DNA from: an uncultured Thermoleophilia bacterium
Lineage (GTDB): Bacteria > Actinomycetota > Thermoleophilia > Gaiellales > Gaiellaceae
NCBI GenBank assembly: GCA_963705605.1
Contig: CAVPKC010000003.1
Coordinates: forward strand, 281,619 to 345,618
DNA: 64,000 nucleotides
Direction of reading: 5' to 3'
Made by a program: the position numbers and the translations under genes. The notes under the pieces are model-generated. The model was not told the DNA's origin, did not search any database, and was given only the letters and a program-made list of their open reading frames with translations. Shown piece by piece: positions 1 through 64,000 of the stretch (its first letter is position 1; every line of letters begins with the position of its first letter).

Positions 1-830
1 TCCATGTCCTCGCCGATCGTCTGTGTCGAGTAGCCGCCGACAGCGTCGACGACCGAGCGCTTGAACAGCCCGAACGCGCCGGAGATGATCAGCAGGGCGT
101 TCACCCGGCTCCAGCCGACCCTGCCGACGAGGAAGGCGCGAAAGTACTCGACGACCTGGAACGTGGCGACCCGGCTCTTCGGGAGCTTCACGTCGACGAC
201 CCGGCCGTGGTCGATCGTGCAGCCGTTCGCGATCCGGACGATGCCGCCAGTCGCGGCTACCAGATCGGGGTTGTCGAGGATGGGCTTGGCGACGCGGATC
301 AGGGCGTCGTGCTCGAGGATGGCGTCCGCGTCCACCGCGCAGACATACGGGTAGCGCGCCGCGTTGACGCCGACGTTGAGGGCGTCTGCCTTGCCGCCGT
401 TCTCCTTGTCGACGACCACGAGCTCGGGATGCTTCCTCGAGGCATAGACGGCCCGGACGGGCTTCGTCGCGATCCCCTCCCGCAGCGCCTTGCGAACGGG
501 CACGAGGTCGAACGCAGCCTTCAGCCGCTCCATGGTCGCGTCCTTCGACCCGTCGTTGATCATCACGATCTCGAACTCGGGGTAGCGGAGCGCGAGCAGC
601 GAGCGAATGCTCTCGACGACCCCCGCCTCCTCGTTGTAGCCGGGTAGCAGGATCGAGATCGCCGGCGTCAGCGGGGATGCAAACGACTCCTCCTCGGAGG
701 AGTACGAGCGCTGGCGCAGATACCGCGTCAGGCCCTGCCAGGCCATGACGGTGAACGTGATGTAGATCAGATTGAGGATCGCGAAATACGAGATGGTGAA
801 GATCCCGAAGATCTCGAGCGCCCGCGTCAT
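1..830 (-). CDS. Family 2 glycosyltransferase (PgaC/IcaA-like polysaccharide synthase type). The 3' end runs off the window.
   Basis: Hand translation of the reverse strand from the ATG at 830 gives MTRALEIFGIFTISYFAILNLIYITF..SILLPGYNEEAGVVESIRSLL..YPEFEIVMINDGSKD..VVDKENGGKADALNVG..AVDADAIL. There is an N-terminal TM helix plus GT2 motifs. An ATGA overlap joins it to the HEAT gene stop (827-830). It is absent from the ORF track because there is no stop inside the window. Confidence 0.8.
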   Translation of the reverse strand, partial: MTRALEIFGIFTISYFAILNLIYITFTVMAWQGLTRYLRQRSYSSEEESFASPLTPAISILLPGYNEEAGVVESIRSLLALRYPEFEIVMINDGSKDATMERLKAAFDLVPVRKALREGIATKPVRAVYASRKHPELVVVDKENGGKADALNVGVNAARYPYVCAVDADAILEHDALIRVAKPILDNPDLVAATGGIVRIANGCTIDHGRVVDVKLPKSRVATFQVVEYFRAFLVGRVGWSRVNALLIISGAFGLFKRSVVDAVGGYSTQTIGEDM

Positions 831-1843
831 GCGCGCACGGCGAGGAGATCGGCGGCCTCGGTCAGGTGCGGCCCGGCGTTCGCCCTGGACGCCGCCTCGC
901 GCACACGCTGCGGATCGATCAGGCCCAGCGCTTCCGCGGCCGCGCGCGCCGGCTCGAACGAGTCGATGCGTGCCTGTTCGAGGAGATCGTCGGCAGCGGA
1001 GCGATCGCCGACCTGCCCGAGTGCGATCGCGGCGGTCGCGCGAACGAACGCGATCCGGTCCTGGAGCGCGCGTCTGAGCTCCGCGGCCGCCTCGCCGGCG
1101 CCAAGGCGGCCCAGCGCTCTCGCGGCTTTCGCACGCACCTCCGCCGAGGGGTCCCGCAAGCGAGCGAGGACGATCCCCGCGTCGGCGGCGTCACCGAGCA
1201 GCCCGATCAGCTCGATCGCCCGGCCCCGTACGCCGTCGTCCTCGTCCGCCGCCAGCTCTCGCAGCTCCGGAACGGCCGGCGCGCCGATCGTGAGCAGCGA
1301 CTGGGACGCGATCGCCCGGGGCACGGCGCCGGAGACCAGCGCCCGGACGAGCGGCTCGACCGCGTCGACCGCGCGAAGCGCTCCCAGACTCCGGGCGGCA
1401 GCCTCCCGGACCTCCGTGGACTCGTCGGCGATCAGCAACTCGAGCAGCGCCGGGATCGCCACGCGGGAGCCCATGTCCCCGAGGCTGTGGGCGGCCATCG
1501 CCCGCCGCCAGGCACGGCCGTCCTTCGTATGCGCGAGCTCCCGGAAGACGTGGCCGTTCGCCTCGAAGAACGCCGAGATGCACTGCCGGGAGGTTCCGGA
1601 GAGCTGCTGAGCGTAGCGACCCAGCATCGCCGCGAGCACCTGTGAGCCTCGCTCGTCCATGCCGACGACGTCGACCGGATCCCCGTCGATCAGTGCGAAC
1701 GCCACCGGTCGAAGGCGCGGCTCCAGGTCATGGCGGATCCGCTCGTCTCGGGCGATGAACGCGCGCCGGGTGGCGAGGACGGCGACGGTGAGAACCCCCG
1801 CGGCAAAGAGCGCGACGGCACTGAGCGCCAGCGCCCCTGTCAT
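827..1843 (-). CDS. HEAT-repeat protein with an N-terminal TM helix
   Basis: 338-aa ORF. It has an N-terminal hydrophobic helix (ALALSAVALFAAGVLTVAVLA), then repeated units of the form VR..AA.ALG.LG...A...L...L.D typical of PBS-lyase/HEAT repeats. Confidence 0.75.
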   Translation of the reverse strand: MTGALALSAVALFAAGVLTVAVLATRRAFIARDERIRHDLEPRLRPVAFALIDGDPVDVVGMDERGSQVLAAMLGRYAQQLSGTSRQCISAFFEANGHVFRELAHTKDGRAWRRAMAAHSLGDMGSRVAIPALLELLIADESTEVREAAARSLGALRAVDAVEPLVRALVSGAVPRAIASQSLLTIGAPAVPELRELAADEDDGVRGRAIELIGLLGDAADAGIVLARLRDPSAEVRAKAARALGRLGAGEAAAELRRALQDRIAFVRATAAIALGQVGDRSAADDLLEQARIDSFEPARAAAEALGLIDPQRVREAASRANAGPHLTEAADLLAVRA

Positions 1844-1848
1844 TTGCC

Positions 1849-2238
1849 TTACCTGCGGCCGAGGATGGCCTGCACGCGAGCCCGCAGCTCCTGCGGGCTG
1901 AAGGGCTTCTTGATGTAGTCGTCAGCGCCGGCTTCGAACCCTCTCGCGATGTCGGCCTCCTGGACTCGCGCGGTCAGGAGCACGATCGGCATTCGCTTGC
2001 CCTCGGCGCGAAGCCGCTCGGTCACCTCGAGGCCGGTCAGGCGCGGCATCATCACGTCGAGGACTGCGAGATCCGGATGCTGGTCGAGGGCGATCTGAAG
2101 CGCCTGCTCGCCGTCGGAGGCCGTGACGATCCGGTAGCCCGCTCGCTCGAGCCGGAAGGCGACCAGCTGGAGGATGTCCTCGTCGTCGTCGGCGACGAGG
2201 ACGAGCGGATTCGGGGTGTTCGTCTCGACAGCACTCAC
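1849..2238 (-). CDS. Single-domain response regulator (CheY-like receiver)
   Basis: 129-aa ORF with LVADDDEDIL..DLAVLDVMMP..G.EV...LR......PIVLLTA....D......GADDYIKKPF. It overlaps the kinase stop by 4 nt. Confidence 0.9.
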   Translation of the reverse strand: MSAVETNTPNPLVLVADDDEDILQLVAFRLERAGYRIVTASDGEQALQIALDQHPDLAVLDVMMPRLTGLEVTERLRAEGKRMPIVLLTARVQEADIARGFEAGADDYIKKPFSPQELRARVQAILGRR

Positions 2239-5200
2239 GTTCGGCCTCCCGCCTCCTCTATCGGCATCGGCTCGCGGCCGCTTGAGAGAGCTGCCTCGAC
2301 CGGGAGCTCGACGACGAACGTCGTCCCCTTCCCCGCTTCGCTCTCGACCGCGATGCTGCCACCGTGGGCCTCCGCGATCGCCTTCGTGATCGCCAGCCCG
2401 AGACCCGTGCCCTGGATGGCGCGCTTCGTCGCCTCCGAGGTCCTGAAGAAGCGCTGGAAGAGGTTCGCCTGCTCGTCGGGCGGGATGCCCATGCCGGTGT
2501 CGGAGACGGTGAGCACGACGCGGCGTTCGTCGACCGCCAGGCGGACGCGGACGTTGCCTCCCTCGGGTGTGAACTTGATCGCGTTCGAGACGAGGTTGTC
2601 GAACAGCTGCGCGAGCCGCGTCTTGTCTCCGAGAATCGCAGCGGCGAGCTTGCTCTCGAGTGACAGGTCGAGCTCCTTCTCGGTCGCCCGCGGACGGGCG
2701 GCCTCGATGCAGTCGGCTGCGATCTGCGCGAGGTCGACGGGCTCCCGCTCGATCGTCAGCTTCCCGGCCTCGATCTGGGCGACGAAGAGGAGGTCCCCGA
2801 CGAGGCGGAGCAGACGCTGCGCGTTGCGCTCGATGATCGACAGGAAGTGCTCCTGATCCTCGGTCACCGCCCCCGCGTCGCCTTCGAGGACGAGCTCGAG
2901 ATACCCCAGGATCGACGTCAGCGGCGTCCGTAGCTCGTGCGACACGAGGGCGACGAACTCGTCCTTCATGCGATCGAGCTGGCGCAGCCGCTCGTTCTGC
3001 TCCTCGAGCTGACCGAGAAGCCGCTCGAGCTCGGCGGCCGCGAGCTTCGCCTCGGTGATGTCGAGCGAGATCCCGAGCAGGTAGCGCGAGGTGCCCGACT
3101 CGTCGACGATCGGCACCTTGCGCGTGTGCAGGTAGCGGGTGCCGAGCTCCTTCGTCTCGATCGGTTCCTCCGGGACGTCGAGGAGCTCCTGGGCGTCGAC
3201 AACGTGCCTGTCCTTCTCGATGAAGAACTCGGCCTGCTCGGGTGGGAAGAAGTCCCGGTCGCTCTTGCCGAGAAGCGCAGCGCGGTCGAAGCCCCAGAGC
3301 TCCTCTGCAGCTCGGTTGACTCGAACGAAGCGAAGCTCTTCCGCATCCTTCAGGAAGAGCGGCGTCGGCAGGCTCTCGACGATCGAGTCGAGGAGGTTCT
3401 TCGCACCCGCCAGCTCCTCCTCGTCGAGCTTGCGCTGGGTGATGTCACGGGAGATCCCGAACGTCCCGACGATCTCACCCTGCTCGTCCCGGAGCGGGAG
3501 CCGCGACGAAACGACCCAGGTCACGCTCCCGTCCGGCCAGGTCTCCTTGTCCTCGATGTCGAGCATCGGCTCGCCGGTCCGGAGGAGCTCCTCCTCGTCC
3601 GCACGCGCTTTGGCGGCGTGCTCACCGGTGAAGAAGTCGAAGTCTGTCTTTCCGATCGCCTCCGCCGGATCGTCGAGGCCGAGCCAGCGTGCGAGCGTTT
3701 CGGAGATGCGCAGGAACCGGCTCTCGCGGTCCTTGAAGTAGATGTGATCGGGCGTGGCGTGCATGAAGATCCGCATCAGATCCCGCTCCGTCGCGAGATC
3801 GGCCTCGGCGCGCCTCCGCTCCGTGACGTCGAAGATCGCCCCGTCCAGCCACAGCACCTCCCCGCCCGGCCCGATGATCGGCTGGCCCTTCTCCGAGACC
3901 CAGCGGACCGAGCCGTCGGCGTGCATGACGCGGTACTCGAGCTCGAACGGCTCCTTGCGGCGCACTCCCTCGCCGACGATCCGGTCGACGTCGGCCCTGT
4001 CGTCGGGATGGATGACGCTCGCGTACGAGCGCACGGAGTTGTCGATGAACTCCGCCCCTGCGTGCCCTGTGATCTCCCGGATCGCGTCGCTCATGTAGCT
4101 CATCGTCCAGTCGGCGTCCGCCGAGCACCGGTAGATGGCACCGGGAAGATTCGCCACGAGCGTCCGGAACTGCTCCTCGCGGGCACGAAGGTCCTGGTCT
4201 GCCTGCACTCTCGCGATGAACTGCCCGATCTGGCTCCCGAACGACACCAGGACCGGGAGCAGGTCGGCGTCGGGCTCCCGGACCTCGCGTACGAGCAGCT
4301 CGAGGACGCCGATCACGAGACCGCCGCTCGTGATCGGCGTGGCGAGAGCACCGTGGAGGCCCGAGGCCGCAATGGCCGCCGATCGGGCACGGCTCGCAGG
4401 CACGACATCGGCGAACCAGGCGGGCTCGCCGGTCTCCCAGACGCGGCCGGGTAGCCCTGCGCCACGTTCGAGCTCGAGCGTCCAGCTCACGTCGACGAAC
4501 TGCTCGAAGCGGCCGCCGTCCCCGTGCCACATCGAGGCGAGGCGAAGGCGGTCGGCCTCGGAGTCGACGAGCCAGATGCCTCCGAGGTCCCAGTCGAGGC
4601 TCCCGCAGACCTCTGCCAGCAGGCGCGGCGCCGCTTCTTCGAGCGTGGCCGACTCGGCGAGCGCACGCGTGACGGCATGCTGCGCCTCGAGCCGTTGCTC
4701 GGTTCGCTTCCGCTCCGTCACGTCCGCGAGGACCGCGACGAGGCCGATCGCCTGACCGCTCGCATCGCGGAGCGGCGCGGAGGAGGCGCTGACGTCGATC
4801 GCCCGTCCATCCTTGTGCCGGCGCCGCACCTCTAGGTTTCGCCACGAGCGCCCCGTCAGCGCCAGGCCGATCGTCTCGAGGAAGCCCTCCTCCTCCCCTT
4901 CGGGAAGGATCGGGTTGAACCTGCCGATGACCTCCGCCTCGGTCCAGCCGAACATCCGCGTCGCCGCTTCACTCCACCGGGTCACGCGACCCTGGTCGTC
5001 CAGGGTCACGATCGCAAGCGGCGAGGAGTCGACAATCGCCTCCAGCGCGTGGGTGGTCTCGCTCAGCGCCTCCTCGGCACGCTTGCGCTCGGTGATGTCG
5101 GTAAGGATCGCGGTCGTGCCGACGATGGCGCCGTCCGCCGCGCGGAGGGGCGCCTTCGAATAGCTCACGTCGACCCTGGTCCCGTCCTTGCGAAGACGCA

Positions 5201-7868
5201 CGGCCTCCGCGTCGGTCACCGTCTCGCCCTTGTTCGCCCGCTCACGCGACGCGAGGCCGTCCGGGTCGTCGGGAACGAAGTGCGGCGGCGGCTTTCCGAG
5301 CACCTCTTCCCTTCGCCAGCCGAACATCGACTCTGCGGCCGGGTTCCAGCCCGTCACGAGGCCGTCGCGGTCGGAGGTCACGATCGCAACGGGGGAGCTC
5401 TCGACGAGCGCGCCGAGCAGCTGGGTGGTCTCGCGGAGCTCCTCCTGGGCCCGCTCCTGCTCGGTGACGTCCAACGCGACCCCGCCGACGTACTCCCGTC
5501 CCAGAGCGTCCCGGAACGGGAACTTGAACGTCAGCAACGTTCGCTCGAGGTCCCTGGCCTCGACGTGCTCGAGCTTCCGGACCGGCCGTCCGGCCGCGAG
5601 TGCGGCGGCATCGTCCGAGCGGAACACGTCCGCGTACTCGGGGAACACGTCCGCGTCGGTGCGCCCGAGCACCTCCTCCGGCTCGTGGCCGAAGAACTCG
5701 CGCCAGCGGGCGTTGACGTAGACGTACCGGCCTTCCGCGTCCTTTGCGAACGCGACGGCGGGCGTGGTGTCCATGAACGCGGCGAACCGAGCCTCGCTCT
5801 CGGTGAGCGCGTCCTGCGTCTGCTTCTTGGCCGTCATGTCGACCAGGACGGAGGCGACCCCGATGATCGAGCCGTCGCCATTGCGAAGCGGAGCAGAGGA
5901 CGCGTTGACGACGACCTCTGAACCGTCCTCGCGCAAGCGAACGACGTCCGCGGTGCTCCAGGTCTGGCCGCTCAGCCCGCGCTGCAGGTACTCGTCGAAC
6001 TCCTGACGGCTGTCCTTCTGCTCGACGAACGGGTTCGGTCCCGCGAGAGCCTCCTCGGCCGTCCAGCCGAGAAGGTCCTCCGCTGCCGGGTTCCAGAGGA
6101 TCACCGAGCCCTCCGTGTCGAAGCCGACGATCGCGGCGGGCGAATTCGTCACGAGCGCCTCGAGCGTGGCCGTCGCCTCCTGAAGCGATCGTGCAGTCCA
6201 CTGGCGCCTGATCGCCTCCCCGAGGATCCCGGCCGCCGCCCGCAGCGCGTCGATCTCCGCCTCGCTCCAGCGGCGCTGGAGCTCGCAGTCGTCGAAGCCG
6301 AGTACGCCCCACCAGGAACCCTCCACCAGCACCGGGATCTCGAGAACCGAACGGATGTCCTGGCGCTCGAGCTCGGCGCGCTCCCGCTCCGGGAAGTCGC
6401 GGATGGGGCCCTGGACGACCCCGCCGGTCGAGAGCGTCTCGGCCCAGCGCCCGAACCCGGCGGCCAGGTAGTCGAACGCTGCCAGCCCAGCGTCGTCGAT
6501 CATCGGCCGCACGCCGGGTGCCACCCATTCGGCGAGCTGCCTCCCGATGACCGCACCCTTCTCCGACCGGTGATTCTCGAAGAGGTACGTGCGACTCGCG
6601 TCGATCGCCCTACCGAGCTGACCGACGACGTCGACCTCCTCCCACGACGCCCTCGTGACGAGCTCGCCCGCGATCCGTGCGACGGCCTGCATGATCCGCT
6701 CGCGCCGTTCGAGGGCGGCGCGAGCGTTGCGCTGTTCCGTGACCTCCACGCCCACGCCGATGTAGCCGGCGAGCGTTCCGTCGGGTCGGTAGTTGGGCCT
6801 TCCGCGATCGAGGATCCAGCGGTACTCGCCGTCGGCTCGTCGCAGCCGGTACTCGGCCTCGTAGGGCTGGTGCTCGCGAATCGCGGCCATGTAAGCGTGG
6901 TACGCGACGTCGAGATCGTCGGGGTGCACCATCTCCGCCCACCCGTCGCCGATCTCCTCGGCGAGCGTCCGACCGGTGAAATCCAGCCAGGCCTGCGAGA
7001 AGAACGTGACCGTCCCGGACGGATCCGCTGTCCAGATCAGGACCGGCGCGTTGTCCGCCATCGAGCGGAAGCGCTCCTCGCTCTCCCGAAGCGCCTCCTC
7101 CGCCTCCTTGCGCTCGGTGATGTCGAGCAGGTACCCCTGGGAGTAGGCCGGCTCTCCGGAGCGGTCGTAGACGACCACGCACTCGTCCCGGAACCACACG
7201 GCATGCCCGTCACGCGCGACCAGACGGTACTCGCAGGCGAATCGCTCTCCGCTCGCGTTCGTCCGCCGAACCTCGGCGAGCACGCGCTCCCGGTCGTCCG
7301 GATGCAGGATCCGGACGAACAGATCGGGATCGGACTGCCATTCCGCGACCGTGTAGCCGAGTACCGATTCGAGCTGCGGGCTCGTGTAGACGTTCGAGCT
7401 GCGCTCGTCGAGGGCGTCGATGTACGTGACGAGCGGCAACTGCTCGACGAGCGTCCGGTAACGGATCTCCGCCTCGCGAACCTGTTCCTCGGCCCGCCTC
7501 CGCGTGTCGACGTCCTCGATCGTGGCGACCACGAACTCAGGTGATCCCGACTCGTCGCGGACGAGCGACGCGATCACGTGTCCCCAGAACGTCGAGCCGT
7601 CCTTGCGGACGTAGCGCTTCTCGAGGTCGTAGGAGTCCAGCTCCCCCGCTGCGAGCTCCTCGAACCGCGGGAGGGTCTCCTGTGCGTCGTCAGGATGGGT
7701 GATCATGCTGACCGTCGCCCCGTCGAGCTCGCCGCTCGCGTAGCCGAGCATCCGGCTGTAGGCCGCGTTGGCGTCGAGGATCCTGCCCTCGAGATCGACA
7801 ACGGCGATCCCGACGGCAGCCTGCTCGACGATGGCGTGGAAGCGCCGATCGCTCTCGATCACCCACAA
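2235..7868 (-). CDS. Giant cytoplasmic multi-PAS/GAF sensor histidine kinase (about 10 PAS, 2 GAF, HisKA, HATPase_c)
   Basis: Single uninterrupted 1877-aa ORF. It has many PAS-type N-caps (e.g. LEALVTNSPAAIVGFDTEG, LGALVESSPVAIVTSDRDG, LEAIVDSSPLAIVTLDDQG). The H-box is FVALVSHELRTPLTSILGY. The C-terminal G-boxes are DTGMGIP and GTGLGLAI. No TM segment is seen. Confidence 0.9.
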   Translation of the reverse strand: MWVIESDRRFHAIVEQAAVGIAVVDLEGRILDANAAYSRMLGYASGELDGATVSMITHPDDAQETLPRFEELAAGELDSYDLEKRYVRKDGSTFWGHVIASLVRDESGSPEFVVATIEDVDTRRRAEEQVREAEIRYRTLVEQLPLVTYIDALDERSSNVYTSPQLESVLGYTVAEWQSDPDLFVRILHPDDRERVLAEVRRTNASGERFACEYRLVARDGHAVWFRDECVVVYDRSGEPAYSQGYLLDITERKEAEEALRESEERFRSMADNAPVLIWTADPSGTVTFFSQAWLDFTGRTLAEEIGDGWAEMVHPDDLDVAYHAYMAAIREHQPYEAEYRLRRADGEYRWILDRGRPNYRPDGTLAGYIGVGVEVTEQRNARAALERRERIMQAVARIAGELVTRASWEEVDVVGQLGRAIDASRTYLFENHRSEKGAVIGRQLAEWVAPGVRPMIDDAGLAAFDYLAAGFGRWAETLSTGGVVQGPIRDFPERERAELERQDIRSVLEIPVLVEGSWWGVLGFDDCELQRRWSEAEIDALRAAAGILGEAIRRQWTARSLQEATATLEALVTNSPAAIVGFDTEGSVILWNPAAEDLLGWTAEEALAGPNPFVEQKDSRQEFDEYLQRGLSGQTWSTADVVRLREDGSEVVVNASSAPLRNGDGSIIGVASVLVDMTAKKQTQDALTESEARFAAFMDTTPAVAFAKDAEGRYVYVNARWREFFGHEPEEVLGRTDADVFPEYADVFRSDDAAALAAGRPVRKLEHVEARDLERTLLTFKFPFRDALGREYVGGVALDVTEQERAQEELRETTQLLGALVESSPVAIVTSDRDGLVTGWNPAAESMFGWRREEVLGKPPPHFVPDDPDGLASRERANKGETVTDAEAVRLRKDGTRVDVSYSKAPLRAADGAIVGTTAILTDITERKRAEEALSETTHALEAIVDSSPLAIVTLDDQGRVTRWSEAATRMFGWTEAEVIGRFNPILPEGEEEGFLETIGLALTGRSWRNLEVRRRHKDGRAIDVSASSAPLRDASGQAIGLVAVLADVTERKRTEQRLEAQHAVTRALAESATLEEAAPRLLAEVCGSLDWDLGGIWLVDSEADRLRLASMWHGDGGRFEQFVDVSWTLELERGAGLPGRVWETGEPAWFADVVPASRARSAAIAASGLHGALATPITSGGLVIGVLELLVREVREPDADLLPVLVSFGSQIGQFIARVQADQDLRAREEQFRTLVANLPGAIYRCSADADWTMSYMSDAIREITGHAGAEFIDNSVRSYASVIHPDDRADVDRIVGEGVRRKEPFELEYRVMHADGSVRWVSEKGQPIIGPGGEVLWLDGAIFDVTERRRAEADLATERDLMRIFMHATPDHIYFKDRESRFLRISETLARWLGLDDPAEAIGKTDFDFFTGEHAAKARADEEELLRTGEPMLDIEDKETWPDGSVTWVVSSRLPLRDEQGEIVGTFGISRDITQRKLDEEELAGAKNLLDSIVESLPTPLFLKDAEELRFVRVNRAAEELWGFDRAALLGKSDRDFFPPEQAEFFIEKDRHVVDAQELLDVPEEPIETKELGTRYLHTRKVPIVDESGTSRYLLGISLDITEAKLAAAELERLLGQLEEQNERLRQLDRMKDEFVALVSHELRTPLTSILGYLELVLEGDAGAVTEDQEHFLSIIERNAQRLLRLVGDLLFVAQIEAGKLTIEREPVDLAQIAADCIEAARPRATEKELDLSLESKLAAAILGDKTRLAQLFDNLVSNAIKFTPEGGNVRVRLAVDERRVVLTVSDTGMGIPPDEQANLFQRFFRTSEATKRAIQGTGLGLAITKAIAEAHGGSIAVESEAGKGTTFVVELPVEAALSSGREPMPIEEAGGRT

Positions 7869-7913
7869 GGTATCGGCCGGGGAATGCCCGGCATTGAGCG
7901 CCTGGCCCGGCGT

Positions 7914-8777
7914 CTACGGATGGATGAAGACCGGTGTTCCGAGCGGGAGCGTGCGCATCAGGTAGCGCATGTCAGCGTCGCTCGCGTGCGGGCACCCGGC
8001 CGAGCTCGCTTGCCCGATCGTCCCCGGTTCGTCCGTCCCGTGGACGGCGATCCGATCGCCGCCTCGCCAGCCGACCGGCAAGTTCGGCTGCTTGGCGGAG
8101 AGCGCGAGGATGCAGCAGCCGTAAAACGGGCCGTACCGGCTCCCCTCGAGCTTGTCGGTGACCGCGAAGCGCCCGATCGGCGTCGCGGAGCCCGGTGCGC
8201 CGACGCCGATCGTGACGCGCCGTACCACATCGGCGCCGCGCTTGACCACGAGGAGGCGGCGAGACAGGTCGATCGAGACGCTGAGCCTGGTCGGCTCGAC
8301 TTCGACGTCCTCGCGGCGCGAGTCGATCCAGGCGACGTTGCCGTTCCCGAGCTCGGGGGCGACAACGGCCAGCCAGCGGCCCCGGCGATCCACCACCGAG
8401 AGGGCTCGCGGGGAGCCGAACTCCGTCGTCGCGCCGAGCGTCGTGACGAGACGTCCGCCCGGCGTCGCGCGGAGCTTCACCGTGCCGGCGTCGACGCGTG
8501 CGGTGAGGTAGGCGCGCGGCTTCGCCTTCACCGGCCTGCGTCCGGGCACGGCTCCCGCGGTCGGAGCCGGATGATCCACGAGCCGAAGCTCGTGCCCAGG
8601 CGCGGGGCGAGGCTCTGCGACGGCAGGCTGCGGAATCGCGAGGCTGGGCGAGGCGCTGGCGAACATCGGCCGGAGGGCGAGCGTCAGCAAGCCGGCCGCG
8701 ACCAACAAGCCGAGGAGGGCGAACGACGTGACACGTCTGCGGCAGAGCACGGGCACCGCTCTCTCCATCGGGCGCAC
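7914..8777 (-). CDS. L,D-transpeptidase (YkuD) family protein, secreted or anchored
   Basis: 287-aa ORF with an N-terminal hydrophobic anchor and a C-terminal IAVHGTDEPGTIGQASSAGC catalytic His/Cys-type motif. Confidence 0.7.
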   Translation of the reverse strand: MRPMERAVPVLCRRRVTSFALLGLLVAAGLLTLALRPMFASASPSLAIPQPAVAEPRPAPGHELRLVDHPAPTAGAVPGRRPVKAKPRAYLTARVDAGTVKLRATPGGRLVTTLGATTEFGSPRALSVVDRRGRWLAVVAPELGNGNVAWIDSRREDVEVEPTRLSVSIDLSRRLLVVKRGADVVRRVTIGVGAPGSATPIGRFAVTDKLEGSRYGPFYGCCILALSAKQPNLPVGWRGGDRIAVHGTDEPGTIGQASSAGCPHASDADMRYLMRTLPLGTPVFIHP

Positions 8778-8866
8778 GCCCGCAGCCCTGGTTCACCAGG
8801 ACGAGTGATCGGGCACCTTCACCCGATTCGCGAATCTGCCGAGAGGAGGCTCTAGACTCGGTCGCG

Positions 8867-9028
8867 ATGCGAAGGTCGACACCGGTCGAGTGGGCCGCCT
8901 CGATCGGCGGCATTGCCGTCTTCGGGATCCTGTTCTTCGCGGTCGGGCTCGCGTGGTGGATCTCGTTCGTCGGAGGCGTGATCGTGCTCATCGCAGGGAT
9001 GATGTACGCGGCACGCCGGCGCTCTTGA
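8867..9028 (+). CDS. Small two-helix membrane protein (53 aa), hypothetical
   Basis: Hand translation gives MRRSTPVEWAASIGGIAVFGILFFAVGLAWWISFVGGVIVLIAGMMYAARRRS. GAGAGGAGG lies about 18 nt upstream. It is below the ORF-track size cutoff. Confidence 0.4.
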   Translation: MRRSTPVEWAASIGGIAVFGILFFAVGLAWWISFVGGVIVLIAGMMYAARRRS

Positions 9029-9033
9029 CCGCG

Positions 9034-9300
9034 ATGGACGCCCTCTACCTGACCCTGATCCCGCTCACCCTCGTCAAGCTGGGAATCATGGCGCTCGTCC
9101 TCTGGTGGGCGATCCGCTCGGCTCCCGGGCCCGGCGGCGGCGACACTCGCGACGAGGGAGGCGGCGGTGGAGGCCCCCCACGTCCGCCGCCACCGCGTGG
9201 GCCGAGAGCCCGTACCCGTCGCCTCCGAGCAGAGCATCGCAGGTCGCCTGCCCGCCGACCCGTGAACGGTCCGCCGTCGAGGCGTCAGACCCGCGTCTAG
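9034..9300 (+). CDS. Small membrane protein with a Gly/Pro/Arg-rich tail, hypothetical
   Basis: Internal ATG of ORF 8890..9300 gives MDALYLTLIPLTLVKLGIMALVLWWAIRS followed by a low-complexity tail. The coding status of the tail is uncertain. Confidence 0.3.
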   Translation: MDALYLTLIPLTLVKLGIMALVLWWAIRSAPGPGGGDTRDEGGGGGGPPRPPPPRGPRARTRRLRAEHRRSPARRPVNGPPSRRQTRV

Positions 9301-9908
9301 GGGGTCTCGCCGGGCAGGATCGAGTAGAGGGTCTTGTCGACGCGTCTGCCGTCGGGCTTCGGGAGCGATCGAACCACGCCTTCGCGCGTGAAGCCGGCGC
9401 GTTGGAGAACACGATCCGAAGGGCCGTTGCCGACGTTGACGTACGCAGCCACTCGCTGGACCCCAAGCGAGAATGCATGCTCGGCGAGCAGGCGCGCGAC
9501 CCGCGTCGCCACACCCCGCCCACGCGCCTCGGGGAACAGCCAGTAGCCGAGCTCCACGATTCCGCGCTCCGCGTCGAGGTGATGGAGAGTGCCGCCGCCG
9601 AGGATGGTTCCGCACGCCGCGTCGACGACCACCAGTGGCAGAAGCCGGCCGCTCGCGGCAAGCCCGGGCAGGTGCGGAAGGGTCGCCAGGAGCTCGTCGC
9701 GGCCGAGACTCGGCAGATTGCCTGCCTCTCGGATGGCGGGGTCGCTGAACGCGGGAACCATGGCATCGACGTCCTCGCGTCTCGGCGGACGGAGGACGAG
9801 GTCGCCCGCTCGAACCCCGTCCTCGGGGATCGAGAGCCGAAGTGTCGGCTCCGGTAGTCCGGGAACCCCGGATCGAGGGTTGTTCTCGGTGGTCGGTGTC
9901 TGGCTCAT
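9297..9908 (-). CDS. GNAT family N-acetyltransferase (RimJ/RimL-like)
   Basis: The ORF 9297..10031 is trimmed to MSQTPTT. It contains ELGYWLFPEARGRGVATRVARLLAEHAF..L.RV.A.V...N..S.RVL.RAGF..EG. Confidence 0.8.
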   Translation of the reverse strand: MSQTPTTENNPRSGVPGLPEPTLRLSIPEDGVRAGDLVLRPPRREDVDAMVPAFSDPAIREAGNLPSLGRDELLATLPHLPGLAASGRLLPLVVVDAACGTILGGGTLHHLDAERGIVELGYWLFPEARGRGVATRVARLLAEHAFSLGVQRVAAYVNVGNGPSDRVLQRAGFTREGVVRSLPKPDGRRVDKTLYSILPGETP

Positions 9909-10126
9909 GGTCGTGTAGCGCTCCTCATCTCGACTCCGGAGAGTGTCACGACCGCCACGGCGGATCACCACCGTGCTGGCATCCCCCTGGTGTCCGAACT
10001 GGCGCCCGGCCGGCCGTGCGGCTAGCCGCATCCCGGCAGGCCGATCCGCCGTGATCGAGGCAGCAGAGGCTTGTCCGCGGGTCGCGCGAGTGGGATAGTG
10101 ACACGGTCTACAGGGAGGAGGCCGGG

Positions 10127-10489
10127 ATGGCCGGGATGGAGATCAAGAACTTCGACTCGCCAGACGAGACGAGGCCGTTCGAGGGCAAGGGCGAGGCGCG
10201 CGTCGTCGAGATCGGCGGGCGAGTCGTCGGCAAGGGCACGTTCCAGCCCGGCTGGCGCTGGAGCGTGAACGTCAAGCCGATCGCCGGGACCGAGTCATGC
10301 CAGGTCTCGCATCTCGGGATGGTGATCTCTGGGCGCATGCGCGTCGTCATGGACAACGGAGCCGAGGGCGTGGTCGGCCCCGGCGACGTCTTCGCGCTGC
10401 CGCCGGGACACGACGCCGAGGTCGTCGGCGGCGAGCCCTGCGTGATGGTCGACTTCGGCGAGTTCGGCGACTACGCCAAACGAGCCTAG
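10127..10489 (+). CDS. Cupin domain protein
   Basis: 120-aa ORF of small beta-barrel type, containing H.G.V.SG...V..DNG.E..VGPGDVF..PPGHDA. Confidence 0.7.
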   Translation: MAGMEIKNFDSPDETRPFEGKGEARVVEIGGRVVGKGTFQPGWRWSVNVKPIAGTESCQVSHLGMVISGRMRVVMDNGAEGVVGPGDVFALPPGHDAEVVGGEPCVMVDFGEFGDYAKRA

Positions 10490-10499
10490 GCCGGGCCGC

Positions 10500-11597
10500 T
10501 TACCCCTGCACGCGCACGACGGCGCCCTGGCCGGCGAACACGCTGTTCACCGAGACGTACACCGTCTTGCCTGGGCCTACTGCGACCCCGCCGGGCGCGA
10601 TCAGCCTCCCGCGGGCGAGCTCGGTCCGGCGACCGTTCGTCGCAACTCTGATCAGCCTGCCCCTGAAGTCCCCGCGCTCCAGGGCGGAGAAGGCCCGGAA
10701 CTGCTCTGTCACGTAGAGGGTCCCGTCCGCAGCGAAGTCGATTCCGCTGATCGCCGTGAAGCCCGTCGCGAACACCTCCACGCCGTCCTCGCCGTCGTCC
10801 TCGTCGGCGAACGGATCGATCCTGAAGATGCGCGCCTTGCCCGGTGGCGTGCCCCCGCCGCCGAGCCCGCCCACGTAGAGCGCCCCGTCGGGGCCCCACG
10901 TCACCGTGGTGGGGACGGACTGCGCCTGGCGACGCCCGACCGTCTCCGGCGGGAGGACGGCGACGATCGAGACCTGGCCGCTCCGGTCGACACGGAGGAG
11001 CGTGTTCCCCCCCGCGTCCACGGCGTAGAAGGAGCCGCGCGGGCCCGCGACGACGCCGTACGGATTCGGGTTCAGATCGGTGCCGTCAGGGTTGAGCCGG
11101 ACCTCGATCCGCCCGACGTCGGCGATCACGGTCTGGCTCGCGCCACGGACGCGGAGGAGGCGGCCGAGCTGCCTTCTGATCGACGCGGGCAGCCCTCGAA
11201 CCGCATCGGGAGGACCCGAGGTCATGATCGTGTACACCCCCCCACCCGAGAGCGCGACATCGTCGACGCCGGTCGCGAACGAGCCGTCGGGCCCTGCGGC
11301 CGAGACGAGCCCGGTGGCGATCCGGCTCTGCACTCCGCCGGCGATCCGGGTGACCGCGCCCGTGAAGCCGATACACGTTGCGTTCGCCCCCTGGCCGAGG
11401 CAGGTGTCCCCGCCGCGACCTGCCTCTGCGACGTAGACCGCGCCTCCGGGGCCGACCTCGAGCCCGCGCGGGTTGTCCAATCCTGTGGCAACGGTCGTCA
11501 GCGGGGCTGCCTGCGCGGAGCCTGCCGCGAGCGCCAACGCCAAGACTGCCACGAAGACAACGCCGACCCTCGGGAACGCGATCCGCACTCGACTCAC
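10500..11597 (-). CDS. Secreted ScyD/ScyE-like (NHL/beta-propeller type) protein
   Basis: 365-aa ORF with signal peptide VFVAVLALALAAGSAQA. It has repeated motifs LDNPRGLEVGPGGAVYVAEAGRGG, GPRGSFYAVDAGGNTL, GPDGALYVG and DGTLYVTE. Confidence 0.65.
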   Translation of the reverse strand: MSRVRIAFPRVGVVFVAVLALALAAGSAQAAPLTTVATGLDNPRGLEVGPGGAVYVAEAGRGGDTCLGQGANATCIGFTGAVTRIAGGVQSRIATGLVSAAGPDGSFATGVDDVALSGGGVYTIMTSGPPDAVRGLPASIRRQLGRLLRVRGASQTVIADVGRIEVRLNPDGTDLNPNPYGVVAGPRGSFYAVDAGGNTLLRVDRSGQVSIVAVLPPETVGRRQAQSVPTTVTWGPDGALYVGGLGGGGTPPGKARIFRIDPFADEDDGEDGVEVFATGFTAISGIDFAADGTLYVTEQFRAFSALERGDFRGRLIRVATNGRRTELARGRLIAPGGVAVGPGKTVYVSVNSVFAGQGAVVRVQG

Positions 11598-11733
11598 CTC
11601 CGGAATCCTCGCCGACCAGAGCGACCCACCACGACCTGCAACGCGCGCATCCTACTGATCCCGGCTTGGAAGCGGATGGCGGGGTCGACACCGCAAGCCC
11701 CCGGTGCGAAGCCCGGCCGGCTCGCCGGCACGG

Positions 11734-12480
11734 TCACGAAGGCTGACGGCGGGCGATCCAGGTTGCGTGCAGCGTCGACCCGTCGACCGGCTGATCGGTG
11801 TACTCGTCGGTGACGGCGGCGACCTCGAAACCGGCATAGGCGAGCGCGCCCCGGACCTCGGCATCGCCGTGGAAGTACTGCCGGTGCTGCTCCGTGAACG
11901 GGTCGCCGGCACGGGCGCGCGTGATCTCGATGCGGGTGTCGCACGTCCGGGCGACCGGATCCACGGTGCTGTTGATGACGAAGTGATTCCCGTGCGATTC
12001 GCCACTGACGACGGGGTTGCGGATGGTGAAGTCCATCAGCGCATCGGTGTGCAGGTCGAAGACGAGCCACGCGGCGGGGCGAAGTCGTCGGGCCACGGCC
12101 GTCATCGTTCCTTCCAGCTCGCCCGTGCCGAGGTAGTTGAGACCGTCGAACGTGCACACCGCAGCGTCGAAGACGCCGTCGACTGTCAGGTCGGGGAGAA
12201 CCATCTGATGCAGGGCCACAGCCGGGCCGAGGAGCTCCCGTGCGCGGGCGAGCATCGCCTCGGAGGCGTCGATGCCCACGACCCGATAGCCCCGTGCCAC
12301 CAGCTCGGCGGCCAGGAGGCCGGTGCCGCAGCAGAGGTCGAGCACGCTGCGAACACCCGACGCGTCAGTGCTCCAGAGGTCGTCGAGGAACGATGCCCAG
12401 CGACCGTGGCAGGGGTCCACGACGATCTCGTCGTAGACCCCCGCCAATCGCGAGTACGCCTCGACCTGGTTCGAGGCCAC
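11734..12480 (-). CDS. Class I SAM-dependent methyltransferase
   Basis: 248-aa ORF with motif I VLDLCCGTGLLAAELVARGYRVVGIDASEAML. Confidence 0.85.
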   Translation of the reverse strand: MASNQVEAYSRLAGVYDEIVVDPCHGRWASFLDDLWSTDASGVRSVLDLCCGTGLLAAELVARGYRVVGIDASEAMLARARELLGPAVALHQMVLPDLTVDGVFDAAVCTFDGLNYLGTGELEGTMTAVARRLRPAAWLVFDLHTDALMDFTIRNPVVSGESHGNHFVINSTVDPVARTCDTRIEITRARAGDPFTEQHRQYFHGDAEVRGALAYAGFEVAAVTDEYTDQPVDGSTLHATWIARRQPS

Positions 12481-12495
12481 GCGGGCCGCGGGGGC

Positions 12496-12762
12496 TCAGA
12501 TCCCCAGGATCTTGGCCTTCGCGGCCGCGAATTCCTCGTCGGTGAGCACGCCCTCGCTGTGGAGCTGAGCCAGGTTCTGAAGCTGCGCCGTCTGGTCATC
12601 CTCCGGGGCGGCAGCCGGCGGCGCAGCCTCCTGCTCCGGAGCCTGCTGCTCTTGATCCTGCTCGTCGTACTTCGAGGCCTGACGGCGCGCCACGCGCCCG
12701 GATACGGCGGTGGCGGTTCCCGCGACGACGGCCGTGCGGGCGGCCATGCGGACTAGTCCCAT
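12496..12762 (-). CDS. SHOCT domain protein
   Basis: 88-aa ORF whose C terminus, LAQLHSEGVLTDEEFAAAKAKILGI, is a typical SHOCT motif. Confidence 0.7.
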   Translation of the reverse strand: MGLVRMAARTAVVAGTATAVSGRVARRQASKYDEQDQEQQAPEQEAAPPAAAPEDDQTAQLQNLAQLHSEGVLTDEEFAAAKAKILGI

Positions 12763-12796
12763 CTCGATTACCTCTCAATCGGTGAAGTGGAAGGTT

Positions 12797-13210
12797 CTAA
12801 CCTGCAGTGAGAGCGGCTTCGACGACGTCGGCGGGGATGCGAATCTGGTCGATCAACACCGCATCGGCGGCACGGAGCGCGTCGACCACCTTCGTCGCCC
12901 AGAGGTTCTCGAACGCGACCAGGAGGGCAGAGCTGTTCAACGGCAGGTCGTCGCTGACCTCCTCGGCGTCTTCCGATCCCAGCGCACCCGGGTGGGTGAC
13001 CTCGATTGCGAGGAAGCCGGCGCCGTCCTCGCCCAGGTCCGCCGCCTCGAGGGTCGTCACGGTGCCGTCCTGATCCTTCATGACGAAGAGGAGGTCGATC
13101 ACGCGAATCGTGCCGTTGTCTACGAGCTCCATGATCGCCGGCGTGATACGCCCGGTGAACTTGTTGCCGGGGAAGCCAATGATGTACACGTCGACAGGGC
13201 CTACTGCCAT
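12797..13210 (-). CDS. DUF6325/DUF1269-like small protein
   Basis: 137-aa ORF MAVGPVDVYIIGFPGNKFTGRI.P....LVD.GTIRVIDLLFV.KD.DG, matching the recalled pattern of this family. Confidence 0.55.
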   Translation of the reverse strand: MAVGPVDVYIIGFPGNKFTGRITPAIMELVDNGTIRVIDLLFVMKDQDGTVTTLEAADLGEDGAGFLAIEVTHPGALGSEDAEEVSDDLPLNSSALLVAFENLWATKVVDALRAADAVLIDQIRIPADVVEAALTAG

Positions 13211-13355
13211 TCTCTCTCCTCTTCGAGGTTGCTTTCAGGTGAGAGCGCGCTCGAACTGATGTCCGGCCGCAAACACCTCTTCTCCATGCCAGCTGCACAC
13301 TAGACGAAGAGACTTCTTCGTGGACCGGCGACGCCGTCGCTCGGCAGCCGTCTCA

Positions 13356-13403
13356 CGAGAGCGGACGACGGGGCTCGAACCCGCGACCCTTGGCTTGGGA
13401 AGC
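13356..13403 (-). repeat. attL-like copy of the 3' half of tRNA-Gly(CCC), 48 bp, identical to 25320..25367
   Basis: gagagcggacgacggggctcgaacccgcgacccttggcttgggaagcc is present at both sites in the same orientation. Only the right copy continues into a complete tRNA. Confidence 0.85.
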
Positions 13404-13485
13404 CGCGCCACTGGCGGCGACGCGCGACGACTGACGACGACGAACGTACGCAACGATGCGGGTTTGAGGCTGTTTCGGTAACGCC

Positions 13486-13623
13486 CTTAGCCCGCATGGC
13501 TCCGTCCGCCGTTTCTCGGACGTTTGGGCATGGAGTGGGCATGAGAACGGTGGCCACTACTCACCGTCAGCTCGCGCCGCACGGTACCGCGTTCGATCCC
13601 GGCGAAGATCAGTCGGATTGCCA
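13486..13623 (-). CDS. Hypothetical 45-aa ORF with a strong RBS, reading through the left GGGCATG repeat
   Basis: GGGAGGAG lies 6 nt upstream of the ATG at 13623. Translation is MAIRLIFAGIERGTVRRELTVSSGHRSHAHSMPKRPRNGGRSHAG. It may be a truncated remnant. Confidence 0.25.
13518..13545. repeat. Island-end motif, left copy: GACGTTTGGGCATGGAGTGGGCATGAGA (GGGCATG-N4-GGGCATG)
   Basis: 26/28 identical to 25233..25260, in the same orientation. It lies about 115 nt inside the left tRNA repeat. Confidence 0.7.
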
Positions 13624-13648
13624 TCTCGATCTCCTCCCTGCCTGCCCG

Positions 13649-13686
13649 CCCACGCCACGGCCGCCTTGGTGGGCGGTCGTGGCGTG
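13649..13686 (-). terminator. Long GC hairpin (16-bp stem with one G-U pair, 6-nt loop) downstream of the 120-aa ORF
   Basis: ccacgccacggccgcc ttggtg ggcggtcgtggcgtgg. There is no U tract, so a terminator role is tentative. Confidence 0.35.
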
Positions 13687-13722
13687 GCGTGCAGACAGAG
13701 CCGATGTGACACGAATCAGTCG

Positions 13723-14085
13723 TCAGACGGCGACGGCGACGATGAGCTGCTCCTCGTCGAAGACGGCCGTTTCTGCGCCGACGACGACGTGCTGAAGGCG
13801 GACGACCTCCCGAAGAGCCGCCGTCGAGTCCCGGCCGAGGAACGGTGATCCAGCCCCGTCCGTGAGGAACCTCCAGACCGCCTTGAGGCTCGCCTCGTCA
13901 ATCGGATGTGTCTCGTCACGCAGTGCGGCTGCGATCGCGCGCAGCGAGGGAGCGCACGCAGTGCTAATGCTCGGCTGGACGAGGTAGCGGGGTCCCTGGC
14001 CGATGTAGGGGCGCTCCGGGACAGCTGCTCGCTCGACGCGCCGCGCCAGCTGCTGGCGCCTCTTCATGGTCCGGTCACGCTTCAC
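13723..14085 (-). CDS. Hypothetical protein (120 aa)
   Basis: ORF track only. No motif recognised. Confidence 0.4.
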   Translation of the reverse strand: MKRDRTMKRRQQLARRVERAAVPERPYIGQGPRYLVQPSISTACAPSLRAIAAALRDETHPIDEASLKAVWRFLTDGAGSPFLGRDSTAALREVVRLQHVVVGAETAVFDEEQLIVAVAV

Positions 14086-14259
14086 GATCTGCTCCTTTCC
14101 TCACTGACCGCTTCATGCGGTCGGTCTCGCGGAGCGTGCAGCCCGGCGGTAAAGCACCGACGAAGCACTGCCAAAGCGGAGGTGAGGGATCAGCTAATGC
14201 CCCGCGTTGCCGGGTCGGTTGTGCCTGCTGTCTGCCCGGTTTACGCTTGCCGAACTCAG

Positions 14260-17200
14260 ATGGAGTTTCGGATCCTCGGGCCGCTCGAGGTCTGCTCGGA
14301 GGGACGTGAGATCTCCCTCGGCGGAGCGAAGCAGCGCGCGGTGCTCGCCGTTCTGCTCCTTCACCGCAACGAGGTCGTCTCCACCGATCGCCTGATCAAC
14401 GAGCTCTGGAGCGACCGTCCGCCGGCGACCGCTCCCAAGGTCGTCCAGGTGTACGTCTCTCAGCTTCGCAAGGCGCTGAGAGGTCGGCACGCGCGGGACG
14501 AGGCCGACAGTATTCTCGTTACGCGTGCCCCGGTTATTTGCTTCGGATCGAGCGGGGAGAGCTCGACGCCGACCGCTTCGAGCAGCTCGTCGACGAGGGC
14601 AGGCGCGCGCTCGCGGCAGGGAGTCCTCGGCTGGCGGCCCATACACTGCTGGAGGGCCTGGCGCTGTGGCGCGGGCCCGCGTTTGCCGACTTCGCCCACG
14701 AATCGTTCGCGCAAAACGAGATCGCGCGACTCGAGGAAGCCCGCGTGTCGGCGCTCGAGGAACGAATCGACGCCGACCTTGCGCTCGGTCGCCACGCCGA
14801 GCTCATTGGTGAGCTCGAGTCGCTCGTCGCAGCCTATCCGTTACGAGAGAGGCTTCGTGGACAGCTGATGCTTGCCCTCTATCGCTCGGGGAGACAAGTC
14901 GAGGCTCTCGACGCCTTCCGAGCAGCCCGCAGTGCGCTCGTCGACGAGCTCGGGCTTGAGCCGAGGCGAGAGCTGCGTGAGCTGCAGCAGGCGATTCTGC
15001 GACAGGACGCCGCGCTCGACCTGGCCGCTCGAGTCGAGCCCGCGCCCGAGCCGCCGCACGACCTCTTCGTCGGCCGCGGGCTGCAGCTGGAGGAGTTACG
15101 CGCAGGCCTGAACGACGCCTTTGCCCGTCGCGGTCGCCTCTTCCTGCTGGTCGGTGAGCCCGGGATCGGGAAGAGCCGCCTGGCCGATGAGCTGATCGCG
15201 GATGCGCGGGCGCGCGGCGCCAGCGTCGTCATCGGTCGCTGCTGGGAGGCCGGCGGGGCGCCCGCCTACTGGCCGTGGGTCCAGGCGCTGCGTCTGTACG
15301 TCGAGCAGAGCGATCCCGGAACCCTGCGGTCGGAGCTCGGGAGCGGCGCCCCGGACCTCGCGCAGATCGTCCCGGAGCTACGCGAGCTCTTCCCCGATCT
15401 GCCGCAGCCATCTTTGGAGGTCGAGGGGGCGCGCTTCCGGCTCTTCGATTCTGTTGGCCACTTCCTCAGGAACGCTGCGGCTTCCCGTCCGCTCGTGCTC
15501 GTGCTCGACGACCTTCACGTCGCCGACGAGCCGTCGCTGCTCCTGCTTCGGTTCGTCGCGGGAGGGATCGCCGGCAGCAGGATCCTCGTCGTCGGCACGT
15601 ACCGCGACGTCGACCCGACCATGCGCGATCCGCTCGCGTCGACGCTCGCGGAGCTGGCGCGGGAGCAGGTCACGCGACGCATCGAGCTCGGTGGATTGAC
15701 CGAAGAGGACATCTCGGAGTATGTCAAGCTCACTGCCGGCACGACCCCGTCCGCAGGGTTGAGCGCGGCGATCCATACAGAGACGGGAGGCAACGCGCTC
15801 TTCGTCGCCGAGGTCGTGCGCCTGCTCGCAGCGGATGGACATGTCTCCGACGTCGATGCCCGCGAGCTCTGGACACTCGGGATCCCGCAGGGCGTTCGCG
15901 AGGTGATCGGGAGGCGGCTGCGGCGCTTGTCCGAGGAGTGCGTGGTCGTGCTCACGCTCGCCTCCGTGCTCGGCCGCGAGTTCGCGCTCGATGCCTTGCA
16001 GCGGTTGACCGAGGTCCCCGCGGACGAACTGCTCGACTTGCTTGACGAGCCTGTCGCAGCTCGTGTGCTGACGTCGGTGCCAGGCGCGCGGGGACGCCTG
16101 CGGTTCGGGCATGCGCTGGTCCGCGAGACCCTTTACGAAGGGCTGACGACTCCCCGGCGGGTGCAGCTGCATCGACGCGCCGGCGAGGCGCTCGAGGCGC
16201 TCTACGCGCAGGATCAGGAACCTTATTTGGCCGAGCTTGCCCATCACTTCCTCGAGGCTGCCCCGGGCGGAGACCTCGACAAGGCTCTCGGGTACGCGCA
16301 ACGCGCCGGCGATCGCGCGCTCGAACTTCTCGCGTACGAAGAGGCGGCGCGCCTGTACGAGCTGGCGCTGCAAGCGCTCGAGCTGCAGCAGCCGGTCGAC
16401 CTGTCTGCGCGGTACGCGCTGGTGGTCGCGCGCGGGGACGCGCTCGCAAGGGGCGGGAGCACGCCCGAGGCCGAGCAGGCGTTCCTCGCCGCTGCCGATC
16501 TCGCAAGGGCGTCTCTGCTCCCCGAGCACCTGGCCCGTGCCGCGCTCGGCTACGGGGGCAGGTTCCCGTGGCTCCGCGCCGGACGCGACCCCTGGCTTGT
16601 CCCGCTGCTCGAAGAAGCGCTCGAAGCTTTGGGCGAGACCGAACCGGTGCTGAGAGTGAAACTGCTCGCACGCCTGGCGGGAGCCCTTCGCGACCAGCCC
16701 TCGCTCGAGCCGAGATCTTCGCTCAGCCGTCAAGCGGTCGAGATCGCGCGCGGCCTCGGTGACCCGGACACGCTCGGTTACGCGCTCGCAAGCGTCTTCA
16801 CGGCAACCTGGGGACCCGAGCTGGGAGAGCCGGCGACGATCGCCGAGGAGGTCACCCGGCTGGCAGAGGAGACCGGAGAGGCGGAGCGAGCTCTCGATGC
16901 CTGCCGGCTGCGCTGGTGGGTGGCGCTGTCGCTCGGCGATGTTGCAGCCGTCGAACGGGCGGCGGATGACCACCGAGCGCTCGCGGAGCAGCTGAAGCAG
17001 CCCTCGCTGCAGTGGTACAACGTAGTAATGCGCTCGACCTTGGCCATCTTCCAGGGTGAGTTCGCCGAAGGGGAACGGATCGCAGAAGAGGCGTTGCAGC
17101 TCGGCCAGCAGGCACAGAGCTGGGACGCCGGTTTCTCGTACCGCATCGCGCTCTTTTCCCTACGCCGCGAGCAGGGCCGGCTGGAGGAGATCGAGGACAT

Positions 17201-17768
17201 GGTCCGACAGACCGTCGACGAGTACGCCGGATATCGCTCGTTCCGCTGCCTCCTTGCACTTCTCGAGTGGGAGCTCGGGCATCGGGAGGAGACGCGAGGC
17301 ATGTTCGACGAGCTGGCAGCCGATGATTTCGCTGCGCTTCCGCGTGATGCCGAGTGGCTCTTCTGTCTCTCCGTTCTCGCCGAGGTCGCTGCGTACCTAC
17401 AGGACCGCGACCGTGCGGCGATTCTTCACCGCCAGCTCCTTCCCTACGCGCGGCTGAACGCGGTCGCCGCCGGCGAGTTCGCCATCGGCTCCGTGGCGCG
17501 TTACCTCGGACTGCTCGCCACGACGATGGGACACTGGAACGAGGCCGCGCAGCACTTCGAGGATGCACTCGAGATGAACGAGCGCATGGGCGCCCGCCCC
17601 TGGCTCGCCCACACCCAGCACGACTACGCGCGGACGCTGCTCGCCCGCGACGAGCCTGGCGACCGCGAACGCGCCCAGGAGCTCCTCCACCAGGCGCTCG
17701 CGACCTACCGCGAACTCGGCATCGAGCCATCCGCAGCGAAGGCTTCGGCGGTGCCGCGGACGCCCTAG
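14260..17768 (+). CDS. SARP/AfsR-family regulator (winged HTH, BTAD, P-loop NTPase, TPR). One frameshift near 14533.
   Basis: MEFRILGPLEV..GGAKQRAVLAVLLLHRNEVVS.DRLI.ELW (ORF 13906..14868 frame) continues as LRIERGELDADRFEQL..BTAD..LLVGEPGIGKSRL..VLVLDDLH..TPR in ORF 14538..17768. The junction reads gccccggttat where gccccgggttat would keep the frame, so one G is missing from a run. Confidence 0.8.
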
Positions 17769-17792
17769 TCGACGTCCTGGAACCCCGCATCG

Positions 17793-18032
17793 GTGACCGT
17801 CGAAAGCCTAGAGCGGGAGGTGGCGACAGCCGGCGATGCGGTTCGCGGAGCCGTGGTGCACGAAGCCGTGCGGATCATGGCTGCGGTAGCTCCAGACGAG
17901 ATTCTGGTCTCGGAGACGGTCCCGGCCCTCGTCTCGGGTCTGGGTCTTCGCTTCGAGCCGCGCGGCGAGTTCGAGCTCAAGGGGTTCAGGGCGCGCAGCC
18001 TCTTCGCGTACGCGGACCGAGCGCCCGCGTGA
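17793..18032 (+). pseudogene. C-terminal fragment of a class III adenylate/guanylate cyclase domain
   Basis: GDAVRGAVVHEAVRIMAAVAPDEILVSETV..F..RGEFELKGF resembles GD.VN.A.R.....P..ILVSE.V......G...LKG. It is only 79 aa and lacks the N-terminal half. Confidence 0.45.
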
Positions 18033-18105
18033 TTGCTCGAGAGACATTCCCGCACACTCGGGCACACGGCCACGCCGTCGCTTGACACTCGGTAGCGTCG
18101 TCCCG

Positions 18106-18609
18106 ATGTCGAGGATCTTGGTGACCGGCATGTCGGGAACGGGCAAGTCGTCGGCGCTCGCCGAACTTGGCCGACGCGGCTATCGCGTCGTAGACACCGA
18201 TGATCCGGGCTGGCGCGAGTATCGCGAGTAGGTTGAGTCCTCCGACGAGGTGCACCGCGGCGAGTGGCTCTGGGTCGAGGAAAGGATCACCGGGCTGCTG
18301 GACTCCGATGATGGTCGCTCGCTCTTCGTTCAAGGGTGCGTGAGGAACCAGTCGAAGTTCTACGACCGTTTCAACGCGGTCGTCCTGCTCAGCGCCCCTG
18401 CTGACGTGATCCTTGACCGGATCGCGCGCAGAACGACGAACAACTACGGGAAGACTCCAGTGGAACGAGCGATGATCTTGGATGACCTCGCCAGGGTCGA
18501 GCCGCTGCTCAGAGCGAGCTGCACGCATGAGCTGGATGCCAGCCGACCGCTCGATGAAGTCGTCGTCGACTTGATCGCGATCGCGTCGCGCCCGATGACG
18601 ACGTCCTAG
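18106..18609 (+). pseudogene. P-loop kinase (AAA/shikimate-kinase-like) interrupted by an in-frame TAG at 18229-18231
   Basis: MSRILVTGMSGTGKSSALAELGRRGYRVVDTDDPGWREYRE-TAG-VESSDEVHRGEWLWVEERI... continues in the same frame into ORF 18250..18609. Confidence 0.6.
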
Positions 18610-18744
18610 GCCGCCCCAGCCTTCGAGGGACATTCCCGAACACTGGCCCAGGCCGCTACTCCCTGCTTAGGGTGGCGCAACAAGCCATAACGAGCCCGCC
18701 CCACGGCTTCTCGTCAGCCGACGTTCTCGATGATCTCGACCAGC

Positions 18745-19521
18745 TCATTTCCAGAGCCGGATGTCGCCAACCTGCGTCGGCGCCTCGTCGGCAAGCTGGT
18801 GGCTGAAGTTGGCGACGAACACGCCGCTTCCAGGAGCGGTTAACTTCGCGTATGCAGAGTCCGGGAGATCGAAGACGACGACGCCTTGCCTCGCCTGGTC
18901 GGGCTGGATCACCTCGGAGTTCCAAACCCACGAGTCCTCGACAGGTCCGTTCTCGGCGTTGAAATCCTCCGTGTAAGTGTTGTCGCCGATCCCAAGAACG
19001 ACCTGGCCTACGTAGACTTGCTGTGGCGTACTTGCGCGATTCGTGATCTCGACGGTCACAAGAACAAAGGTTCCTAACGCCTGTACCCGTCCGTCCGGGA
19101 AATCGACCGGGTCATAGTTGGGCGATTCGACACGCCTGGCGGTCTCCACGGACACAAGACGGGCGTCGAGCTCGTCGAGACGCGCCGTTCCATCCTTGTT
19201 CACAACGACGTACGTGGTGCCGTCATCGATGCACGTGCCTGTCTTACCTCCTTCGATTGAGATTCCGGCTGTACCGCAGTCGGGAACGCCGGAGGCATCG
19301 GTGGTCCCACTGTCCTCTTCCGTCTCCGTCTCGGCGGTTGCGTCCGTCTCCGGGATCACCTCAACCGTCGCTTCGGCCGACGGCGTAACTGTGACCGTGG
19401 CGCCGATCGTCTCCGCGACGGTGACGGTTCTTTCGCCCGCCGCCGAACTGCCGCCACACGCGGTTAGAAGTGCGCCAAGCAAGAACCCGGCGCCGGCTGC
19501 CATCAATCGAGCGGATCCCAT
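18745..19521 (-). CDS. Lipoprotein with a DUF4352-like immunoglobulin-type domain
   Basis: Lipobox LLTACGGSS, a Thr/Glu-rich linker, then the pattern FVLVTVEITNRASTPQQ. Confidence 0.6.
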   Translation of the reverse strand: MGSARLMAAGAGFLLGALLTACGGSSAAGERTVTVAETIGATVTVTPSAEATVEVIPETDATAETETEEDSGTTDASGVPDCGTAGISIEGGKTGTCIDDGTTYVVVNKDGTARLDELDARLVSVETARRVESPNYDPVDFPDGRVQALGTFVLVTVEITNRASTPQQVYVGQVVLGIGDNTYTEDFNAENGPVEDSWVWNSEVIQPDQARQGVVVFDLPDSAYAKLTAPGSGVFVANFSHQLADEAPTQVGDIRLWK

Positions 19522-19650
19522 CTGCTAACGGACGACTACGACCATAGGGCTGATGCTTGCTAGCCGCAAGACGAAGACCGGGGCGTCCTGAACGTCGTTC
19601 GGTTCGACAATGGTGGCTTCGCGGTAGTCACGCCTGGGCAGCGGGGGATC

Positions 19651-19992
19651 TTGTTCGACGGGGATTCGCGGCACGAGAGCAAGCTCGCTTCGCTCGCGGA
19701 AGCGACCGACCCCACCTACCAGGCGGAGATCCTGATGTCGGAGTCCGTTTACCAGATCCTCCATGACGTGCCGATGAGGAAGGCGCGGCCCTGGTTCGCC
19801 GACGTCAGCGGCCGGGCCGTCGTCGTCAACGCCAACCTCCTCATCGGTCGCGAGGAGGAGGACGTCTACGCCCAAGTGTCCCGCACCGCCTTCGCCCGCC
19901 GCGGAAGTCGAACTCGAACTCAAGAAGCGGCTCCGCGCGACCCCGGTTCTCGCTTCGATCGCGGCGCTCGGAAAGGCGTGGCTGACCGATGA
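19651..19992 (+). pseudogene. Degenerate cyclase-homology-like fragment or hypothetical ORF
   Basis: GDSRHESKLASLAEATDPTYQAEILMSESVYQIL loosely follows G[DT].VN.A.R.E..A....I..S......L. The match is weak. Confidence 0.25.
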
Positions 19993-20436
19993 CGAAGCTG
20001 GCAAGGCGAAGGCGCGGGCGATCTTGGACGACAAACGGATCGACTGGTCGATCGGGCAAGTCCGCGGGGAGATGCCTCATCCCTCGTTCTGACGTAACCC
20101 CTTCCGAGCTCCTCCGTCCCTCCTGGTACGTCGGGCCTGCCACGCTCGGACAGCGAAGAAGATCACCACCGCCGAAAAGAGCCCGGAGGTGACGAGGCGG
20201 TCGAGCGGTCACGGGCGGCAAGGTCATCCTGCATCGGCGACAGAGTCGGCTCCCCGGCGCAGGAGGTTCGTACGCACCGCCAGGCCGCTACACTCGATCG
20301 TGCATCACGAGAGGCATCGCACGTCGGTGCCCGCCAACCTGGGTAGCCCCAAGGTGGCAAGTCCCGATAGGGACGATGCGGCTCGAGTCGAGCAAGCGGC
20401 TACGTACGGGGCTCCCACGACCGAAGAGGAGCCAAC

Positions 20437-20574
20437 ATGGACATCGGAGAGCCGATCCGGGTGATCGAGATCGAACCCGTTGAGGAACCGGCGCCAACCA
20501 AACCAGATGCACCTCGAGACCCGTGCAAGCCGGCACGCACGCAACCCGACCGTGAAACACAGCCGGCACGATGA
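20437..20574 (+). CDS. Small acidic/Pro-rich ORF (45 aa), translationally coupled to the next gene
   Basis: GAGGAG lies 5 nt upstream of the ATG. Translation starts MDIGEPIRVIEIEPVEEPAPTKPDAP. The stop overlaps the next start (ATGA at 20571-20574). Confidence 0.45.
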   Translation: MDIGEPIRVIEIEPVEEPAPTKPDAPRDPCKPARTQPDRETQPAR

Positions 20575-21188
20575 AAGCCCCCGACTTGATCGAACCGGTG
20601 GTCGGTTGGAGAACCTGGATCGTCGAAGGCGGCGACGTTCCTCTTCTCCGTTCCCCACAACGAGAGACACAGGTCTGGGCTCCGGGCCGCGCCTTCAGCG
20701 CCGTCTGCCTGGCCGTCCCGAACCTGACGAAGCCGGAGGGACGTGGCTGGCGACGATCGCACCTTCCGCCAATCGAGAGCTGCACATGCGGCGTCTACGC
20801 AACGAAGTCCAAGGAGCCCAGCTACGCGTCAGCAACGAACATCAAGCCGGTCCCATGGGTGGCTGCCCTCGGCGTTCGGAGCCTTGTTTACGGCCAGGTT
20901 GCGCTTTGGGGAACCGTCGTTGAACACCAGGACGGCTACCGCGGCGAGTACGCCTACCCGAGGCGGATCATCGTGCCACACATGTTCCGCAGCTACCTGC
21001 TCGAACCGGACGGACGCTACATCCGTCGGCTCTCGGCGGACGAAGCAGCAGACGAGCTCGCACGCTCCTATCAGGTTGACGTGACCGTAAGCGACGCCGT
21101 CTGGCGGTTCGATTCGCGCGGGACTCCTCAAAGGCCTCGGCCGACGAGAAGTTCACCCGGGCGTTCGTTGCGGCATGACGGCGCCTGA
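20571..21188 (+). CDS. Hypothetical protein (205 aa) with a GWR.W...H..P...C.CG.YA motif
   Basis: ORF track: VVGWRTWIV..AVC..HLPPIESCTCGVYATK. I recall similar unannotated proteins in actinobacterial mobile DNA but cannot name a family. Confidence 0.55.
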   Translation: MKAPDLIEPVVGWRTWIVEGGDVPLLRSPQRETQVWAPGRAFSAVCLAVPNLTKPEGRGWRRSHLPPIESCTCGVYATKSKEPSYASATNIKPVPWVAALGVRSLVYGQVALWGTVVEHQDGYRGEYAYPRRIIVPHMFRSYLLEPDGRYIRRLSADEAADELARSYQVDVTVSDAVWRFDSRGTPQRPRPTRSSPGRSLRHDGA

Positions 21189-21317
21189 ACCGCCGAAACG
21201 CGAAAACTGTCTGTTCAAGCCGAGTACGAGCCCGCCGTGGTGTCGTCGTGGCCGGTCCAGTTCGTGTGGAGAAAGATCAGGGCCGCTCAACCATGCGCAA
21301 ACGGGCATTCCTCCACA

Positions 21318-21335
21318 GTTGACGACGTCGTTAAC
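21318..21335. promoter_or_regulatory. Imperfect 18-bp palindrome GTTGACGACGTCGTTAAC in the low-GC spacer upstream of the secreted-protein gene
   Basis: The half-sites match 8/9. It contains a TTGACG -35-like hexamer. The role is speculative. Confidence 0.2.
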
Positions 21336-21609
21336 TGAGATCCCCGCGTGGCGACAGAATGGCAACGCTCGCCATCCTACGGTCGAGTGCCGGAGGGGAT
21401 TGAGCACGACTCACCAGTGTCGACAGAATCGAGCGATGTCTGAAGCCGCGACTGGCGTCGCCCAGGGTGGGTTCGGAGTGTGACGATCGAGCGGCTACCT
21501 CGGCGTGAGAGTGACCTCCCACATCGAGCTTCCGTGGTTTCTCGGATGCGGGACCATCGCCGGTAGGAATAGACTCGACCGAGTTCGATCCTTAACGAAG
21601 GGGCGACGG

Positions 21610-22392
21610 TTGAGGCCGTTCAGAGCTGTGGCTTTGGTCGCTGTTCTTGCAGTCTTTGCGCTCACTCCTTCGGTTTTTGCGGCCCCAAGTGGTGGAGCCC
21701 TGGATTGGAGCATCGCGGACGGAGATCACCCGTCTCTCACTTGGAGCTTCGCTCCGGGAATCTGTGTTTCGGCGGTTGAGATAGCCACTAGTCCGGCCAT
21801 GGGGTCGGATGGCTTCTACACGGAGAATCTTGTCTTGTTTGAGGCCTTCAGCCCTGATCGCTGCTCGCCCGGTAGGTGGGTTTCGTCAGACCCGCTCGAT
21901 CCAGGGAGCTACTACGCTCATGCCGAGATCGTCTCTTTCGACCCGGAGATCGGAGAGGGGTGCTGCGACTGGCGCTGGGTGGGCCTGACCAGCTTTGGTG
22001 TTCCGTGTCCCGAGGGCTCATTCCCGACGTCAAGTGGCTGCGAGCGAACAGAGGATGACAACCGGCCTCCGACCTTAGAGGACGCAGAGATGACTCCGAC
22101 CGGAAGAGCACGGGGAGGGCGTCATCTCAGACTCTGGGTACAGGTGCACGCCTGCGATGACGGCAGCCCACTCAGGCTTCAGGTGAGGATGAAGCAAGGA
22201 CGTCGAGCGGAAGTCGCAACGAGACATCTGGGTCGGGTTGATGGTTGTGGAACGTTCACGCGAAGCCTGATAAGCCCGATACCGGTGCGGCGTGGAAGCG
22301 TCAAGGTGACGGTGTGGGTGGAGGATCGACCCTCTGTTGGGGAAGCTTGGAGGCCCAGCCGTAGCTACAGCGAGACCTGGCAGGCCACCTGA
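21610..22392 (+). CDS. Secreted hypothetical protein (about 260 aa)
   Basis: TTG at 21610 follows GAAGGGG. The signal peptide is MRPFRAVALVAVLAVFALTPSVFA. The mature part is Cys-containing and has no recognised domain. Confidence 0.55.
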   Translation: MRPFRAVALVAVLAVFALTPSVFAAPSGGALDWSIADGDHPSLTWSFAPGICVSAVEIATSPAMGSDGFYTENLVLFEAFSPDRCSPGRWVSSDPLDPGSYYAHAEIVSFDPEIGEGCCDWRWVGLTSFGVPCPEGSFPTSSGCERTEDDNRPPTLEDAEMTPTGRARGGRHLRLWVQVHACDDGSPLRLQVRMKQGRRAEVATRHLGRVDGCGTFTRSLISPIPVRRGSVKVTVWVEDRPSVGEAWRPSRSYSETWQAT

Positions 22393-22587
22393 CAGAACCC
22401 GTTCTTCACCACTGCGCTAAGGAGGACCACGCTCGTGACGGTGATTCGGTCGGCGCAAGGTCGTCCCCGTGGCAACAACGGCAACAGTTACCGTTCGCTC
22501 AGGTTCGCTCGCAGCGATCGCTCCGCGAGCAGAGTCGCTCAACGTGCGGTTTTCGCTAACTGACGCGAACGGGCGCTGACGGCTGCC

Positions 22588-22634
22588 CCAGCTCGACAAG
22601 CTGCGGGTCACTGGTTCGAGCCCGACCGGGCGAG
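22588..22634 (+). other. Degenerate tRNA-3'-half-like fragment (anticodon arm GAC, GGGTC, TTCGAGC T-loop, 7-nt acceptor-like end)
   Basis: CCAGC TCGACAA GCTGC GGGTC ACTGG TTCGAGC CCGAC CGGGCGA G has the same spacing as the tRNA-Gly 3' half. The T stem pairs only 3/5, and there is no matching 5' acceptor strand upstream. Confidence 0.25.
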
Positions 22635-22635
22635 G

Positions 22636-25124
22636 TTAGCTCGTGGCCGCCCTCTTCAACGCCGGCCACGATCCCTTCGCGGCGTCGACATCGGACTCGG
22701 AAAGCAGCAGGTAGCGCCACTCAGCCTCGGCCTTCTCGTCGTTACTGACGTGGCTTGCCCAGCGCTCGGCCGCCTCCCGCTTTGCCTTCACCTCGGTGCT
22801 GGCGATCTCCTTTTCCATCTTGGGCTCGACCAACCAGTGGATGCCGTCGGTGTCGACAGCGAGGAAGTCGGGGTTGTAGGAACCGCCTTCCCAGATGATC
22901 GGCACGTCGTCGTTGTGCAGGCGAACCCAGAAGGCAATCTCGTCGGAGTCGTCAAGGGCCGTTGCGACAGTGCGCTCCGTGCTCGAGTCGAACCAGACCT
23001 GCTTGTAGAGCGACCGCTTCCAGCCCTCGTAGCCGATGCCTTTCTCGAACTTTCCAGTGCGGTCTTTGCTTGTCTCCGGGCGACCGATACGGATCGGGTG
23101 CGAACGGCTTGAACTCAACGATCTCCTCGTACTTCGGCTGCCTTCGTCCGCTTACGCTGCTCCTCAGTCAGCTTGCGGATCAGGCTGCCGGCGGCGGTGT
23201 CGAGGTACCCGGCGAGCACTTCCTCGGCCTTCGCGCCGAGGCCCTTGACGAAGGCGTTGATGATCCGCTTCGCGGCGTTCTTCTCCTTCGGGCGCTGAGT
23301 GACGATCTCGGCGGCGAAGATCCGCTTGAGCAGCTCCTTCTTCGCTTCGTCGAGGGTGAGCTCGCTGCTCGAGGCGGCGATCCTGTCGACCGCCTGCCCG
23401 GTGACGAGCTTCGTGCGTGGTAGACCGTCCGGCCCATTCTCGATCGTCGCGCTCAGTCGCTCGCGGCGAAACTCCTTCTCAGGATCGGTAGCCAGCCGCT
23501 CGCCGAGCTTCTTGAACGGCTCGTGACTCGTCAGGTCAGCAAAGGAAAAGTCGCTCTGAACGTCGCCAACCGCGAACTGCGGGACTTGGACTGGCGGGAA
23601 CTTCTTGTTCGGCTTCAGCTCTACCAGCTTCTCGGCCTCATCCTCAACGCTCTTCTTGCGCTCATCGGCCGAGACAACCGTCGCGCCGCCCTCCGTCACC
23701 GTGCCGTCGTCGGAGATGTGAACCGGGGCTTCCACCTCCGTCGTCTCTGTCGTAGCGACGAGCTGACCGTGCATATTCCGCCGCAAGACGGCTCGCGTAC
23801 GGTTGTTGACGAAGGCCTGGTTCAGCACGCCGGTCTTCTTGAGGAGCGCCTCGTAGCGCTCGTGGGCCACGACCTCGAGCGTGTCGAGCATCTCGATCTC
23901 CGTGTACGCACCGAACGGCAGCCGCATCCCGCGTCCCAGCGTCTGCTCGGTCAGGATGTCGGAGATCGAGGAGCGCAGGGAGGCGATGACGTAGACGTTC
24001 TTGACGTCCCAGCCTTCCTTGAGCATCCCGACCGAGACGATGATTCGGACCGGCGCTCGTCGGCTCCTCGACGGCGTCAGGGCGGCAAGCATCTTCTCGC
24101 GCTTCTCACCCGGCGCCTTCGAGTGCACGACGAGCACGCTGTCGGCGTACTCGCCACCAGCAACTCGACTGCCGTAGCAGCTCGGCAATCTCGCTCGGCG
24201 TCCTCGATCGTCGGCGCGATCACGAGCATCACCGGATTGATCGTCTCGACACTCTCGCCATTCTTCTTGGCTGCTCGACGTAGCTCTCGACCGCCTGGCG
24301 CTTCGCCTCAAGCAGCGCGATCCCGTCGTTGAGCTTCGTTGCGAGGTCCTTACGGTCGTCCTTGCGCCCGACGATGACCGGCGTCTTGACGAGCTTGTCG
24401 GCGATCGCCGCCGCGAGCGGATAGCGGAAGATGATCTTCCTGCCTTCTCGGCGTCCTTGTGCGGCGTCGCCGTCAGGCCGATCAAGGCGTAGGGGTTGAG
24501 ATCGCGGATCGCGTCCGAGAACGCCTTGCCGTAGTAGGCGTGGTGCTCGTCGGCGAAGACGATCAGGTCGTCGAGCTCCTGCAGGTGCTCGTAGAAGCGC
24601 GCTCGCCAAGCCCCTCTCGGAACTCGTGCGTCTTGCGGCCCTGCTTCGTCGTCGGCTTCATCAGCGACTGGACGGTGAAGATGAAGAGCTTGACCTTCTC
24701 GTCGTCGTCCATCACCGCGCGTTGCCGGCGTCGTCGAAGTTCTCCGAGGTGATGACGACCGGCTTGACCTCCATCCCGCGCGAACAGGCTCTTCGGGTGG
24801 CCGGGCGTGAAGTTGCGCCCGTCTTCTCGAGGATCGTCCGACCTGGGGCGATGACCGCGAAGTTGCGCGCAGCCGAGCTCGGCGAAGTACTCGATCGCCG
24901 CCGCGAGGATGTACGTCTTGCCGACGCCCGTCGCCACATCGACGACGCCCTCGAACATCTCCTCCTTCTGCGTCGACCTGGTAGTGGTCGGCGACTACGG
25001 TGGCGATGCTCTCAAGCGCTTCCTTGTTCGGCGCTCGCAGGTCGAGCCGCGCGCTAATTGCGTCGATGATGTCCTGCCGAACTAGCGCGTCTTCAGCGCC
25101 GTCGATCACCGGCTCCGCGCTCAT
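22636..25124 (-). pseudogene. Type III restriction Res-type DEAD/DEAH helicase with a C-terminal PD-(D/E)xK nuclease. Multiple frameshifts. No mod gene nearby.
   Basis: The pieces lie in three frames. They are MSAEPVIDG..DLRAPNKEALESI, then FEGVVDVATGVGKTYILAAAIEYFAELG, ARNFAVIAPGRTILEKT, LIVFADEHHAYYG and LIGLTATP. These are followed by RIIVSVGMLKEGWDVKNVYVI..R..IS.ILTEQTLGRGMRLPFG and the nuclease tail YNPDFLAVDTDGIHWLVEPK (ORF 22636..23118). Confidence 0.7.
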
Positions 25125-25232
25125 GCCTTCGTGCGCGCCGGCATCTGCTTCCGCTTGCGCCTTGAGGTCTTCGGGGTCGCCGGGAACGGCTCGCCAGCTA
25201 CGCCGAGCGAGAGGCGAAGGCGGCAGGCCGCT

Positions 25233-25260
25233 GACGTTTGGGCATGGAGCGGGCATGGGA
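25233..25260. repeat. Island-end motif, right copy: GACGTTTGGGCATGGAGCGGGCATGGGA
   Basis: 26/28 identical to 13518..13545. It lies about 60 nt inside the right tRNA repeat, upstream of the Res start. Confidence 0.7.
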
Positions 25261-25292
25261 GCCTGATTCGTGGTCGCCGCCCTTAGACGGAG

Positions 25293-25315
25293 AAAGCCCC
25301 GACTAGCGGGGCTTT
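25293..25315. terminator. Hairpin AAAGCCCC-gactagc-GGGGCTTT immediately downstream of tRNA-Gly
   Basis: Perfect 8-bp stem with A/T-flanked ends, usable on either strand. It sits between the tRNA 3' end and the island cargo. Confidence 0.5.
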
Positions 25316-25322
25316 CCTGGAG

Positions 25323-25395
25323 AGCGGACGACGGGGCTCGAACCCGCGACCCTTGGCTTGGGAAGCCAATGCTCTACCAGCTGAGCTACGTCCGC
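25323..25395 (-). tRNA. tRNA-Gly (anticodon CCC)
   Basis: Hand-folded as GCGGACG TA GCTC AGCTGGTA GAGC A TTGGC TTCCCAA GCCAA GGGTC GCGGG TTCGAGC CCCGT CGTCCGC T. CCA is not encoded. Confidence 0.9.
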
Positions 25396-25402
25396 GTGGC
25401 GA

Positions 25403-26330
25403 TCAGTGTACTCCGGCCTCCGCGGCCGAGTAGACGTCGATGAAGCGGCGGTACTTGGACGCGATCGACGCGGCGCCGGCGTCTCGCCCGGAGCCGTCGC
25501 CGGCCGCGAGCGCCTTGACCGCCTCGCCGAAGATCGAGCGCCCGATCGCGAACCCGACGTAGCCGGGCAGCCCCGGCGCCCGCGCGGAGCCATTCGTCGA
25601 CCTTCGCGTCGGAGGCGCCGCGCCCGAGCACGACGCAGCTCACGCCGTCGCGGCCGTCGCGGCGCACGAGCTCGGCGATCTGACGGCACTCGTCGCGATC
25701 GTCGATCCCCTCGATCTTCCAGATGTCCGGCTCGATCCCGGCGGCCTGGAGCTCCTCGATCGCCCTCATCATCAGGCCTGGCCGGATCTCCGTGTCGTAG
25801 CGGTCGGCGTCGCCGCCGACGCTCTCGAGCTGGTGCTCCTCGGCCGGCACGAGCAGCTCGAACAGGAACTTCCGGTCGTGCTCGTGGAGCCAGTCGGACA
25901 GGCGCTTGAGACGAGCCGACTGACGCTCGTTCATCTCCTGGTCGCCCTCGGGGTTGTAGCGGACGAGCACCTTCGAGAAGGACGGGTCGAACTCCTCGAT
26001 CTTCTCGCCGAACTGCTCGCCGTACTCGAAGTCGAACTCGTTCTGCCCGCTCTTCTCGACCGGCATCGCGAGCAGGTAGCCCTCGCTCGTGCGCGGCCCG
26101 CGCGACCTGCGGTCCGTACTGGCCGTCGACCAGGACTCCGGCGGCGTCTCGCGGTGCGCCGTCGGCGACGGCGCGTTCGGAAGCCCTCGAAGATGAGCGA
26201 CTTCGCGTCGGCGATGCGCGCCGTCTCCGCCTCCGTCGGCGCGCGGCCCGAGATCCCGAACATCTTCTCGAACGAGCCCACGGTGGTCGAACGCGAGGAT
26301 GTAGAGCTTCTTGTCGTAGCCGAGTGCCAA
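25403..26330 (-). CDS. DUF2090 (IolC-associated aldolase-like) protein, frameshifted in this assembly
   Basis: AGGAGG then TTG gives (M)ALGYDKKLYILAFDHRGSF. The later in-frame block is LAMPVEKSGQNEFDFEYGEQFGEKIEEFDPSFSKVLVRYNPEGD..LLVPAEE..PDIWKIEGIDDR. The middle and C-terminal parts shift frame (GSFEKMFGISGRAPTEAE is in ORF 25931..26281). Confidence 0.7.
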
Positions 26331-26339
26331 CGCCTGCCT

Positions 26340-27358
26340 CCTGTCGTGCCCGTCTAGCGCGTAACGGCCGCCGGCGAGCTGCGAGAGCTTCTCGAACGCG
26401 TGCTGCGCCTCGATCCGCCGGACGGTGCCGGACCGCGAACGCATGACGATCGAGTCGGTGACCGCGCCGGTCTCGTGTACCGAACGCCGCGCAGGAGCGC
26501 GCCGTCGGTGACGCCGGTCGCCGCGACGAACACGTCGTCGCCGGCGACGAGGTCGTCGGTCGTGAGCACGCGCTCGAGGTCGTAGCCCGCGCTCGACGAG
26601 TTGCCGTCGCTCCTCGTCGGACCGCGGCCACAGCCTGCCCTGGATCGCCCCGCCGAGGCACTTGACCGCGGCCGCCGAGATCACGCCTTCGGGCGAGCCG
26701 CCGATGCCCATCATCAGGTCGACGGGCGAGTCGGGGCGGGCGGCCGCGAGCGCGGGGGCGACGTCGCCGTCGCGTGATCAGGTTCACCTTCGCGCCGACC
26801 GTCGCGCAGCGCCGGCGATCAGCTCCTGGTTGCGGTCGCGGTCGAGGACGACGACCGTGATCGTCGCTCGGCTTCGACGCCCTTCGCCTCCGCCGCGCGC
26901 CGGACGTTCTCCGCCGGGCGTGGCGCGTCGATGTCGATCACGCGCGGCGATCTCCGCTCCGCAGGCGATCTTGTCCATGTAGACGGCAGCGCCCGGGAAG
27001 AACATCGTTCCGCGCTCGGCGACGCGCGATCACGGCGATCGCGTTCGGCTGCCCGACGGACGTCAGGCGCGTGCCCTCGAGCGGGTCGACCGCGACGTCG
27101 ACCGCGCGGCGGCTGGCCGTTCCCGACCGACTCGCCGTTGAAGAGCATCGGCGCCTCGTCCTTCTCGCCCTCTCCGATCACGACGACGCCGTCCATCGGA
27201 ACGGTGTCGAGCATGTACCGCATCGCGTCGACGGCGGCCTGGTCGGCGGCGTTCTTGTCGCCGCGTCCGACCCAGCGGCCAGCGCCGAGCGCGGCCGCCT
27301 CGGTCACGCGGACGAGCTCGAGCGCAAGGTTGCGGTCGGGAGCCTGGGCCACCGCCAT
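26340..27358 (-). CDS. glpX: Class II fructose-1,6-bisphosphatase, several frameshifts in this assembly
   Basis: The N terminus is [64 protein letters not shown]. The middle block [16 protein letters not shown] is in another frame. The C terminus is [42 protein letters not shown]. The exact stop is unclear. Confidence 0.8.
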
Positions 27359-27382
27359 GCGTCGCATCGTAGTGTGGAGGCG

Positions 27383-28918
27383 CTACATGCGCCCGGGCGC
27401 TTCGACTGCGATCAGGTCGAGGCTGCGCGCGATCACCGCCTGGGTGGCGCGACAGAGGGAGAGGCGGAAGCCCTCGGCGTCGCCACTCTCCAGCACCCGG
27501 TGATGGTGGTAGAAGCGATGGAAGTCGTCGGCGACCCGGACCGCGTACACGGGGATCGCGTGCGCGCCCCGACGCTCCGTCGCCTCGGCCGCCACGGCCG
27601 GGAACTCTGCGAGGCGCTTGACGAGGTCACGTTCGTGCACCGCCGGCTCGTACGCTCCTGGCGGCTGGGCCGTGCCCGTCGCGTTCCGCAGGATCCCGGC
27701 GATCCGGGCGTGCGCGTACTGGACGTAGTACACGGGGTTCTTGTCGCTCCGCTCTCTCGCCAGGTCGACGTCGATCTCGATCACCTGATCGTGGCCCCGG
27801 TTGACGAGGTACCAGCGCGCGGCGTCGACGCCGACCTCGTCGATCAACTCGTCGAGGAGGACGACGTCGCCGCGCCGCTTGGACATCTTCTTCGCCTCCC
27901 CGTGCTCGGTCAGGTGGACGAGCTGGTAGATCAGGACCTCGACTCGCTCGGGACCGGCCCCCAGCATCGAGGCGAGGGCCTTCAGGCGGCCGATGTAGCC
28001 GTGATGGTCGGCGCCGAGGACGTAGACGGCCCGCTCGAAGCGCGCGAGCTTGTGTCGGATGTAGGCGGCGTCGGCGGCGAAGTACGTCGGCTCCCCGGTC
28101 GACCGGATGAGCACCCGATCCTTCTCGTCCCCGTGCGCGCTCGTGCGAGCCCACAGCGCCCCGTCCGCCTCGTACGTGTCGAGCTCGGCGATCGCCTCGG
28201 GGATCTCGGCCTCGATCTCGCTCTGCTTCTGCCACGTGTCGACCGCGACACGGAATCGGGCGAGTGTCTCCTCGATGCGCCGGAGCATTCGCGGAACGGG
28301 GTCGCCCTCGAGCGCAGCCAGCTCCTCGAGGTAGGCGCCGTGGTAGCCGTCCTCGGGCGGCTCCTTCCCTTGCCGGCGCGCCTCCACGGACTCGCGGAAC
28401 CGATCCATCTGCGTGCCCGCGTCGTTGAAGTAGTACTCCTCCTCGACCTCGTGTCCGGCAAAGCGGAGCAGCCGGGCGACGGAGTCGCCGTAGGCGCCGT
28501 TGCGCCCAGACCCGACGGTCAGCGGGCCGGTCGGATTCGCCGACACCAGCTCGACCTGAATCCGCTGCGGGCGCCCGGCGGAGCCGGCGCCGTAGCGGTC
28601 ACCCGCCTCTAGCATCTCCGCGAGCGCCTCCCGGAACCACGCGCCGCTACCCGGAGGTTCAGGAAGCCCGGCCCGGCCACGTCGACGCCGTCGACGAGCT
28701 CGCCGAACGAGACACGCGACGCCAGCTCCTCGGCGACGTCTCTGCGGCGCCCGGCGGAGAACCGGCGCGAGCCGGAGCGCGACGTTCGTGGCGAAGTCGC
28801 CGTGCGCGGGGTCGCTGGGCCGCTCGAGGACGATCTCGACGGCTCCGTCGCCCGCCAGGTCACGCGCGGCTGCCGCGATCGGGTCTGAAAGCAGGCGCAT
28901 GGCGAGAGGGCCGCTCAT
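27383..28918 (-). CDS. argS: Arginine--tRNA ligase with two nearby opposing frameshifts
   Basis: SANPTGPL, GADHHGY and KMSKRRG lie in the ORF 27383..29071 frame. The conserved AGPGFLNLRV block is only in the ORF 28609..28863 frame. Confidence 0.85.
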   Translation of the reverse strand: MSGPLAMRLLSDPIAAAARDLAGDGAVEIVLERPSDPAHGDFATNVALRLAPVLRRAPQRRRRGAGVACLVRRARRRRRRGRAGLPEPPGSGAWFREALAEMLEAGDRYGAGSAGRPQRIQVELVSANPTGPLTVGSGRNGAYGDSVARLLRFAGHEVEEEYYFNDAGTQMDRFRESVEARRQGKEPPEDGYHGAYLEELAALEGDPVPRMLRRIEETLARFRVAVDTWQKQSEIEAEIPEAIAELDTYEADGALWARTSAHGDEKDRVLIRSTGEPTYFAADAAYIRHKLARFERAVYVLGADHHGYIGRLKALASMLGAGPERVEVLIYQLVHLTEHGEAKKMSKRRGDVVLLDELIDEVGVDAARWYLVNRGHDQVIEIDVDLARERSDKNPVYYVQYAHARIAGILRNATGTAQPPGAYEPAVHERDLVKRLAEFPAVAAEATERRGAHAIPVYAVRVADDFHRFYHHHRVLESGDAEGFRLSLCRATQAVIARSLDLIAVEAPGRM

Positions 28919-28936
28919 CCGGGGTATGGTAGATCG

Positions 28937-29218
28937 ATGGACGAGGACGGCCAGGAGCGTCAGCTGAACATCCACGCCGATCCGGAGCATCTGGCCGGCG
29001 TGTACGCGAACTTCGCGACGGTCAGCTTCTCCGACTACGAGTTCACGATCACGTTCGCCCGGGTCGACCACGAGGTGGACGAGGGCGAGGTGCCAGGCGT
29101 CGTGGTGGGCCGCGTCAACGTCTCGTCGAAGTTCATGCGCGAGCTGATGGACGCGATGAGCGACTCCTGGTCGAAGTGGACGACCCGCGAAGGGATTCGC
29201 AACCTGCCGGAGCCGTAG
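28937..29218 (+). CDS. DUF3467 domain protein
   Basis: 93-aa ORF with GVYANFATVSFSDYEFTITFARVD, typical of the family. Confidence 0.7.
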   Translation: MDEDGQERQLNIHADPEHLAGVYANFATVSFSDYEFTITFARVDHEVDEGEVPGVVVGRVNVSSKFMRELMDAMSDSWSKWTTREGIRNLPEP

Positions 29219-29227
29219 CGCGAGGCC

Positions 29228-29263
29228 GAATCGTTGACGGCCGAAGGCCGGCCGATATCGGCC
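29228..29263. repeat. REP-like palindromic element, copy 1
   Basis: GAATCGTTGACGGCCGAAGGCCGGCCGATATCGGCC. It is closely similar to 51008..51045 and lies downstream of a stop codon. Confidence 0.6.
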
Positions 29264-29292
29264 GGTTCGCGGCGAGGTCGACGCACCCCGAT

Positions 29293-30571
29293 CTACCGCC
29301 CGGCTCGAGCCGGAACCGCACGGCCATGGCGATCCGATCCAGCGGCGTGGGATGCGTGCCGAGCATGAGCTGCGCCCAGGCCGGCGGATCAGGGTCGACG
29401 AGGCCCGTCGCGACGAACCGCCGCTGAAGCCCGATATCGCCTGCCGGGTCGTTCGTCGCCCGCAGCGCCAGCCAGTCGGCCTCGGCCTCGTACCGGCGTG
29501 AGATCGCGTTCTGCGCCGGGAGTGTCAGCGACCGAGAGCGAGAACGCGCAGAGGAGCGCGAGCGGGACGAGCGCCGGATCCCGCAGGCCGCCGCGCCGTT
29601 CCGTCACCCAGGCGACGAGCGCGATCCCCGGGATCGCGAAGAGCGCGAACCAGGCGACGCCCTTCCAGACATGGTGCCGGGCGACGTGCGCGAGCTCGTG
29701 CGCGGAAACCGCATGCGATCTCGTCCGGCGTGAAGCGGCCGTCGAGCAGCGTGTCGTAGAGGACCACGTGGCGGGTCGGGCCGATCCCGGTCACCATCGC
29801 GTTGGCGGCGGTCGTCCGGCGGCTGGCGTCGACGACCTCGACCGACTCCACCCCGACGCCGAGCCGGCTCCCGAGCTCCTCGATCCGCAGCGGCGAGAGC
29901 CCGGTCCGGCAAGCGGCGAGAAGCGGTTGAAGAGCGGCTCGATGACGAGCGGCTGGGCAAGCACGACGAGAACGCCGAGCGCCGGCGACGGCGACTCCGC
30001 CGGGATCCACCAGCGACGGCCGAAGCCGCACTGCGAGCGCAGACGGCACCGGCGACCGCGGCGCGACGACCACCGCGTGACCGCAAGCGACACGGTCCGG
30101 TCGCCGAGCCACGCGAGATATCCCTGCTCGGAGAGCCCGTAGCGCCGCGCCCACCAGTGCGCCGCCGCTCCGAGCGGAAGCGCCGCGAGCCAGACTGCGA
30201 GCGAGCAGCACACGCCCAGCACGACACCGGTTCGGACCGGGCGGCACGGGGCAGGCGAAGCAGCGCTGCATCGAAGCCGCGAGCGGGCGGGCCTTCCAGG
30301 CGAGCAGCCCGAGCACGCCCAGCTCGACGACGGTCGACGCCACCCACAGCCAGCGCGTCACCGTGCGGTACGGCGTCGATCCGATCGAGCTCGGCGGCCG
30401 GGGAACCACGACGCGCGGATCGAGGGCGGGCAGGTCGAGCCCGGGCGTCCGCGTCCGGAGCAGCAGAATCGCCGCCACGGCCCAGATCCCGACACCCGCG
30501 GCCAGAACGAGTAGCGTTCGCCGCCGTCGATGCGCGTCGCGGTCATCTCCGACGTCCACGCGAACCTCCAC
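29293..30571 (-). CDS. M48 family (Ste24/HtpX-like) metallopeptidase, frameshifted in this assembly. The ends are approximate.
   Basis: The fragments lie in different frames. They are NAMVTGIGPTRHVVLYDTLL, then SAHELAHVARHHVWKG by hand translation, RRYEAEADWLALRATNDP and THPTPLDRIAMA. Confidence 0.65.
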
Positions 30572-31273
30572 GCCCTGGAGGCCGTGCTGGCTGCGATCGA
30601 CACGGGAACGGCCTGACGCCGTCTGGTGCCTCGGCGACGTCGTCGGCTATGGGCCCCAGCCTAGCCGGTGCTGCGAGGTGGTCGCCGCACACGCCGACGT
30701 CGGGCTCGTGGGCAACCACGATCTCGGGGTGCTCGGATCCGTCGAGCTCGACGACTTCTCGCCCGATGCGGCGTTCGCGGCGCGCTGGACGGCCGAGGTG
30801 CTCTGCGGCCGAGGCGCGCGAGCTATCTCGAGGCGCTGAGCCCGTACTCGATCGGCCGCCGCGGTCGCCCTCTACCACGGCAGCCCGCGCGACCCGATCT
30901 GGGAGTACGTGCTCGTCCGACGAGGCCGCGCTCGCGGCGCTCGAGCTGTCGCCGCGGCGCATCGTCCTCGTCGGCCACAGCCACGTCGCGCTCGCGATCG
31001 GGCTCGACGGCGAGCTCCACGGCGGCCTCGCACCCGAGGGAACCGATGATCGACCTCGACGAGGGCGCGAGCTGGCTCCTGAATCCGGGATCGGTCGGCC
31101 AGCCCCGCGACGGCGATCCGCGGGCCGCCTGGCTCCTGCTCGATCTCGCCGCCCGGCGGGCGGCGTTCCGACGCGAGCCGTACGCGATCGAGAGCACGCA
31201 GCGCGAGATCCTCGAGGCGGGGCTGCCGCGACCGTTCTGCGCATCTCGACTCGACGAGCGGAGACGCTGGCTA
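30530..31273 (+). CDS. Metallophosphoesterase (YfcE/MPP superfamily), multiple frameshifts in this assembly
   Basis: MRVAVISDVHANLHALEAVLAAID, then DAVWCLGDVVGYGPQP, GNHD, LYHGSPRDPIWEYV, VLVGHSH and NPGSVGQPRDGDPRAAW are spread over three frames. Confidence 0.7.
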
Positions 31274-31854
31274 GGTTCCTGGCGAGGCCGCGATCGCTCT
31301 GAGCGCAGGCCGATCCCCTCGCGGGCGAGCGCGAGCTGCACCTCCTCGCGAGCCTTGTAGATGCGCCACTTGACGGTCGCGAGCGTGATCTCGAGCGAGT
31401 CGGCGATCTCCGCGTAGGAGAGACCGACGACGTCTCGCAGGAGCAGGGCCATCTTGAGGTCGGGGTTGAGGCCGCCGACCGCCCGCCAGACGGCGTCGAT
31501 CATCTCGATCCGCTCCGGCGGGCGCGTCGACGACCTCGAGCGGCGCGACGTCGTCGAGCGCGTCCGGAGTGCGGACGACGCTCCCGGGCACGCAGCTCGT
31601 CGAGGACGCGGTTCTTCGCGACCTGGAAGAGCCAGGTCGTGAAACGGCAGCGGAGCGAGAAGCCCGGCGAGACCGTGGTGGATGCGCAGGAAGACGTCCT
31701 GCGTCAGGTCCTCGGCGAGGGACCGATCGCCGACCATCCGCAGGATGTAGTTGAAGACAGGCGTCTCGTACGCGATGACGAGCGACGCGAAGGCACGCGC
31801 GTCACCACTCTGCGCCTGGCGGAGGATCGAGAGCTCCGGCTGGGGAAGTGGCAC
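31271..31854 (-). CDS. ECF-type sigma-70 family sigma factor, frameshifted in this assembly. The ends are approximate.
   Basis: The region 2 block is AFASLVIAYETPVFNYILRMVGDRSLAEDLTQDVFLRIHHGL. The region 4 block is LLRDVVGLSYAEIADSLEITLATVKWRIYKAREEV. The segment between them is out of frame. Confidence 0.7.
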
Positions 31855-31889
31855 TGACGTGAACCTGGCGAGGGCCGAGACGCGTCGAG

Positions 31890-33430
31890 TTGGCGCGAGT
31901 ATAGCCAGCAGGCGGGGGCCTGAACGGGCCGACGACGAGCAGGCTCGCCCCGTCATCTCGACCGGCGGCTCGATGCCGAGCAGATCGAGAGCACGTCGGC
32001 GCGAGGTCGCGCGAGGCCGCCACCCTCGCGGAGCGATAGCGCCCGACGCCGTGACGATCAGCGGCACCGGGTTCGTCGTGTGCGCCGTGTGCGGGCTCAC
32101 GCCGTCCTCCTCGAGCATCTGCTCGGCGTTCCCGTGGTCGGCGCAGACGAGCACGACGCCGCCCTTGGCGCGCAACGGCTTCGACCACCCGGCCGAGGCA
32201 GGCGTCGACGGTCTCCACCGCGCGCGACGACCGCCGGGATCACCCCGGTGTGCCCGACCATGTCGGGTTCGCGAAGTTGACGATCGCGAAGCGGTAGTCG
32301 CCCCGCGACAGCTCCTCGACGAAGCGATCCGTCGACCTCGGCCGCCGACATCTCGGGCTTCAGGTCGTACGTCGCCACGTCCCTCGGCGACGGGACGAGG
32401 ATCCGCGTCTCGCCCCGCCCACTCCTGCTCGCGCCCGCCGTTCAGGAAGTAGGTCACGTGGGCGTACTTCTCGGTCTCGGCGATGTGGAGCTGCGCGCAG
32501 CCCGTTCGCCGCCACCACCTCGGCGATCGTGTCGGTGACGTTCTGCTCCGGGAAGGCCACCGGGCAGTCGAGGTCGTCGCGGTACCGCGTCATCGTCGTC
32601 AGGTCGTACCCGCTCCTCGAGCAGGCGCTGCGTCAGCTGCCGCGCGCGATCGGGCCGGAAGTTGAAGAAGATCGCCGCGTCGTCGCGCGCCAGCCGCGGA
32701 GTGCCCTCGATCGACGACCGGCTCGATGAACTCGTCCGTGACACCTCGCGCGTAGCTCTCCTCGACGGCCGCCGACGGCATCCGGCGCCTGCCTGCCGTC
32801 GCCGCGGCACGATCGCGTCGAGCGCGCGGTCGGTCCGCTCCCAGCGCGCGTCGCGATCCATCGCGTAGTAGCGGCCGACGACCGTCGCGATCCGCCACCC
32901 CCTCGTCGACGAGCTCCCGCGAGGTCGCCGCGGCAGCGTGCGGCGAGACGTCACGGCCGTCGGTGAACGCGTGGACGAACGTCCGTTCTGCGCATCCCGG
33001 GCGGCGCGCGAGCTCGAGGAGCGCGCGGAGGTGGTCGATGTGCGAGTGGACGCCGCCGTAGGAGACCAGGCCCGAGCAGGTGGACGCGGCCTCCCCGCTC
33101 TCGCGCGCGGTCGGAACGCGCCGCGCGAGGGCCGGGTTCTCGAAGAGCGCGCCGTGCTCGATCGGCGCGGTTGACCCGCATCAGGTCCTGGTCGACGATC
33201 CGGCCCGAGCCGATCGTCAGGTGCCCGACCTCGGAGTTGCCCATCTGGCCCTCTGGCAGCCCGACCGCCTCACCGGACGCGTCGAGCGTCGTGTGCGGGT
33301 AGCGGCGCCCAGAGATCGTCGAAGACCGGCGTCTCGGCGAGCTCGACGGCGTTCCCCGGGCCGGCCGGGGCGAGGCCCCAGCCGTCGAGGACGACGAGCG
33401 CTACGAGTCGGAAGCGCCCGCGCGGCAAAT
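31890..33430 (-). CDS. gpmI: 2,3-bisphosphoglycerate-independent phosphoglycerate mutase, many frameshifts in this assembly. The ends are approximate.
   Basis: Scattered over all three minus frames are [113 protein letters not shown] and [12 protein letters not shown]. Confidence 0.8.
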
Positions 33431-34120
33431 GGCCTCGAAGGGATCGATCTCGAGCGAGGCGCCCCCGACGAGCGCGCCGTCCACGTCCGGCTCCGAGAGC
33501 AGGATCTCGGCGTTGTCCGGCTTGACCGAGCCGCCGTACAGGATCGGCACGTCGAGCAGGCCCCGGACGAAGGCGTGCGCCTCCTGCGCCTGGTCCGGAG
33601 TCGCCGTCTTGCCGGTGCCGATCGCCCAGACCGGCTCGTAGGCGATCGTCAGGCGCTCGTGGCCGCCCATGGCGTCGGCGATCGCCGAGACCTGACGGCG
33701 GAGCACGTCTTCGGTCAGGTCGGCTTCCCGCTCGTCCTCGAGCTCGCCGACGCAGGCGATCACCTCGAGCCCGGACGCGAGGGCGTGCGCCGCTCGGCGG
33801 GCGACCGTCTCGTCCGTGTCGCCGAACAGGTGACGGCGCTCCGAATGGCCGACGATCGTGCCCGTGACGCCGAGCTCGTGCAGCATGCCGGGCGAGACCT
33901 CGCCCGTGTAGGCGCCGGTCTCCTGCCAGTGCGCGTTCTGTGCGAACACGCGCGATCGGGGATCCAGGAGCGCCTCGACTGCGGCACCGAGCGAGACGAA
34001 CGGCGGGCAGACGACGACCTCCACTCCGTCGAGGTCGTCGAGCCGGCCGCGGAGCTCCCTGCAGAACGCGGCTGCCTCGACCGGCCCCTTGAACATCTTC
34101 CAGTTCCCTGCGATCAGCAC
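33401..34120 (-). CDS. tpiA: Triose-phosphate isomerase
   Basis: Intact ORF with a GTG start after GGAGG. It contains LIAGNWKM, GHSERR and YEPVWAIGTG. Confidence 0.9.
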   Translation of the reverse strand: MLIAGNWKMFKGPVEAAAFCRELRGRLDDLDGVEVVVCPPFVSLGAAVEALLDPRSRVFAQNAHWQETGAYTGEVSPGMLHELGVTGTIVGHSERRHLFGDTDETVARRAAHALASGLEVIACVGELEDEREADLTEDVLRRQVSAIADAMGGHERLTIAYEPVWAIGTGKTATPDQAQEAHAFVRGLLDVPILYGGSVKPDNAEILLSEPDVDGALVGGASLEIDPFEAICRAGASDS

Positions 34121-34124
34121 CGCG

Positions 34125-35178
34125 TCACGCCTCCGGGATCGCCGCCACGCCGGGGAGCTCGCGGCCCTCGAGAAGCTCGAGCGACGCCCCGCCACCGGTC
34201 GAGATCCAGTCGATCCGCTCGGCGAGCCCCAGCTCCTCGACTGCGCTGACCGAGTCGCCGCCTCCGACGACCGTAAAACCGGCGCAGGCGGCTACCGCGC
34301 GGGCGACGACCTCGGTGCCGGCGGCGAAGCGCGGCCACTCGAACACGCCCATCGGCCCGTTCCAGAAGACCGTCTTCGCGGGCCCGATCAGGCCGGCGAA
34401 CCTGGTCCGGGTCGCGGGCCCGATGTCGAGTCCGAGCCACCCCGCGGGGATCTCGTCGACGCCGGACACGATCGCTTCCGCGTCGGCGTCGAAGGCCTCG
34501 GCGGCGATGACGTCCGTCGGGAGCTCTGCAGCTTGCGCGAACCTCGGCCAGGTCGGCGCGCGCGGCGAGCTCCTCCGCCATCTTGCCGCCCACCAGCACG
34601 CTGTCGGCGAGGCCGGTCAACCGCCGCAGGACGCCGATCTTGTCGTCGACCTTGGCCCCGCCGACGATCGCCACGAACGGGCGATCCGGATCGTCGACGA
34701 GCCGTCCGAGCTCCCGGAGCTCCCGCTCGAGCAGGAGCCCCGCATAGGCAGGGAGGAGATGTGCCACACCCTCGGTCGAGGCGTGCGCGCGATGGGCCGA
34801 GCCGAAGGCGTCGTTCACGAACAGGTCTCGTCCGTCGGCGAGCTCCCTGGCGAACGTCGGGTCGTTCGCCGTCTCGCCGGGATGGAAGCGGGTGTTCTCG
34901 AGCACGGTGAGGCGTTCGTCCGAAAGCAGCTCGCGCAGCCGCGCCTCGACGGGAGCCATCCGATAGGCATCGTCGTAGCCCTTCGGCCGGCCGAGATGCG
35001 AGCAGACGACGACGTTCACGGCGCCCCGTTCGAGCAGCAGCCTCAGCGTCGGCAGCGACGCCCGGATCCGTGTGTCGTCCGCGACGCGACCGTCCTCGAG
35101 CGGCACGTTCAGGTCGACGCGGACGAGGATGCGCTTTCCGGCGACGTCGGCGTCGCGGACCGACCGCGGCCACCTCAC
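34125..35178 (-). CDS. pgk: Phosphoglycerate kinase, at least one frameshift near 34.54 kb. It reconstructs short (~350 aa).
   Basis: The N-terminal frame has [42 protein letters not shown] and [11 protein letters not shown]. The C-terminal frame (ORF 34125..34469) has [17 protein letters not shown] and [10 protein letters not shown]. Confidence 0.85.
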
Positions 35179-35179
35179 C

Positions 35180-35233
35180 TCAAAGGAGCCTTTGCACCAG
35201 ATCGACGAGACGGCACGAGTAGCCCCAATCGTT
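35180..35233 (-). repeat. Duplicate of the last 17 codons plus stop of gap (52/54 identical to 35282..35335)
   Basis: Reads NDWGYSCRLVDLVQRLL-stop on the minus strand. It sits directly against the pgk GTG start. Confidence 0.8.
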
Positions 35234-35236
35234 CCA

Positions 35237-35263
35237 CGTGGGGGAACCCATGGTTCCCCCACG
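35237..35263. terminator. Perfect 12-bp hairpin (CGTGGGGGAACC cat GGTTCCCCCACG) between the two gap-tail copies
   Basis: Read directly from the sequence. There is no U tract, so its function is unknown. Confidence 0.4.
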
Positions 35264-35281
35264 AGCCCCCTCCTTCGACCA

Positions 35282-36280
35282 TCAAAGGAGCCTCTGCACC
35301 AGATCGACGAGACGGCACGAGTAGCCCCATTCGTTGTCGTACCACGAGAACACCTTCACCTCGTTCCCGTGCGCCATGGTCAGCTGCGAGTCGAAGATCG
35401 ACGAGTACGAGCTCCCGATGACGTCCGAGGAGACGATCGGCTCGTCGGTGTACTGCAGGATCCCGTCGAGGCGGTCGGACGCGGCCACCTCGACGAAGCG
35501 TGCGTTCACCTCGTCCACGGTCGCGCTCTGGCGCAGATGCGCGACGAAGTCGACGATCGAGCCGTCGGGGACGGGTGCTCGAACCGCGACCCCGTCGAGC
35601 CTGCCCTTCAACTCGGGGATGACCAGTCCGATCGCCCGGGCGGCGCCCGTCGACGTGGGAATCAGGTTCAGCGCGGCGGCGCGGGCGCGACGGAGATCCG
35701 AGTGGGGGAGGTCGAGGATCTGCTGATCGTTGGTGTAGGCGTGGATCGTCGTCATGAAGCCGGACTCGATCCCGAAGCTGTCGTTCAGCACCTTCGCGAC
35801 GGGGCCGATGCAGTTGGTGGTGCAGGAGGCGTTCGAGATGATGCGATGCGACTCGCGGTCGTACGCCTCGTCGTTGACGCCGAGGACGAGCGTCACGTCG
35901 GGGTCGGTCGCAGGTGCCGAGATCACGACCTTCTGCGCGCCGGCGTCCAGGTGCAGCTGCGCCTTCTCGCGTTTCGTGAAGAGGCCGGTCGACTCGAGGA
36001 CGACGTCGACGCCGAGCTCCCTCCACGGCAGGCCGGCTGGATCGCGTTCGTTGAGGACGCGGAACTCCTCGTCACCGACCCGGATCACGCCCTCTCCGGA
36101 GGAAACCTGCTCGTCGAGCGGGCCGAGCACCGAGTCGTACTTGAGGAGGTGGGCCATCGTCGCCGTGTCACCGAGATCGTTGACGGCGACGAGATCGATG
36201 TCGGCGCCTCGTTTCCGGGAGGCCCGGAAGAAGTTCCTGCCGATCCTGCCAAAGCCGTTGATGCCCACCCGAACAGCCAT
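35282..36280 (-). CDS. gap: Type I glyceraldehyde-3-phosphate dehydrogenase
   Basis: Intact 332-aa ORF with INGFGRIGR, SNASCTTN and WYDNEWGYS. Confidence 0.95.
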   Translation of the reverse strand: MAVRVGINGFGRIGRNFFRASRKRGADIDLVAVNDLGDTATMAHLLKYDSVLGPLDEQVSSGEGVIRVGDEEFRVLNERDPAGLPWRELGVDVVLESTGLFTKREKAQLHLDAGAQKVVISAPATDPDVTLVLGVNDEAYDRESHRIISNASCTTNCIGPVAKVLNDSFGIESGFMTTIHAYTNDQQILDLPHSDLRRARAAALNLIPTSTGAARAIGLVIPELKGRLDGVAVRAPVPDGSIVDFVAHLRQSATVDEVNARFVEVAASDRLDGILQYTDEPIVSSDVIGSSYSSIFDSQLTMAHGNEVKVFSWYDNEWGYSCRLVDLVQRLL

Positions 36281-36331
36281 TCGCGTCCTTCCTGTCGCCG
36301 TCAGCCCCGCCCCGATTCTAGTGGGCGCCGT

Positions 36332-37261
36332 TCAGAGCTCGGCCATCCGCACCAGGCGCTTCAGCCGCCTGTGCACCGACGCCTTCGTCGCTGCCGGCCG
36401 GCAGCGCGCCGCGAGCTCTGCGAGCGAGAGCGATGGGTGTCGAAGGCGAAGCTCTGCGACCTCCCGGAGATCCGGCGACACGCGGTCGAGGTCGCCGTTA
36501 CGGGCGAGCCTCCGAATCGCCCTGACCTCGCCCTGCGCGGACCGCGCGGTACGGACGAGGTTCGCGTGATCGGCATTCGCGAGCCGGTTGGCCCGCGCCC
36601 TCGTCACGCCGACGACGGCGCTCTCCTCGAGGGCGAGCGCGGCGCCGTGCGCGCCGAGGAACCCGAGCAGGCCCGCGACCGCCTCGCCACCCTTCGCGTA
36701 GGCGGCACCGTGCTGCGCTCGTTCGGCGACGCCGAGCCGGATCCCGTCTTCGCCGGCGAGGCGGGCGAGGAAGCGGGCCGCCTCCACCGTGTGCGTCCGC
36801 AACTCGAGGTGGGGGTCGCGCGGGCCGCTCACGGAGCCCGCGGCAAGGAGGGCTCCGCGGAGATAGGCCGCACGGCAGCACGAGCGGGCGACGACGCGGC
36901 GGGGCGGGTCGCGGAGCGGCGCGAGCCTCGCATCGAGCACGCCCGCCTCGTTGAGCGTCTGGAGCACCCTCGGATCGTCCTCGAGGTGCAGCTGGAACCG
37001 CGGATCGCGGCCGAACGCGTGCTGGCGATAGGTCCTGATCTCCACCCCGATGCCGAAGCCGCGCATCAGCGAGAACGCCCTGCGCGCGGCGGCGCCGCTC
37101 CCGAGGTCGAGGTGCACCGCCACCTCTCCACCTCCGCGGAAATGCACGGCTCCCGCCCCGCGAACGAGCGCCGACAGCTCCGCGAGACGGCAGCAGGCGC
37201 GCTTCGGGTCGATCGCGGCGAGCTCGGAGCGAACGTCCTCGGAGAGGCTCACGGCGTCCAT
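36332..37261 (-). CDS. whiA: DNA-binding protein WhiA
   Basis: MDAVSLSEDVRSELA...KRACCRLAELSALVR, plus a C-terminal HTH (LSLAELAARC...ASKASVHRRLKRL). Confidence 0.85.
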   Translation of the reverse strand: MDAVSLSEDVRSELAAIDPKRACCRLAELSALVRGAGAVHFRGGGEVAVHLDLGSGAAARRAFSLMRGFGIGVEIRTYRQHAFGRDPRFQLHLEDDPRVLQTLNEAGVLDARLAPLRDPPRRVVARSCCRAAYLRGALLAAGSVSGPRDPHLELRTHTVEAARFLARLAGEDGIRLGVAERAQHGAAYAKGGEAVAGLLGFLGAHGAALALEESAVVGVTRARANRLANADHANLVRTARSAQGEVRAIRRLARNGDLDRVSPDLREVAELRLRHPSLSLAELAARCRPAATKASVHRRLKRLVRMAEL

Positions 37262-37719
37262 CCCTCGAGCGCCAGCAGCCGGAGCTTGTACTCGAGCCCG
37301 AGCTCCCCGTACGAGCCAGGGCCGTCGGCAGCGACGACCCGGTGGCAGGGGACGAAGATCGCCAGCCTGTTTCCCGCGCAGAACGAGCCCGCCGCCCGCG
37401 GCGCTCCGGGTCGTCCCGCGAGTGCGGCGAGCTCGCCGTACGAGACCGTCTCCCCGCGCGGCACCGCCTGGAGCGCCGACGCCATCGCCCGCTGGAAGTC
37501 CGTCAGCTCCTCGAGGTCGAGCCGGACGTCGTCGAACGCCACCGCCGAACCGGCGAAATAGGCGCGGAGCCGCTCGGCGAGCGGATGATCGGGCTCGAGC
37601 TCCGGCGGCTCTCCGATGCGCGGTGCCTCGTGCCACACGACCAGGTCCCCGTCGAGCCACAGCTCGCCGACCCCCCACCCGGGAACGGTGTACCGCAACG
37701 GCTTGACTCCTACTCCCAC
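37249..37719 (-). CDS. ogt: Methylated-DNA--protein-cysteine methyltransferase
   Basis: 156-aa ORF with VPRGETVSYGELAA and the active site VPCHRVV. Confidence 0.85.
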   Translation of the reverse strand: MGVGVKPLRYTVPGWGVGELWLDGDLVVWHEAPRIGEPPELEPDHPLAERLRAYFAGSAVAFDDVRLDLEELTDFQRAMASALQAVPRGETVSYGELAALAGRPGAPRAAGSFCAGNRLAIFVPCHRVVAADGPGSYGELGLEYKLRLLALEGWTP

Positions 37720-37745
37720 CCTCGCCGCGAGAGTACCATCGGCAC

Positions 37746-39374
37746 ATGAGCGCTCCCGGGCTGTTCCGCCCGCCGCCGGCCGTGAACGAAGCCGTCCGGG
37801 GCTACGAGCCCGGATCGCCGGAACGGGAGAGCCTGACGCGGCGACTCGGCGAGATGCAGCAGGAGCGACTCGAGATCCCTTGCATCATCGGCGGCGAGGA
37901 GGTCCGGACGGGCCGTCTCCGCCGGGCGGTGATGCCGCACCGCAAGGAGCACGTGCTCGCAGACGTCCATCAAGGCGGGGCGCCGGAGGCGGAGCGCGCG
38001 ATCTCGGCGGCTGCGTCGGCATGGAAGGACTGGAGCCGCACGCCGTGGGAGGAACGCGTCGCCGTCTTCCTCCGTGCAGCCGAGCTCCTCGCGGGCCCGT
38101 GGCGCGACACCCTGAACGCGTCGACGATGCTCGGCCAGTCCAAGACGGCCCATCAGGCCGAGATCGACGCGGCCTGCGAGACGATCGACTTCCTGCGCTT
38201 CAACGCGAGCTACCTCGCGCGCATCTACGAGGAGCAGCCGATCTCCTCGGCCGGTGTCTGGAACCGGCTCGAGTACCGGCCGCTCGAGGGGTTCGTCTTC
38301 GCGATCAGCCCGTTCAACTTCACGGCGATCGGCGCCAACCTGACCACCTCGCCGGCGCTGATGGGTTGTACCGTCGTCTGGAAGCCCGCCTCGACGGCGA
38401 TGGTCTCGGCGTACTGGACGATGAAGCTCCTCGAGGAGGCGGGCCTGCCGCCGGGCGTCATCAACCTCGTCTACGGCGCTGGCTCGGAGATCGGCGACGC
38501 CGTGCTTGCGAGCCCGGACCTGGCGGGCGTCCACTTCACCGGCTCGACCGGCGTCTTCCAGGGGATCTGGAAGACCATCGGCGGGAGCATCGAGCAGTAC
38601 CGCAGCTACCCGCGCATCGTCGGGGAGACGGGTGGCAAGGACTTCGTCCTCGCACACCCGTCGGCCGACGTGGAGGCGCTCACCACGGGCATTCTGAGGG
38701 GCGCGTTCGAATACCAGGGCCAGAAGTGCTCCGCGGCGTCTCGCGTGTACGCGCCGTCGAACCTCTGGCCGGCGCTGCGCGAGCGCCTCGCCGCCGAGAC
38801 CGCCACGATCACGGTCGGTGACGTCACCGACTTCGGGAACTTCATGGGTGCGGTCATCGACGAGAGCTCGCTCGCGACGCAGCGCGAGGCGATCGAGGAG
38901 GCACGCGGGCATCCGGACACCGAGATCGTCGCCGGCGGCACCGTGGACGACTCCGTCGGGTACTTCGTCGAGCCGACGATCGTCGAGACGCGCGACCCGG
39001 GCTTCCGGCTGCTCCGCGACGAGCTCTTCGGCCCGGTCCTGACCTGCTACGTCTACCCGGAGGATCGGTTCGAGGAGACGCTCGACCTCGTCGACTCGAC
39101 GGCCCCCTACGCCCTGACCGGTGCGATCTTCGCCGAGGATCGATACGCGCTTCGCGCCGCGTCCGAGCGTCTCCGTTACGCGGCCGGCAACGTGTACCTC
39201 AACGACAAGCCGACGGGTGCGGTCGTCGGCCAGCAGCCGTTCGGGGGGGCGCGGGCCTCGGGGACGAACGACAAGGCCGGGTCGATGTGGAACCTGATCC
39301 GCTGGGTCACCCCGCGCACGATCAAGGAGACCTTCGTCCCGCCGACCGACTACCGCTACCCGTTCTTAGGCTGA
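37746..39374 (+). CDS. pruA: L-glutamate gamma-semialdehyde (1-pyrroline-5-carboxylate) dehydrogenase
   Basis: Intact 542-aa aldehyde dehydrogenase with the ETGGKDF and YQGQKCSAASR catalytic motifs. Confidence 0.85.
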   Translation: MSAPGLFRPPPAVNEAVRGYEPGSPERESLTRRLGEMQQERLEIPCIIGGEEVRTGRLRRAVMPHRKEHVLADVHQGGAPEAERAISAAASAWKDWSRTPWEERVAVFLRAAELLAGPWRDTLNASTMLGQSKTAHQAEIDAACETIDFLRFNASYLARIYEEQPISSAGVWNRLEYRPLEGFVFAISPFNFTAIGANLTTSPALMGCTVVWKPASTAMVSAYWTMKLLEEAGLPPGVINLVYGAGSEIGDAVLASPDLAGVHFTGSTGVFQGIWKTIGGSIEQYRSYPRIVGETGGKDFVLAHPSADVEALTTGILRGAFEYQGQKCSAASRVYAPSNLWPALRERLAAETATITVGDVTDFGNFMGAVIDESSLATQREAIEEARGHPDTEIVAGGTVDDSVGYFVEPTIVETRDPGFRLLRDELFGPVLTCYVYPEDRFEETLDLVDSTAPYALTGAIFAEDRYALRAASERLRYAAGNVYLNDKPTGAVVGQQPFGGARASGTNDKAGSMWNLIRWVTPRTIKETFVPPTDYRYPFLG

Positions 39375-39530
39375 GCAGCCGGCTCGGCCGGCTGCGACCC
39401 CCGATCGTACGGGCCTTAGGGGCTGAGCAGCCGGCTCGGCCGGCTGCGACCCCCGGTCACGCTCCGGCCGAGAGGCAGGAGCGTACGGGCCTTAGCGGCT
39501 GAGCGCCCGGCTCGGCCGGGCGCGACCCGC
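39365..39530. repeat. Three tandem copies of a CTTAG-GCTGAGC-hairpin-GACCC unit between convergent pruA and uvrC
   Basis: The hairpins are at 39375-39395, 39427-39447 and 39503-39523. The first two have stems GCAGCCGG/CCGGCTGC and the third has GCGCCCGG/CCGGGCGC. All share the loop CTCGG. CGTACGGGCCTTAG precedes copies 2 and 3. Confidence 0.75.
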
Positions 39531-39614
39531 GATCAGCGACGGCGAAGCCGGCGCGTATCCACCGCGACCGAGCCCACCGACTCCGCTGGCGGGCAACTCC
39601 GTGATCGGCCCGGG

Positions 39615-41497
39615 CTACGCCCGTCCGGCGCGATGAAGGGCGGCGTAGATCTGCCGCCCGGTCTTCGCGGGGATCCCGGGGACGCCCTCGAGCTCCTCCC
39701 GGGAGGCTTCGAGGAGGCGCTCGGTCGAGCCGAAGTGACGGATCAGCGCGCGCTTTCGCGCGGGGCCGACGCCGGGTAGCGCGTCGAGGATCGACTCCGG
39801 GCGCGGGCATCGCGCCGCGTGCGGTGGAAGCCGAGCGCGAACCGGTGCGCCTCGTCGCGGATCCGCTGGAGGAGCTGGAGGCCGGCGGAGTCCCGATCGA
39901 GAACGATCGGATCCGGACGGCCGGGGACGAACACCTCTTCGACCCGCTTGGCGAGCGAGATCACGGCCACACGTGGCAGGTCGAAGGCGTGCATCGCCCC
40001 GAGCGCTGCCGACAGCTGGCCCTTGCCGCCGTCGACGACGACGAGGTTCGGCACCTGGGCGAAGCCCTCGTCGTAGTCGTCGGCCGTCGCGGATCGCAGC
40101 CGCGCGAAGCGGCGCGACACGACCTCGGCCATCATCGCGAAGTCGTCCTGGCCCGCCTGATGCCGAACGGCGAACTTCCGGTAGTGCGCCTTCTTCGGCG
40201 CTGCATCCTGGAAGACGACCATCGATCCGACCGGCGACTCGTCCTGGATGTTCGAGATGTCGAAGCATTCGATCCGGATCGGCAGGCTCTCGAGGTTCAG
40301 CGCCTCCCGGAGCTCCTCGAGCGCCTCGATCCGGCGCACCCGTTTGCGCTCGTCTGCGAGCTCGTCGCTGTCGAGCGCGAGCTCGGCGTTGCGCTGCGCG
40401 AGCTCCTGCAGCCGCCGCTTCTCGCCGCGCTGGGCCGCGCGCACCTCGACGTGCGAGCCGCGACGCGCGGAGAGGAACTCCTCGAGGGCGGTGACGTCAC
40501 CCGCGACCGGTGGCACGACGACGATCGGTGGGATGCTCGGCGCGCTCCCGTAGTACTCGAGGCAGAACGCCTCGACGCAGCGTCGCCGTGTCCTGGCCGG
40601 CAACGTTCTCGAGCGTGAAGCCGTGGCGGTCGACGAGCCGGCCGTCGCGCAGCGGGAACACCTGCACGGCGGCCACGTCGCCCCGGGCAGCGAGCCCGAT
40701 GCACGTCCACGGTGCCGAGATCTCGCCGGTCCGCCGCCTGGCGCTCCGCGAGGTGCCTGACCGCGAACAGGCGGTTCCGGTACCGGGCCGCTTCCTCGAA
40801 CGCCTGCCGCTCGGCGGCGTCCTGCATCTTCCGCTCGAGCTCACGCTGGATCGGCCGGGTCTCGCCCGGAGAGGAACTCGACCACGCTGTCGATGATCGC
40901 CCCGGTACTCCTCCCTCGACACGTAGCCGACGCAAGGGGCGAGGCAGCGCTCGATGTGGTAGTCGAGGCAAGGGACGCCCGAGTGGCGACCCGGTTCCGG
41001 GCCCTCGCACGGGCCGGTACGGGAAGACCCGGTTCAGGACGTCGAGCGTCTCCCGGACCTTCTTCGCCGACGAGTAGGGGCCGAAGTAGACGACGCCGCG
41101 TCGGTGGCGCTCCCGCGTGAACATGACCCGCGGGTAGTCGTCTTCGACGGTGACCGCGATGTACGGATAGGACTTGTCGTCCCGGAGCCGGACGTTGAAC
41201 GGCGGGCGATGGCGCTTGATCAGGTTCTGCTCGAGATGCAGCGCCTCCCCCTCCGACTGGGTGACGATCACCTCGATCGCGCTCGACGCGCTCGAGCAGA
41301 CGCTCGATGCCCTGCGCGCGCATCGCCGCCCCGGAAGTAGGAGCGCACGCGGGCGCGCAGCGACTTCGCCTTGCCGACGTACAGGACGTCGTCCGCGGCT
41401 CCGCGGAACAGGTAGACGCCGGGCTGGGCGGGAAGCGCCCGCAGCTGCGCCTCGATCCGGTCCTCTCGCGACTCCGGCGGTGACGGCCATCCCGCCA
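39615..41497 (-). CDS. uvrC: Excinuclease ABC subunit C, multiple frameshifts in this assembly
   Basis: The GIY-YIG block is [30 protein letters not shown]. Then come [49 protein letters not shown] and the C-terminal HhH block [22 protein letters not shown]. They are spread over four ORFs in different frames. Confidence 0.85.
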
Positions 41498-41636
41498 AGC
41501 CGTAGCTCAGCCCGGGCGCGCCCGCCTGCCCGCGCGACGAGCGCACCCGGGCGACGGTTCCACCATACGCCGACCGACGTGCCGCAAGTGGACACGGCTG
41601 TGCCGGAAGCCGGACGGGATGGCTACGATTCGGCCG

Positions 41637-42371
41637 ATGGCAGAACACGTCGAGGCTCCGCCCCCGCAGTACGTCGCCTACACGCTACTATCGCGTCGAT
41701 CCGGCCTGGCGGCGGCTCCCGATCGAGGAGCGGATCGCGGCCAAGGAGGCGTTCGCCGAGGTCGTCGAGGCCTGGCAGGAGCGGATGCGATCCTCACCTA
41801 CAGCGTCGTCGGCGTCCGGCCCGAGGCCGACTTCTTCCTCTGGAAGCTGACCGAGCGCTACGACGATCTTCGCGACCTCGCAGCCGACCTGAACGGCACG
41901 CCGCTCGCCGGCTGGCTGTCGACGCCGCACTCGTACCTCGCGTCGACGCTGCTCCTCGAAGTACTTCGAGCGCGACCCGAAGCGCCCGCCGCGGCGGATC
42001 GTGCCGCGCCGCGCCCCGTACCTCGTCGTCTACCCGTTCGTGAAGCTGCGGCCCTGGTACTCGCTCTCGATGGAGGATCGCCGGCGCGCGATGCAGGAGC
42101 ACGCGGACATCGGCAGCCGCTTCCACGACGATCACGAACCACACGACGTACTCGTTCGGGATCGACGACCAGGAGTTCATGACCGCCTTCGAGTGCGAGG
42201 AGCCGGTCGACTTCCTCGCACCTGATGATGACGCTGCGCGAGACCGAGGCGAGCCGCTACACGGAGCGCGACACGCCGATCTTCGTCGGCACGCTCGAGG
42301 ACATCCGCTCGATCCTCGACTCGCTCGACGGCGCTCGAGCGCGCGTCGCGCGCACCGGACCGGGCCGCCTA
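41637..42371 (+). CDS. Chlorite-dismutase-family heme synthase (HemQ/ChdC-like), frameshifted in this assembly
   Basis: The blocks are [48 protein letters not shown] and [13 protein letters not shown], then [22 protein letters not shown]. They lie in three frames. Confidence 0.65.
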
Positions 42372-43603
42372 ACCGGATCCGAGCGTCCGCAGGTCGACCT
42401 CCGGGTCGCGCAGGAGGGCGGCGGCGACCGGCTGCCGCGCCCGAAGCAGGCCGCATCGAGCGACGCAGGTCACGGCCCATGTTGAGGGCGACCGCAGCGT
42501 CGGCACGCCGCCGTTCACGTAGAAGGCGACGAACCTGCGCTCCTCGAGGCAGCCGCGCACGACGAGCTCGTCCCACGATCGGTGGTGACCCGCGTACTGG
42601 AGGTTCGCGTCGTACTGGTCGGACCAGAACCAGTGGAGCTCGGCATAGGGCGCTCCCTTCCCGAGCATCGACCGCGCTGCGGCCGCGCCCTGCTCGATCG
42701 CGTTCAGCCAGTGCTCGACGCGAACCCGCTCGCCGAAGATCGGGTGGAAGTGTGCGGCCACGTCTCCGGCCGCGTAGATCCCCTCGACGGCGCGTGCGGC
42801 AGAGCTCGTCGACGACGATGCCGTTGTCGAGCTCGACGCCGGTGCCCTCGAGCGAGCTCGACGTTCGGCTCGATCCCGAGCCCGACGACGGCGAAGTCGC
42901 ACTCGATCAGGCGGCCCGCGGTCGTGCGGACTCGCTCGACGCGTCTCGTCGCCCTTCGAACGCGGCGACGCCGTCGCCGAGCAGGAGCTCGACCCCGTGC
43001 TCGCGGTGGAGCTCGGCGATCGGCCGCGCCGACCTCGGCGCCCGAGGACGCGCTCGAGCGGCGCGTCGAACGCCTCGACGGCCACGACCTCGATGCCGTT
43101 GCCGCGCAGCGGTCGCCGCGACCTCGGAGCCGATGAAGCCCATGCCGACGACGACGGCGCGCGCTCCCGGCAGCAGCTCCTCCCGGATCGCGTCGGAGTC
43201 GGCACGGGTTCGCAGATCGTGGACGCCCTGCGAGCTCGAGCCCCGGGATCGGCGGCCGCCGGTTGCGCCCGCCCGTCGTGATCAGGATCCGCTCGGCGCG
43301 CAGTCGGCGGCCGCTCGCGAGAACGACCTCCTGCGCGCGGACGTCGATCGACACGGCCCGCTCCCCGAGCACGAGCTCGATCTCCCGCTCCTCGTACAGC
43401 TCGGGCGGTCGGACGAGCGCCTTCTCGAAGGCCTGCTCGCCGCTCAGGTACTTCTTGGAGAGCGGCGGACGCTCGTAGGGGAGCTCCGGCTCGTCGCCGA
43501 CGAGCACGAGTCGCCCGTCGTAGCCTTCGTCGCGCAGCGTGACGGCCGCCGACGCCCCGGCGAGGCTCGCGCCGACGATCACGATCGACCGTGGTGGCGC
43601 CAT
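42369..43603 (-). CDS. FAD/NAD(P)-dependent oxidoreductase (ferredoxin-reductase type), frameshifted in this assembly
   Basis: IVIVGASLAGASAA..LVLVGDEPELPYERPPLSK, with C-terminal IYAAGDVA..RVEHW. The middle part is out of frame. Confidence 0.7.
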
Positions 43604-43980
43604 CAGTAGCCGTAGGTGTGCTCGTCGCGCCACACGCGCCACATCGCGAAACCGCACGCGGCGAGCACGAGGAAGAACGTGAGCGCCTCGAGACCGGTCG
43701 CCGGGTAGTCGAGCGGCGGCACGAACGCGAGCGCGAGGTTGACGAGCGCCAGGATCGCGGCCCCGTAGAAGACAGCCTGCGATCGGCGCGACCAGGTCGA
43801 GATCTCCTCTCGACGTCTCGCGCCACAGCGTGAAGAGGAAGTACGCGATCGCGACGATGAACGCGATCTGGACGACGAGGAACAGCGCCGCCAGACTGTC
43901 CTCGAGGCGAAGCGCCGTGATCAGGCCGGCGATCAGCGACGACGATCGCGAAGCCGCGGATGGTCGGGTTGATCGGTCAT
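43603..43980 (-). CDS. Small polytopic membrane protein, frameshifted. Its stop overlaps the oxidoreductase start.
   Basis: Hand translation gives ..LAALFLVVQIAFIVAIAYFLFTLWRE.. / ..AVFYGAAILALVNLALAFVPPLDYPATGLEALTFFLVLAACGFAMWRVWRDEHTYGY-stop. Confidence 0.45.
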
Positions 43981-44335
43981 GAGCCGCTCAGGTAGGCGCG
44001 GACGGCGAGCGCGGTCGCGAGCGCCGAGGCGCCCACGAACCAGCTGAGGCGCTTACGACGCCTCGCGCGGCGCGTAGATCCAGGGTGAGAGGATGACGCC
44101 CGAGCGCGAGCGCCCCGTAGAGGTAGTGGAGCCTGTCGGGTGCCCGCTGGTCGTCGGAGAGGAGCAGCAGCCCCAGCGCCACCTGGGCGACGAGCAAGGT
44201 CTGGCCAAGGGCGAGGAGATGGGCGTAGAAGCGGTGCGGCTCGCGGCGCCGCCACAGGTAGACGAGGCCGAGTGCGAACGCGATGCCGTTGACGACGATC
44301 ACGAGTAACGCGTTGACCGCGTGGAGAGTGTCCAC
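43977..44335 (-). CDS. Small polytopic membrane protein, C-terminal frameshifts. ATGA overlap with the next gene.
   Basis: MDTLHAVNALLVIVVNGIAFALGLVYLWRRREPHRFYAHLLALGQTLLVAQVALGLLLL. The tail LSWFVGASALATALAVRAYLSGS is in another frame. Confidence 0.5.
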
Positions 44336-44396
44336 GGGCTGAGCCTACCCTCGGAGGCGGAGCCCCCGGCCGGGCATGCCACAAGGCTCCGAGCCG

Positions 44397-44720
44397 TCAG
44401 GCTCGTCCACCCCGTGCTCGAGCTGGCGGTCGTACTCGGCCTGGTCGTAGTGGCCCTGCGACTCGGCGATCAGTCCATCGTCGCTGATCGCCCATTCCTC
44501 GAATCCGCTGACCCGGACGCGGTTTCCGGTTCCGTCGGGCCCGGTGTTGGTTCCGGCACCCGTTTCCTCCTTCCGTTACGGCCACGTTTCGTGGAGTCAG
44601 GGGCATCCGCCAGGAACGTCCACGGTACTCCGCCTGCGCTGCGCCATTTCAGGCGAAACATGGCACTCACCGATGCGTCGGAATCGTCACGCTCCTCGAG
44701 CGTCGCACTGTGCAGCCGAC
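44397..44720 (-). pseudogene. SnoaL/NTF2-like protein remnant or frameshifted gene
   Basis: The C-terminal frame reads TGNRVRVSGFEEWAISDDGLIAESQGHYDQAEYDRQL, a typical NTF2-fold C terminus. The upstream part is in other frames. The left boundary is approximate. Confidence 0.35.
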
Positions 44721-44813
44721 GAGCTACGCTCGGCTTGACCCTCGAAAGGAGGGTGTCACGGCCGCCATGCGTGAACGCGGACAATGCCAACTACACGACG
44801 ATGGGAGGAACGC

Positions 44814-45284
44814 TTGCCGATCGAGGAAGGAAGCCCCGCCCCCGACTTCTCGCTCGTCTCGGATTCGGGGAAGACGGTGAATCTCTCCGACTTCAGAGGG
44901 CGCCCGGTCGTCCTCTACTTCTATCCGAAGGACGACACTCCCGGATGCACCAAGGAAGCCTGCGGCTTCCGGGACGCCTACGCCGACTACGAGGCTCTGG
45001 GCGCGGTCATCCTCGGAGTCAGTCCGGACGGGGAGACATCTCACGCGCGGTTCAAGGAGAAGTTCGAGCTGCCGTTCACGCTGCTTGCCGATCCCGACCG
45101 GTCGGCCGCCGAGGCGTACGACGTGTGGCGAGAGAAGACGACGTACGGCAAGAAGGCAATGGGGATCGTCCGCTCGACCTTCGTGATCGACGGCGACGGG
45201 AAGGTCGTCCGGGCGATGTACGGGGTCAAGCCCGACGGCCACGCCGAAAAGGTGCTCTCAGCACTTGCCACAGGAGGAGGATGA
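44814..45284 (+). CDS. bcp: Thioredoxin-dependent thiol peroxidase (peroxiredoxin Bcp)
   Basis: GGGAGGA then TTG gives (M)PIEEGSPAPDFSL..FRGRPVVLYFYPKDDTPGCTKEAC. Confidence 0.85.
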   Translation: MPIEEGSPAPDFSLVSDSGKTVNLSDFRGRPVVLYFYPKDDTPGCTKEACGFRDAYADYEALGAVILGVSPDGETSHARFKEKFELPFTLLADPDRSAAEAYDVWREKTTYGKKAMGIVRSTFVIDGDGKVVRAMYGVKPDGHAEKVLSALATGGG

Positions 45285-45679
45285 CGGCCGTGGGGTACAC
45301 GATCGTTCGCCCCGAGGAGCGGCGCTTCGCGACGCCGAGCTGGCGTCCGGACGACCCTGCCCGGACGCTCGTCGAGCTCCCCCAGCTCGCCACGCTGCGC
45401 CATTCCCGCGCGCATCTCTGGCGGTATCCCCCGGGCGCCAGCGGGCACCGCCACCGCGAGCGGGTGCAGGAGGAGGTCTTCGTCGTCCTCGACGGCACGC
45501 TGAGCATGGAGCTCGGCGACGAGCACGAGCGCGTCGACCTGGCCCCCGGGTCCATCGTCGTCGTGGAGCCGGGCACGACGATCCGCGTCTTCAACGCGTC
45601 CGACAGGGAGGTTCTGCTGTTCGCCTACGGCGCACCGGGCGAGCAGGGCACCGCCGACGTCGTCGAGCGCGCCTGGTAG
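45281..45679 (+). CDS. Cupin domain protein, ATGA-coupled to bcp
   Basis: MTAVGYTIVRP..HRH.ERVQEEVFVVLDGTL.ME.......L.PGS.VVVEPGT. Confidence 0.65.
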   Translation: MTAVGYTIVRPEERRFATPSWRPDDPARTLVELPQLATLRHSRAHLWRYPPGASGHRHRERVQEEVFVVLDGTLSMELGDEHERVDLAPGSIVVVEPGTTIRVFNASDREVLLFAYGAPGEQGTADVVERAW

Positions 45680-45682
45680 TCG

Positions 45683-46660
45683 CTACGCCGGCGACACGCC
45701 GCGTCGGCGCGCCACCAGCTGCTCACCCGCGTGGCAGAGGCCCGCGACGAGCACGACGGCGACACCGGCGAAGATCACGAGCAGCTGCGCGCTGATCGCG
45801 AAATCGACCGCGGTGTGCGTGCTCACACCGCTCGCGACGAGCAGGGCCGCGCCACCGCCCACCTGGGCGGCCGCACCGGCGGCAGGTGCGATCGGGAGAG
45901 CGCTGGCGGCAGCAGAGGCGCACAGGAAACCGATCGCGAGCGGGAAGGAGAGGCTCATGCCCATCGCCGCGAGGAGGAGGTACAGACCGACCGCGCGGAC
46001 GACCCACGACCCGAAGATGAAGAGAACCGCCGCACGCGCCTCGCGGAGCGGGATCAGGCGTTCCTGGATCCAGCGGGCCAGGCGGAAACGGATGAGACGT
46101 CCGCTGGCCATCAGTCGGGGCAGCAGCATGACGAGCAGTCCCGCGGCGAGCCCGGTCGCTGCGACGACCCCGAGGCCCGCCTGGGTCACCGCCGTGTCCG
46201 ACGTCGCCGCAGCCGAGGTCGCGATCGGCATCATCGCGACCGCGTCGAGGAGCCCGACGAAGAACAGCGAGAGCGCGAGCGTCGAGACCTTGGCCGGACA
46301 GCTCGGGTAGCGCCTGATGACGGCGATGCGCACGACCTCGTCGAACCGCCCGGGCAGTGCCGCGCCCGTGACGGAGGCGGCGCCGTTCGCGCAGGCTAGC
46401 GACATCGCGCCTGGGCGCTCCGCGGGGCGGAACACCCGCTGCCAGCCCCACGCCTTCAGCGGATAGGCCAGGACGACGAGGAAGCCGGCCGCGGCGGCCA
46501 GCAACGGGTCGACGTGCTGGAGCGGCCAGCCGGTCGACGCGAAATGCCGGGCGGCGAGCACCGTGACGCCGAGCGCGACGAGCGTGATGCTGACGTTGAG
46601 GATTCGGCGCCCGCGCGACGTACGAGCCCACAGCCGCGCCGGCTCGGTCGCCTCGAACAT
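45683..46660 (-). CDS. Flippase-like (UPF0104/LPG-synthase TM domain) membrane protein
   Basis: 325-aa polytopic ORF. The family call is based on general architecture and is tentative. Confidence 0.55.
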   Translation of the reverse strand: MFEATEPARLWARTSRGRRILNVSITLVALGVTVLAARHFASTGWPLQHVDPLLAAAAGFLVVLAYPLKAWGWQRVFRPAERPGAMSLACANGAASVTGAALPGRFDEVVRIAVIRRYPSCPAKVSTLALSLFFVGLLDAVAMMPIATSAAATSDTAVTQAGLGVVAATGLAAGLLVMLLPRLMASGRLIRFRLARWIQERLIPLREARAAVLFIFGSWVVRAVGLYLLLAAMGMSLSFPLAIGFLCASAAASALPIAPAAGAAAQVGGGAALLVASGVSTHTAVDFAISAQLLVIFAGVAVVLVAGLCHAGEQLVARRRGVSPA

Positions 46661-46758
46661 CGTTCCGAGGACACGAAAGACGCGAGCTCCTGCCGGCTGG
46701 GCGGGAGTCTCGGGATGATCTGACGTGTCTACGAGAAAATCCTAGGGTTCGGCTTGAG

Positions 46759-46842
46759 TGCGGATGAGAGGAATCGAACCTCCACGGGGTTACCCCCACA
46801 CGGACCTGAACCGTGCGCGTCTACCAGTTCCGCCACATCCGC
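46759..46842 (-). tRNA. tRNA-Leu (anticodon CAG)
   Basis: GCGGATG TG GCGG AACTGGTAGA CGCG CACGG TTCAGGT CCGTG, a long variable arm, GAGG TTCGATT CCTC, then TCATCCGCA. Folded by hand. Confidence 0.85.
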
Positions 46843-46899
46843 GTGGCCGTGACACCCATCATACCTCCCGCCCCGGCGCCGAGCGGCGGAAGCGATGTT

Positions 46900-49367
46900 T
46901 CGCGAGGGTTAAGGCTGTGGCTCGACACGGTCGACTCGACGCTCTCGGGGTACGATCGAGCGATCCTTCGCCGCGCCCTCTGCCTCCTCCTCCTTACGCT
47001 CGCTCTCCTTCTGCCCGGTTCTGCCGCGGCGAGGCCCGCGGAGCCGGCGGCGGCACCGGTCCGTGTGATCGTCGCCCTCGACGAGCCCGCCGCCGCGCGG
47101 GCGCTGGCGACCGGGGCGGGACGAGACGCACTCCGCTCGATCGATGTCGCCCAGCGGCGCGCGCTGGCGCGGATCCTGGCGGCCTCGCCGACCGCCGAGG
47201 TCAGCTGGCGCTACCGGATCGTCCTCGACGGCCTGGCGTTGACGCTACCGCCCGGCGACGTCGCTCGCGTCGCCGCGCTGCCCGGGGTCGCGGCCGTGTA
47301 TCCGAGCGTTCGCTACCAGGCCCTGGGCGGAGCTCCGGAGCTGATCGGAGCGCCGGCGATCTGGGGCGCCGGGCTCGAGAACGCCGGGCGCGGCATCAAG
47401 ATCGGGATCATCGACGACGGGATCGATCCGTCCCACCCTTTCTTCGACCCCTCCGGGTACTCGATGCCGGAAGGCTTCCCGCGCGGAGACTCGTCCTTCA
47501 CGAGTGCCAAGGTGATCGTCGCGCGGGCGTTCGCCCCTCCCGACGCCGGGTGGCCGGGCTCGGCGCGGCCGTTCGACGCCGAGCTTTCCTTCCACGGAAC
47601 ACACGTCGCGGGCATCGCAGCCGGTGACGCTGGAACCGTTGCCCCCGCGGCCGGCGGCAGGCCTCGAACGCAGCTCTCGGGCGTGGCCCCGCTCGCCTAT
47701 CTCGGCAACTACAAGGCGCTGACCGTGCCGACGGCGTCCGGCGTGGGGCTGAACGGCAACTCGCCCGAGATCGTCGCGGCGATCGAGGCAGCCGTCGCCG
47801 ACGGGATGGACGTGATCAACCTGTCGCTCGGAGAGCCGGAGATCGACCCCGCGCGCGACGCCGTGGCGAAGGCGCTCGACAACGCCGCGGCAGCAGGCGT
47901 CGTGCCCGTCGTCGCCGCAGGGAACGATTTCGGCGAGCTCGGCGTCGGATCGGTCGGGTCGCCGGGCACGTCGGCCCGGGCGATCACCGTCGGCGCCGCG
48001 GAGACGGCCAGTGCCATGGCTTCCTTCAGCGCGAGCGGACCGACACCCCTCGGCCTCCTCGCGAAGCCCGATGTCAGCGCCCCCGGAGTCGACATCCTCT
48101 CGTCGGTCCCGGGCGACGACGTTCGAGGCGCTCTCCGGAACGAGCATGGCGGCGCCGCAGGTCGCCGGGGCAGCGGCGCTGCTGCTCGAGGAGCACCCCG
48201 ACTGGACGGCAGAGCAGGTCAAGTCCGCGCTCGTCCTCACCGGACGGGCAGTGGGAGATGCCCCGAGCGCGAGGCAGGGCGGCGGGCTCGTCGATCTCCC
48301 CGATGCGACGAACCCCTTGCTCTTCGCCTCGCCACAGAGCCTCGCATTCGGGCTGGTGGACGTCTCGACCGGCAGCACCGGCGCAACCCGCACGATCACG
48401 CTCGAGGACGGTGGGGGCGGGTCCGGAGCAATGGACGGTTCGCGTCGCTCGTCAGTGGACCGGCAACGGCGTCGAGCTCGGGGTGCCCGGCACCGTCGAG
48501 GTACCCGGGGAGCTGTCGGTGAGCATGGCGGCTGCTGCCGGCGCACCCGAAGGCGAACGAACCGGGTTCGTCGTGCTCGAGCGCGCGGGCGAGACACGGC
48601 GCCTCCCCTTCTGGTTCCGCGTCGTCCGCCCACGGCTCCCGGGGGAGCCGTTCCGCGAGCTCGATCGGACCGGCACATACGAGTCGACGACCGTCGGCGG
48701 GCCCTCACGCGTCGATCGCTACCGGTACCCGGACGCCGACCCATTGCTCTTCGGGCGTCTCACGGGACCCGAGCGGGTGTTCAGGGTCGAGCTCGACCGC
48801 CCCGTCGCCAATCTCGGCGTCGCCGTGGTCGGCTCGGGCTCCGGGGTCCAGGTCGAGGCCCGGATCGTCGCCGGGGCCAACGAGAACCGCCTCACCGGTG
48901 CGACCTCGTTGCCCTACGTCGCGAACCCGTACCTCGCCCGCTTCCTCGAGCCGGTCGCGAGCGCCGCCGCGCTCCTACCGTCCGCAGGCAGCTACTCGAT
49001 CGTCTTCGACACCGCCCGGGCGAGCGACGCCGGCAGCTTTCGCTTCCGGCTGTGGATCGACGACGTGACGCCCCCCTCGGTCGCCCTCGTCTCGCGGGTC
49101 GCCTCGGCAGGGCGCCTCCTCGCGCGCGTGGCCGACTCCGGCGCCGGCGTCGACCCCGCCGGCATCGTCTACCGGATCGACGACCGCGCGCCCCGCACGG
49201 GGCGGCTGCGAGGACGGCTCGCGATCCTCGACCTCCCGGCCCTCAGATCGGGCCGTCACCGGCTGACCCTCCAGGTCTCCGACCGCCAGGAGGCCAAGAA
49301 CAACGAGAACGTCGCGGAGATCCTCCCCAACACACGGGTCGTCGAGACGACGTTCCGCGTTCGCTGA
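46900..49367 (+). CDS. Secreted S8 (subtilisin-like) serine peptidase with a large C-terminal extension. Two frameshifts. The start is uncertain.
   Basis: The signal peptide is LCLLLLTLALLLPGSAAA. The Asp block is GIIDDGID and the His block is HGTHVAGIAAG. The Ser block SGTSMAAPQVAGAAALL is in the ORF 48011 frame. The C-terminal domain is in ORF 48258..49367. Confidence 0.8.
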
Positions 49368-49441
49368 CATCCCGAATCGGTAGGGATCGCGGCAGAGCGG
49401 ATCGCCGCGAGATCGGCCTCCGGCCGATTCGCGGCAGAGCG

Positions 49442-49684
49442 CTACGGTCGCCGCGGGTCGTCGTGCTCCTCGATGACCGGCAGCTGTTCGAGATCGCGCT
49501 TCACGCTCTCCGCGAAGTCGTCCCGATCGCCCTGGATCACCCGGAGCTGCGTCTTCCTGCGGTCACGCTCGCGCCGCACTCGTGCCTCCCCGCCGGCTCG
49601 GGCCCTCGCGGTCAGCCGCGACCATTCGGCGCCGATGACGATGAGCACGGCGCACGCGATCAGCACGACCGCAAGCACGCTCAC
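49442..49684 (-). CDS. Small membrane-anchored hypothetical protein
   Basis: 80-aa ORF with an N-terminal helix (VLAVVLIACAVLIVIGA) and a charged tail. Confidence 0.45.
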   Translation of the reverse strand: MSVLAVVLIACAVLIVIGAEWSRLTARARAGGEARVRRERDRRKTQLRVIQGDRDDFAESVKRDLEQLPVIEEHDDPRRP

Positions 49685-49746
49685 GTTCGCACTCTAGCAC
49701 CGCGCGGACAGCCCGACAGGCTCGCCGGCGATAGGCTCCGAACGTC

Positions 49747-51000
49747 GTGTCCGGGCCGGTCCAGATCGATCGAGAGCGAAGCGCCGAGCGGATCGGCCGG
49801 GACGTGGAGACGCTCGCCGGGCCCGACTACTCGCTCTCCAGCGAGGCCGTCCGGCGCTACGCCTACACGGACGTCTACCGGAACACGCTCGCCTACTTCG
49901 CCGACGAGCTGGAGGCACTCGGCTTCGACGTCGGCGTACGACCCGGTCGGCACGCTCGTCGCCCGCAACCGCCCCGCCGGCGAGCCCGCCTTCGGGATCG
50001 GCTCGCATTGCGACTCCAACCGCAACGGCGGCAGGTACGACGGCACGCTCGGCGTCGTCACGGCCCTCGAGGTCTGCCGGCTGAACGCCGAGCTCGGGCT
50101 CGAGCCTGCCGCTGCAGCTCATCTCGTTTCTCGAGGAGGAGGGCTCCGGCTTCGGCCAGATGCTGCTCGGCAGCCGGATCGTCGCCCGGCGCGTCACCGA
50201 GGCCGACCTTCGGCGAGTCCTTCCGATCGCTCGACGACGGCAGGAGCTTCTGGGAGCACGCCGAGGAGGCGGGCTTCCGACCCGAGCGCTGGCGTGAGGC
50301 CGCGCACGTCCTCGACGACCTGACCGGCTGGATCGAGATGCACATCGAGCAGGCTCGCGTCCTCCAGGACACGGGCAACCGCATCGGCGTGGTCAGGGCG
50401 ATCGCGGGCTACGTTCACGCCGACGTCGTGGTTCACGGCCGTGGAGACCACGCCGGAGCGACGCCGATGGACTTCCGCCTCGACCCGACGACGGTCCTCG
50501 CCCGGACCGTCCTCGAGCTGGAGCGCCTCGCGCGCGCCGCAGGGGGCGGGACGGTCGGAACGGTCGGGGAGATCGAGGTGGCGCCCGGGCTGATCAACGC
50601 GATCGCCGAGCGGGTGCGCTTCTCGCTCGACATCCGCGGACCGGACGAGGACGCCTTCCGCGGCGTCTACCGCGAGATCGCGTCGTTCGCCGAACGGACG
50701 GCCAGCGAGCGAGGGATGAGCGCCACCATCTCCGAGCGGCAGGCGCTTCCCGCGACTCCGCTCGACGACCGTCTGGTGGGCGCTCTCGAAGCCGCAGCGG
50801 CCGCGACCGGTGAGCCGTTCATGGTCATGGTCTCGGGTGCTGCGCACGACACGATGTGCGTCGCCGGGCGCGTCCCGAGCGCGATGGTCTTCGTGCCCTG
50901 CAAGGACGGGATCAGTCACCACCCAGCCGAGGACGCGAACCCGGCGGACGCCGCCCTGGCGGCGGAGATCATCCTCGGCGCGATCCAGGCGCTGACCTAG
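49747..51000 (+). CDS. M20-family Zn-dependent amidohydrolase (allantoate / N-carbamoyl-amino-acid amidohydrolase type), two frameshifts
   Basis: The central block GSHCDSNRNGGRYDGTLGVVTALEV is found only in the ORF 48011..50323 frame. The C-terminal block is GRGDHAGATPM..GEIEV.PG.INAI..SGAAHD. Confidence 0.7.
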   Translation: MSGPVQIDRERSAERIGRDVETLAGPDYSLSSEAVRRYAYTDVYRNTLAYFADELEALGFDVGVRPGRHARRPQPPRRRARLRDRLALRLQPQRRQVRRHARRRHGPRGLPAERRARARACRCSSSRFSRRRAPASARCCSAAGSSPGASPRPTFGESFRSLDDGRSFWEHAEEAGFRPERWREAAHVLDDLTGWIEMHIEQARVLQDTGNRIGVVRAIAGYVHADVVVHGRGDHAGATPMDFRLDPTTVLARTVLELERLARAAGGGTVGTVGEIEVAPGLINAIAERVRFSLDIRGPDEDAFRGVYREIASFAERTASERGMSATISERQALPATPLDDRLVGALEAAAAATGEPFMVMVSGAAHDTMCVAGRVPSAMVFVPCKDGISHHPAEDANPADAALAAEIILGAIQALT

Positions 51001-51007
51001 TTTGGCG

Positions 51008-51045
51008 GAATCGTTGCCCGGCCGAAGGCCGGGCCGATATCCGCC
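51008..51045. repeat. REP-like palindromic element, copy 2
   Basis: GAATCGTTGCCCGGCCGAAGGCCGGGCCGATATCCGCC. The inner stem is CCCGGCC/GGCCGGG with loop GAA. Confidence 0.6.
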
Positions 51046-51086
51046 GTGGAGGGCGGCGCGAGCCGCCCGGTTGCCGACCCCACGTC

Positions 51087-52082
51087 TTACGCGGAGTCGT
51101 CCCGCACCTGCACGCCGTCGCTCGTGAGGACGATCTCGCCCTGCTCGATCAGGCAGATGGCTGCGTCGACGATCGCCGGATCCCACTGGCGGCCGCGCCC
51201 CGCCTCGAGCTCACGGAGGATCGCCTCGTGTGGAAGCGACTCACGGTAGGGCCGGCGAGCCGCCATCGCCTCGAGCCCGTCCGCGACGGCGACGACCCGC
51301 GCGACGACCGGAATGGCCTCGCCCACGAGCCCGTCCGGGTAGCCCGACCCGTCCCATCGCTCGTGGTGATGGCGGACGACCTCCCGTGCCGCGGTGAGGT
51401 CGTCGAGCGAGGCGAGCAGCCGATCGCCGATCACGGTGTGGCTTCTCATCAGCGTCAGCTCCTCGAGGTCGAGCGGACCCGGCTTCAGGAGCACCCGGTC
51501 CGGGATGCCGATCTTGCCGATGTCGTGAAGGCTCGCGCCCAGCCGGATCGTGTCGAGCTCCCGCGGGCCGAGACCGATCGCCTCGCCGAGGCGCGCGGCG
51601 AGCGTCTCGAGGCGCCGGGCGTGCTCACCCGTCGTGTCGTCGCGGATGGTGATCGCCCCGGCAAGAGCCGTGGTCAGCGCGGGCGTGACGACCCGCTCCC
51701 GGACCTCCCGCTCCCCGCTCCGCGCGCGATCGAGCACCTCCGCGACACGGCCTCGCAGCTCGGCCTGGCTGAAGGGCTTGACGATCAGGCCGGCCGCACC
51801 GTGAGCTAGAGCCTCCTGGAGGTTGTCCTCGGTGCCAGAGCCGGTCACCAGCAACACGGGCAGGCTCGGCCTGCGAGCCCGGACCTGGTCGAGGAGCTCG
51901 AACCCGGAGAGCCCCGGCATGACGATGTCGCTGACGACGAGCGAGAGGTCGGGGGTTCCGAGAAGGCTGAGCGCTTCCTTCGCTGAGCCGGCACCGATCG
52001 GGTGGTATCCCGCTCGGTCGAGGATCTCGACCATCAGGTTCCTGACGGCCTGCTCGTCGTCGATCACGAGGACGGGGGTCAT
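51087..52082 (-). CDS. Response regulator with an HD-GYP domain (predicted c-di-GMP phosphodiesterase)
   Basis: The ORF is trimmed to MTPVLVIDDE. The receiver block is DLSLVVSDIVMPG. Then come HDIGKIGIP and HHERWDGSGYPDGL. Confidence 0.85.
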   Translation of the reverse strand: MTPVLVIDDEQAVRNLMVEILDRAGYHPIGAGSAKEALSLLGTPDLSLVVSDIVMPGLSGFELLDQVRARRPSLPVLLVTGSGTEDNLQEALAHGAAGLIVKPFSQAELRGRVAEVLDRARSGEREVRERVVTPALTTALAGAITIRDDTTGEHARRLETLAARLGEAIGLGPRELDTIRLGASLHDIGKIGIPDRVLLKPGPLDLEELTLMRSHTVIGDRLLASLDDLTAAREVVRHHHERWDGSGYPDGLVGEAIPVVARVVAVADGLEAMAARRPYRESLPHEAILRELEAGRGRQWDPAIVDAAICLIEQGEIVLTSDGVQVRDDSA

Positions 52083-53050
52083 GGCGCCTCGCCCTCGAGC
52101 GGCTCCGGTGTCTCGACCCGGTCGCGACCCCGCGCCTTCGCGCGGTAGAGAGCATCGTCGGCCGCGGCGACGAGGAGCGCGGCGTCGTACATGCCCTCGT
52201 CGAGCCACGAGACGCCGACGCTCGCGCGAATCGAGATCTCGAGCGGATCGTGGCCTTCGGAGCGATAGACGACCGCGGCCGCCGCCAGCGCGGCGCGGAT
52301 CTTCTCGGCGACCGTCAACGCGCCGTCGAGGTCGGTGTCCGGCAGGAGTGCGAGGAACTCCTCGCCGCCGTATCGCACGAGCACGTCCGAGGCGCGCTTC
52401 GTCTCTTCCAGGCGGCGCGCGACCTCGACCAGCACCGCGTCGCCCGCCTGGTGGCCGTAGGTGTCGTTGACGGTCTTGAAGTGATCGAGGTCGACCATCA
52501 GGCAGCCGAGAGGGCGGCCGCTCCGCCGCGCCGCCGCGACGAGCTCGGAGACGCGTGGGCCGAGCTGGCCGCGGTTGAGGAGGCCCGTCAACGGGTCGGT
52601 GGCGGCTGCGAACCGGAGTCGATCCCCGTCCAGCTTCGTCCGGAGAGCGGCACGGACGCGAGCGCGCAGCTCGGCCGCGGAGAACGGCTTGACGATGTAG
52701 TCGACGGCGCCGGCGTCGAGGCCGACGACCCGGTCCTGCGTCTCGACCCGTGCAGTGAGGAAGATCACCGGCGGGGCGTCCGGACCGGTCGCGCGGACCT
52801 CCTTGCAGACGGCGTAGCCGTCCATGCCGGGCATCGCGACGTCGAGGACGAGCAGATCGGGCGTCGTCGAGCGCGCGAGCTGGAGCGCGTCGACGCCGTT
52901 CGTGGCCGGGATCACCCCGTACCCCTCGCGCGCGAGCAGCGTCGAGACCATGGTCAGGATGTCCGGGTCGTCGTCCGCGACCAGGATGCGCGGCTGCTCG
53001 TCGCCGTCGGCTGCGCTCGCCGCGCCGGTTTCCTGTCCGGCCGAGGCCAT
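52079..53050 (-). CDS. Response regulator with a GGDEF domain (PleD-like diguanylate cyclase)
   Basis: The ORF is trimmed to MASAGQ after GAGAGG. It contains ILVADDDPDIL, DLLVLDVAMPGMDG, DHFKTVNDTYGH.AGD and the active site RYGGEEF. Confidence 0.85.
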   Translation of the reverse strand: MASAGQETGAASAADGDEQPRILVADDDPDILTMVSTLLAREGYGVIPATNGVDALQLARSTTPDLLVLDVAMPGMDGYAVCKEVRATGPDAPPVIFLTARVETQDRVVGLDAGAVDYIVKPFSAAELRARVRAALRTKLDGDRLRFAAATDPLTGLLNRGQLGPRVSELVAAARRSGRPLGCLMVDLDHFKTVNDTYGHQAGDAVLVEVARRLEETKRASDVLVRYGGEEFLALLPDTDLDGALTVAEKIRAALAAAAVVYRSEGHDPLEISIRASVGVSWLDEGMYDAALLVAAADDALYRAKARGRDRVETPEPLEGEAP

Positions 53051-53055
53051 ACCTC

Positions 53056-53280
53056 TCAATCGGCCGGGGCGCGCTCTTCCTGTAGCGACTGCGGCTCCCG
53101 CCCCTCGCGCTCGATCGCCTCCGTGTAGCAGGGGGCGCTCTCGAACGCGGCGAGGCCCGGCGGGGTCGGGCGGGCACCCCGGTTCCTGCGCGCCGTGAGA
53201 CGCTCGGCCGCGAGCGCGACGGCCCCGCCGACGAGACCGCCGAGCAGGAACGGGCGGAGTCCCCATCCCTCGCGGCTCAT
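53056..53280 (-). CDS. Hypothetical 74-aa protein with one N-terminal hydrophobic helix
   Basis: MSREGWGLRPFLLGGLVGGAVALAAERL. It lies 5 nt upstream of the GGDEF regulator start. Confidence 0.4.
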   Translation of the reverse strand: MSREGWGLRPFLLGGLVGGAVALAAERLTARRNRGARPTPPGLAAFESAPCYTEAIEREGREPQSLQEERAPAD

Positions 53281-53290
53281 GGCGCGTCTC

Positions 53291-53518
53291 TCACTCGTCG
53301 GCCCGCTCGATCGCGACGATGTCCTCCTCGACCAGCGACTCCTCGCCGGCATCCGCCCACCCGACGATGTCGCCGCTCGGCAGGATGGCGACAGGAGCGA
53401 TCACGCGTCCGTCGCGCAGGAGAAGCCTCGCATGGTGGACGCCCCAGGCGTCCTGCGGCCAGGACGCGACCTCCTCGATCAGCCAGTCTGGCAGGCGGGG
53501 AGGGCCGCCGCCCCTCAC
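53291..53518 (-). CDS. Hypothetical 75-aa protein, GTGA-coupled to the GYD gene
   Basis: GTG at 53518 overlaps the GYD stop. Translation is (M)RGGGPPRLPDWLIEEVASWPQDAWGVHHARLLLRDGRVIAPVAILPSGDIVGWADAGEESLVEEDIVAIERADE. Confidence 0.4.
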   Translation of the reverse strand: MRGGGPPRLPDWLIEEVASWPQDAWGVHHARLLLRDGRVIAPVAILPSGDIVGWADAGEESLVEEDIVAIERADE

Positions 53519-53802
53519 CGCTCGATCGCCGTCAGAAACGCGTCGATCTCCATCAGCTCGAAGCTCTGGAGCTTCGAGCTGCCGCGAGCCCCCAGCTCGA
53601 CCGAGAGTCGGGAGATGGTCGCCGCGTCTGGCGCCTCGATGATGTTCACGAAATCGAACGGGCCGAGGCACGCCCACTGGTGCACGACCCGGGCGCCCAT
53701 GGCCTCGACGTCGCGATTGACGGCGCGGAGGCGCTCCGGGTTCGACCGGAGCGTCTGGAGGCCCTGATCCGTGAGCGTCGTCAGCATGATGTAGGTGGGC
53801 AT
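53515..53802 (-). CDS. GYD domain protein
   Basis: GGAGGAA then ATG gives MPTYIMLTTLTDQGLQTLRSNPERLRAVNRDVEAMGARVVHQWACLGPFDFVNIIEAPD. Confidence 0.75.
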   Translation of the reverse strand: MPTYIMLTTLTDQGLQTLRSNPERLRAVNRDVEAMGARVVHQWACLGPFDFVNIIEAPDAATISRLSVELGARGSSKLQSFELMEIDAFLTAIER

Positions 53803-53837
53803 CGATAGGTTCCTCCCCTCGTGGCACGGGACGCGAC

Positions 53838-54470
53838 GTGAGGATAGAGAGGAACGAGGTCGGGCGGCGGTCGTTGTGGCCACCGTTCCGCCGCGGTCAG
53901 GACGTCCGGATCACGCTTCCGCTCCGAGCGGTCGAGCATCTCTTCGTCGCACCCGACCTCGATCCGTTCGCGCCCGACTACGAGACCTACGGCGAGAAGG
54001 CAGGCATCGAGACGATCGCCGGGGTACTCCACGCCGAGCGCCGCGTCCGCCGTGCGGAGGCGGTCCTCCAGCTCCCGCTCGAGCTCGTCGACGACGAGCT
54101 CGAGCATCGAACGGTCGACGCGATCGCGCGTTACTGCCGCGTCAGGATCGCCGAGCTCGACCTGGAGCTGCTCCGGATCAAGCGGTACGGCTTGAGGGCC
54201 CTGGCCATCGGCCTGGTTGCGGTGCTCGCGCTCAACGCCCTCTCGCGGCCGCTCGAGTCGAGCGACGACCCGATCCTCGAGCTCATCTCGCAGGGGCTCC
54301 AGATCGCCGCCTGGGTCACCCTCTGGTTCCCGATCAACGTCCTCGTCTACGACCGCTGGTACTCGATGCGCGACCAGCGCGTCTACACCCAGATGGTGCT
54401 GATGGACGTCAGCGTCGTCCCGGATCCCGCTCGTCGGCCCGAGCCTGTTGATCGAAGTACAGAACGGTGA
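53838..54470 (+). CDS. Hypothetical membrane protein (two C-terminal TM helices)
   Basis: 210-aa ORF with LRALAIGLVAVLALNAL and LQIAAWVTLWFPINVLVY. Confidence 0.5.
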   Translation: MRIERNEVGRRSLWPPFRRGQDVRITLPLRAVEHLFVAPDLDPFAPDYETYGEKAGIETIAGVLHAERRVRRAEAVLQLPLELVDDELEHRTVDAIARYCRVRIAELDLELLRIKRYGLRALAIGLVAVLALNALSRPLESSDDPILELISQGLQIAAWVTLWFPINVLVYDRWYSMRDQRVYTQMVLMDVSVVPDPARRPEPVDRSTER

Positions 54471-55097
54471 GCCCGATGAAGAAGAACGGCGAGAGCACGA
54501 CCTGGGAGAGCGCGACCGCCGCGATGCGCCCGTTGTCCGCGAAGCTGAACAGCGCCAGAGCCAGGACGATCCCGACCAGCAGGGTCAGCACGATCATGAT
54601 CGCTGCGACCGCGAAGGCGTGGACGTACTCGGCCCGGGCGAGCTCGACCGTTCGCCTCAACGCGTGGGCGACGCGCCCTGCGTAGCGCGTGTCCTCGGGC
54701 TCCTCGATCATCGCCGCCGGAATCGCGAACGTCGAGAGCCCGAGCCAGGCGGCGGCGACGATGAGGAAGATCAGGAAGGACGCGGCGAACGAGAACGGGA
54801 TCCCGATCACGAGGCCGAGCGTGGCGACGACCGGCAGCCGGTCGAGCGTCCGCCGGGCAGCCGCCTTGATCGAGTCACCCACGACGAGCCGGACGACCAG
54901 CGCGAACGCGATCCCGAACGCGAGGGCGACGACGACGAGATCGGCTGCGAACGGGAGCCACACGGTCGCGATCAGGGCGCCCGCCTGGACGAGGCCCATC
55001 GCGAGGAACGCGAGCGGCCGGCTGCCGTAGATCCGCATCGCGGCCGCCAGCAGGTCCCCGATCCGCAGCGGCTTGCGGATCTCGACGTCGGTGGCCG

Positions 55098-55101
<4 letters not shown>
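54409..55101 (-). CDS. Polytopic membrane protein, hypothetical
   Basis: 230-aa ORF with 5-6 predicted helices. It has a 4-nt overlap with the clpB stop. Confidence 0.55.
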
Positions 55102-57553
<2,452 letters not shown>

Positions 57554-57572
<19 letters not shown>

Positions 57573-57940
57573 GGTCTCCTGCTCGGTACGGGTGGCGATG
57601 GGCGCTCGTAGAGGACGATCTCGCGGCGATACTGGCGGTGGGTCCGCTCGACTGCGTCGCGCATCTCGCGCTCGAGCCGGACCAGCCGCGCCCTGAGGCG
57701 CTCCAGCTCGTCCTCGAGCGAGAGCACGCGCTCGACGCCCGCGAGGTTGAGGCCGAGCTCGGTCGTCAGGCGCTGGATCTGGCGGAGCCGCTCGAGATCG
57801 GCTTCGGAGTAGAGGCGCGTGTTGCCGGGAGTCCGCCTCGGGCGCACGAGGCCCTTGGCCTCGTAGATCCGGAGCGTCTGGGGGTGCATGCCCAGGAGGT
57901 CGGCCGCGACGGAGATCATGTAGCGGGGGTGCGCGTCCAC
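57554..57940 (-). CDS. hspR: MerR-family heat-shock repressor HspR
   Basis: [52 protein letters not shown]. It lies between dnaJ and clpB. Confidence 0.85.
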
Positions 57941-57941
57941 G

Positions 57942-59018
57942 TCAGCTCCTCGCGAACGCCTCGTCGCGCGGATTCTCGCGCGAGACCTTCTTGAGGTTCT
58001 CGAGTGCCTCGCGCTCCTGCTTCGTCAGCTTGGTCGGAACGGTCACCCGAACCCGGGCCAGCAGATCGCCGCGGCCGGATCCCTTCAGCTTGGGAGCTCC
58101 CTTGCCCTTGACCCGCAGCAGCTTGCCGTCCTGCGACCCGGCGGGCACCTTCAGCGAGATCGTCCCGTCAGGCATGGGCACGTCGACGACCGCGCCGAGC
58201 GCCGCCTCGGCGTAGGTCACCGGCACCTCGATCACAAGATCGGCTCCGCGTCGCTCGTAGAGCGGCGACGGCTCGACGTGGACGGTCACGTAAAGATCTC
58301 CGGGCGGACCGCCGCCCAGGCCGGCCTCGCCCTTGCCGGCCAGCCGCATCCGCGTCCCGTCCGTCACGCCGGGCCGGACCTTCACCTGATAGGTCTTCGT
58401 CCGGCGCTCGCGGCCCGTGCCTCTGCAGACACGGCAAGGCTTCTCGATCACCGTGCCGTTGCCGCCGCACCGTGGGCAAGGCTGCGAGAGGGCAAACACG
58501 CCCTGGTTCTGGGAGACGACCCCGCGTCCCTTGCAGTCGGGGCAGAGGATCGGGCTGGTTCCCGCCTCCGCACCGGAGCCGTGGCACGCCGAGCAGACGG
58601 TTGCGAGCTCCACGGGAACCTTCACCGTGACCCCGTCGAGCGAGTCCTGGAACGAGATCCGGACCGACGTCTCGACGTCTCGACCGCGCCGCGCCGACGA
58701 ACGGCCCGAGGATGCGGAGGCCTGGCCCCCGAAGATGCCGCCGAAGAGATCGGAGAGATCGAAGCCGCCGAGATCCGAGGCGCTGAACCCGTCCCCGCTC
58801 GTGAAGACGCGCTGGCCGCGTTGGTCGTACTCCGCGCGCTTCTCGGGGTCGCCGAGCACGTCGTAGGCGCCCTGGATCTCCTTGAAGCGCTCCTCCGCGG
58901 CCTTGTCGTCCGGGTTCTTGTCGGGGTGGAACTTCCGGGCGAGCTTCCGATACGTCTGCTTGATCTCGTCCTGCGAGGCGGTCTTCGCAACCCCGAGGGT
59001 CTCGTAGAGGTCCTTCAT
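57942..59018 (-). CDS. dnaJ: Molecular chaperone DnaJ
   Basis: The J domain is [14 protein letters not shown]. There is a G/F region and four CxxCxGxG zinc motifs. Confidence 0.95.
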
Positions 59019-59587
59019 CCGCCGGCGCCGCCGTCCCCGTCTCCGGCGAGCCCGTCGGAGACGACCACGCGTGCGGGTCGGACGACATGGTCGCCGAGCA
59101 GGTAGCCCTTCTGCAGGACCTGGACGATCGCGCCCTCCTCGGCCTCGGAGGGCTGCGAGAGGAGCGCCTCGTGCACGTGTGGATCGAAGCGCCCGCCGGT
59201 GTCGATTTCGACGAGCCCGGCTCGCAGGAGCACGTCGCGGAGCTGGCGCTCGACCAGCCGCACGCCGTCGTCGAGCGTGGCCGTCGTCGGTGGCAGATCG
59301 GTGTGATCGGACGGCGCCGCGGCCTCGAGCGCCCGCTCCAGGCCGTCGAGCACGGGCAGTAGCTCGCGCACGATCCCCTCGCTCGCCCGTGAGACGACCG
59401 CCTGCTGGTCGCGGGCCGAGCGCTTGCGGAAGTTGTCGAAGTCGGCGGCGAGCCGGCGGAGGTCGTCGAGGTACTCGTCGCGCTTCGCCTCGGCCTCGGC
59501 CAGACGCTCCACGAGGCCCTCGAGCTCGCGCTCGAGGGCCTGGACGCGCTGCTCGAGCTCCTCGGTCGTGTGGGTGTCCTCGGTCAT
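59015..59587 (-). CDS. grpE: Nucleotide exchange factor GrpE
   Basis: 190-aa ORF with [16 protein letters not shown] and FDP..HEA. Confidence 0.9.
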
Positions 59588-59590
59588 GGG

Positions 59591-61489
59591 CTACGGGGTC
59601 TTCGCCTCGTCGTCCACGACTTCGTACTCGGCGTCCTCGACGACCTCCTCCTCGTCCGGCGCGCCGTTTCCGGCCGACGCCTGCTGGGACTGGACACGCT
59701 CGTAGACCGCCTGGGCGAGCTTGTGCGAAGCCTCGGTCAAGGCGTCGGACGCGGACTTGATCGCGTCGGCGTCCTCGCCCTCGAGCGCCGTCCGCAACTC
59801 GGACATCCGCCCCTCGATCGCACTCGCCGTCTCCTCGTCGACCGTTTCGCGATGCTCGGAAAGCGTCTTCTCGGTCGTGTAGAGAAGCGTCTCGCCGCGG
59901 TTCTTGGCCTCGGCTAGCTCGCGCATCCGATGCGCCTCGCCGGCGTGAGCCTCGGCGTCGTGCACCATCCGCTGCACCTCGTCGTCGGAGAGGCCTGAGC
60001 CGCCCTCGATCCGGATCTGCTGCTGGTTCCCGGTGCCGAGATCCTTGGCCGAGACGTTGATGATCCCGTTGGCGTCGATATCGAACGTCACCTCGACCTG
60101 GGGCATGCCCCTGGGAGCCGGCGGGATGCCGACGAGCTGGAACTTGCCAAGCGTCTTGTTGAAGGTCGCCATCTCGGACTCGCCCTGGAGAACGTGGATC
60201 TCCACGGACGGCTGGTTGTCCTCGGCGGTCGTGAACACCTCCGACTTCTTGGACGGGATCGTCGTGTTCCGCTCGATCAGCCGCGTGAACACGCCTCCCT
60301 TCGTCTCGATCCCGAGCGAGAGCGGCGTGACGTCGAGCAGGAGCACGTCCTTGACCTCGCCCTTGAGGACGCCTGCCTGGATCGCGGCGCCGACGGCGAC
60401 GACCTCGTCCGGGTTGACGCCCTTGTGCGGCTCCTTGCCGATCAGCTCCTTGACCTTGTCCTGAACCGCGGGCATGCGGGTCATGCCACCGACGAGCACG
60501 ACGTGGTCGATGTCGGAAGCGGACAGGCCGGCGTCCTCGAGCGCCTGCTTCGTCGGGCCGACAGTTCGCTCGAGCAGCGCGTGGGTGAGCTCGTTCAGCT
60601 TCGAGCGCGACAGCTGCAGGTCGAGATGCTTCGGGCCGTCCTGGGTGGCGGTGACGAACGGGAGGTTGATCTGGGTCGACGTCGTCGACGACAGCTCGAT
60701 CTTCGCCTTCTCGGCGGCCTCGTACAGGCGCTGGAGCGCCATCGAGTCCTTCGAGAGGTCGATCCCCTGCTCGCGCTTGAACTCTGCGACCATCCAGTCG
60801 ACGACGGCCTTGTCGAAGTTGTCGCCCCCGAGGTGGTTGTCGCCGTTCGTCGACTTGACCTCGAAGACCCCGTCGCCGAGCTCGAGCACCGAGACGTCGA
60901 ACGTGCCGCCGCCGAGGTCGAAGACGAGGATCGTCTGGTCGGCCTCCTTGTCGAGGCCGTACGCCAGCGAGGCCGCGGTCGGCTCGTTGATGATCCGCAG
61001 CACATTCAGGCCTGCGATCTTGCCCGCGTCCTTGGTCGCCTCCCGCTGTGCGTTGTTGAAGTACGCAGGCACGGTGACGACGGCGTCGGTCACCGACTCG
61101 CCGAGATACGCCTCGGCGTCGGCCTTCAGCTTCTGGAGGATCATCGCCGAGATCTCGGGCGGCGCGTACTCCTTGCCGGCCGCGTCGACGCGCACGTCGC
61201 CGTTGGGCCCGGAGACGACCTCGTACGGGACGATCGTCATCTCCTCCGAGACCTCGGAGAACTTCCGGCCCATGAAGCGCTTGATCGAGAAGATCGTGTT
61301 CTGCGGGTTCGTGACCGCCTGCCGCTTCGCGGGAGCGCCGACGAGCCGCTGGCCGTCCTTGGTGAACGCGACGACGGACGGCGTGGTGCGCCCGCCCTCT
61401 GCGTTCGGGATCACCGTCGGCTCGCCGCCCTCGAGCACGGCCATGCACGAGTTCGTCGTTCCGAGGTCGATACCGATGGTCTTGCCCAT
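59591..61489 (-). CDS. dnaK: Molecular chaperone DnaK
   Basis: Intact 632-aa ORF with [20 protein letters not shown] and [10 protein letters not shown]. Confidence 0.97.
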
Positions 61490-61580
61490 GCTGAGCTAGC
61501 CTCCTTGGTGAGAAAATCTAAGCCTTCTTATAGCAGATATCTTCCTTGGCCGGCGAGCTCGGGCGTGGAAGGATGGAGGC

Positions 61581-62411
61581 GTGATCGCGCCCATCGTGAT
61601 GGGCACCGTCCGCGTCGAGCCCGGCCTGTGGGAGCGGTACGCGGATCGGGGCGGTACGACCTTCGACACGGCCCGTCACTACGGCGACGAGTCCGAGCGA
61701 GAGCTCGGCGCGTTCCTCCAGCGTAACGGCCTCCGTGACCGTGCGACCGTGATCGGCAAGGGCGCCCACACTCCCACCTGCGCTCCCGAGTACGTCGCCC
61801 CGCAGCTCGAACGGAGCCTCGAACTGCTCTGTACCGACCGTCTCGACGTCTATCTACTGCACCGCGACGACCCCTCGGTGCCGGTCGGCGAGTGGAGCGA
61901 CGCGCTCGAGCCGCACGTCGCGGCCGGCCGGATACGGGCGATCGGCGCGAGCAACTGGACGACGACGCGCTACGAGGCGTTCAACGCCGAGGCGTCTCGA
62001 CGCGGCGCAACGCCCTTCACAGTCCTCTCGAACCAGCTCTCGCTGGCCGAGATGGGTGAGCCCGTCTGGGACGGGTGTCTCGTCGCCGATCGAAGCTGGC
62101 ACGAGCGCACCGGCACACCGCTGCTCGCCTGGTCGGCTCAGGCCCGGGGCTTCTTCGCCGGCCGGGAGGACGAGGAGGTGCGCACGTCCTGGCTCTCGCG
62201 GACGAACCTCGAGCGCCGCCGTCGCGCAGAGGCTCTCGGCCGGCGGCTCGGCGTCCCGGCCGTCTCGGTCGCGCTCGCCTGGGTCGTCGCACAACCCTTC
62301 CCGAGCCATGCCGTCGTCGGGCCGCGACATTCGTCCGAGCTCGACGCGTGCATGACGGCGCTCGAGCTCGGGCTGACGGGCGAGGAGCGCGCGTGGCTGG
62401 AGGCTCGATGA
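61581..62411 (+). CDS. Aldo/keto reductase
   Basis: 276-aa ORF with [17 protein letters not shown] and IGASNW. Confidence 0.8.
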
Positions 62412-63844
62412 CCGAGCGGCTCGACCGGCGGGAGCTCCTTCGGCGCGCGGGGGCGGCAGTCACGGCGGCCGGGGCCGCCGGCTTGTGGGTCGGTCCGGCG
62501 GCTGCTGCGACGCCGCTCCGGCGGCTCGCGCGGACGCTCGACGGGGAGCTCGTCACGCGTGCGAGCCCTCGCTACCGGACGGCGAAGCAGCTCTACGACA
62601 CCCGCTTCGACGCGATCCGGCCGCTCGCGATCGCCTACTGCGAGACCGTCTCCGACGTCCAGCGCTGCGTGCGCTGGTGCGCTCGCAACCACGTGCGGCC
62701 GGCTGCACGCTCCGGCGGGCACAGCTACGGAGGCTACTCGTCCGTCGGCGACGGCCTCGTCATCGACGTCTCGAGGCTCGACCGGGTGGACGCCTCCGGA
62801 GGCACCGCCCGGATCGGGGCCGGCGCGGCGCTGGGGGACGTCTACCGGCGTCTGGCCGCCGACGGGGTCACCGTCCCGGCGGGCTCCTGTCCGTCGGTGG
62901 GCATCGCCGGGCTCGCGCTCGGCGGCGGGGTGGGGTTCTCCGCGCGCAAGCTCGGTCTCACCTGCGACTCGCTCGAGGCGCTGACGATCGTCACCGCCGA
63001 CGGCAGGGCCCGCACGTGCTCCGCCGGCACGAATCCCGACCTCTTCTGGGCCTCCCGCGGAGGAGGAGGCGGCAACTTCGGCGTCGTCACCGCCCTCACC
63101 CTCGCGACCCACCCGGTCTCGAGCGTCACGACCTACTCGGCGACGTGGCCGTGGCCGCGTGCCGCGGCCGTCGTCGACGCCTGGCAGCGGTTCGCTCCGG
63201 ACGCACCGGACGAGCTGTTCTCGGTCTGCCGGCTCGAGACGGCGCCTGGAGGCCCACGGATCGGCTCGTCCGGGCAGCTCTTCGGGAGCGAGGCCACGCT
63301 TCGCTCCCTGCTCGCGCCGCTTCTCGCCGCCGGCGAGCCCACCCAGCTCGCGGTCGTCGAGCGCCCCTACCTGGAGGCGGTTTCCTTCTTCGCGGGCGGC
63401 CCGGGTCGTGCGACGTTCGCGGCGAAGTCCGACTACGTGCGGGGGCTGCTCCCCCGGGCGGGCATCGAGATCCTCGTCCGCGCGATCGAGGCACGGCAGT
63501 CCGCCGGCGGCACGGCGGACATCCTGCTCGACTCGTACGGCGGCGCGATCAACCGCGTCCCGCCGGCGGCAACGGCCTTCGTCCACCGGCGGGAGCGGTT
63601 CTCACTCCAGGAGATCGCCTCGTGGAGCCCCGGGCGGCCGGCCGGGCCGAGCCTCGCCTGGCTGCGCGCCCTCCACGGTGCCCTGCGCCCCCACGTCTCG
63701 GGCTTCGCGTATCAGAACTACATCGACCCCGAGCTCACGACGTGGCGGCACGCCTACTACGGCGCGAACTACGGGCGGCTGAAGCGCGTCAAGCGCGCGG
63801 TCGACCCGACGAACCTCTTCCGCTTCCGCCAGAGCATCGGCTGA
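62408..63844 (+). CDS. Tat-exported FAD-binding (PCMH/BBE-type) oxidoreductase
   Basis: The ATG at 62408 overlaps the AKR stop. The Tat motif is RRELLRRAG. It also contains [12 protein letters not shown] and a C-terminal BBE-like block YQNYIDP..YYG.NY.RL..VK...DP.N.F. Confidence 0.8.
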
Positions 63845-63858
63845 GTACCCTTCGTGGG

Positions 63859-64000
63859 ATGGGCGCCACGGACACCCTCGGCCGGCCGCTGCGCGACCTG
63901 CGCATCTCGGTCACCGACCGCTGCAACTTCCGCTGCACGTACTGCATGCCGAAGGAGGTCTTCGGGCGAGGCTACGAGTTCCTGCGCCGCGACCAGCTCC
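63859..64000 (+). CDS. moaA: GTP 3',8-cyclase MoaA, N-terminal part only
   Basis: [31 protein letters not shown] carries the radical SAM CxxxCxxC motif. The ORF runs off the window. Confidence 0.85.

Follow-up and report, generated by a model that had tools for sequence, protein, structure and literature searches.

The 64-kb window, by which we mean the whole stretch of DNA analysed, comes from an uncultured member of the Gaiellales and contains a segment of 11,915 bp, hereafter the island, that lies between two copies of a 48-bp repeat. The right copy forms part of an intact tRNA-Gly(CCC) gene. The island carries a short open reading frame near its left end, an AfsR/SARP-type regulator, a P-loop kinase-like gene, a DUF4352 lipoprotein gene, a riboswitch followed by three open genes, and a type III restriction Res-like gene (Table 1). 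Leftward of the left repeat copy lie host genes for DUF6325, SHOCT, and methyltransferase proteins. The neighbourhood from ArgRS to tRNA-Gly(CCC) was found to be kept across Thermoleophilia.

Table 1. Features of the tRNA-Gly(CCC) island, in coordinates of the 64-kb window.
Feature	Position	Strand	Basis
Left 48-bp repeat (putative att core), orphan tRNA part	13357..13404	-	Exact match
Island body, 11,915 bp	13405..25319	.	Foreign GC and tetranucleotide profile
Second repeat, left copy, GACGTTTGGGCATGGAGTGGGCATGAGA	13519..13546	+	Repeat search, pattern search, heptamer census, random-pair control
Near-perfect inverted repeat, ~16 bp, long hairpin	13650..13690	.	Folding
120-aa ORF, open	13723..14085	-	ORF list
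AfsR/SARP-type STAND regulator	14260..17768	+	Pfam, NCBIfam, translation
P-loop kinase-like gene (AAA_18)	18106..18609	+	Pfam AAA_18, two ORF pieces
DUF4352 lipoprotein, open	18745..19521	-	Pfam PF11611, 7e-07
SAM-I/IV riboswitch aptamer	20297..20409	+	Rfam RF01725
Three-gene unit behind riboswitch, all open	20437..22392	+	Gene calls, translations
45-aa ORF	20437-20574	+	
ORF205	20571-21188	+	
Secreted protein gene	21628-22392	+	
Type III restriction Res-like helicase-endonuclease	22636..25124	-	PADLOC, Pfam, tblastn of homologues
Second repeat, right copy	25233..25260	+	Repeat search, pattern search, heptamer census, random-pair control
G+C-rich hairpin, 11 bp, on island DNA directly after tRNA 3' end	25288..25317	-	
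Right 48-bp repeat (putative att core)	25320..25367	-	Exact match; adjoins tRNA
Intact tRNA-Gly(CCC), putative integration target	25322/3..25395	-	ARAGORN; Rfam tRNA model 70.6 bits, E=4e-14

Exact alignment demonstrated that the two copies of the flanking repeat are identical (48/48 nt, 0 mismatches) and lie in direct orientation. The 48-mer occurred twice in the window, compared with an expectation of 0 from shuffles, and blastn revealed no third or partial copy in the 64 kb. Identity between the copies was lost at once on either side of the 48 bp. Mapped onto the tRNA by blastn and by reading of the sequence, the repeat spans positions 29-74 and overruns the 3' end by 2-3 nt; it starts with the last 3 nt of the 5' strand of the anticodon stem and takes in the whole anticodon loop. 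An original prediction, made from the letters of this DNA, had described a perfect 48-bp repeat here. Its sequence, orientation, and right coordinates were reproduced, while its left start of 13356 was one base low, the correct position being 13357. The predicted extent was right in reaching just past the tRNA 3' end but had taken in only the 3' strand of the anticodon stem, leaving out the loop and the 3 nt of the 5' strand. The intact tRNA-Gly(CCC) predicted at the right copy was called by both ARAGORN and Rfam, and the left copy was, as proposed, an orphan: an exact match in which neither ARAGORN nor Rfam called a tRNA. This left core presumably represents the 3' part that the host tRNA gene had before insertion, now displaced.

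The G+C-rich hairpin that follows the tRNA folded at -25.7 kcal/mol (z=-2.4) and had no clear T run; it is likely to act as the transcription stop of the rebuilt tRNA. A second direct repeat of 28 nt lies inside the flanking pair, 114 nt inward from the left core and 59 nt inward from the right core; its right copy sits upstream of Res, about 110 nt from the start of that gene. The two copies agreed at 26 of 28 nt, and the left one contained two GGGCATG heptamers 11 bp apart (GGGCATG-N4-GGGCATG). A pattern search found 2 occurrences versus 0.15 expected, and when 1480 pairs of 250-nt segments were drawn at random, only 2 scored as high. SARP-type regulators bind heptamer repeats at 11-bp spacing. 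The 28-nt repeat is a candidate for either an integrase arm-type site or a regulator operator, and may be a protein-binding site of the arm type. Folding of the near-perfect inverted repeat at the left end yielded -55 kcal/mol (z=-4.1), and none of 200 shuffles folded as well. In Rfam, this hairpin also matched a palindromic model, and did so on both strands.

The regulator combines an OmpR-type DNA-binding domain (Trans_reg_C, 1e-11) with BTAD (2e-48), AAA_16 (1e-24), and TPR_12 domains in Pfam. It matched the NCBIfam AfsR model (1.5e-39) in two frames, and its translation showed one frameshift near 14524. Translation also revealed an in-frame stop at codon 42 of the kinase-like gene and a lipoprotein-type N-terminus on the DUF4352 protein. 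The riboswitch matched RF01725 over its full length (53.0 bits, gathering score 41.1, E=1.5e-6), and the three-gene unit behind it received the same gene calls on an independent short-read contig. ORF205 belongs to an uncharacterised family of 2715 representatives of ~170-190 aa with invariant Cys, Trp, Arg, and Tyr. Neither this family nor the 120-aa ORF, whose AF2 model reached a pLDDT of 55, matched any Pfam or PDB entry.

The Res-like gene was detected by PADLOC as REase_III (2e-32) in three frames and by Pfam as ResIII (PF04851) and RE_endonuc (PF19778), giving the helicase domain and C-terminal endonuclease expected of a type III Res subunit. Comparison with homologues by tblastn showed that it is full length, with a reading frame that runs -3/-1/-3/-2/-1/-3/-1/-2 (at least 7 frame changes). 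Searches for a Mod DNA methyltransferase with Pfam and NCBIfam found no methyltransferase family in the island, and the two closest Res homologues have no adjacent Mod methyltransferase either. The helicase-nuclease is solitary.

The results of the composition analysis set the island apart from its flanks. In 1-kb windows, GC content was 61-65% at 18-25 kb compared with 67-74% in the flanks. In 3-kb windows, the flanks had a GC of 0.705±0.011 and a tetranucleotide distance of 0.163±0.021, and the island reached extremes of 0.626 and 0.391, respectively (z=10.8). The left third of the island (14-18 kb), which holds the regulator gene, was closer to the host (GC 0.69, z ~4). Given the near-host composition of this regulator-bearing third, the island could be a mosaic and not one insertion. 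The low GC of the island had been part of the original prediction and held in these windows, while the 77% GC line against which it had been set proved atypical of the flanks. The enclosed genes had also been called mostly broken. This was true of the regulator, the kinase-like gene, and the Res-like gene, but the DUF4352 gene, the 45-aa ORF, ORF205, the secreted ORF, and the 120-aa ORF are open. Outside the island, glpX, a uvrC-like gene, pgk, and gpmI were also frameshifted, as often as the island genes. We therefore rejected broken genes as a mark of island decay or of a fossil, since housekeeping genes beyond the island are equally frameshifted; the frame breaks most likely reflect indel errors of the whole assembly. 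Frame errors are many in the source assembly, and fine details are therefore less reliable. Broken genes in such an assembly should not be taken as decay of an island.

The search for a recombinase took in every stop-to-stop ORF of 50 aa or more in the six frames of positions 13300-25330, 149 in all. No integrase, resolvase, recombinase, transposase, or excisionase was found among them with Pfam, NCBIfam, PADLOC, or PHROGs, and the families PF00589, PF00239, and PF07508 had no match in the six-frame ORFs. The same four libraries detected no relaxase, T4SS, FtsK/Tra, or other transfer family in the island, and none of the 14 Pfam families that did match it serves recombination or transfer. Virion, replication, and conjugation genes, by which an autonomous prophage, ICE, or AICE is recognised, were likewise absent from the island in Pfam and PHROGs. 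The left-end stretch at 13405-14270 (866 nt) gave no family match even at E<=5, and tblastn queries (three tyrosine integrases, one serine recombinase) returned nothing below E=0.3 in the whole window. The usual integrase positions are taken by the Res-like gene at the right end and, at the left end, by 855 nt that match no family, followed by the regulator. For a cognate integrase, the analysis covered the 64-kb window, out of a contig of at least 2.05 Mb.

The nearest ArgRS sequences among 5.8 billion proteins were 72-78% identical, and left-flank synteny was absent in all relatives examined. Scanning metagenomes for the left junction returned 0 matches, and a scan with the 28-nt repeat yielded only 3 matches, all of them by chance. 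In phage and plasmid collections, the tRNA gene was the only part to match. Neither an empty site, nor a circular junction, nor a relative of the island with an integrase was found in the public data scanned.

We infer, with a probability of roughly 0.75, that the island is a former tyrosine-integrase insertion in tRNA-Gly(CCC) that is now CIME-like or decayed and integrase-less. The flanking repeats are read as attL and attR because their extent fits a tyrosine integrase crossing over in the anticodon loop. The original prediction had proposed the same att reading, and it is supported by the repeat extent, the foreign composition, and viral contigs that carry an integrase by the same tRNA segment. 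Its report that no recombinase, excisionase, or transposase is encoded in any frame agrees with the four libraries, and its choice between a fossil and a recombinase elsewhere was the right pair of alternatives. The insertion itself is deduced from structure and composition, not from genome comparison.

Under this model, recombination would have taken place between the tRNA-Gly(CCC) gene and the attP of an element with a tyrosine (phage-type) integrase, which probably made both junctions; that attP would have held a copy of positions 29-74 of the tRNA. Strand exchange inside the shared 48 bp would have rebuilt an intact tRNA at 25322-25395, followed by the island-borne hairpin, and would have moved the original tRNA 3' part to the far end. 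The remnant would be a cargo of 11.9 kb with both att cores intact and with integrase, excisionase, and transfer genes absent, the integrase having presumably been lost rather than never present. Such an island would not be self-mobile and could be excised only with an integrase of the same specificity, supplied from elsewhere in the genome or by an arriving element.

A rival reading is that the island is an active hitchhiker and no fossil. If the att cores and arm-type sites are functional, the integrase of another element in the same genome would excise and re-integrate the island, either in trans or, like the CIMEs of streptococci, in cis once elements have accreted in tandem. The cores of the island are identical compared with 87-93% in the orphan copies of relatives, both arms contain the 28-nt repeat, spaced as arm sites typically are and with heptamers 11 bp apart, the composition is un-ameliorated towards the host, and several cargo genes are open. 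However, identical cores may just reflect a recent insertion, the 28-nt repeat is equally explicable as the operator of the island's own SARP-type regulator, no cognate integrase was found in the 64-kb window, and neither circular nor empty-site sequence was found in the public data scanned. We consider such active movement unlikely, and give slightly less weight still to its fullest form, in which a working non-autonomous Gaiellales element with kept cores, paired arm-type sites, and a borrowed integrase moves the Res-like nuclease and the riboswitch operon.

An assembly artefact, in which 12 kb of another organism's DNA was joined at the shared tRNA sequence during metagenome assembly, would be in keeping with a source that is one very long contig of an uncultured lineage, with the many frame errors, and with the differing composition of the island. 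Mis-joining would nevertheless have to have happened twice, independently, at a repeat of 48 bp that long reads exceed by far, and the left-end regulator is host-like in composition. An independent short-read contig matched 2.3 kb of the interior exactly at the protein level, the junctions lying outside its span, and partial tRNA copies occur downstream of the same tRNA in other assemblies. This explanation is therefore highly improbable. Hardest to credit is an autonomous island whose unrecognised recombinase is encoded by the 120-aa ORF, ORF205, or the 45-aa ORF. Five island ORFs lack a known function, with the 120-aa ORF, the 45-aa ORF, ORF205, and the secreted ORF also lacking a Pfam family, and the ORF205 family is large and has the invariant residues given above. 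Yet the junctions are of the classical tyrosine integrase type, that family matches nothing in Pfam or PDB, the SAM riboswitch before ORF205 points to metabolism or regulation, and the structure models of the unknown ORFs (pLDDT 35 and 55) are too poor for use.

The island adds one clear tRNA-targeted case for the Gaiellales (Thermoleophilia), soil bacteria for which, to our knowledge, hardly any mobile elements are described, and it identifies tRNA-Gly(CCC) as a site of recurrent integration in Thermoleophilia. If it were a working non-autonomous element, a Res-like nuclease and a riboswitch operon would be carried between cells of the Gaiellales. Integrase-less islands between tRNA repeats are common and already named, and this island is otherwise ordinary, a further case of the familiar stranded-island type.

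In mycobacteriophage L5, the common core of attP and attB overlaps a tRNA-Gly gene. The E. coli pheV island is an example of a tRNA-gene island formed by a tyrosine integrase (PMC11537424). Like these two elements, the island has a direct repeat of the tRNA 3' part, here running from the anticodon stem to just past the 3' end, with a rebuilt tRNA at one end and an orphan part at the other, and it shares with them a foreign, deviating composition and possible arm-type repeats near the core. L5 and the pheV island carry an integrase beside the att site, whereas here neither such position has one.

The CIME class, defined for Streptococcus and listed in ICEberg 2.0 (PMC6323972), rests on a relation to an ICE that shares the att specificity and mobilises the CIME after accretion. 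Like CIMEs, the island has an intact attL and attR at the sequence level, with identical cores, and holds only cargo, genes for integration, excision, conjugation, mobilisation, and transfer being absent in the four libraries. CIMEs have a related ICE, whereas the island has no related element in the collections searched and its host is an uncultured member of the Gaiellales.

Among relatives, a Miltoncostaeaceae MAG carries a decayed partial tRNA 3' copy of 45 nt (87% identity) 1.8 kb from the gene, and a Gaiellaceae MAG carries one of 28 nt (93% identity) 182 nt from the gene. Both resemble the island in having an orphan tRNA 3' part downstream of the syntenic tRNA gene without an integrase, but they span 1.8 kb and 0.2 kb with diverged copies, compared with 11.9 kb and an identical copy in the island. 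Three IMG/VR viral contigs contain, as attP-like copies, positions 27/29/30 to 66/74 of tRNA-Gly(CCC) but no complete tRNA gene, and in each a tyrosine integrase gene with arm-binding or SAM-like domains lies 76-220 nt from the tRNA segment. They differ from the island in their integrase beside the site and their much lower GC of 0.44-0.56, and have no other similarity to it, but the isoacceptor and the sublocation in the tRNA are those of the island. These contigs show how a complete element of the island's kind looks.

The window contains two copies, and no more, of the 48-bp string GAGAGCGGACGACGGGGCTCGAACCCGCGACCCTTGGCTTGGGAAGCC, identical throughout and in the same orientation. Repeat finding recovered the same pair, dinucleotide-preserving shuffles produced no match, and no third copy, full or partial, was present in the 64 kb. 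The original prediction of a perfect direct repeat in two copies was borne out, except that its left start had been placed one base too low (true start 13357). ARAGORN found an intact tRNA-Gly(CCC) at the right copy, scoring 70.6 bits with the Rfam tRNA model and reading, in tRNA sense, GCGGACG-TA-GCTC-AGCTGGTA-GAGC-A-TTGGC-TTCCCAA-GCCAA-GGGTC-GCGGG-TTCGAGC-CCCGT-CGTCCGC-T. The repeat covers tRNA positions 29-74 plus 2-3 nt further; it starts three bases before the end of the 5' anticodon-stem strand and takes in the whole anticodon loop, and the flanks of the two copies diverge immediately on both sides. We infer that a tyrosine integrase made the junctions, exchanging strands within or close to the anticodon loop.

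The composition of the enclosed DNA was compared with the flanks by windowed GC and tetranucleotide profiles. Flank windows of 3 kb gave 0.705±0.011 for GC content and 0.163±0.021 for tetranucleotide distance from the flank profile, whereas island windows of the same size had a GC content of 0.626-0.647 and distances of up to 0.39 (z=10.8), in agreement with the foreign composition proposed before. The deviation peaked at 17-25 kb. The left part (14-18 kb), occupied by one large regulator gene, was more host-like, with a GC content of 0.69 and z about 4, so a mosaic island is possible.

Features of the island and its borders (window coordinates)
Feature	Position	Strand	Details
48-bp repeat, left copy	13357-13404		
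Left-end stretch without family match	from 13405		carries a 28-nt repeat copy, a strong hairpin and an open 120-aa ORF of no known kind
28-nt repeat, left copy	13519-13546		114 nt from the 48-bp core
Hairpin	13650-13690		near-perfect stem, about 16 bp; its 106-nt context folds at -55 kcal/mol (z=-4.1); no T run; between left att core and regulator gene
AfsR/SARP-type regulator	14260-17768		one frameshift near 14524
P-loop kinase-like gene	18106-18609		in-frame stop at codon 42 (18229-18231)
DUF4352 lipoprotein	between kinase-like gene and riboswitch		family match
SAM-I/IV riboswitch	20297-20409		full length, 53 bits (Rfam gathering score 41.1)
45-aa ORF (good ribosome-binding site), ORF205, secreted protein	3' of riboswitch, unit ends at 22392		
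Type III Res-like helicase-endonuclease	25124-22636	minus	aligned to homologues from first to last residue, in eight successive frame segments
28-nt repeat, right copy	25233-25260		59 nt from the 48-bp core; same orientation as left copy
48-bp repeat, right copy	25320-25367		
tRNA-Gly(CCC)	25322-25395	minus	intact

A recombinase was sought, tolerating frameshifts, in all 149 stop-to-stop ORFs (50 aa or longer) from the six frames of 13300-25330. Pfam matched 14 families, none of them for recombination or transfer; NCBIfam returned only AfsR/SARP, type III endonuclease, helicase and kinase-type matches; PADLOC gave type III restriction enzyme models, one TPR match and a weak match (E=3e-4) to one type IV restriction enzyme model; and the PHROGs matches were confined to helicase, endonuclease and unnamed families. 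None of the four libraries found a recombinase of the tyrosine or serine type in these ORFs, nor any excisionase, transposase, relaxase, coupling protein or secretion component. Three tyrosine integrases and a serine recombinase from the fetched loci, used as tblastn queries, yielded nothing below E=0.3 in the whole window. The claim that the island lacks a recombinase was confirmed in these searches. The six-frame translation of the 855-nt left-end stretch (13405-14259, scanned as 13405-14270) had no family match at E≤5. A recombinase of an unrecognised kind in the island is unlikely. Outside the island, no integrase appeared among the 25 of 109 families listed, in the Pfam-scanned candidate ORFs of the left flank and the tRNA-Leu side, or by tblastn. 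The left flank encodes DUF6325, SHOCT, methyltransferase, NHL-repeat, cupin, GNAT and YkuD proteins; tRNA-Leu, the second tRNA of the window, adjoins a membrane protein gene.

The Res-like gene has its closest homologues on two contigs, L084 (10001-12294, 83% nucleotide identity) and L085 (1964-3913, 75%). No Mod methyltransferase was found in the island or beside these two homologues, and the Res-like protein may belong to a solitary nuclease family rather than to a classical type III system. It was tried as the marker of an element family and rejected: the Res gene is the only gene common to the island, L084 and L085, the surroundings being unrelated in all three, and it therefore defines no such family. 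L084 also carries a large serine recombinase fragment (20069-21004; PF07508 plus zinc ribbon) about 8 kb from its Res gene, with no counterpart in the window. Between the convergent Res-like and secreted-protein genes of the island, the segment 22584-22623 shows 73-81% complementarity to the att core and resembles a degenerate, oppositely oriented tRNA 3' part. As a third att site it was discarded, the Rfam tRNA model being silent at E≤1 and the segment absent beside the Res homologues; the resemblance is possibly due to chance.

The riboswitch is followed by three genes of no known function and not by methionine or SAM genes (20297-22392). ORF205 has many relatives (2715 representatives at E≤1e-3, about 170-190 aa long), which form an uncharacterised family with the invariant residues W..C..CxCG..WG..G.R..YP and no match in Pfam or PDB. 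Structure models of ORF205 (pLDDT 35) and of the 120-aa ORF (pLDDT 55) were too poor for a fold search. In the gap between the DUF4352 gene and the riboswitch, a short plus-strand ORF (19564-19989) shows high third-position GC; by eye only, and with no library match in support, it looks like the C-terminal end of a nucleotide cyclase domain of class III.

We scanned viral contigs with the T-arm-to-anticodon part of the island tRNA, and four contigs matched. Three IMG/VR contigs (L086, L087 and L089) carry a partial tRNA only (positions 30-66, 29-74 and 27-66 among the three) and no full gene, and each has, 76-220 nt from the partial tRNA, an ORF of 375-417 aa that shows features of tyrosine integrases. 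The L087 ORF matched the Phage_integrase catalytic domain and SAM-like domains, the L086 ORF an arm-DNA-binding domain and a SAM-like domain, and the L089 ORF showed only a weak SAM-like match (E=5e-4). This pairing of a partial tRNA with an adjacent integrase shows that tyrosine integrases use the same sublocation of tRNA-Gly(CCC). In phage and plasmid collections, the att arms matched tRNA-Gly genes only.

Among the relatives, the ArgRS encoded beside tRNA-Gly(CCC) shared 70-73% identity with its counterparts in Gaiella, Gaiellaceae and Thermoleophilia MAGs, and 72-78% with the best foreign ArgRS in a collection of 5.8 billion proteins; the collections covered held no close relative. Exact-protein look-ups with ArgRS and two left-flank ORFs gave no match, nor did a 29-nt left-junction pattern against metagenome contigs. 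The arrangement ArgRS followed by tRNA-Gly(CCC) was kept in 10 of the 12 nearest loci; the right flank was syntenic with three relatives (L001-L003), and the left flank was not found beyond the tRNA in these three. No integrase lay downstream of tRNA-Gly in the 12 Thermoleophilia loci, where ORFs of about 400 aa encode glucosaminidases, deaminases and the like. A Miltoncostaeaceae MAG (L007, 13176-15082) carries a diverged partial copy of the tRNA 3' part (45 nt at 87% identity) 1.8 kb downstream of the syntenic gene, enclosing two small genes, and a Gaiellaceae MAG (L002, 5926-6208) carries another (28 nt at 93%) 182 nt downstream of that gene. Both resemble remnants, older and smaller, of a comparable event at this site. 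In Thermoleophilia, tRNA-Gly(CCC) seems to be a repeated target of integration.

A second repeat, GACGTTTGGGCATGGAG[T/C]GGGCATG[A/G]GA, lies just inside both ends of the island. Its 26 matches in 28 positions were reached by 2 of 1480 random pairs of 250-nt window segments, and 4 of the 8 GGGCATG heptamers on its strand in the 64 kb fall within its two sites. If the island were closed into a circle at the core, these sites would flank the core like arm-type integrase sites in attP. SARP regulators bind heptamers spaced by a further four nucleotides, and the spacing in the repeat fits such a box; but no convincing -10 element follows either copy on either strand and a promoter scan was empty. 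The repeat had no match in the viral collection, and three metagenome matches were dismissed as chance rather than island relatives, one of them falling in a coding GFGHGVGMSQ stretch.

Broken genes in the island do not mark it as a fossil, since the rest of the window is damaged in like manner. Outside the island, and among the 25 of 109 families listed, glpX and chlorite dismutase were each matched by three ORFs in different frames, and phosphoglycerate kinase, UvrC and both phosphoglycerate mutase domains by two ORFs each; the split genes (glpX, uvrC-like, pgk, gpmI and chlorite dismutase) lie at 26370-27340, 30530-31252, 31948-33707 and elsewhere. In alignments with proteins from the relative L003, glpX of the window ran through frames -1/-3/-1, the 630-aa uvrC-like gene through -3/-1/-2/-3/-2 and another gene through 2/3/2, while ArgRS stayed in a single frame. 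ArgRS, HSP70 and a 5.6-kb PAS/GGDEF sensor gene, its coding phase unchanged throughout, were intact, and central-metabolism and repair genes showed one to three shifts per kb. Frame damage thus belongs to the whole sequence and not to the island specifically. The source is one 2,050,806-bp contig from an uncultured organism, and the housekeeping frameshifts are probably assembly indel errors rather than biology. Homopolymers were rejected as their cause: the window has just 6 runs of 6 nt or longer, none in the island and none at the approximate shift sites. The damage in the kinase-like gene is a stop codon and not a shift, and the codon-42 stop cannot be an indel error.

Taken together, the repeat on the tRNA, the foreign composition, the missing recombinase and the matching viral att/int arrangement make the attL/attR integration reading sound. 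An assembly chimera is unlikely. By composition the island is foreign DNA, and it lacks the means to move itself. It may be a dead remnant or may still be movable by an integrase made elsewhere. With its cores identical, its composition unameliorated and a paired repeat in the arms, we lean slightly to an element that is recent or can still be used, although no related element was present in the public collections searched.

Compared with the viral contigs, the island differs in what stands beside the att site. Two of the three viral contigs have att followed by int in the tRNA direction, where the island has its Res gene; the third has int followed by att, where the island has its left-end stretch, so that the island is without an integrase at both places where one is expected. 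In structure the island matches a cis-mobilizable element (CIME) or a decayed genomic island; CIMEs are well represented, with 235 listed in ICEberg 2.0 alone (PMC6323972). The island is an ordinary kind of tRNA element, in a poorly studied lineage.
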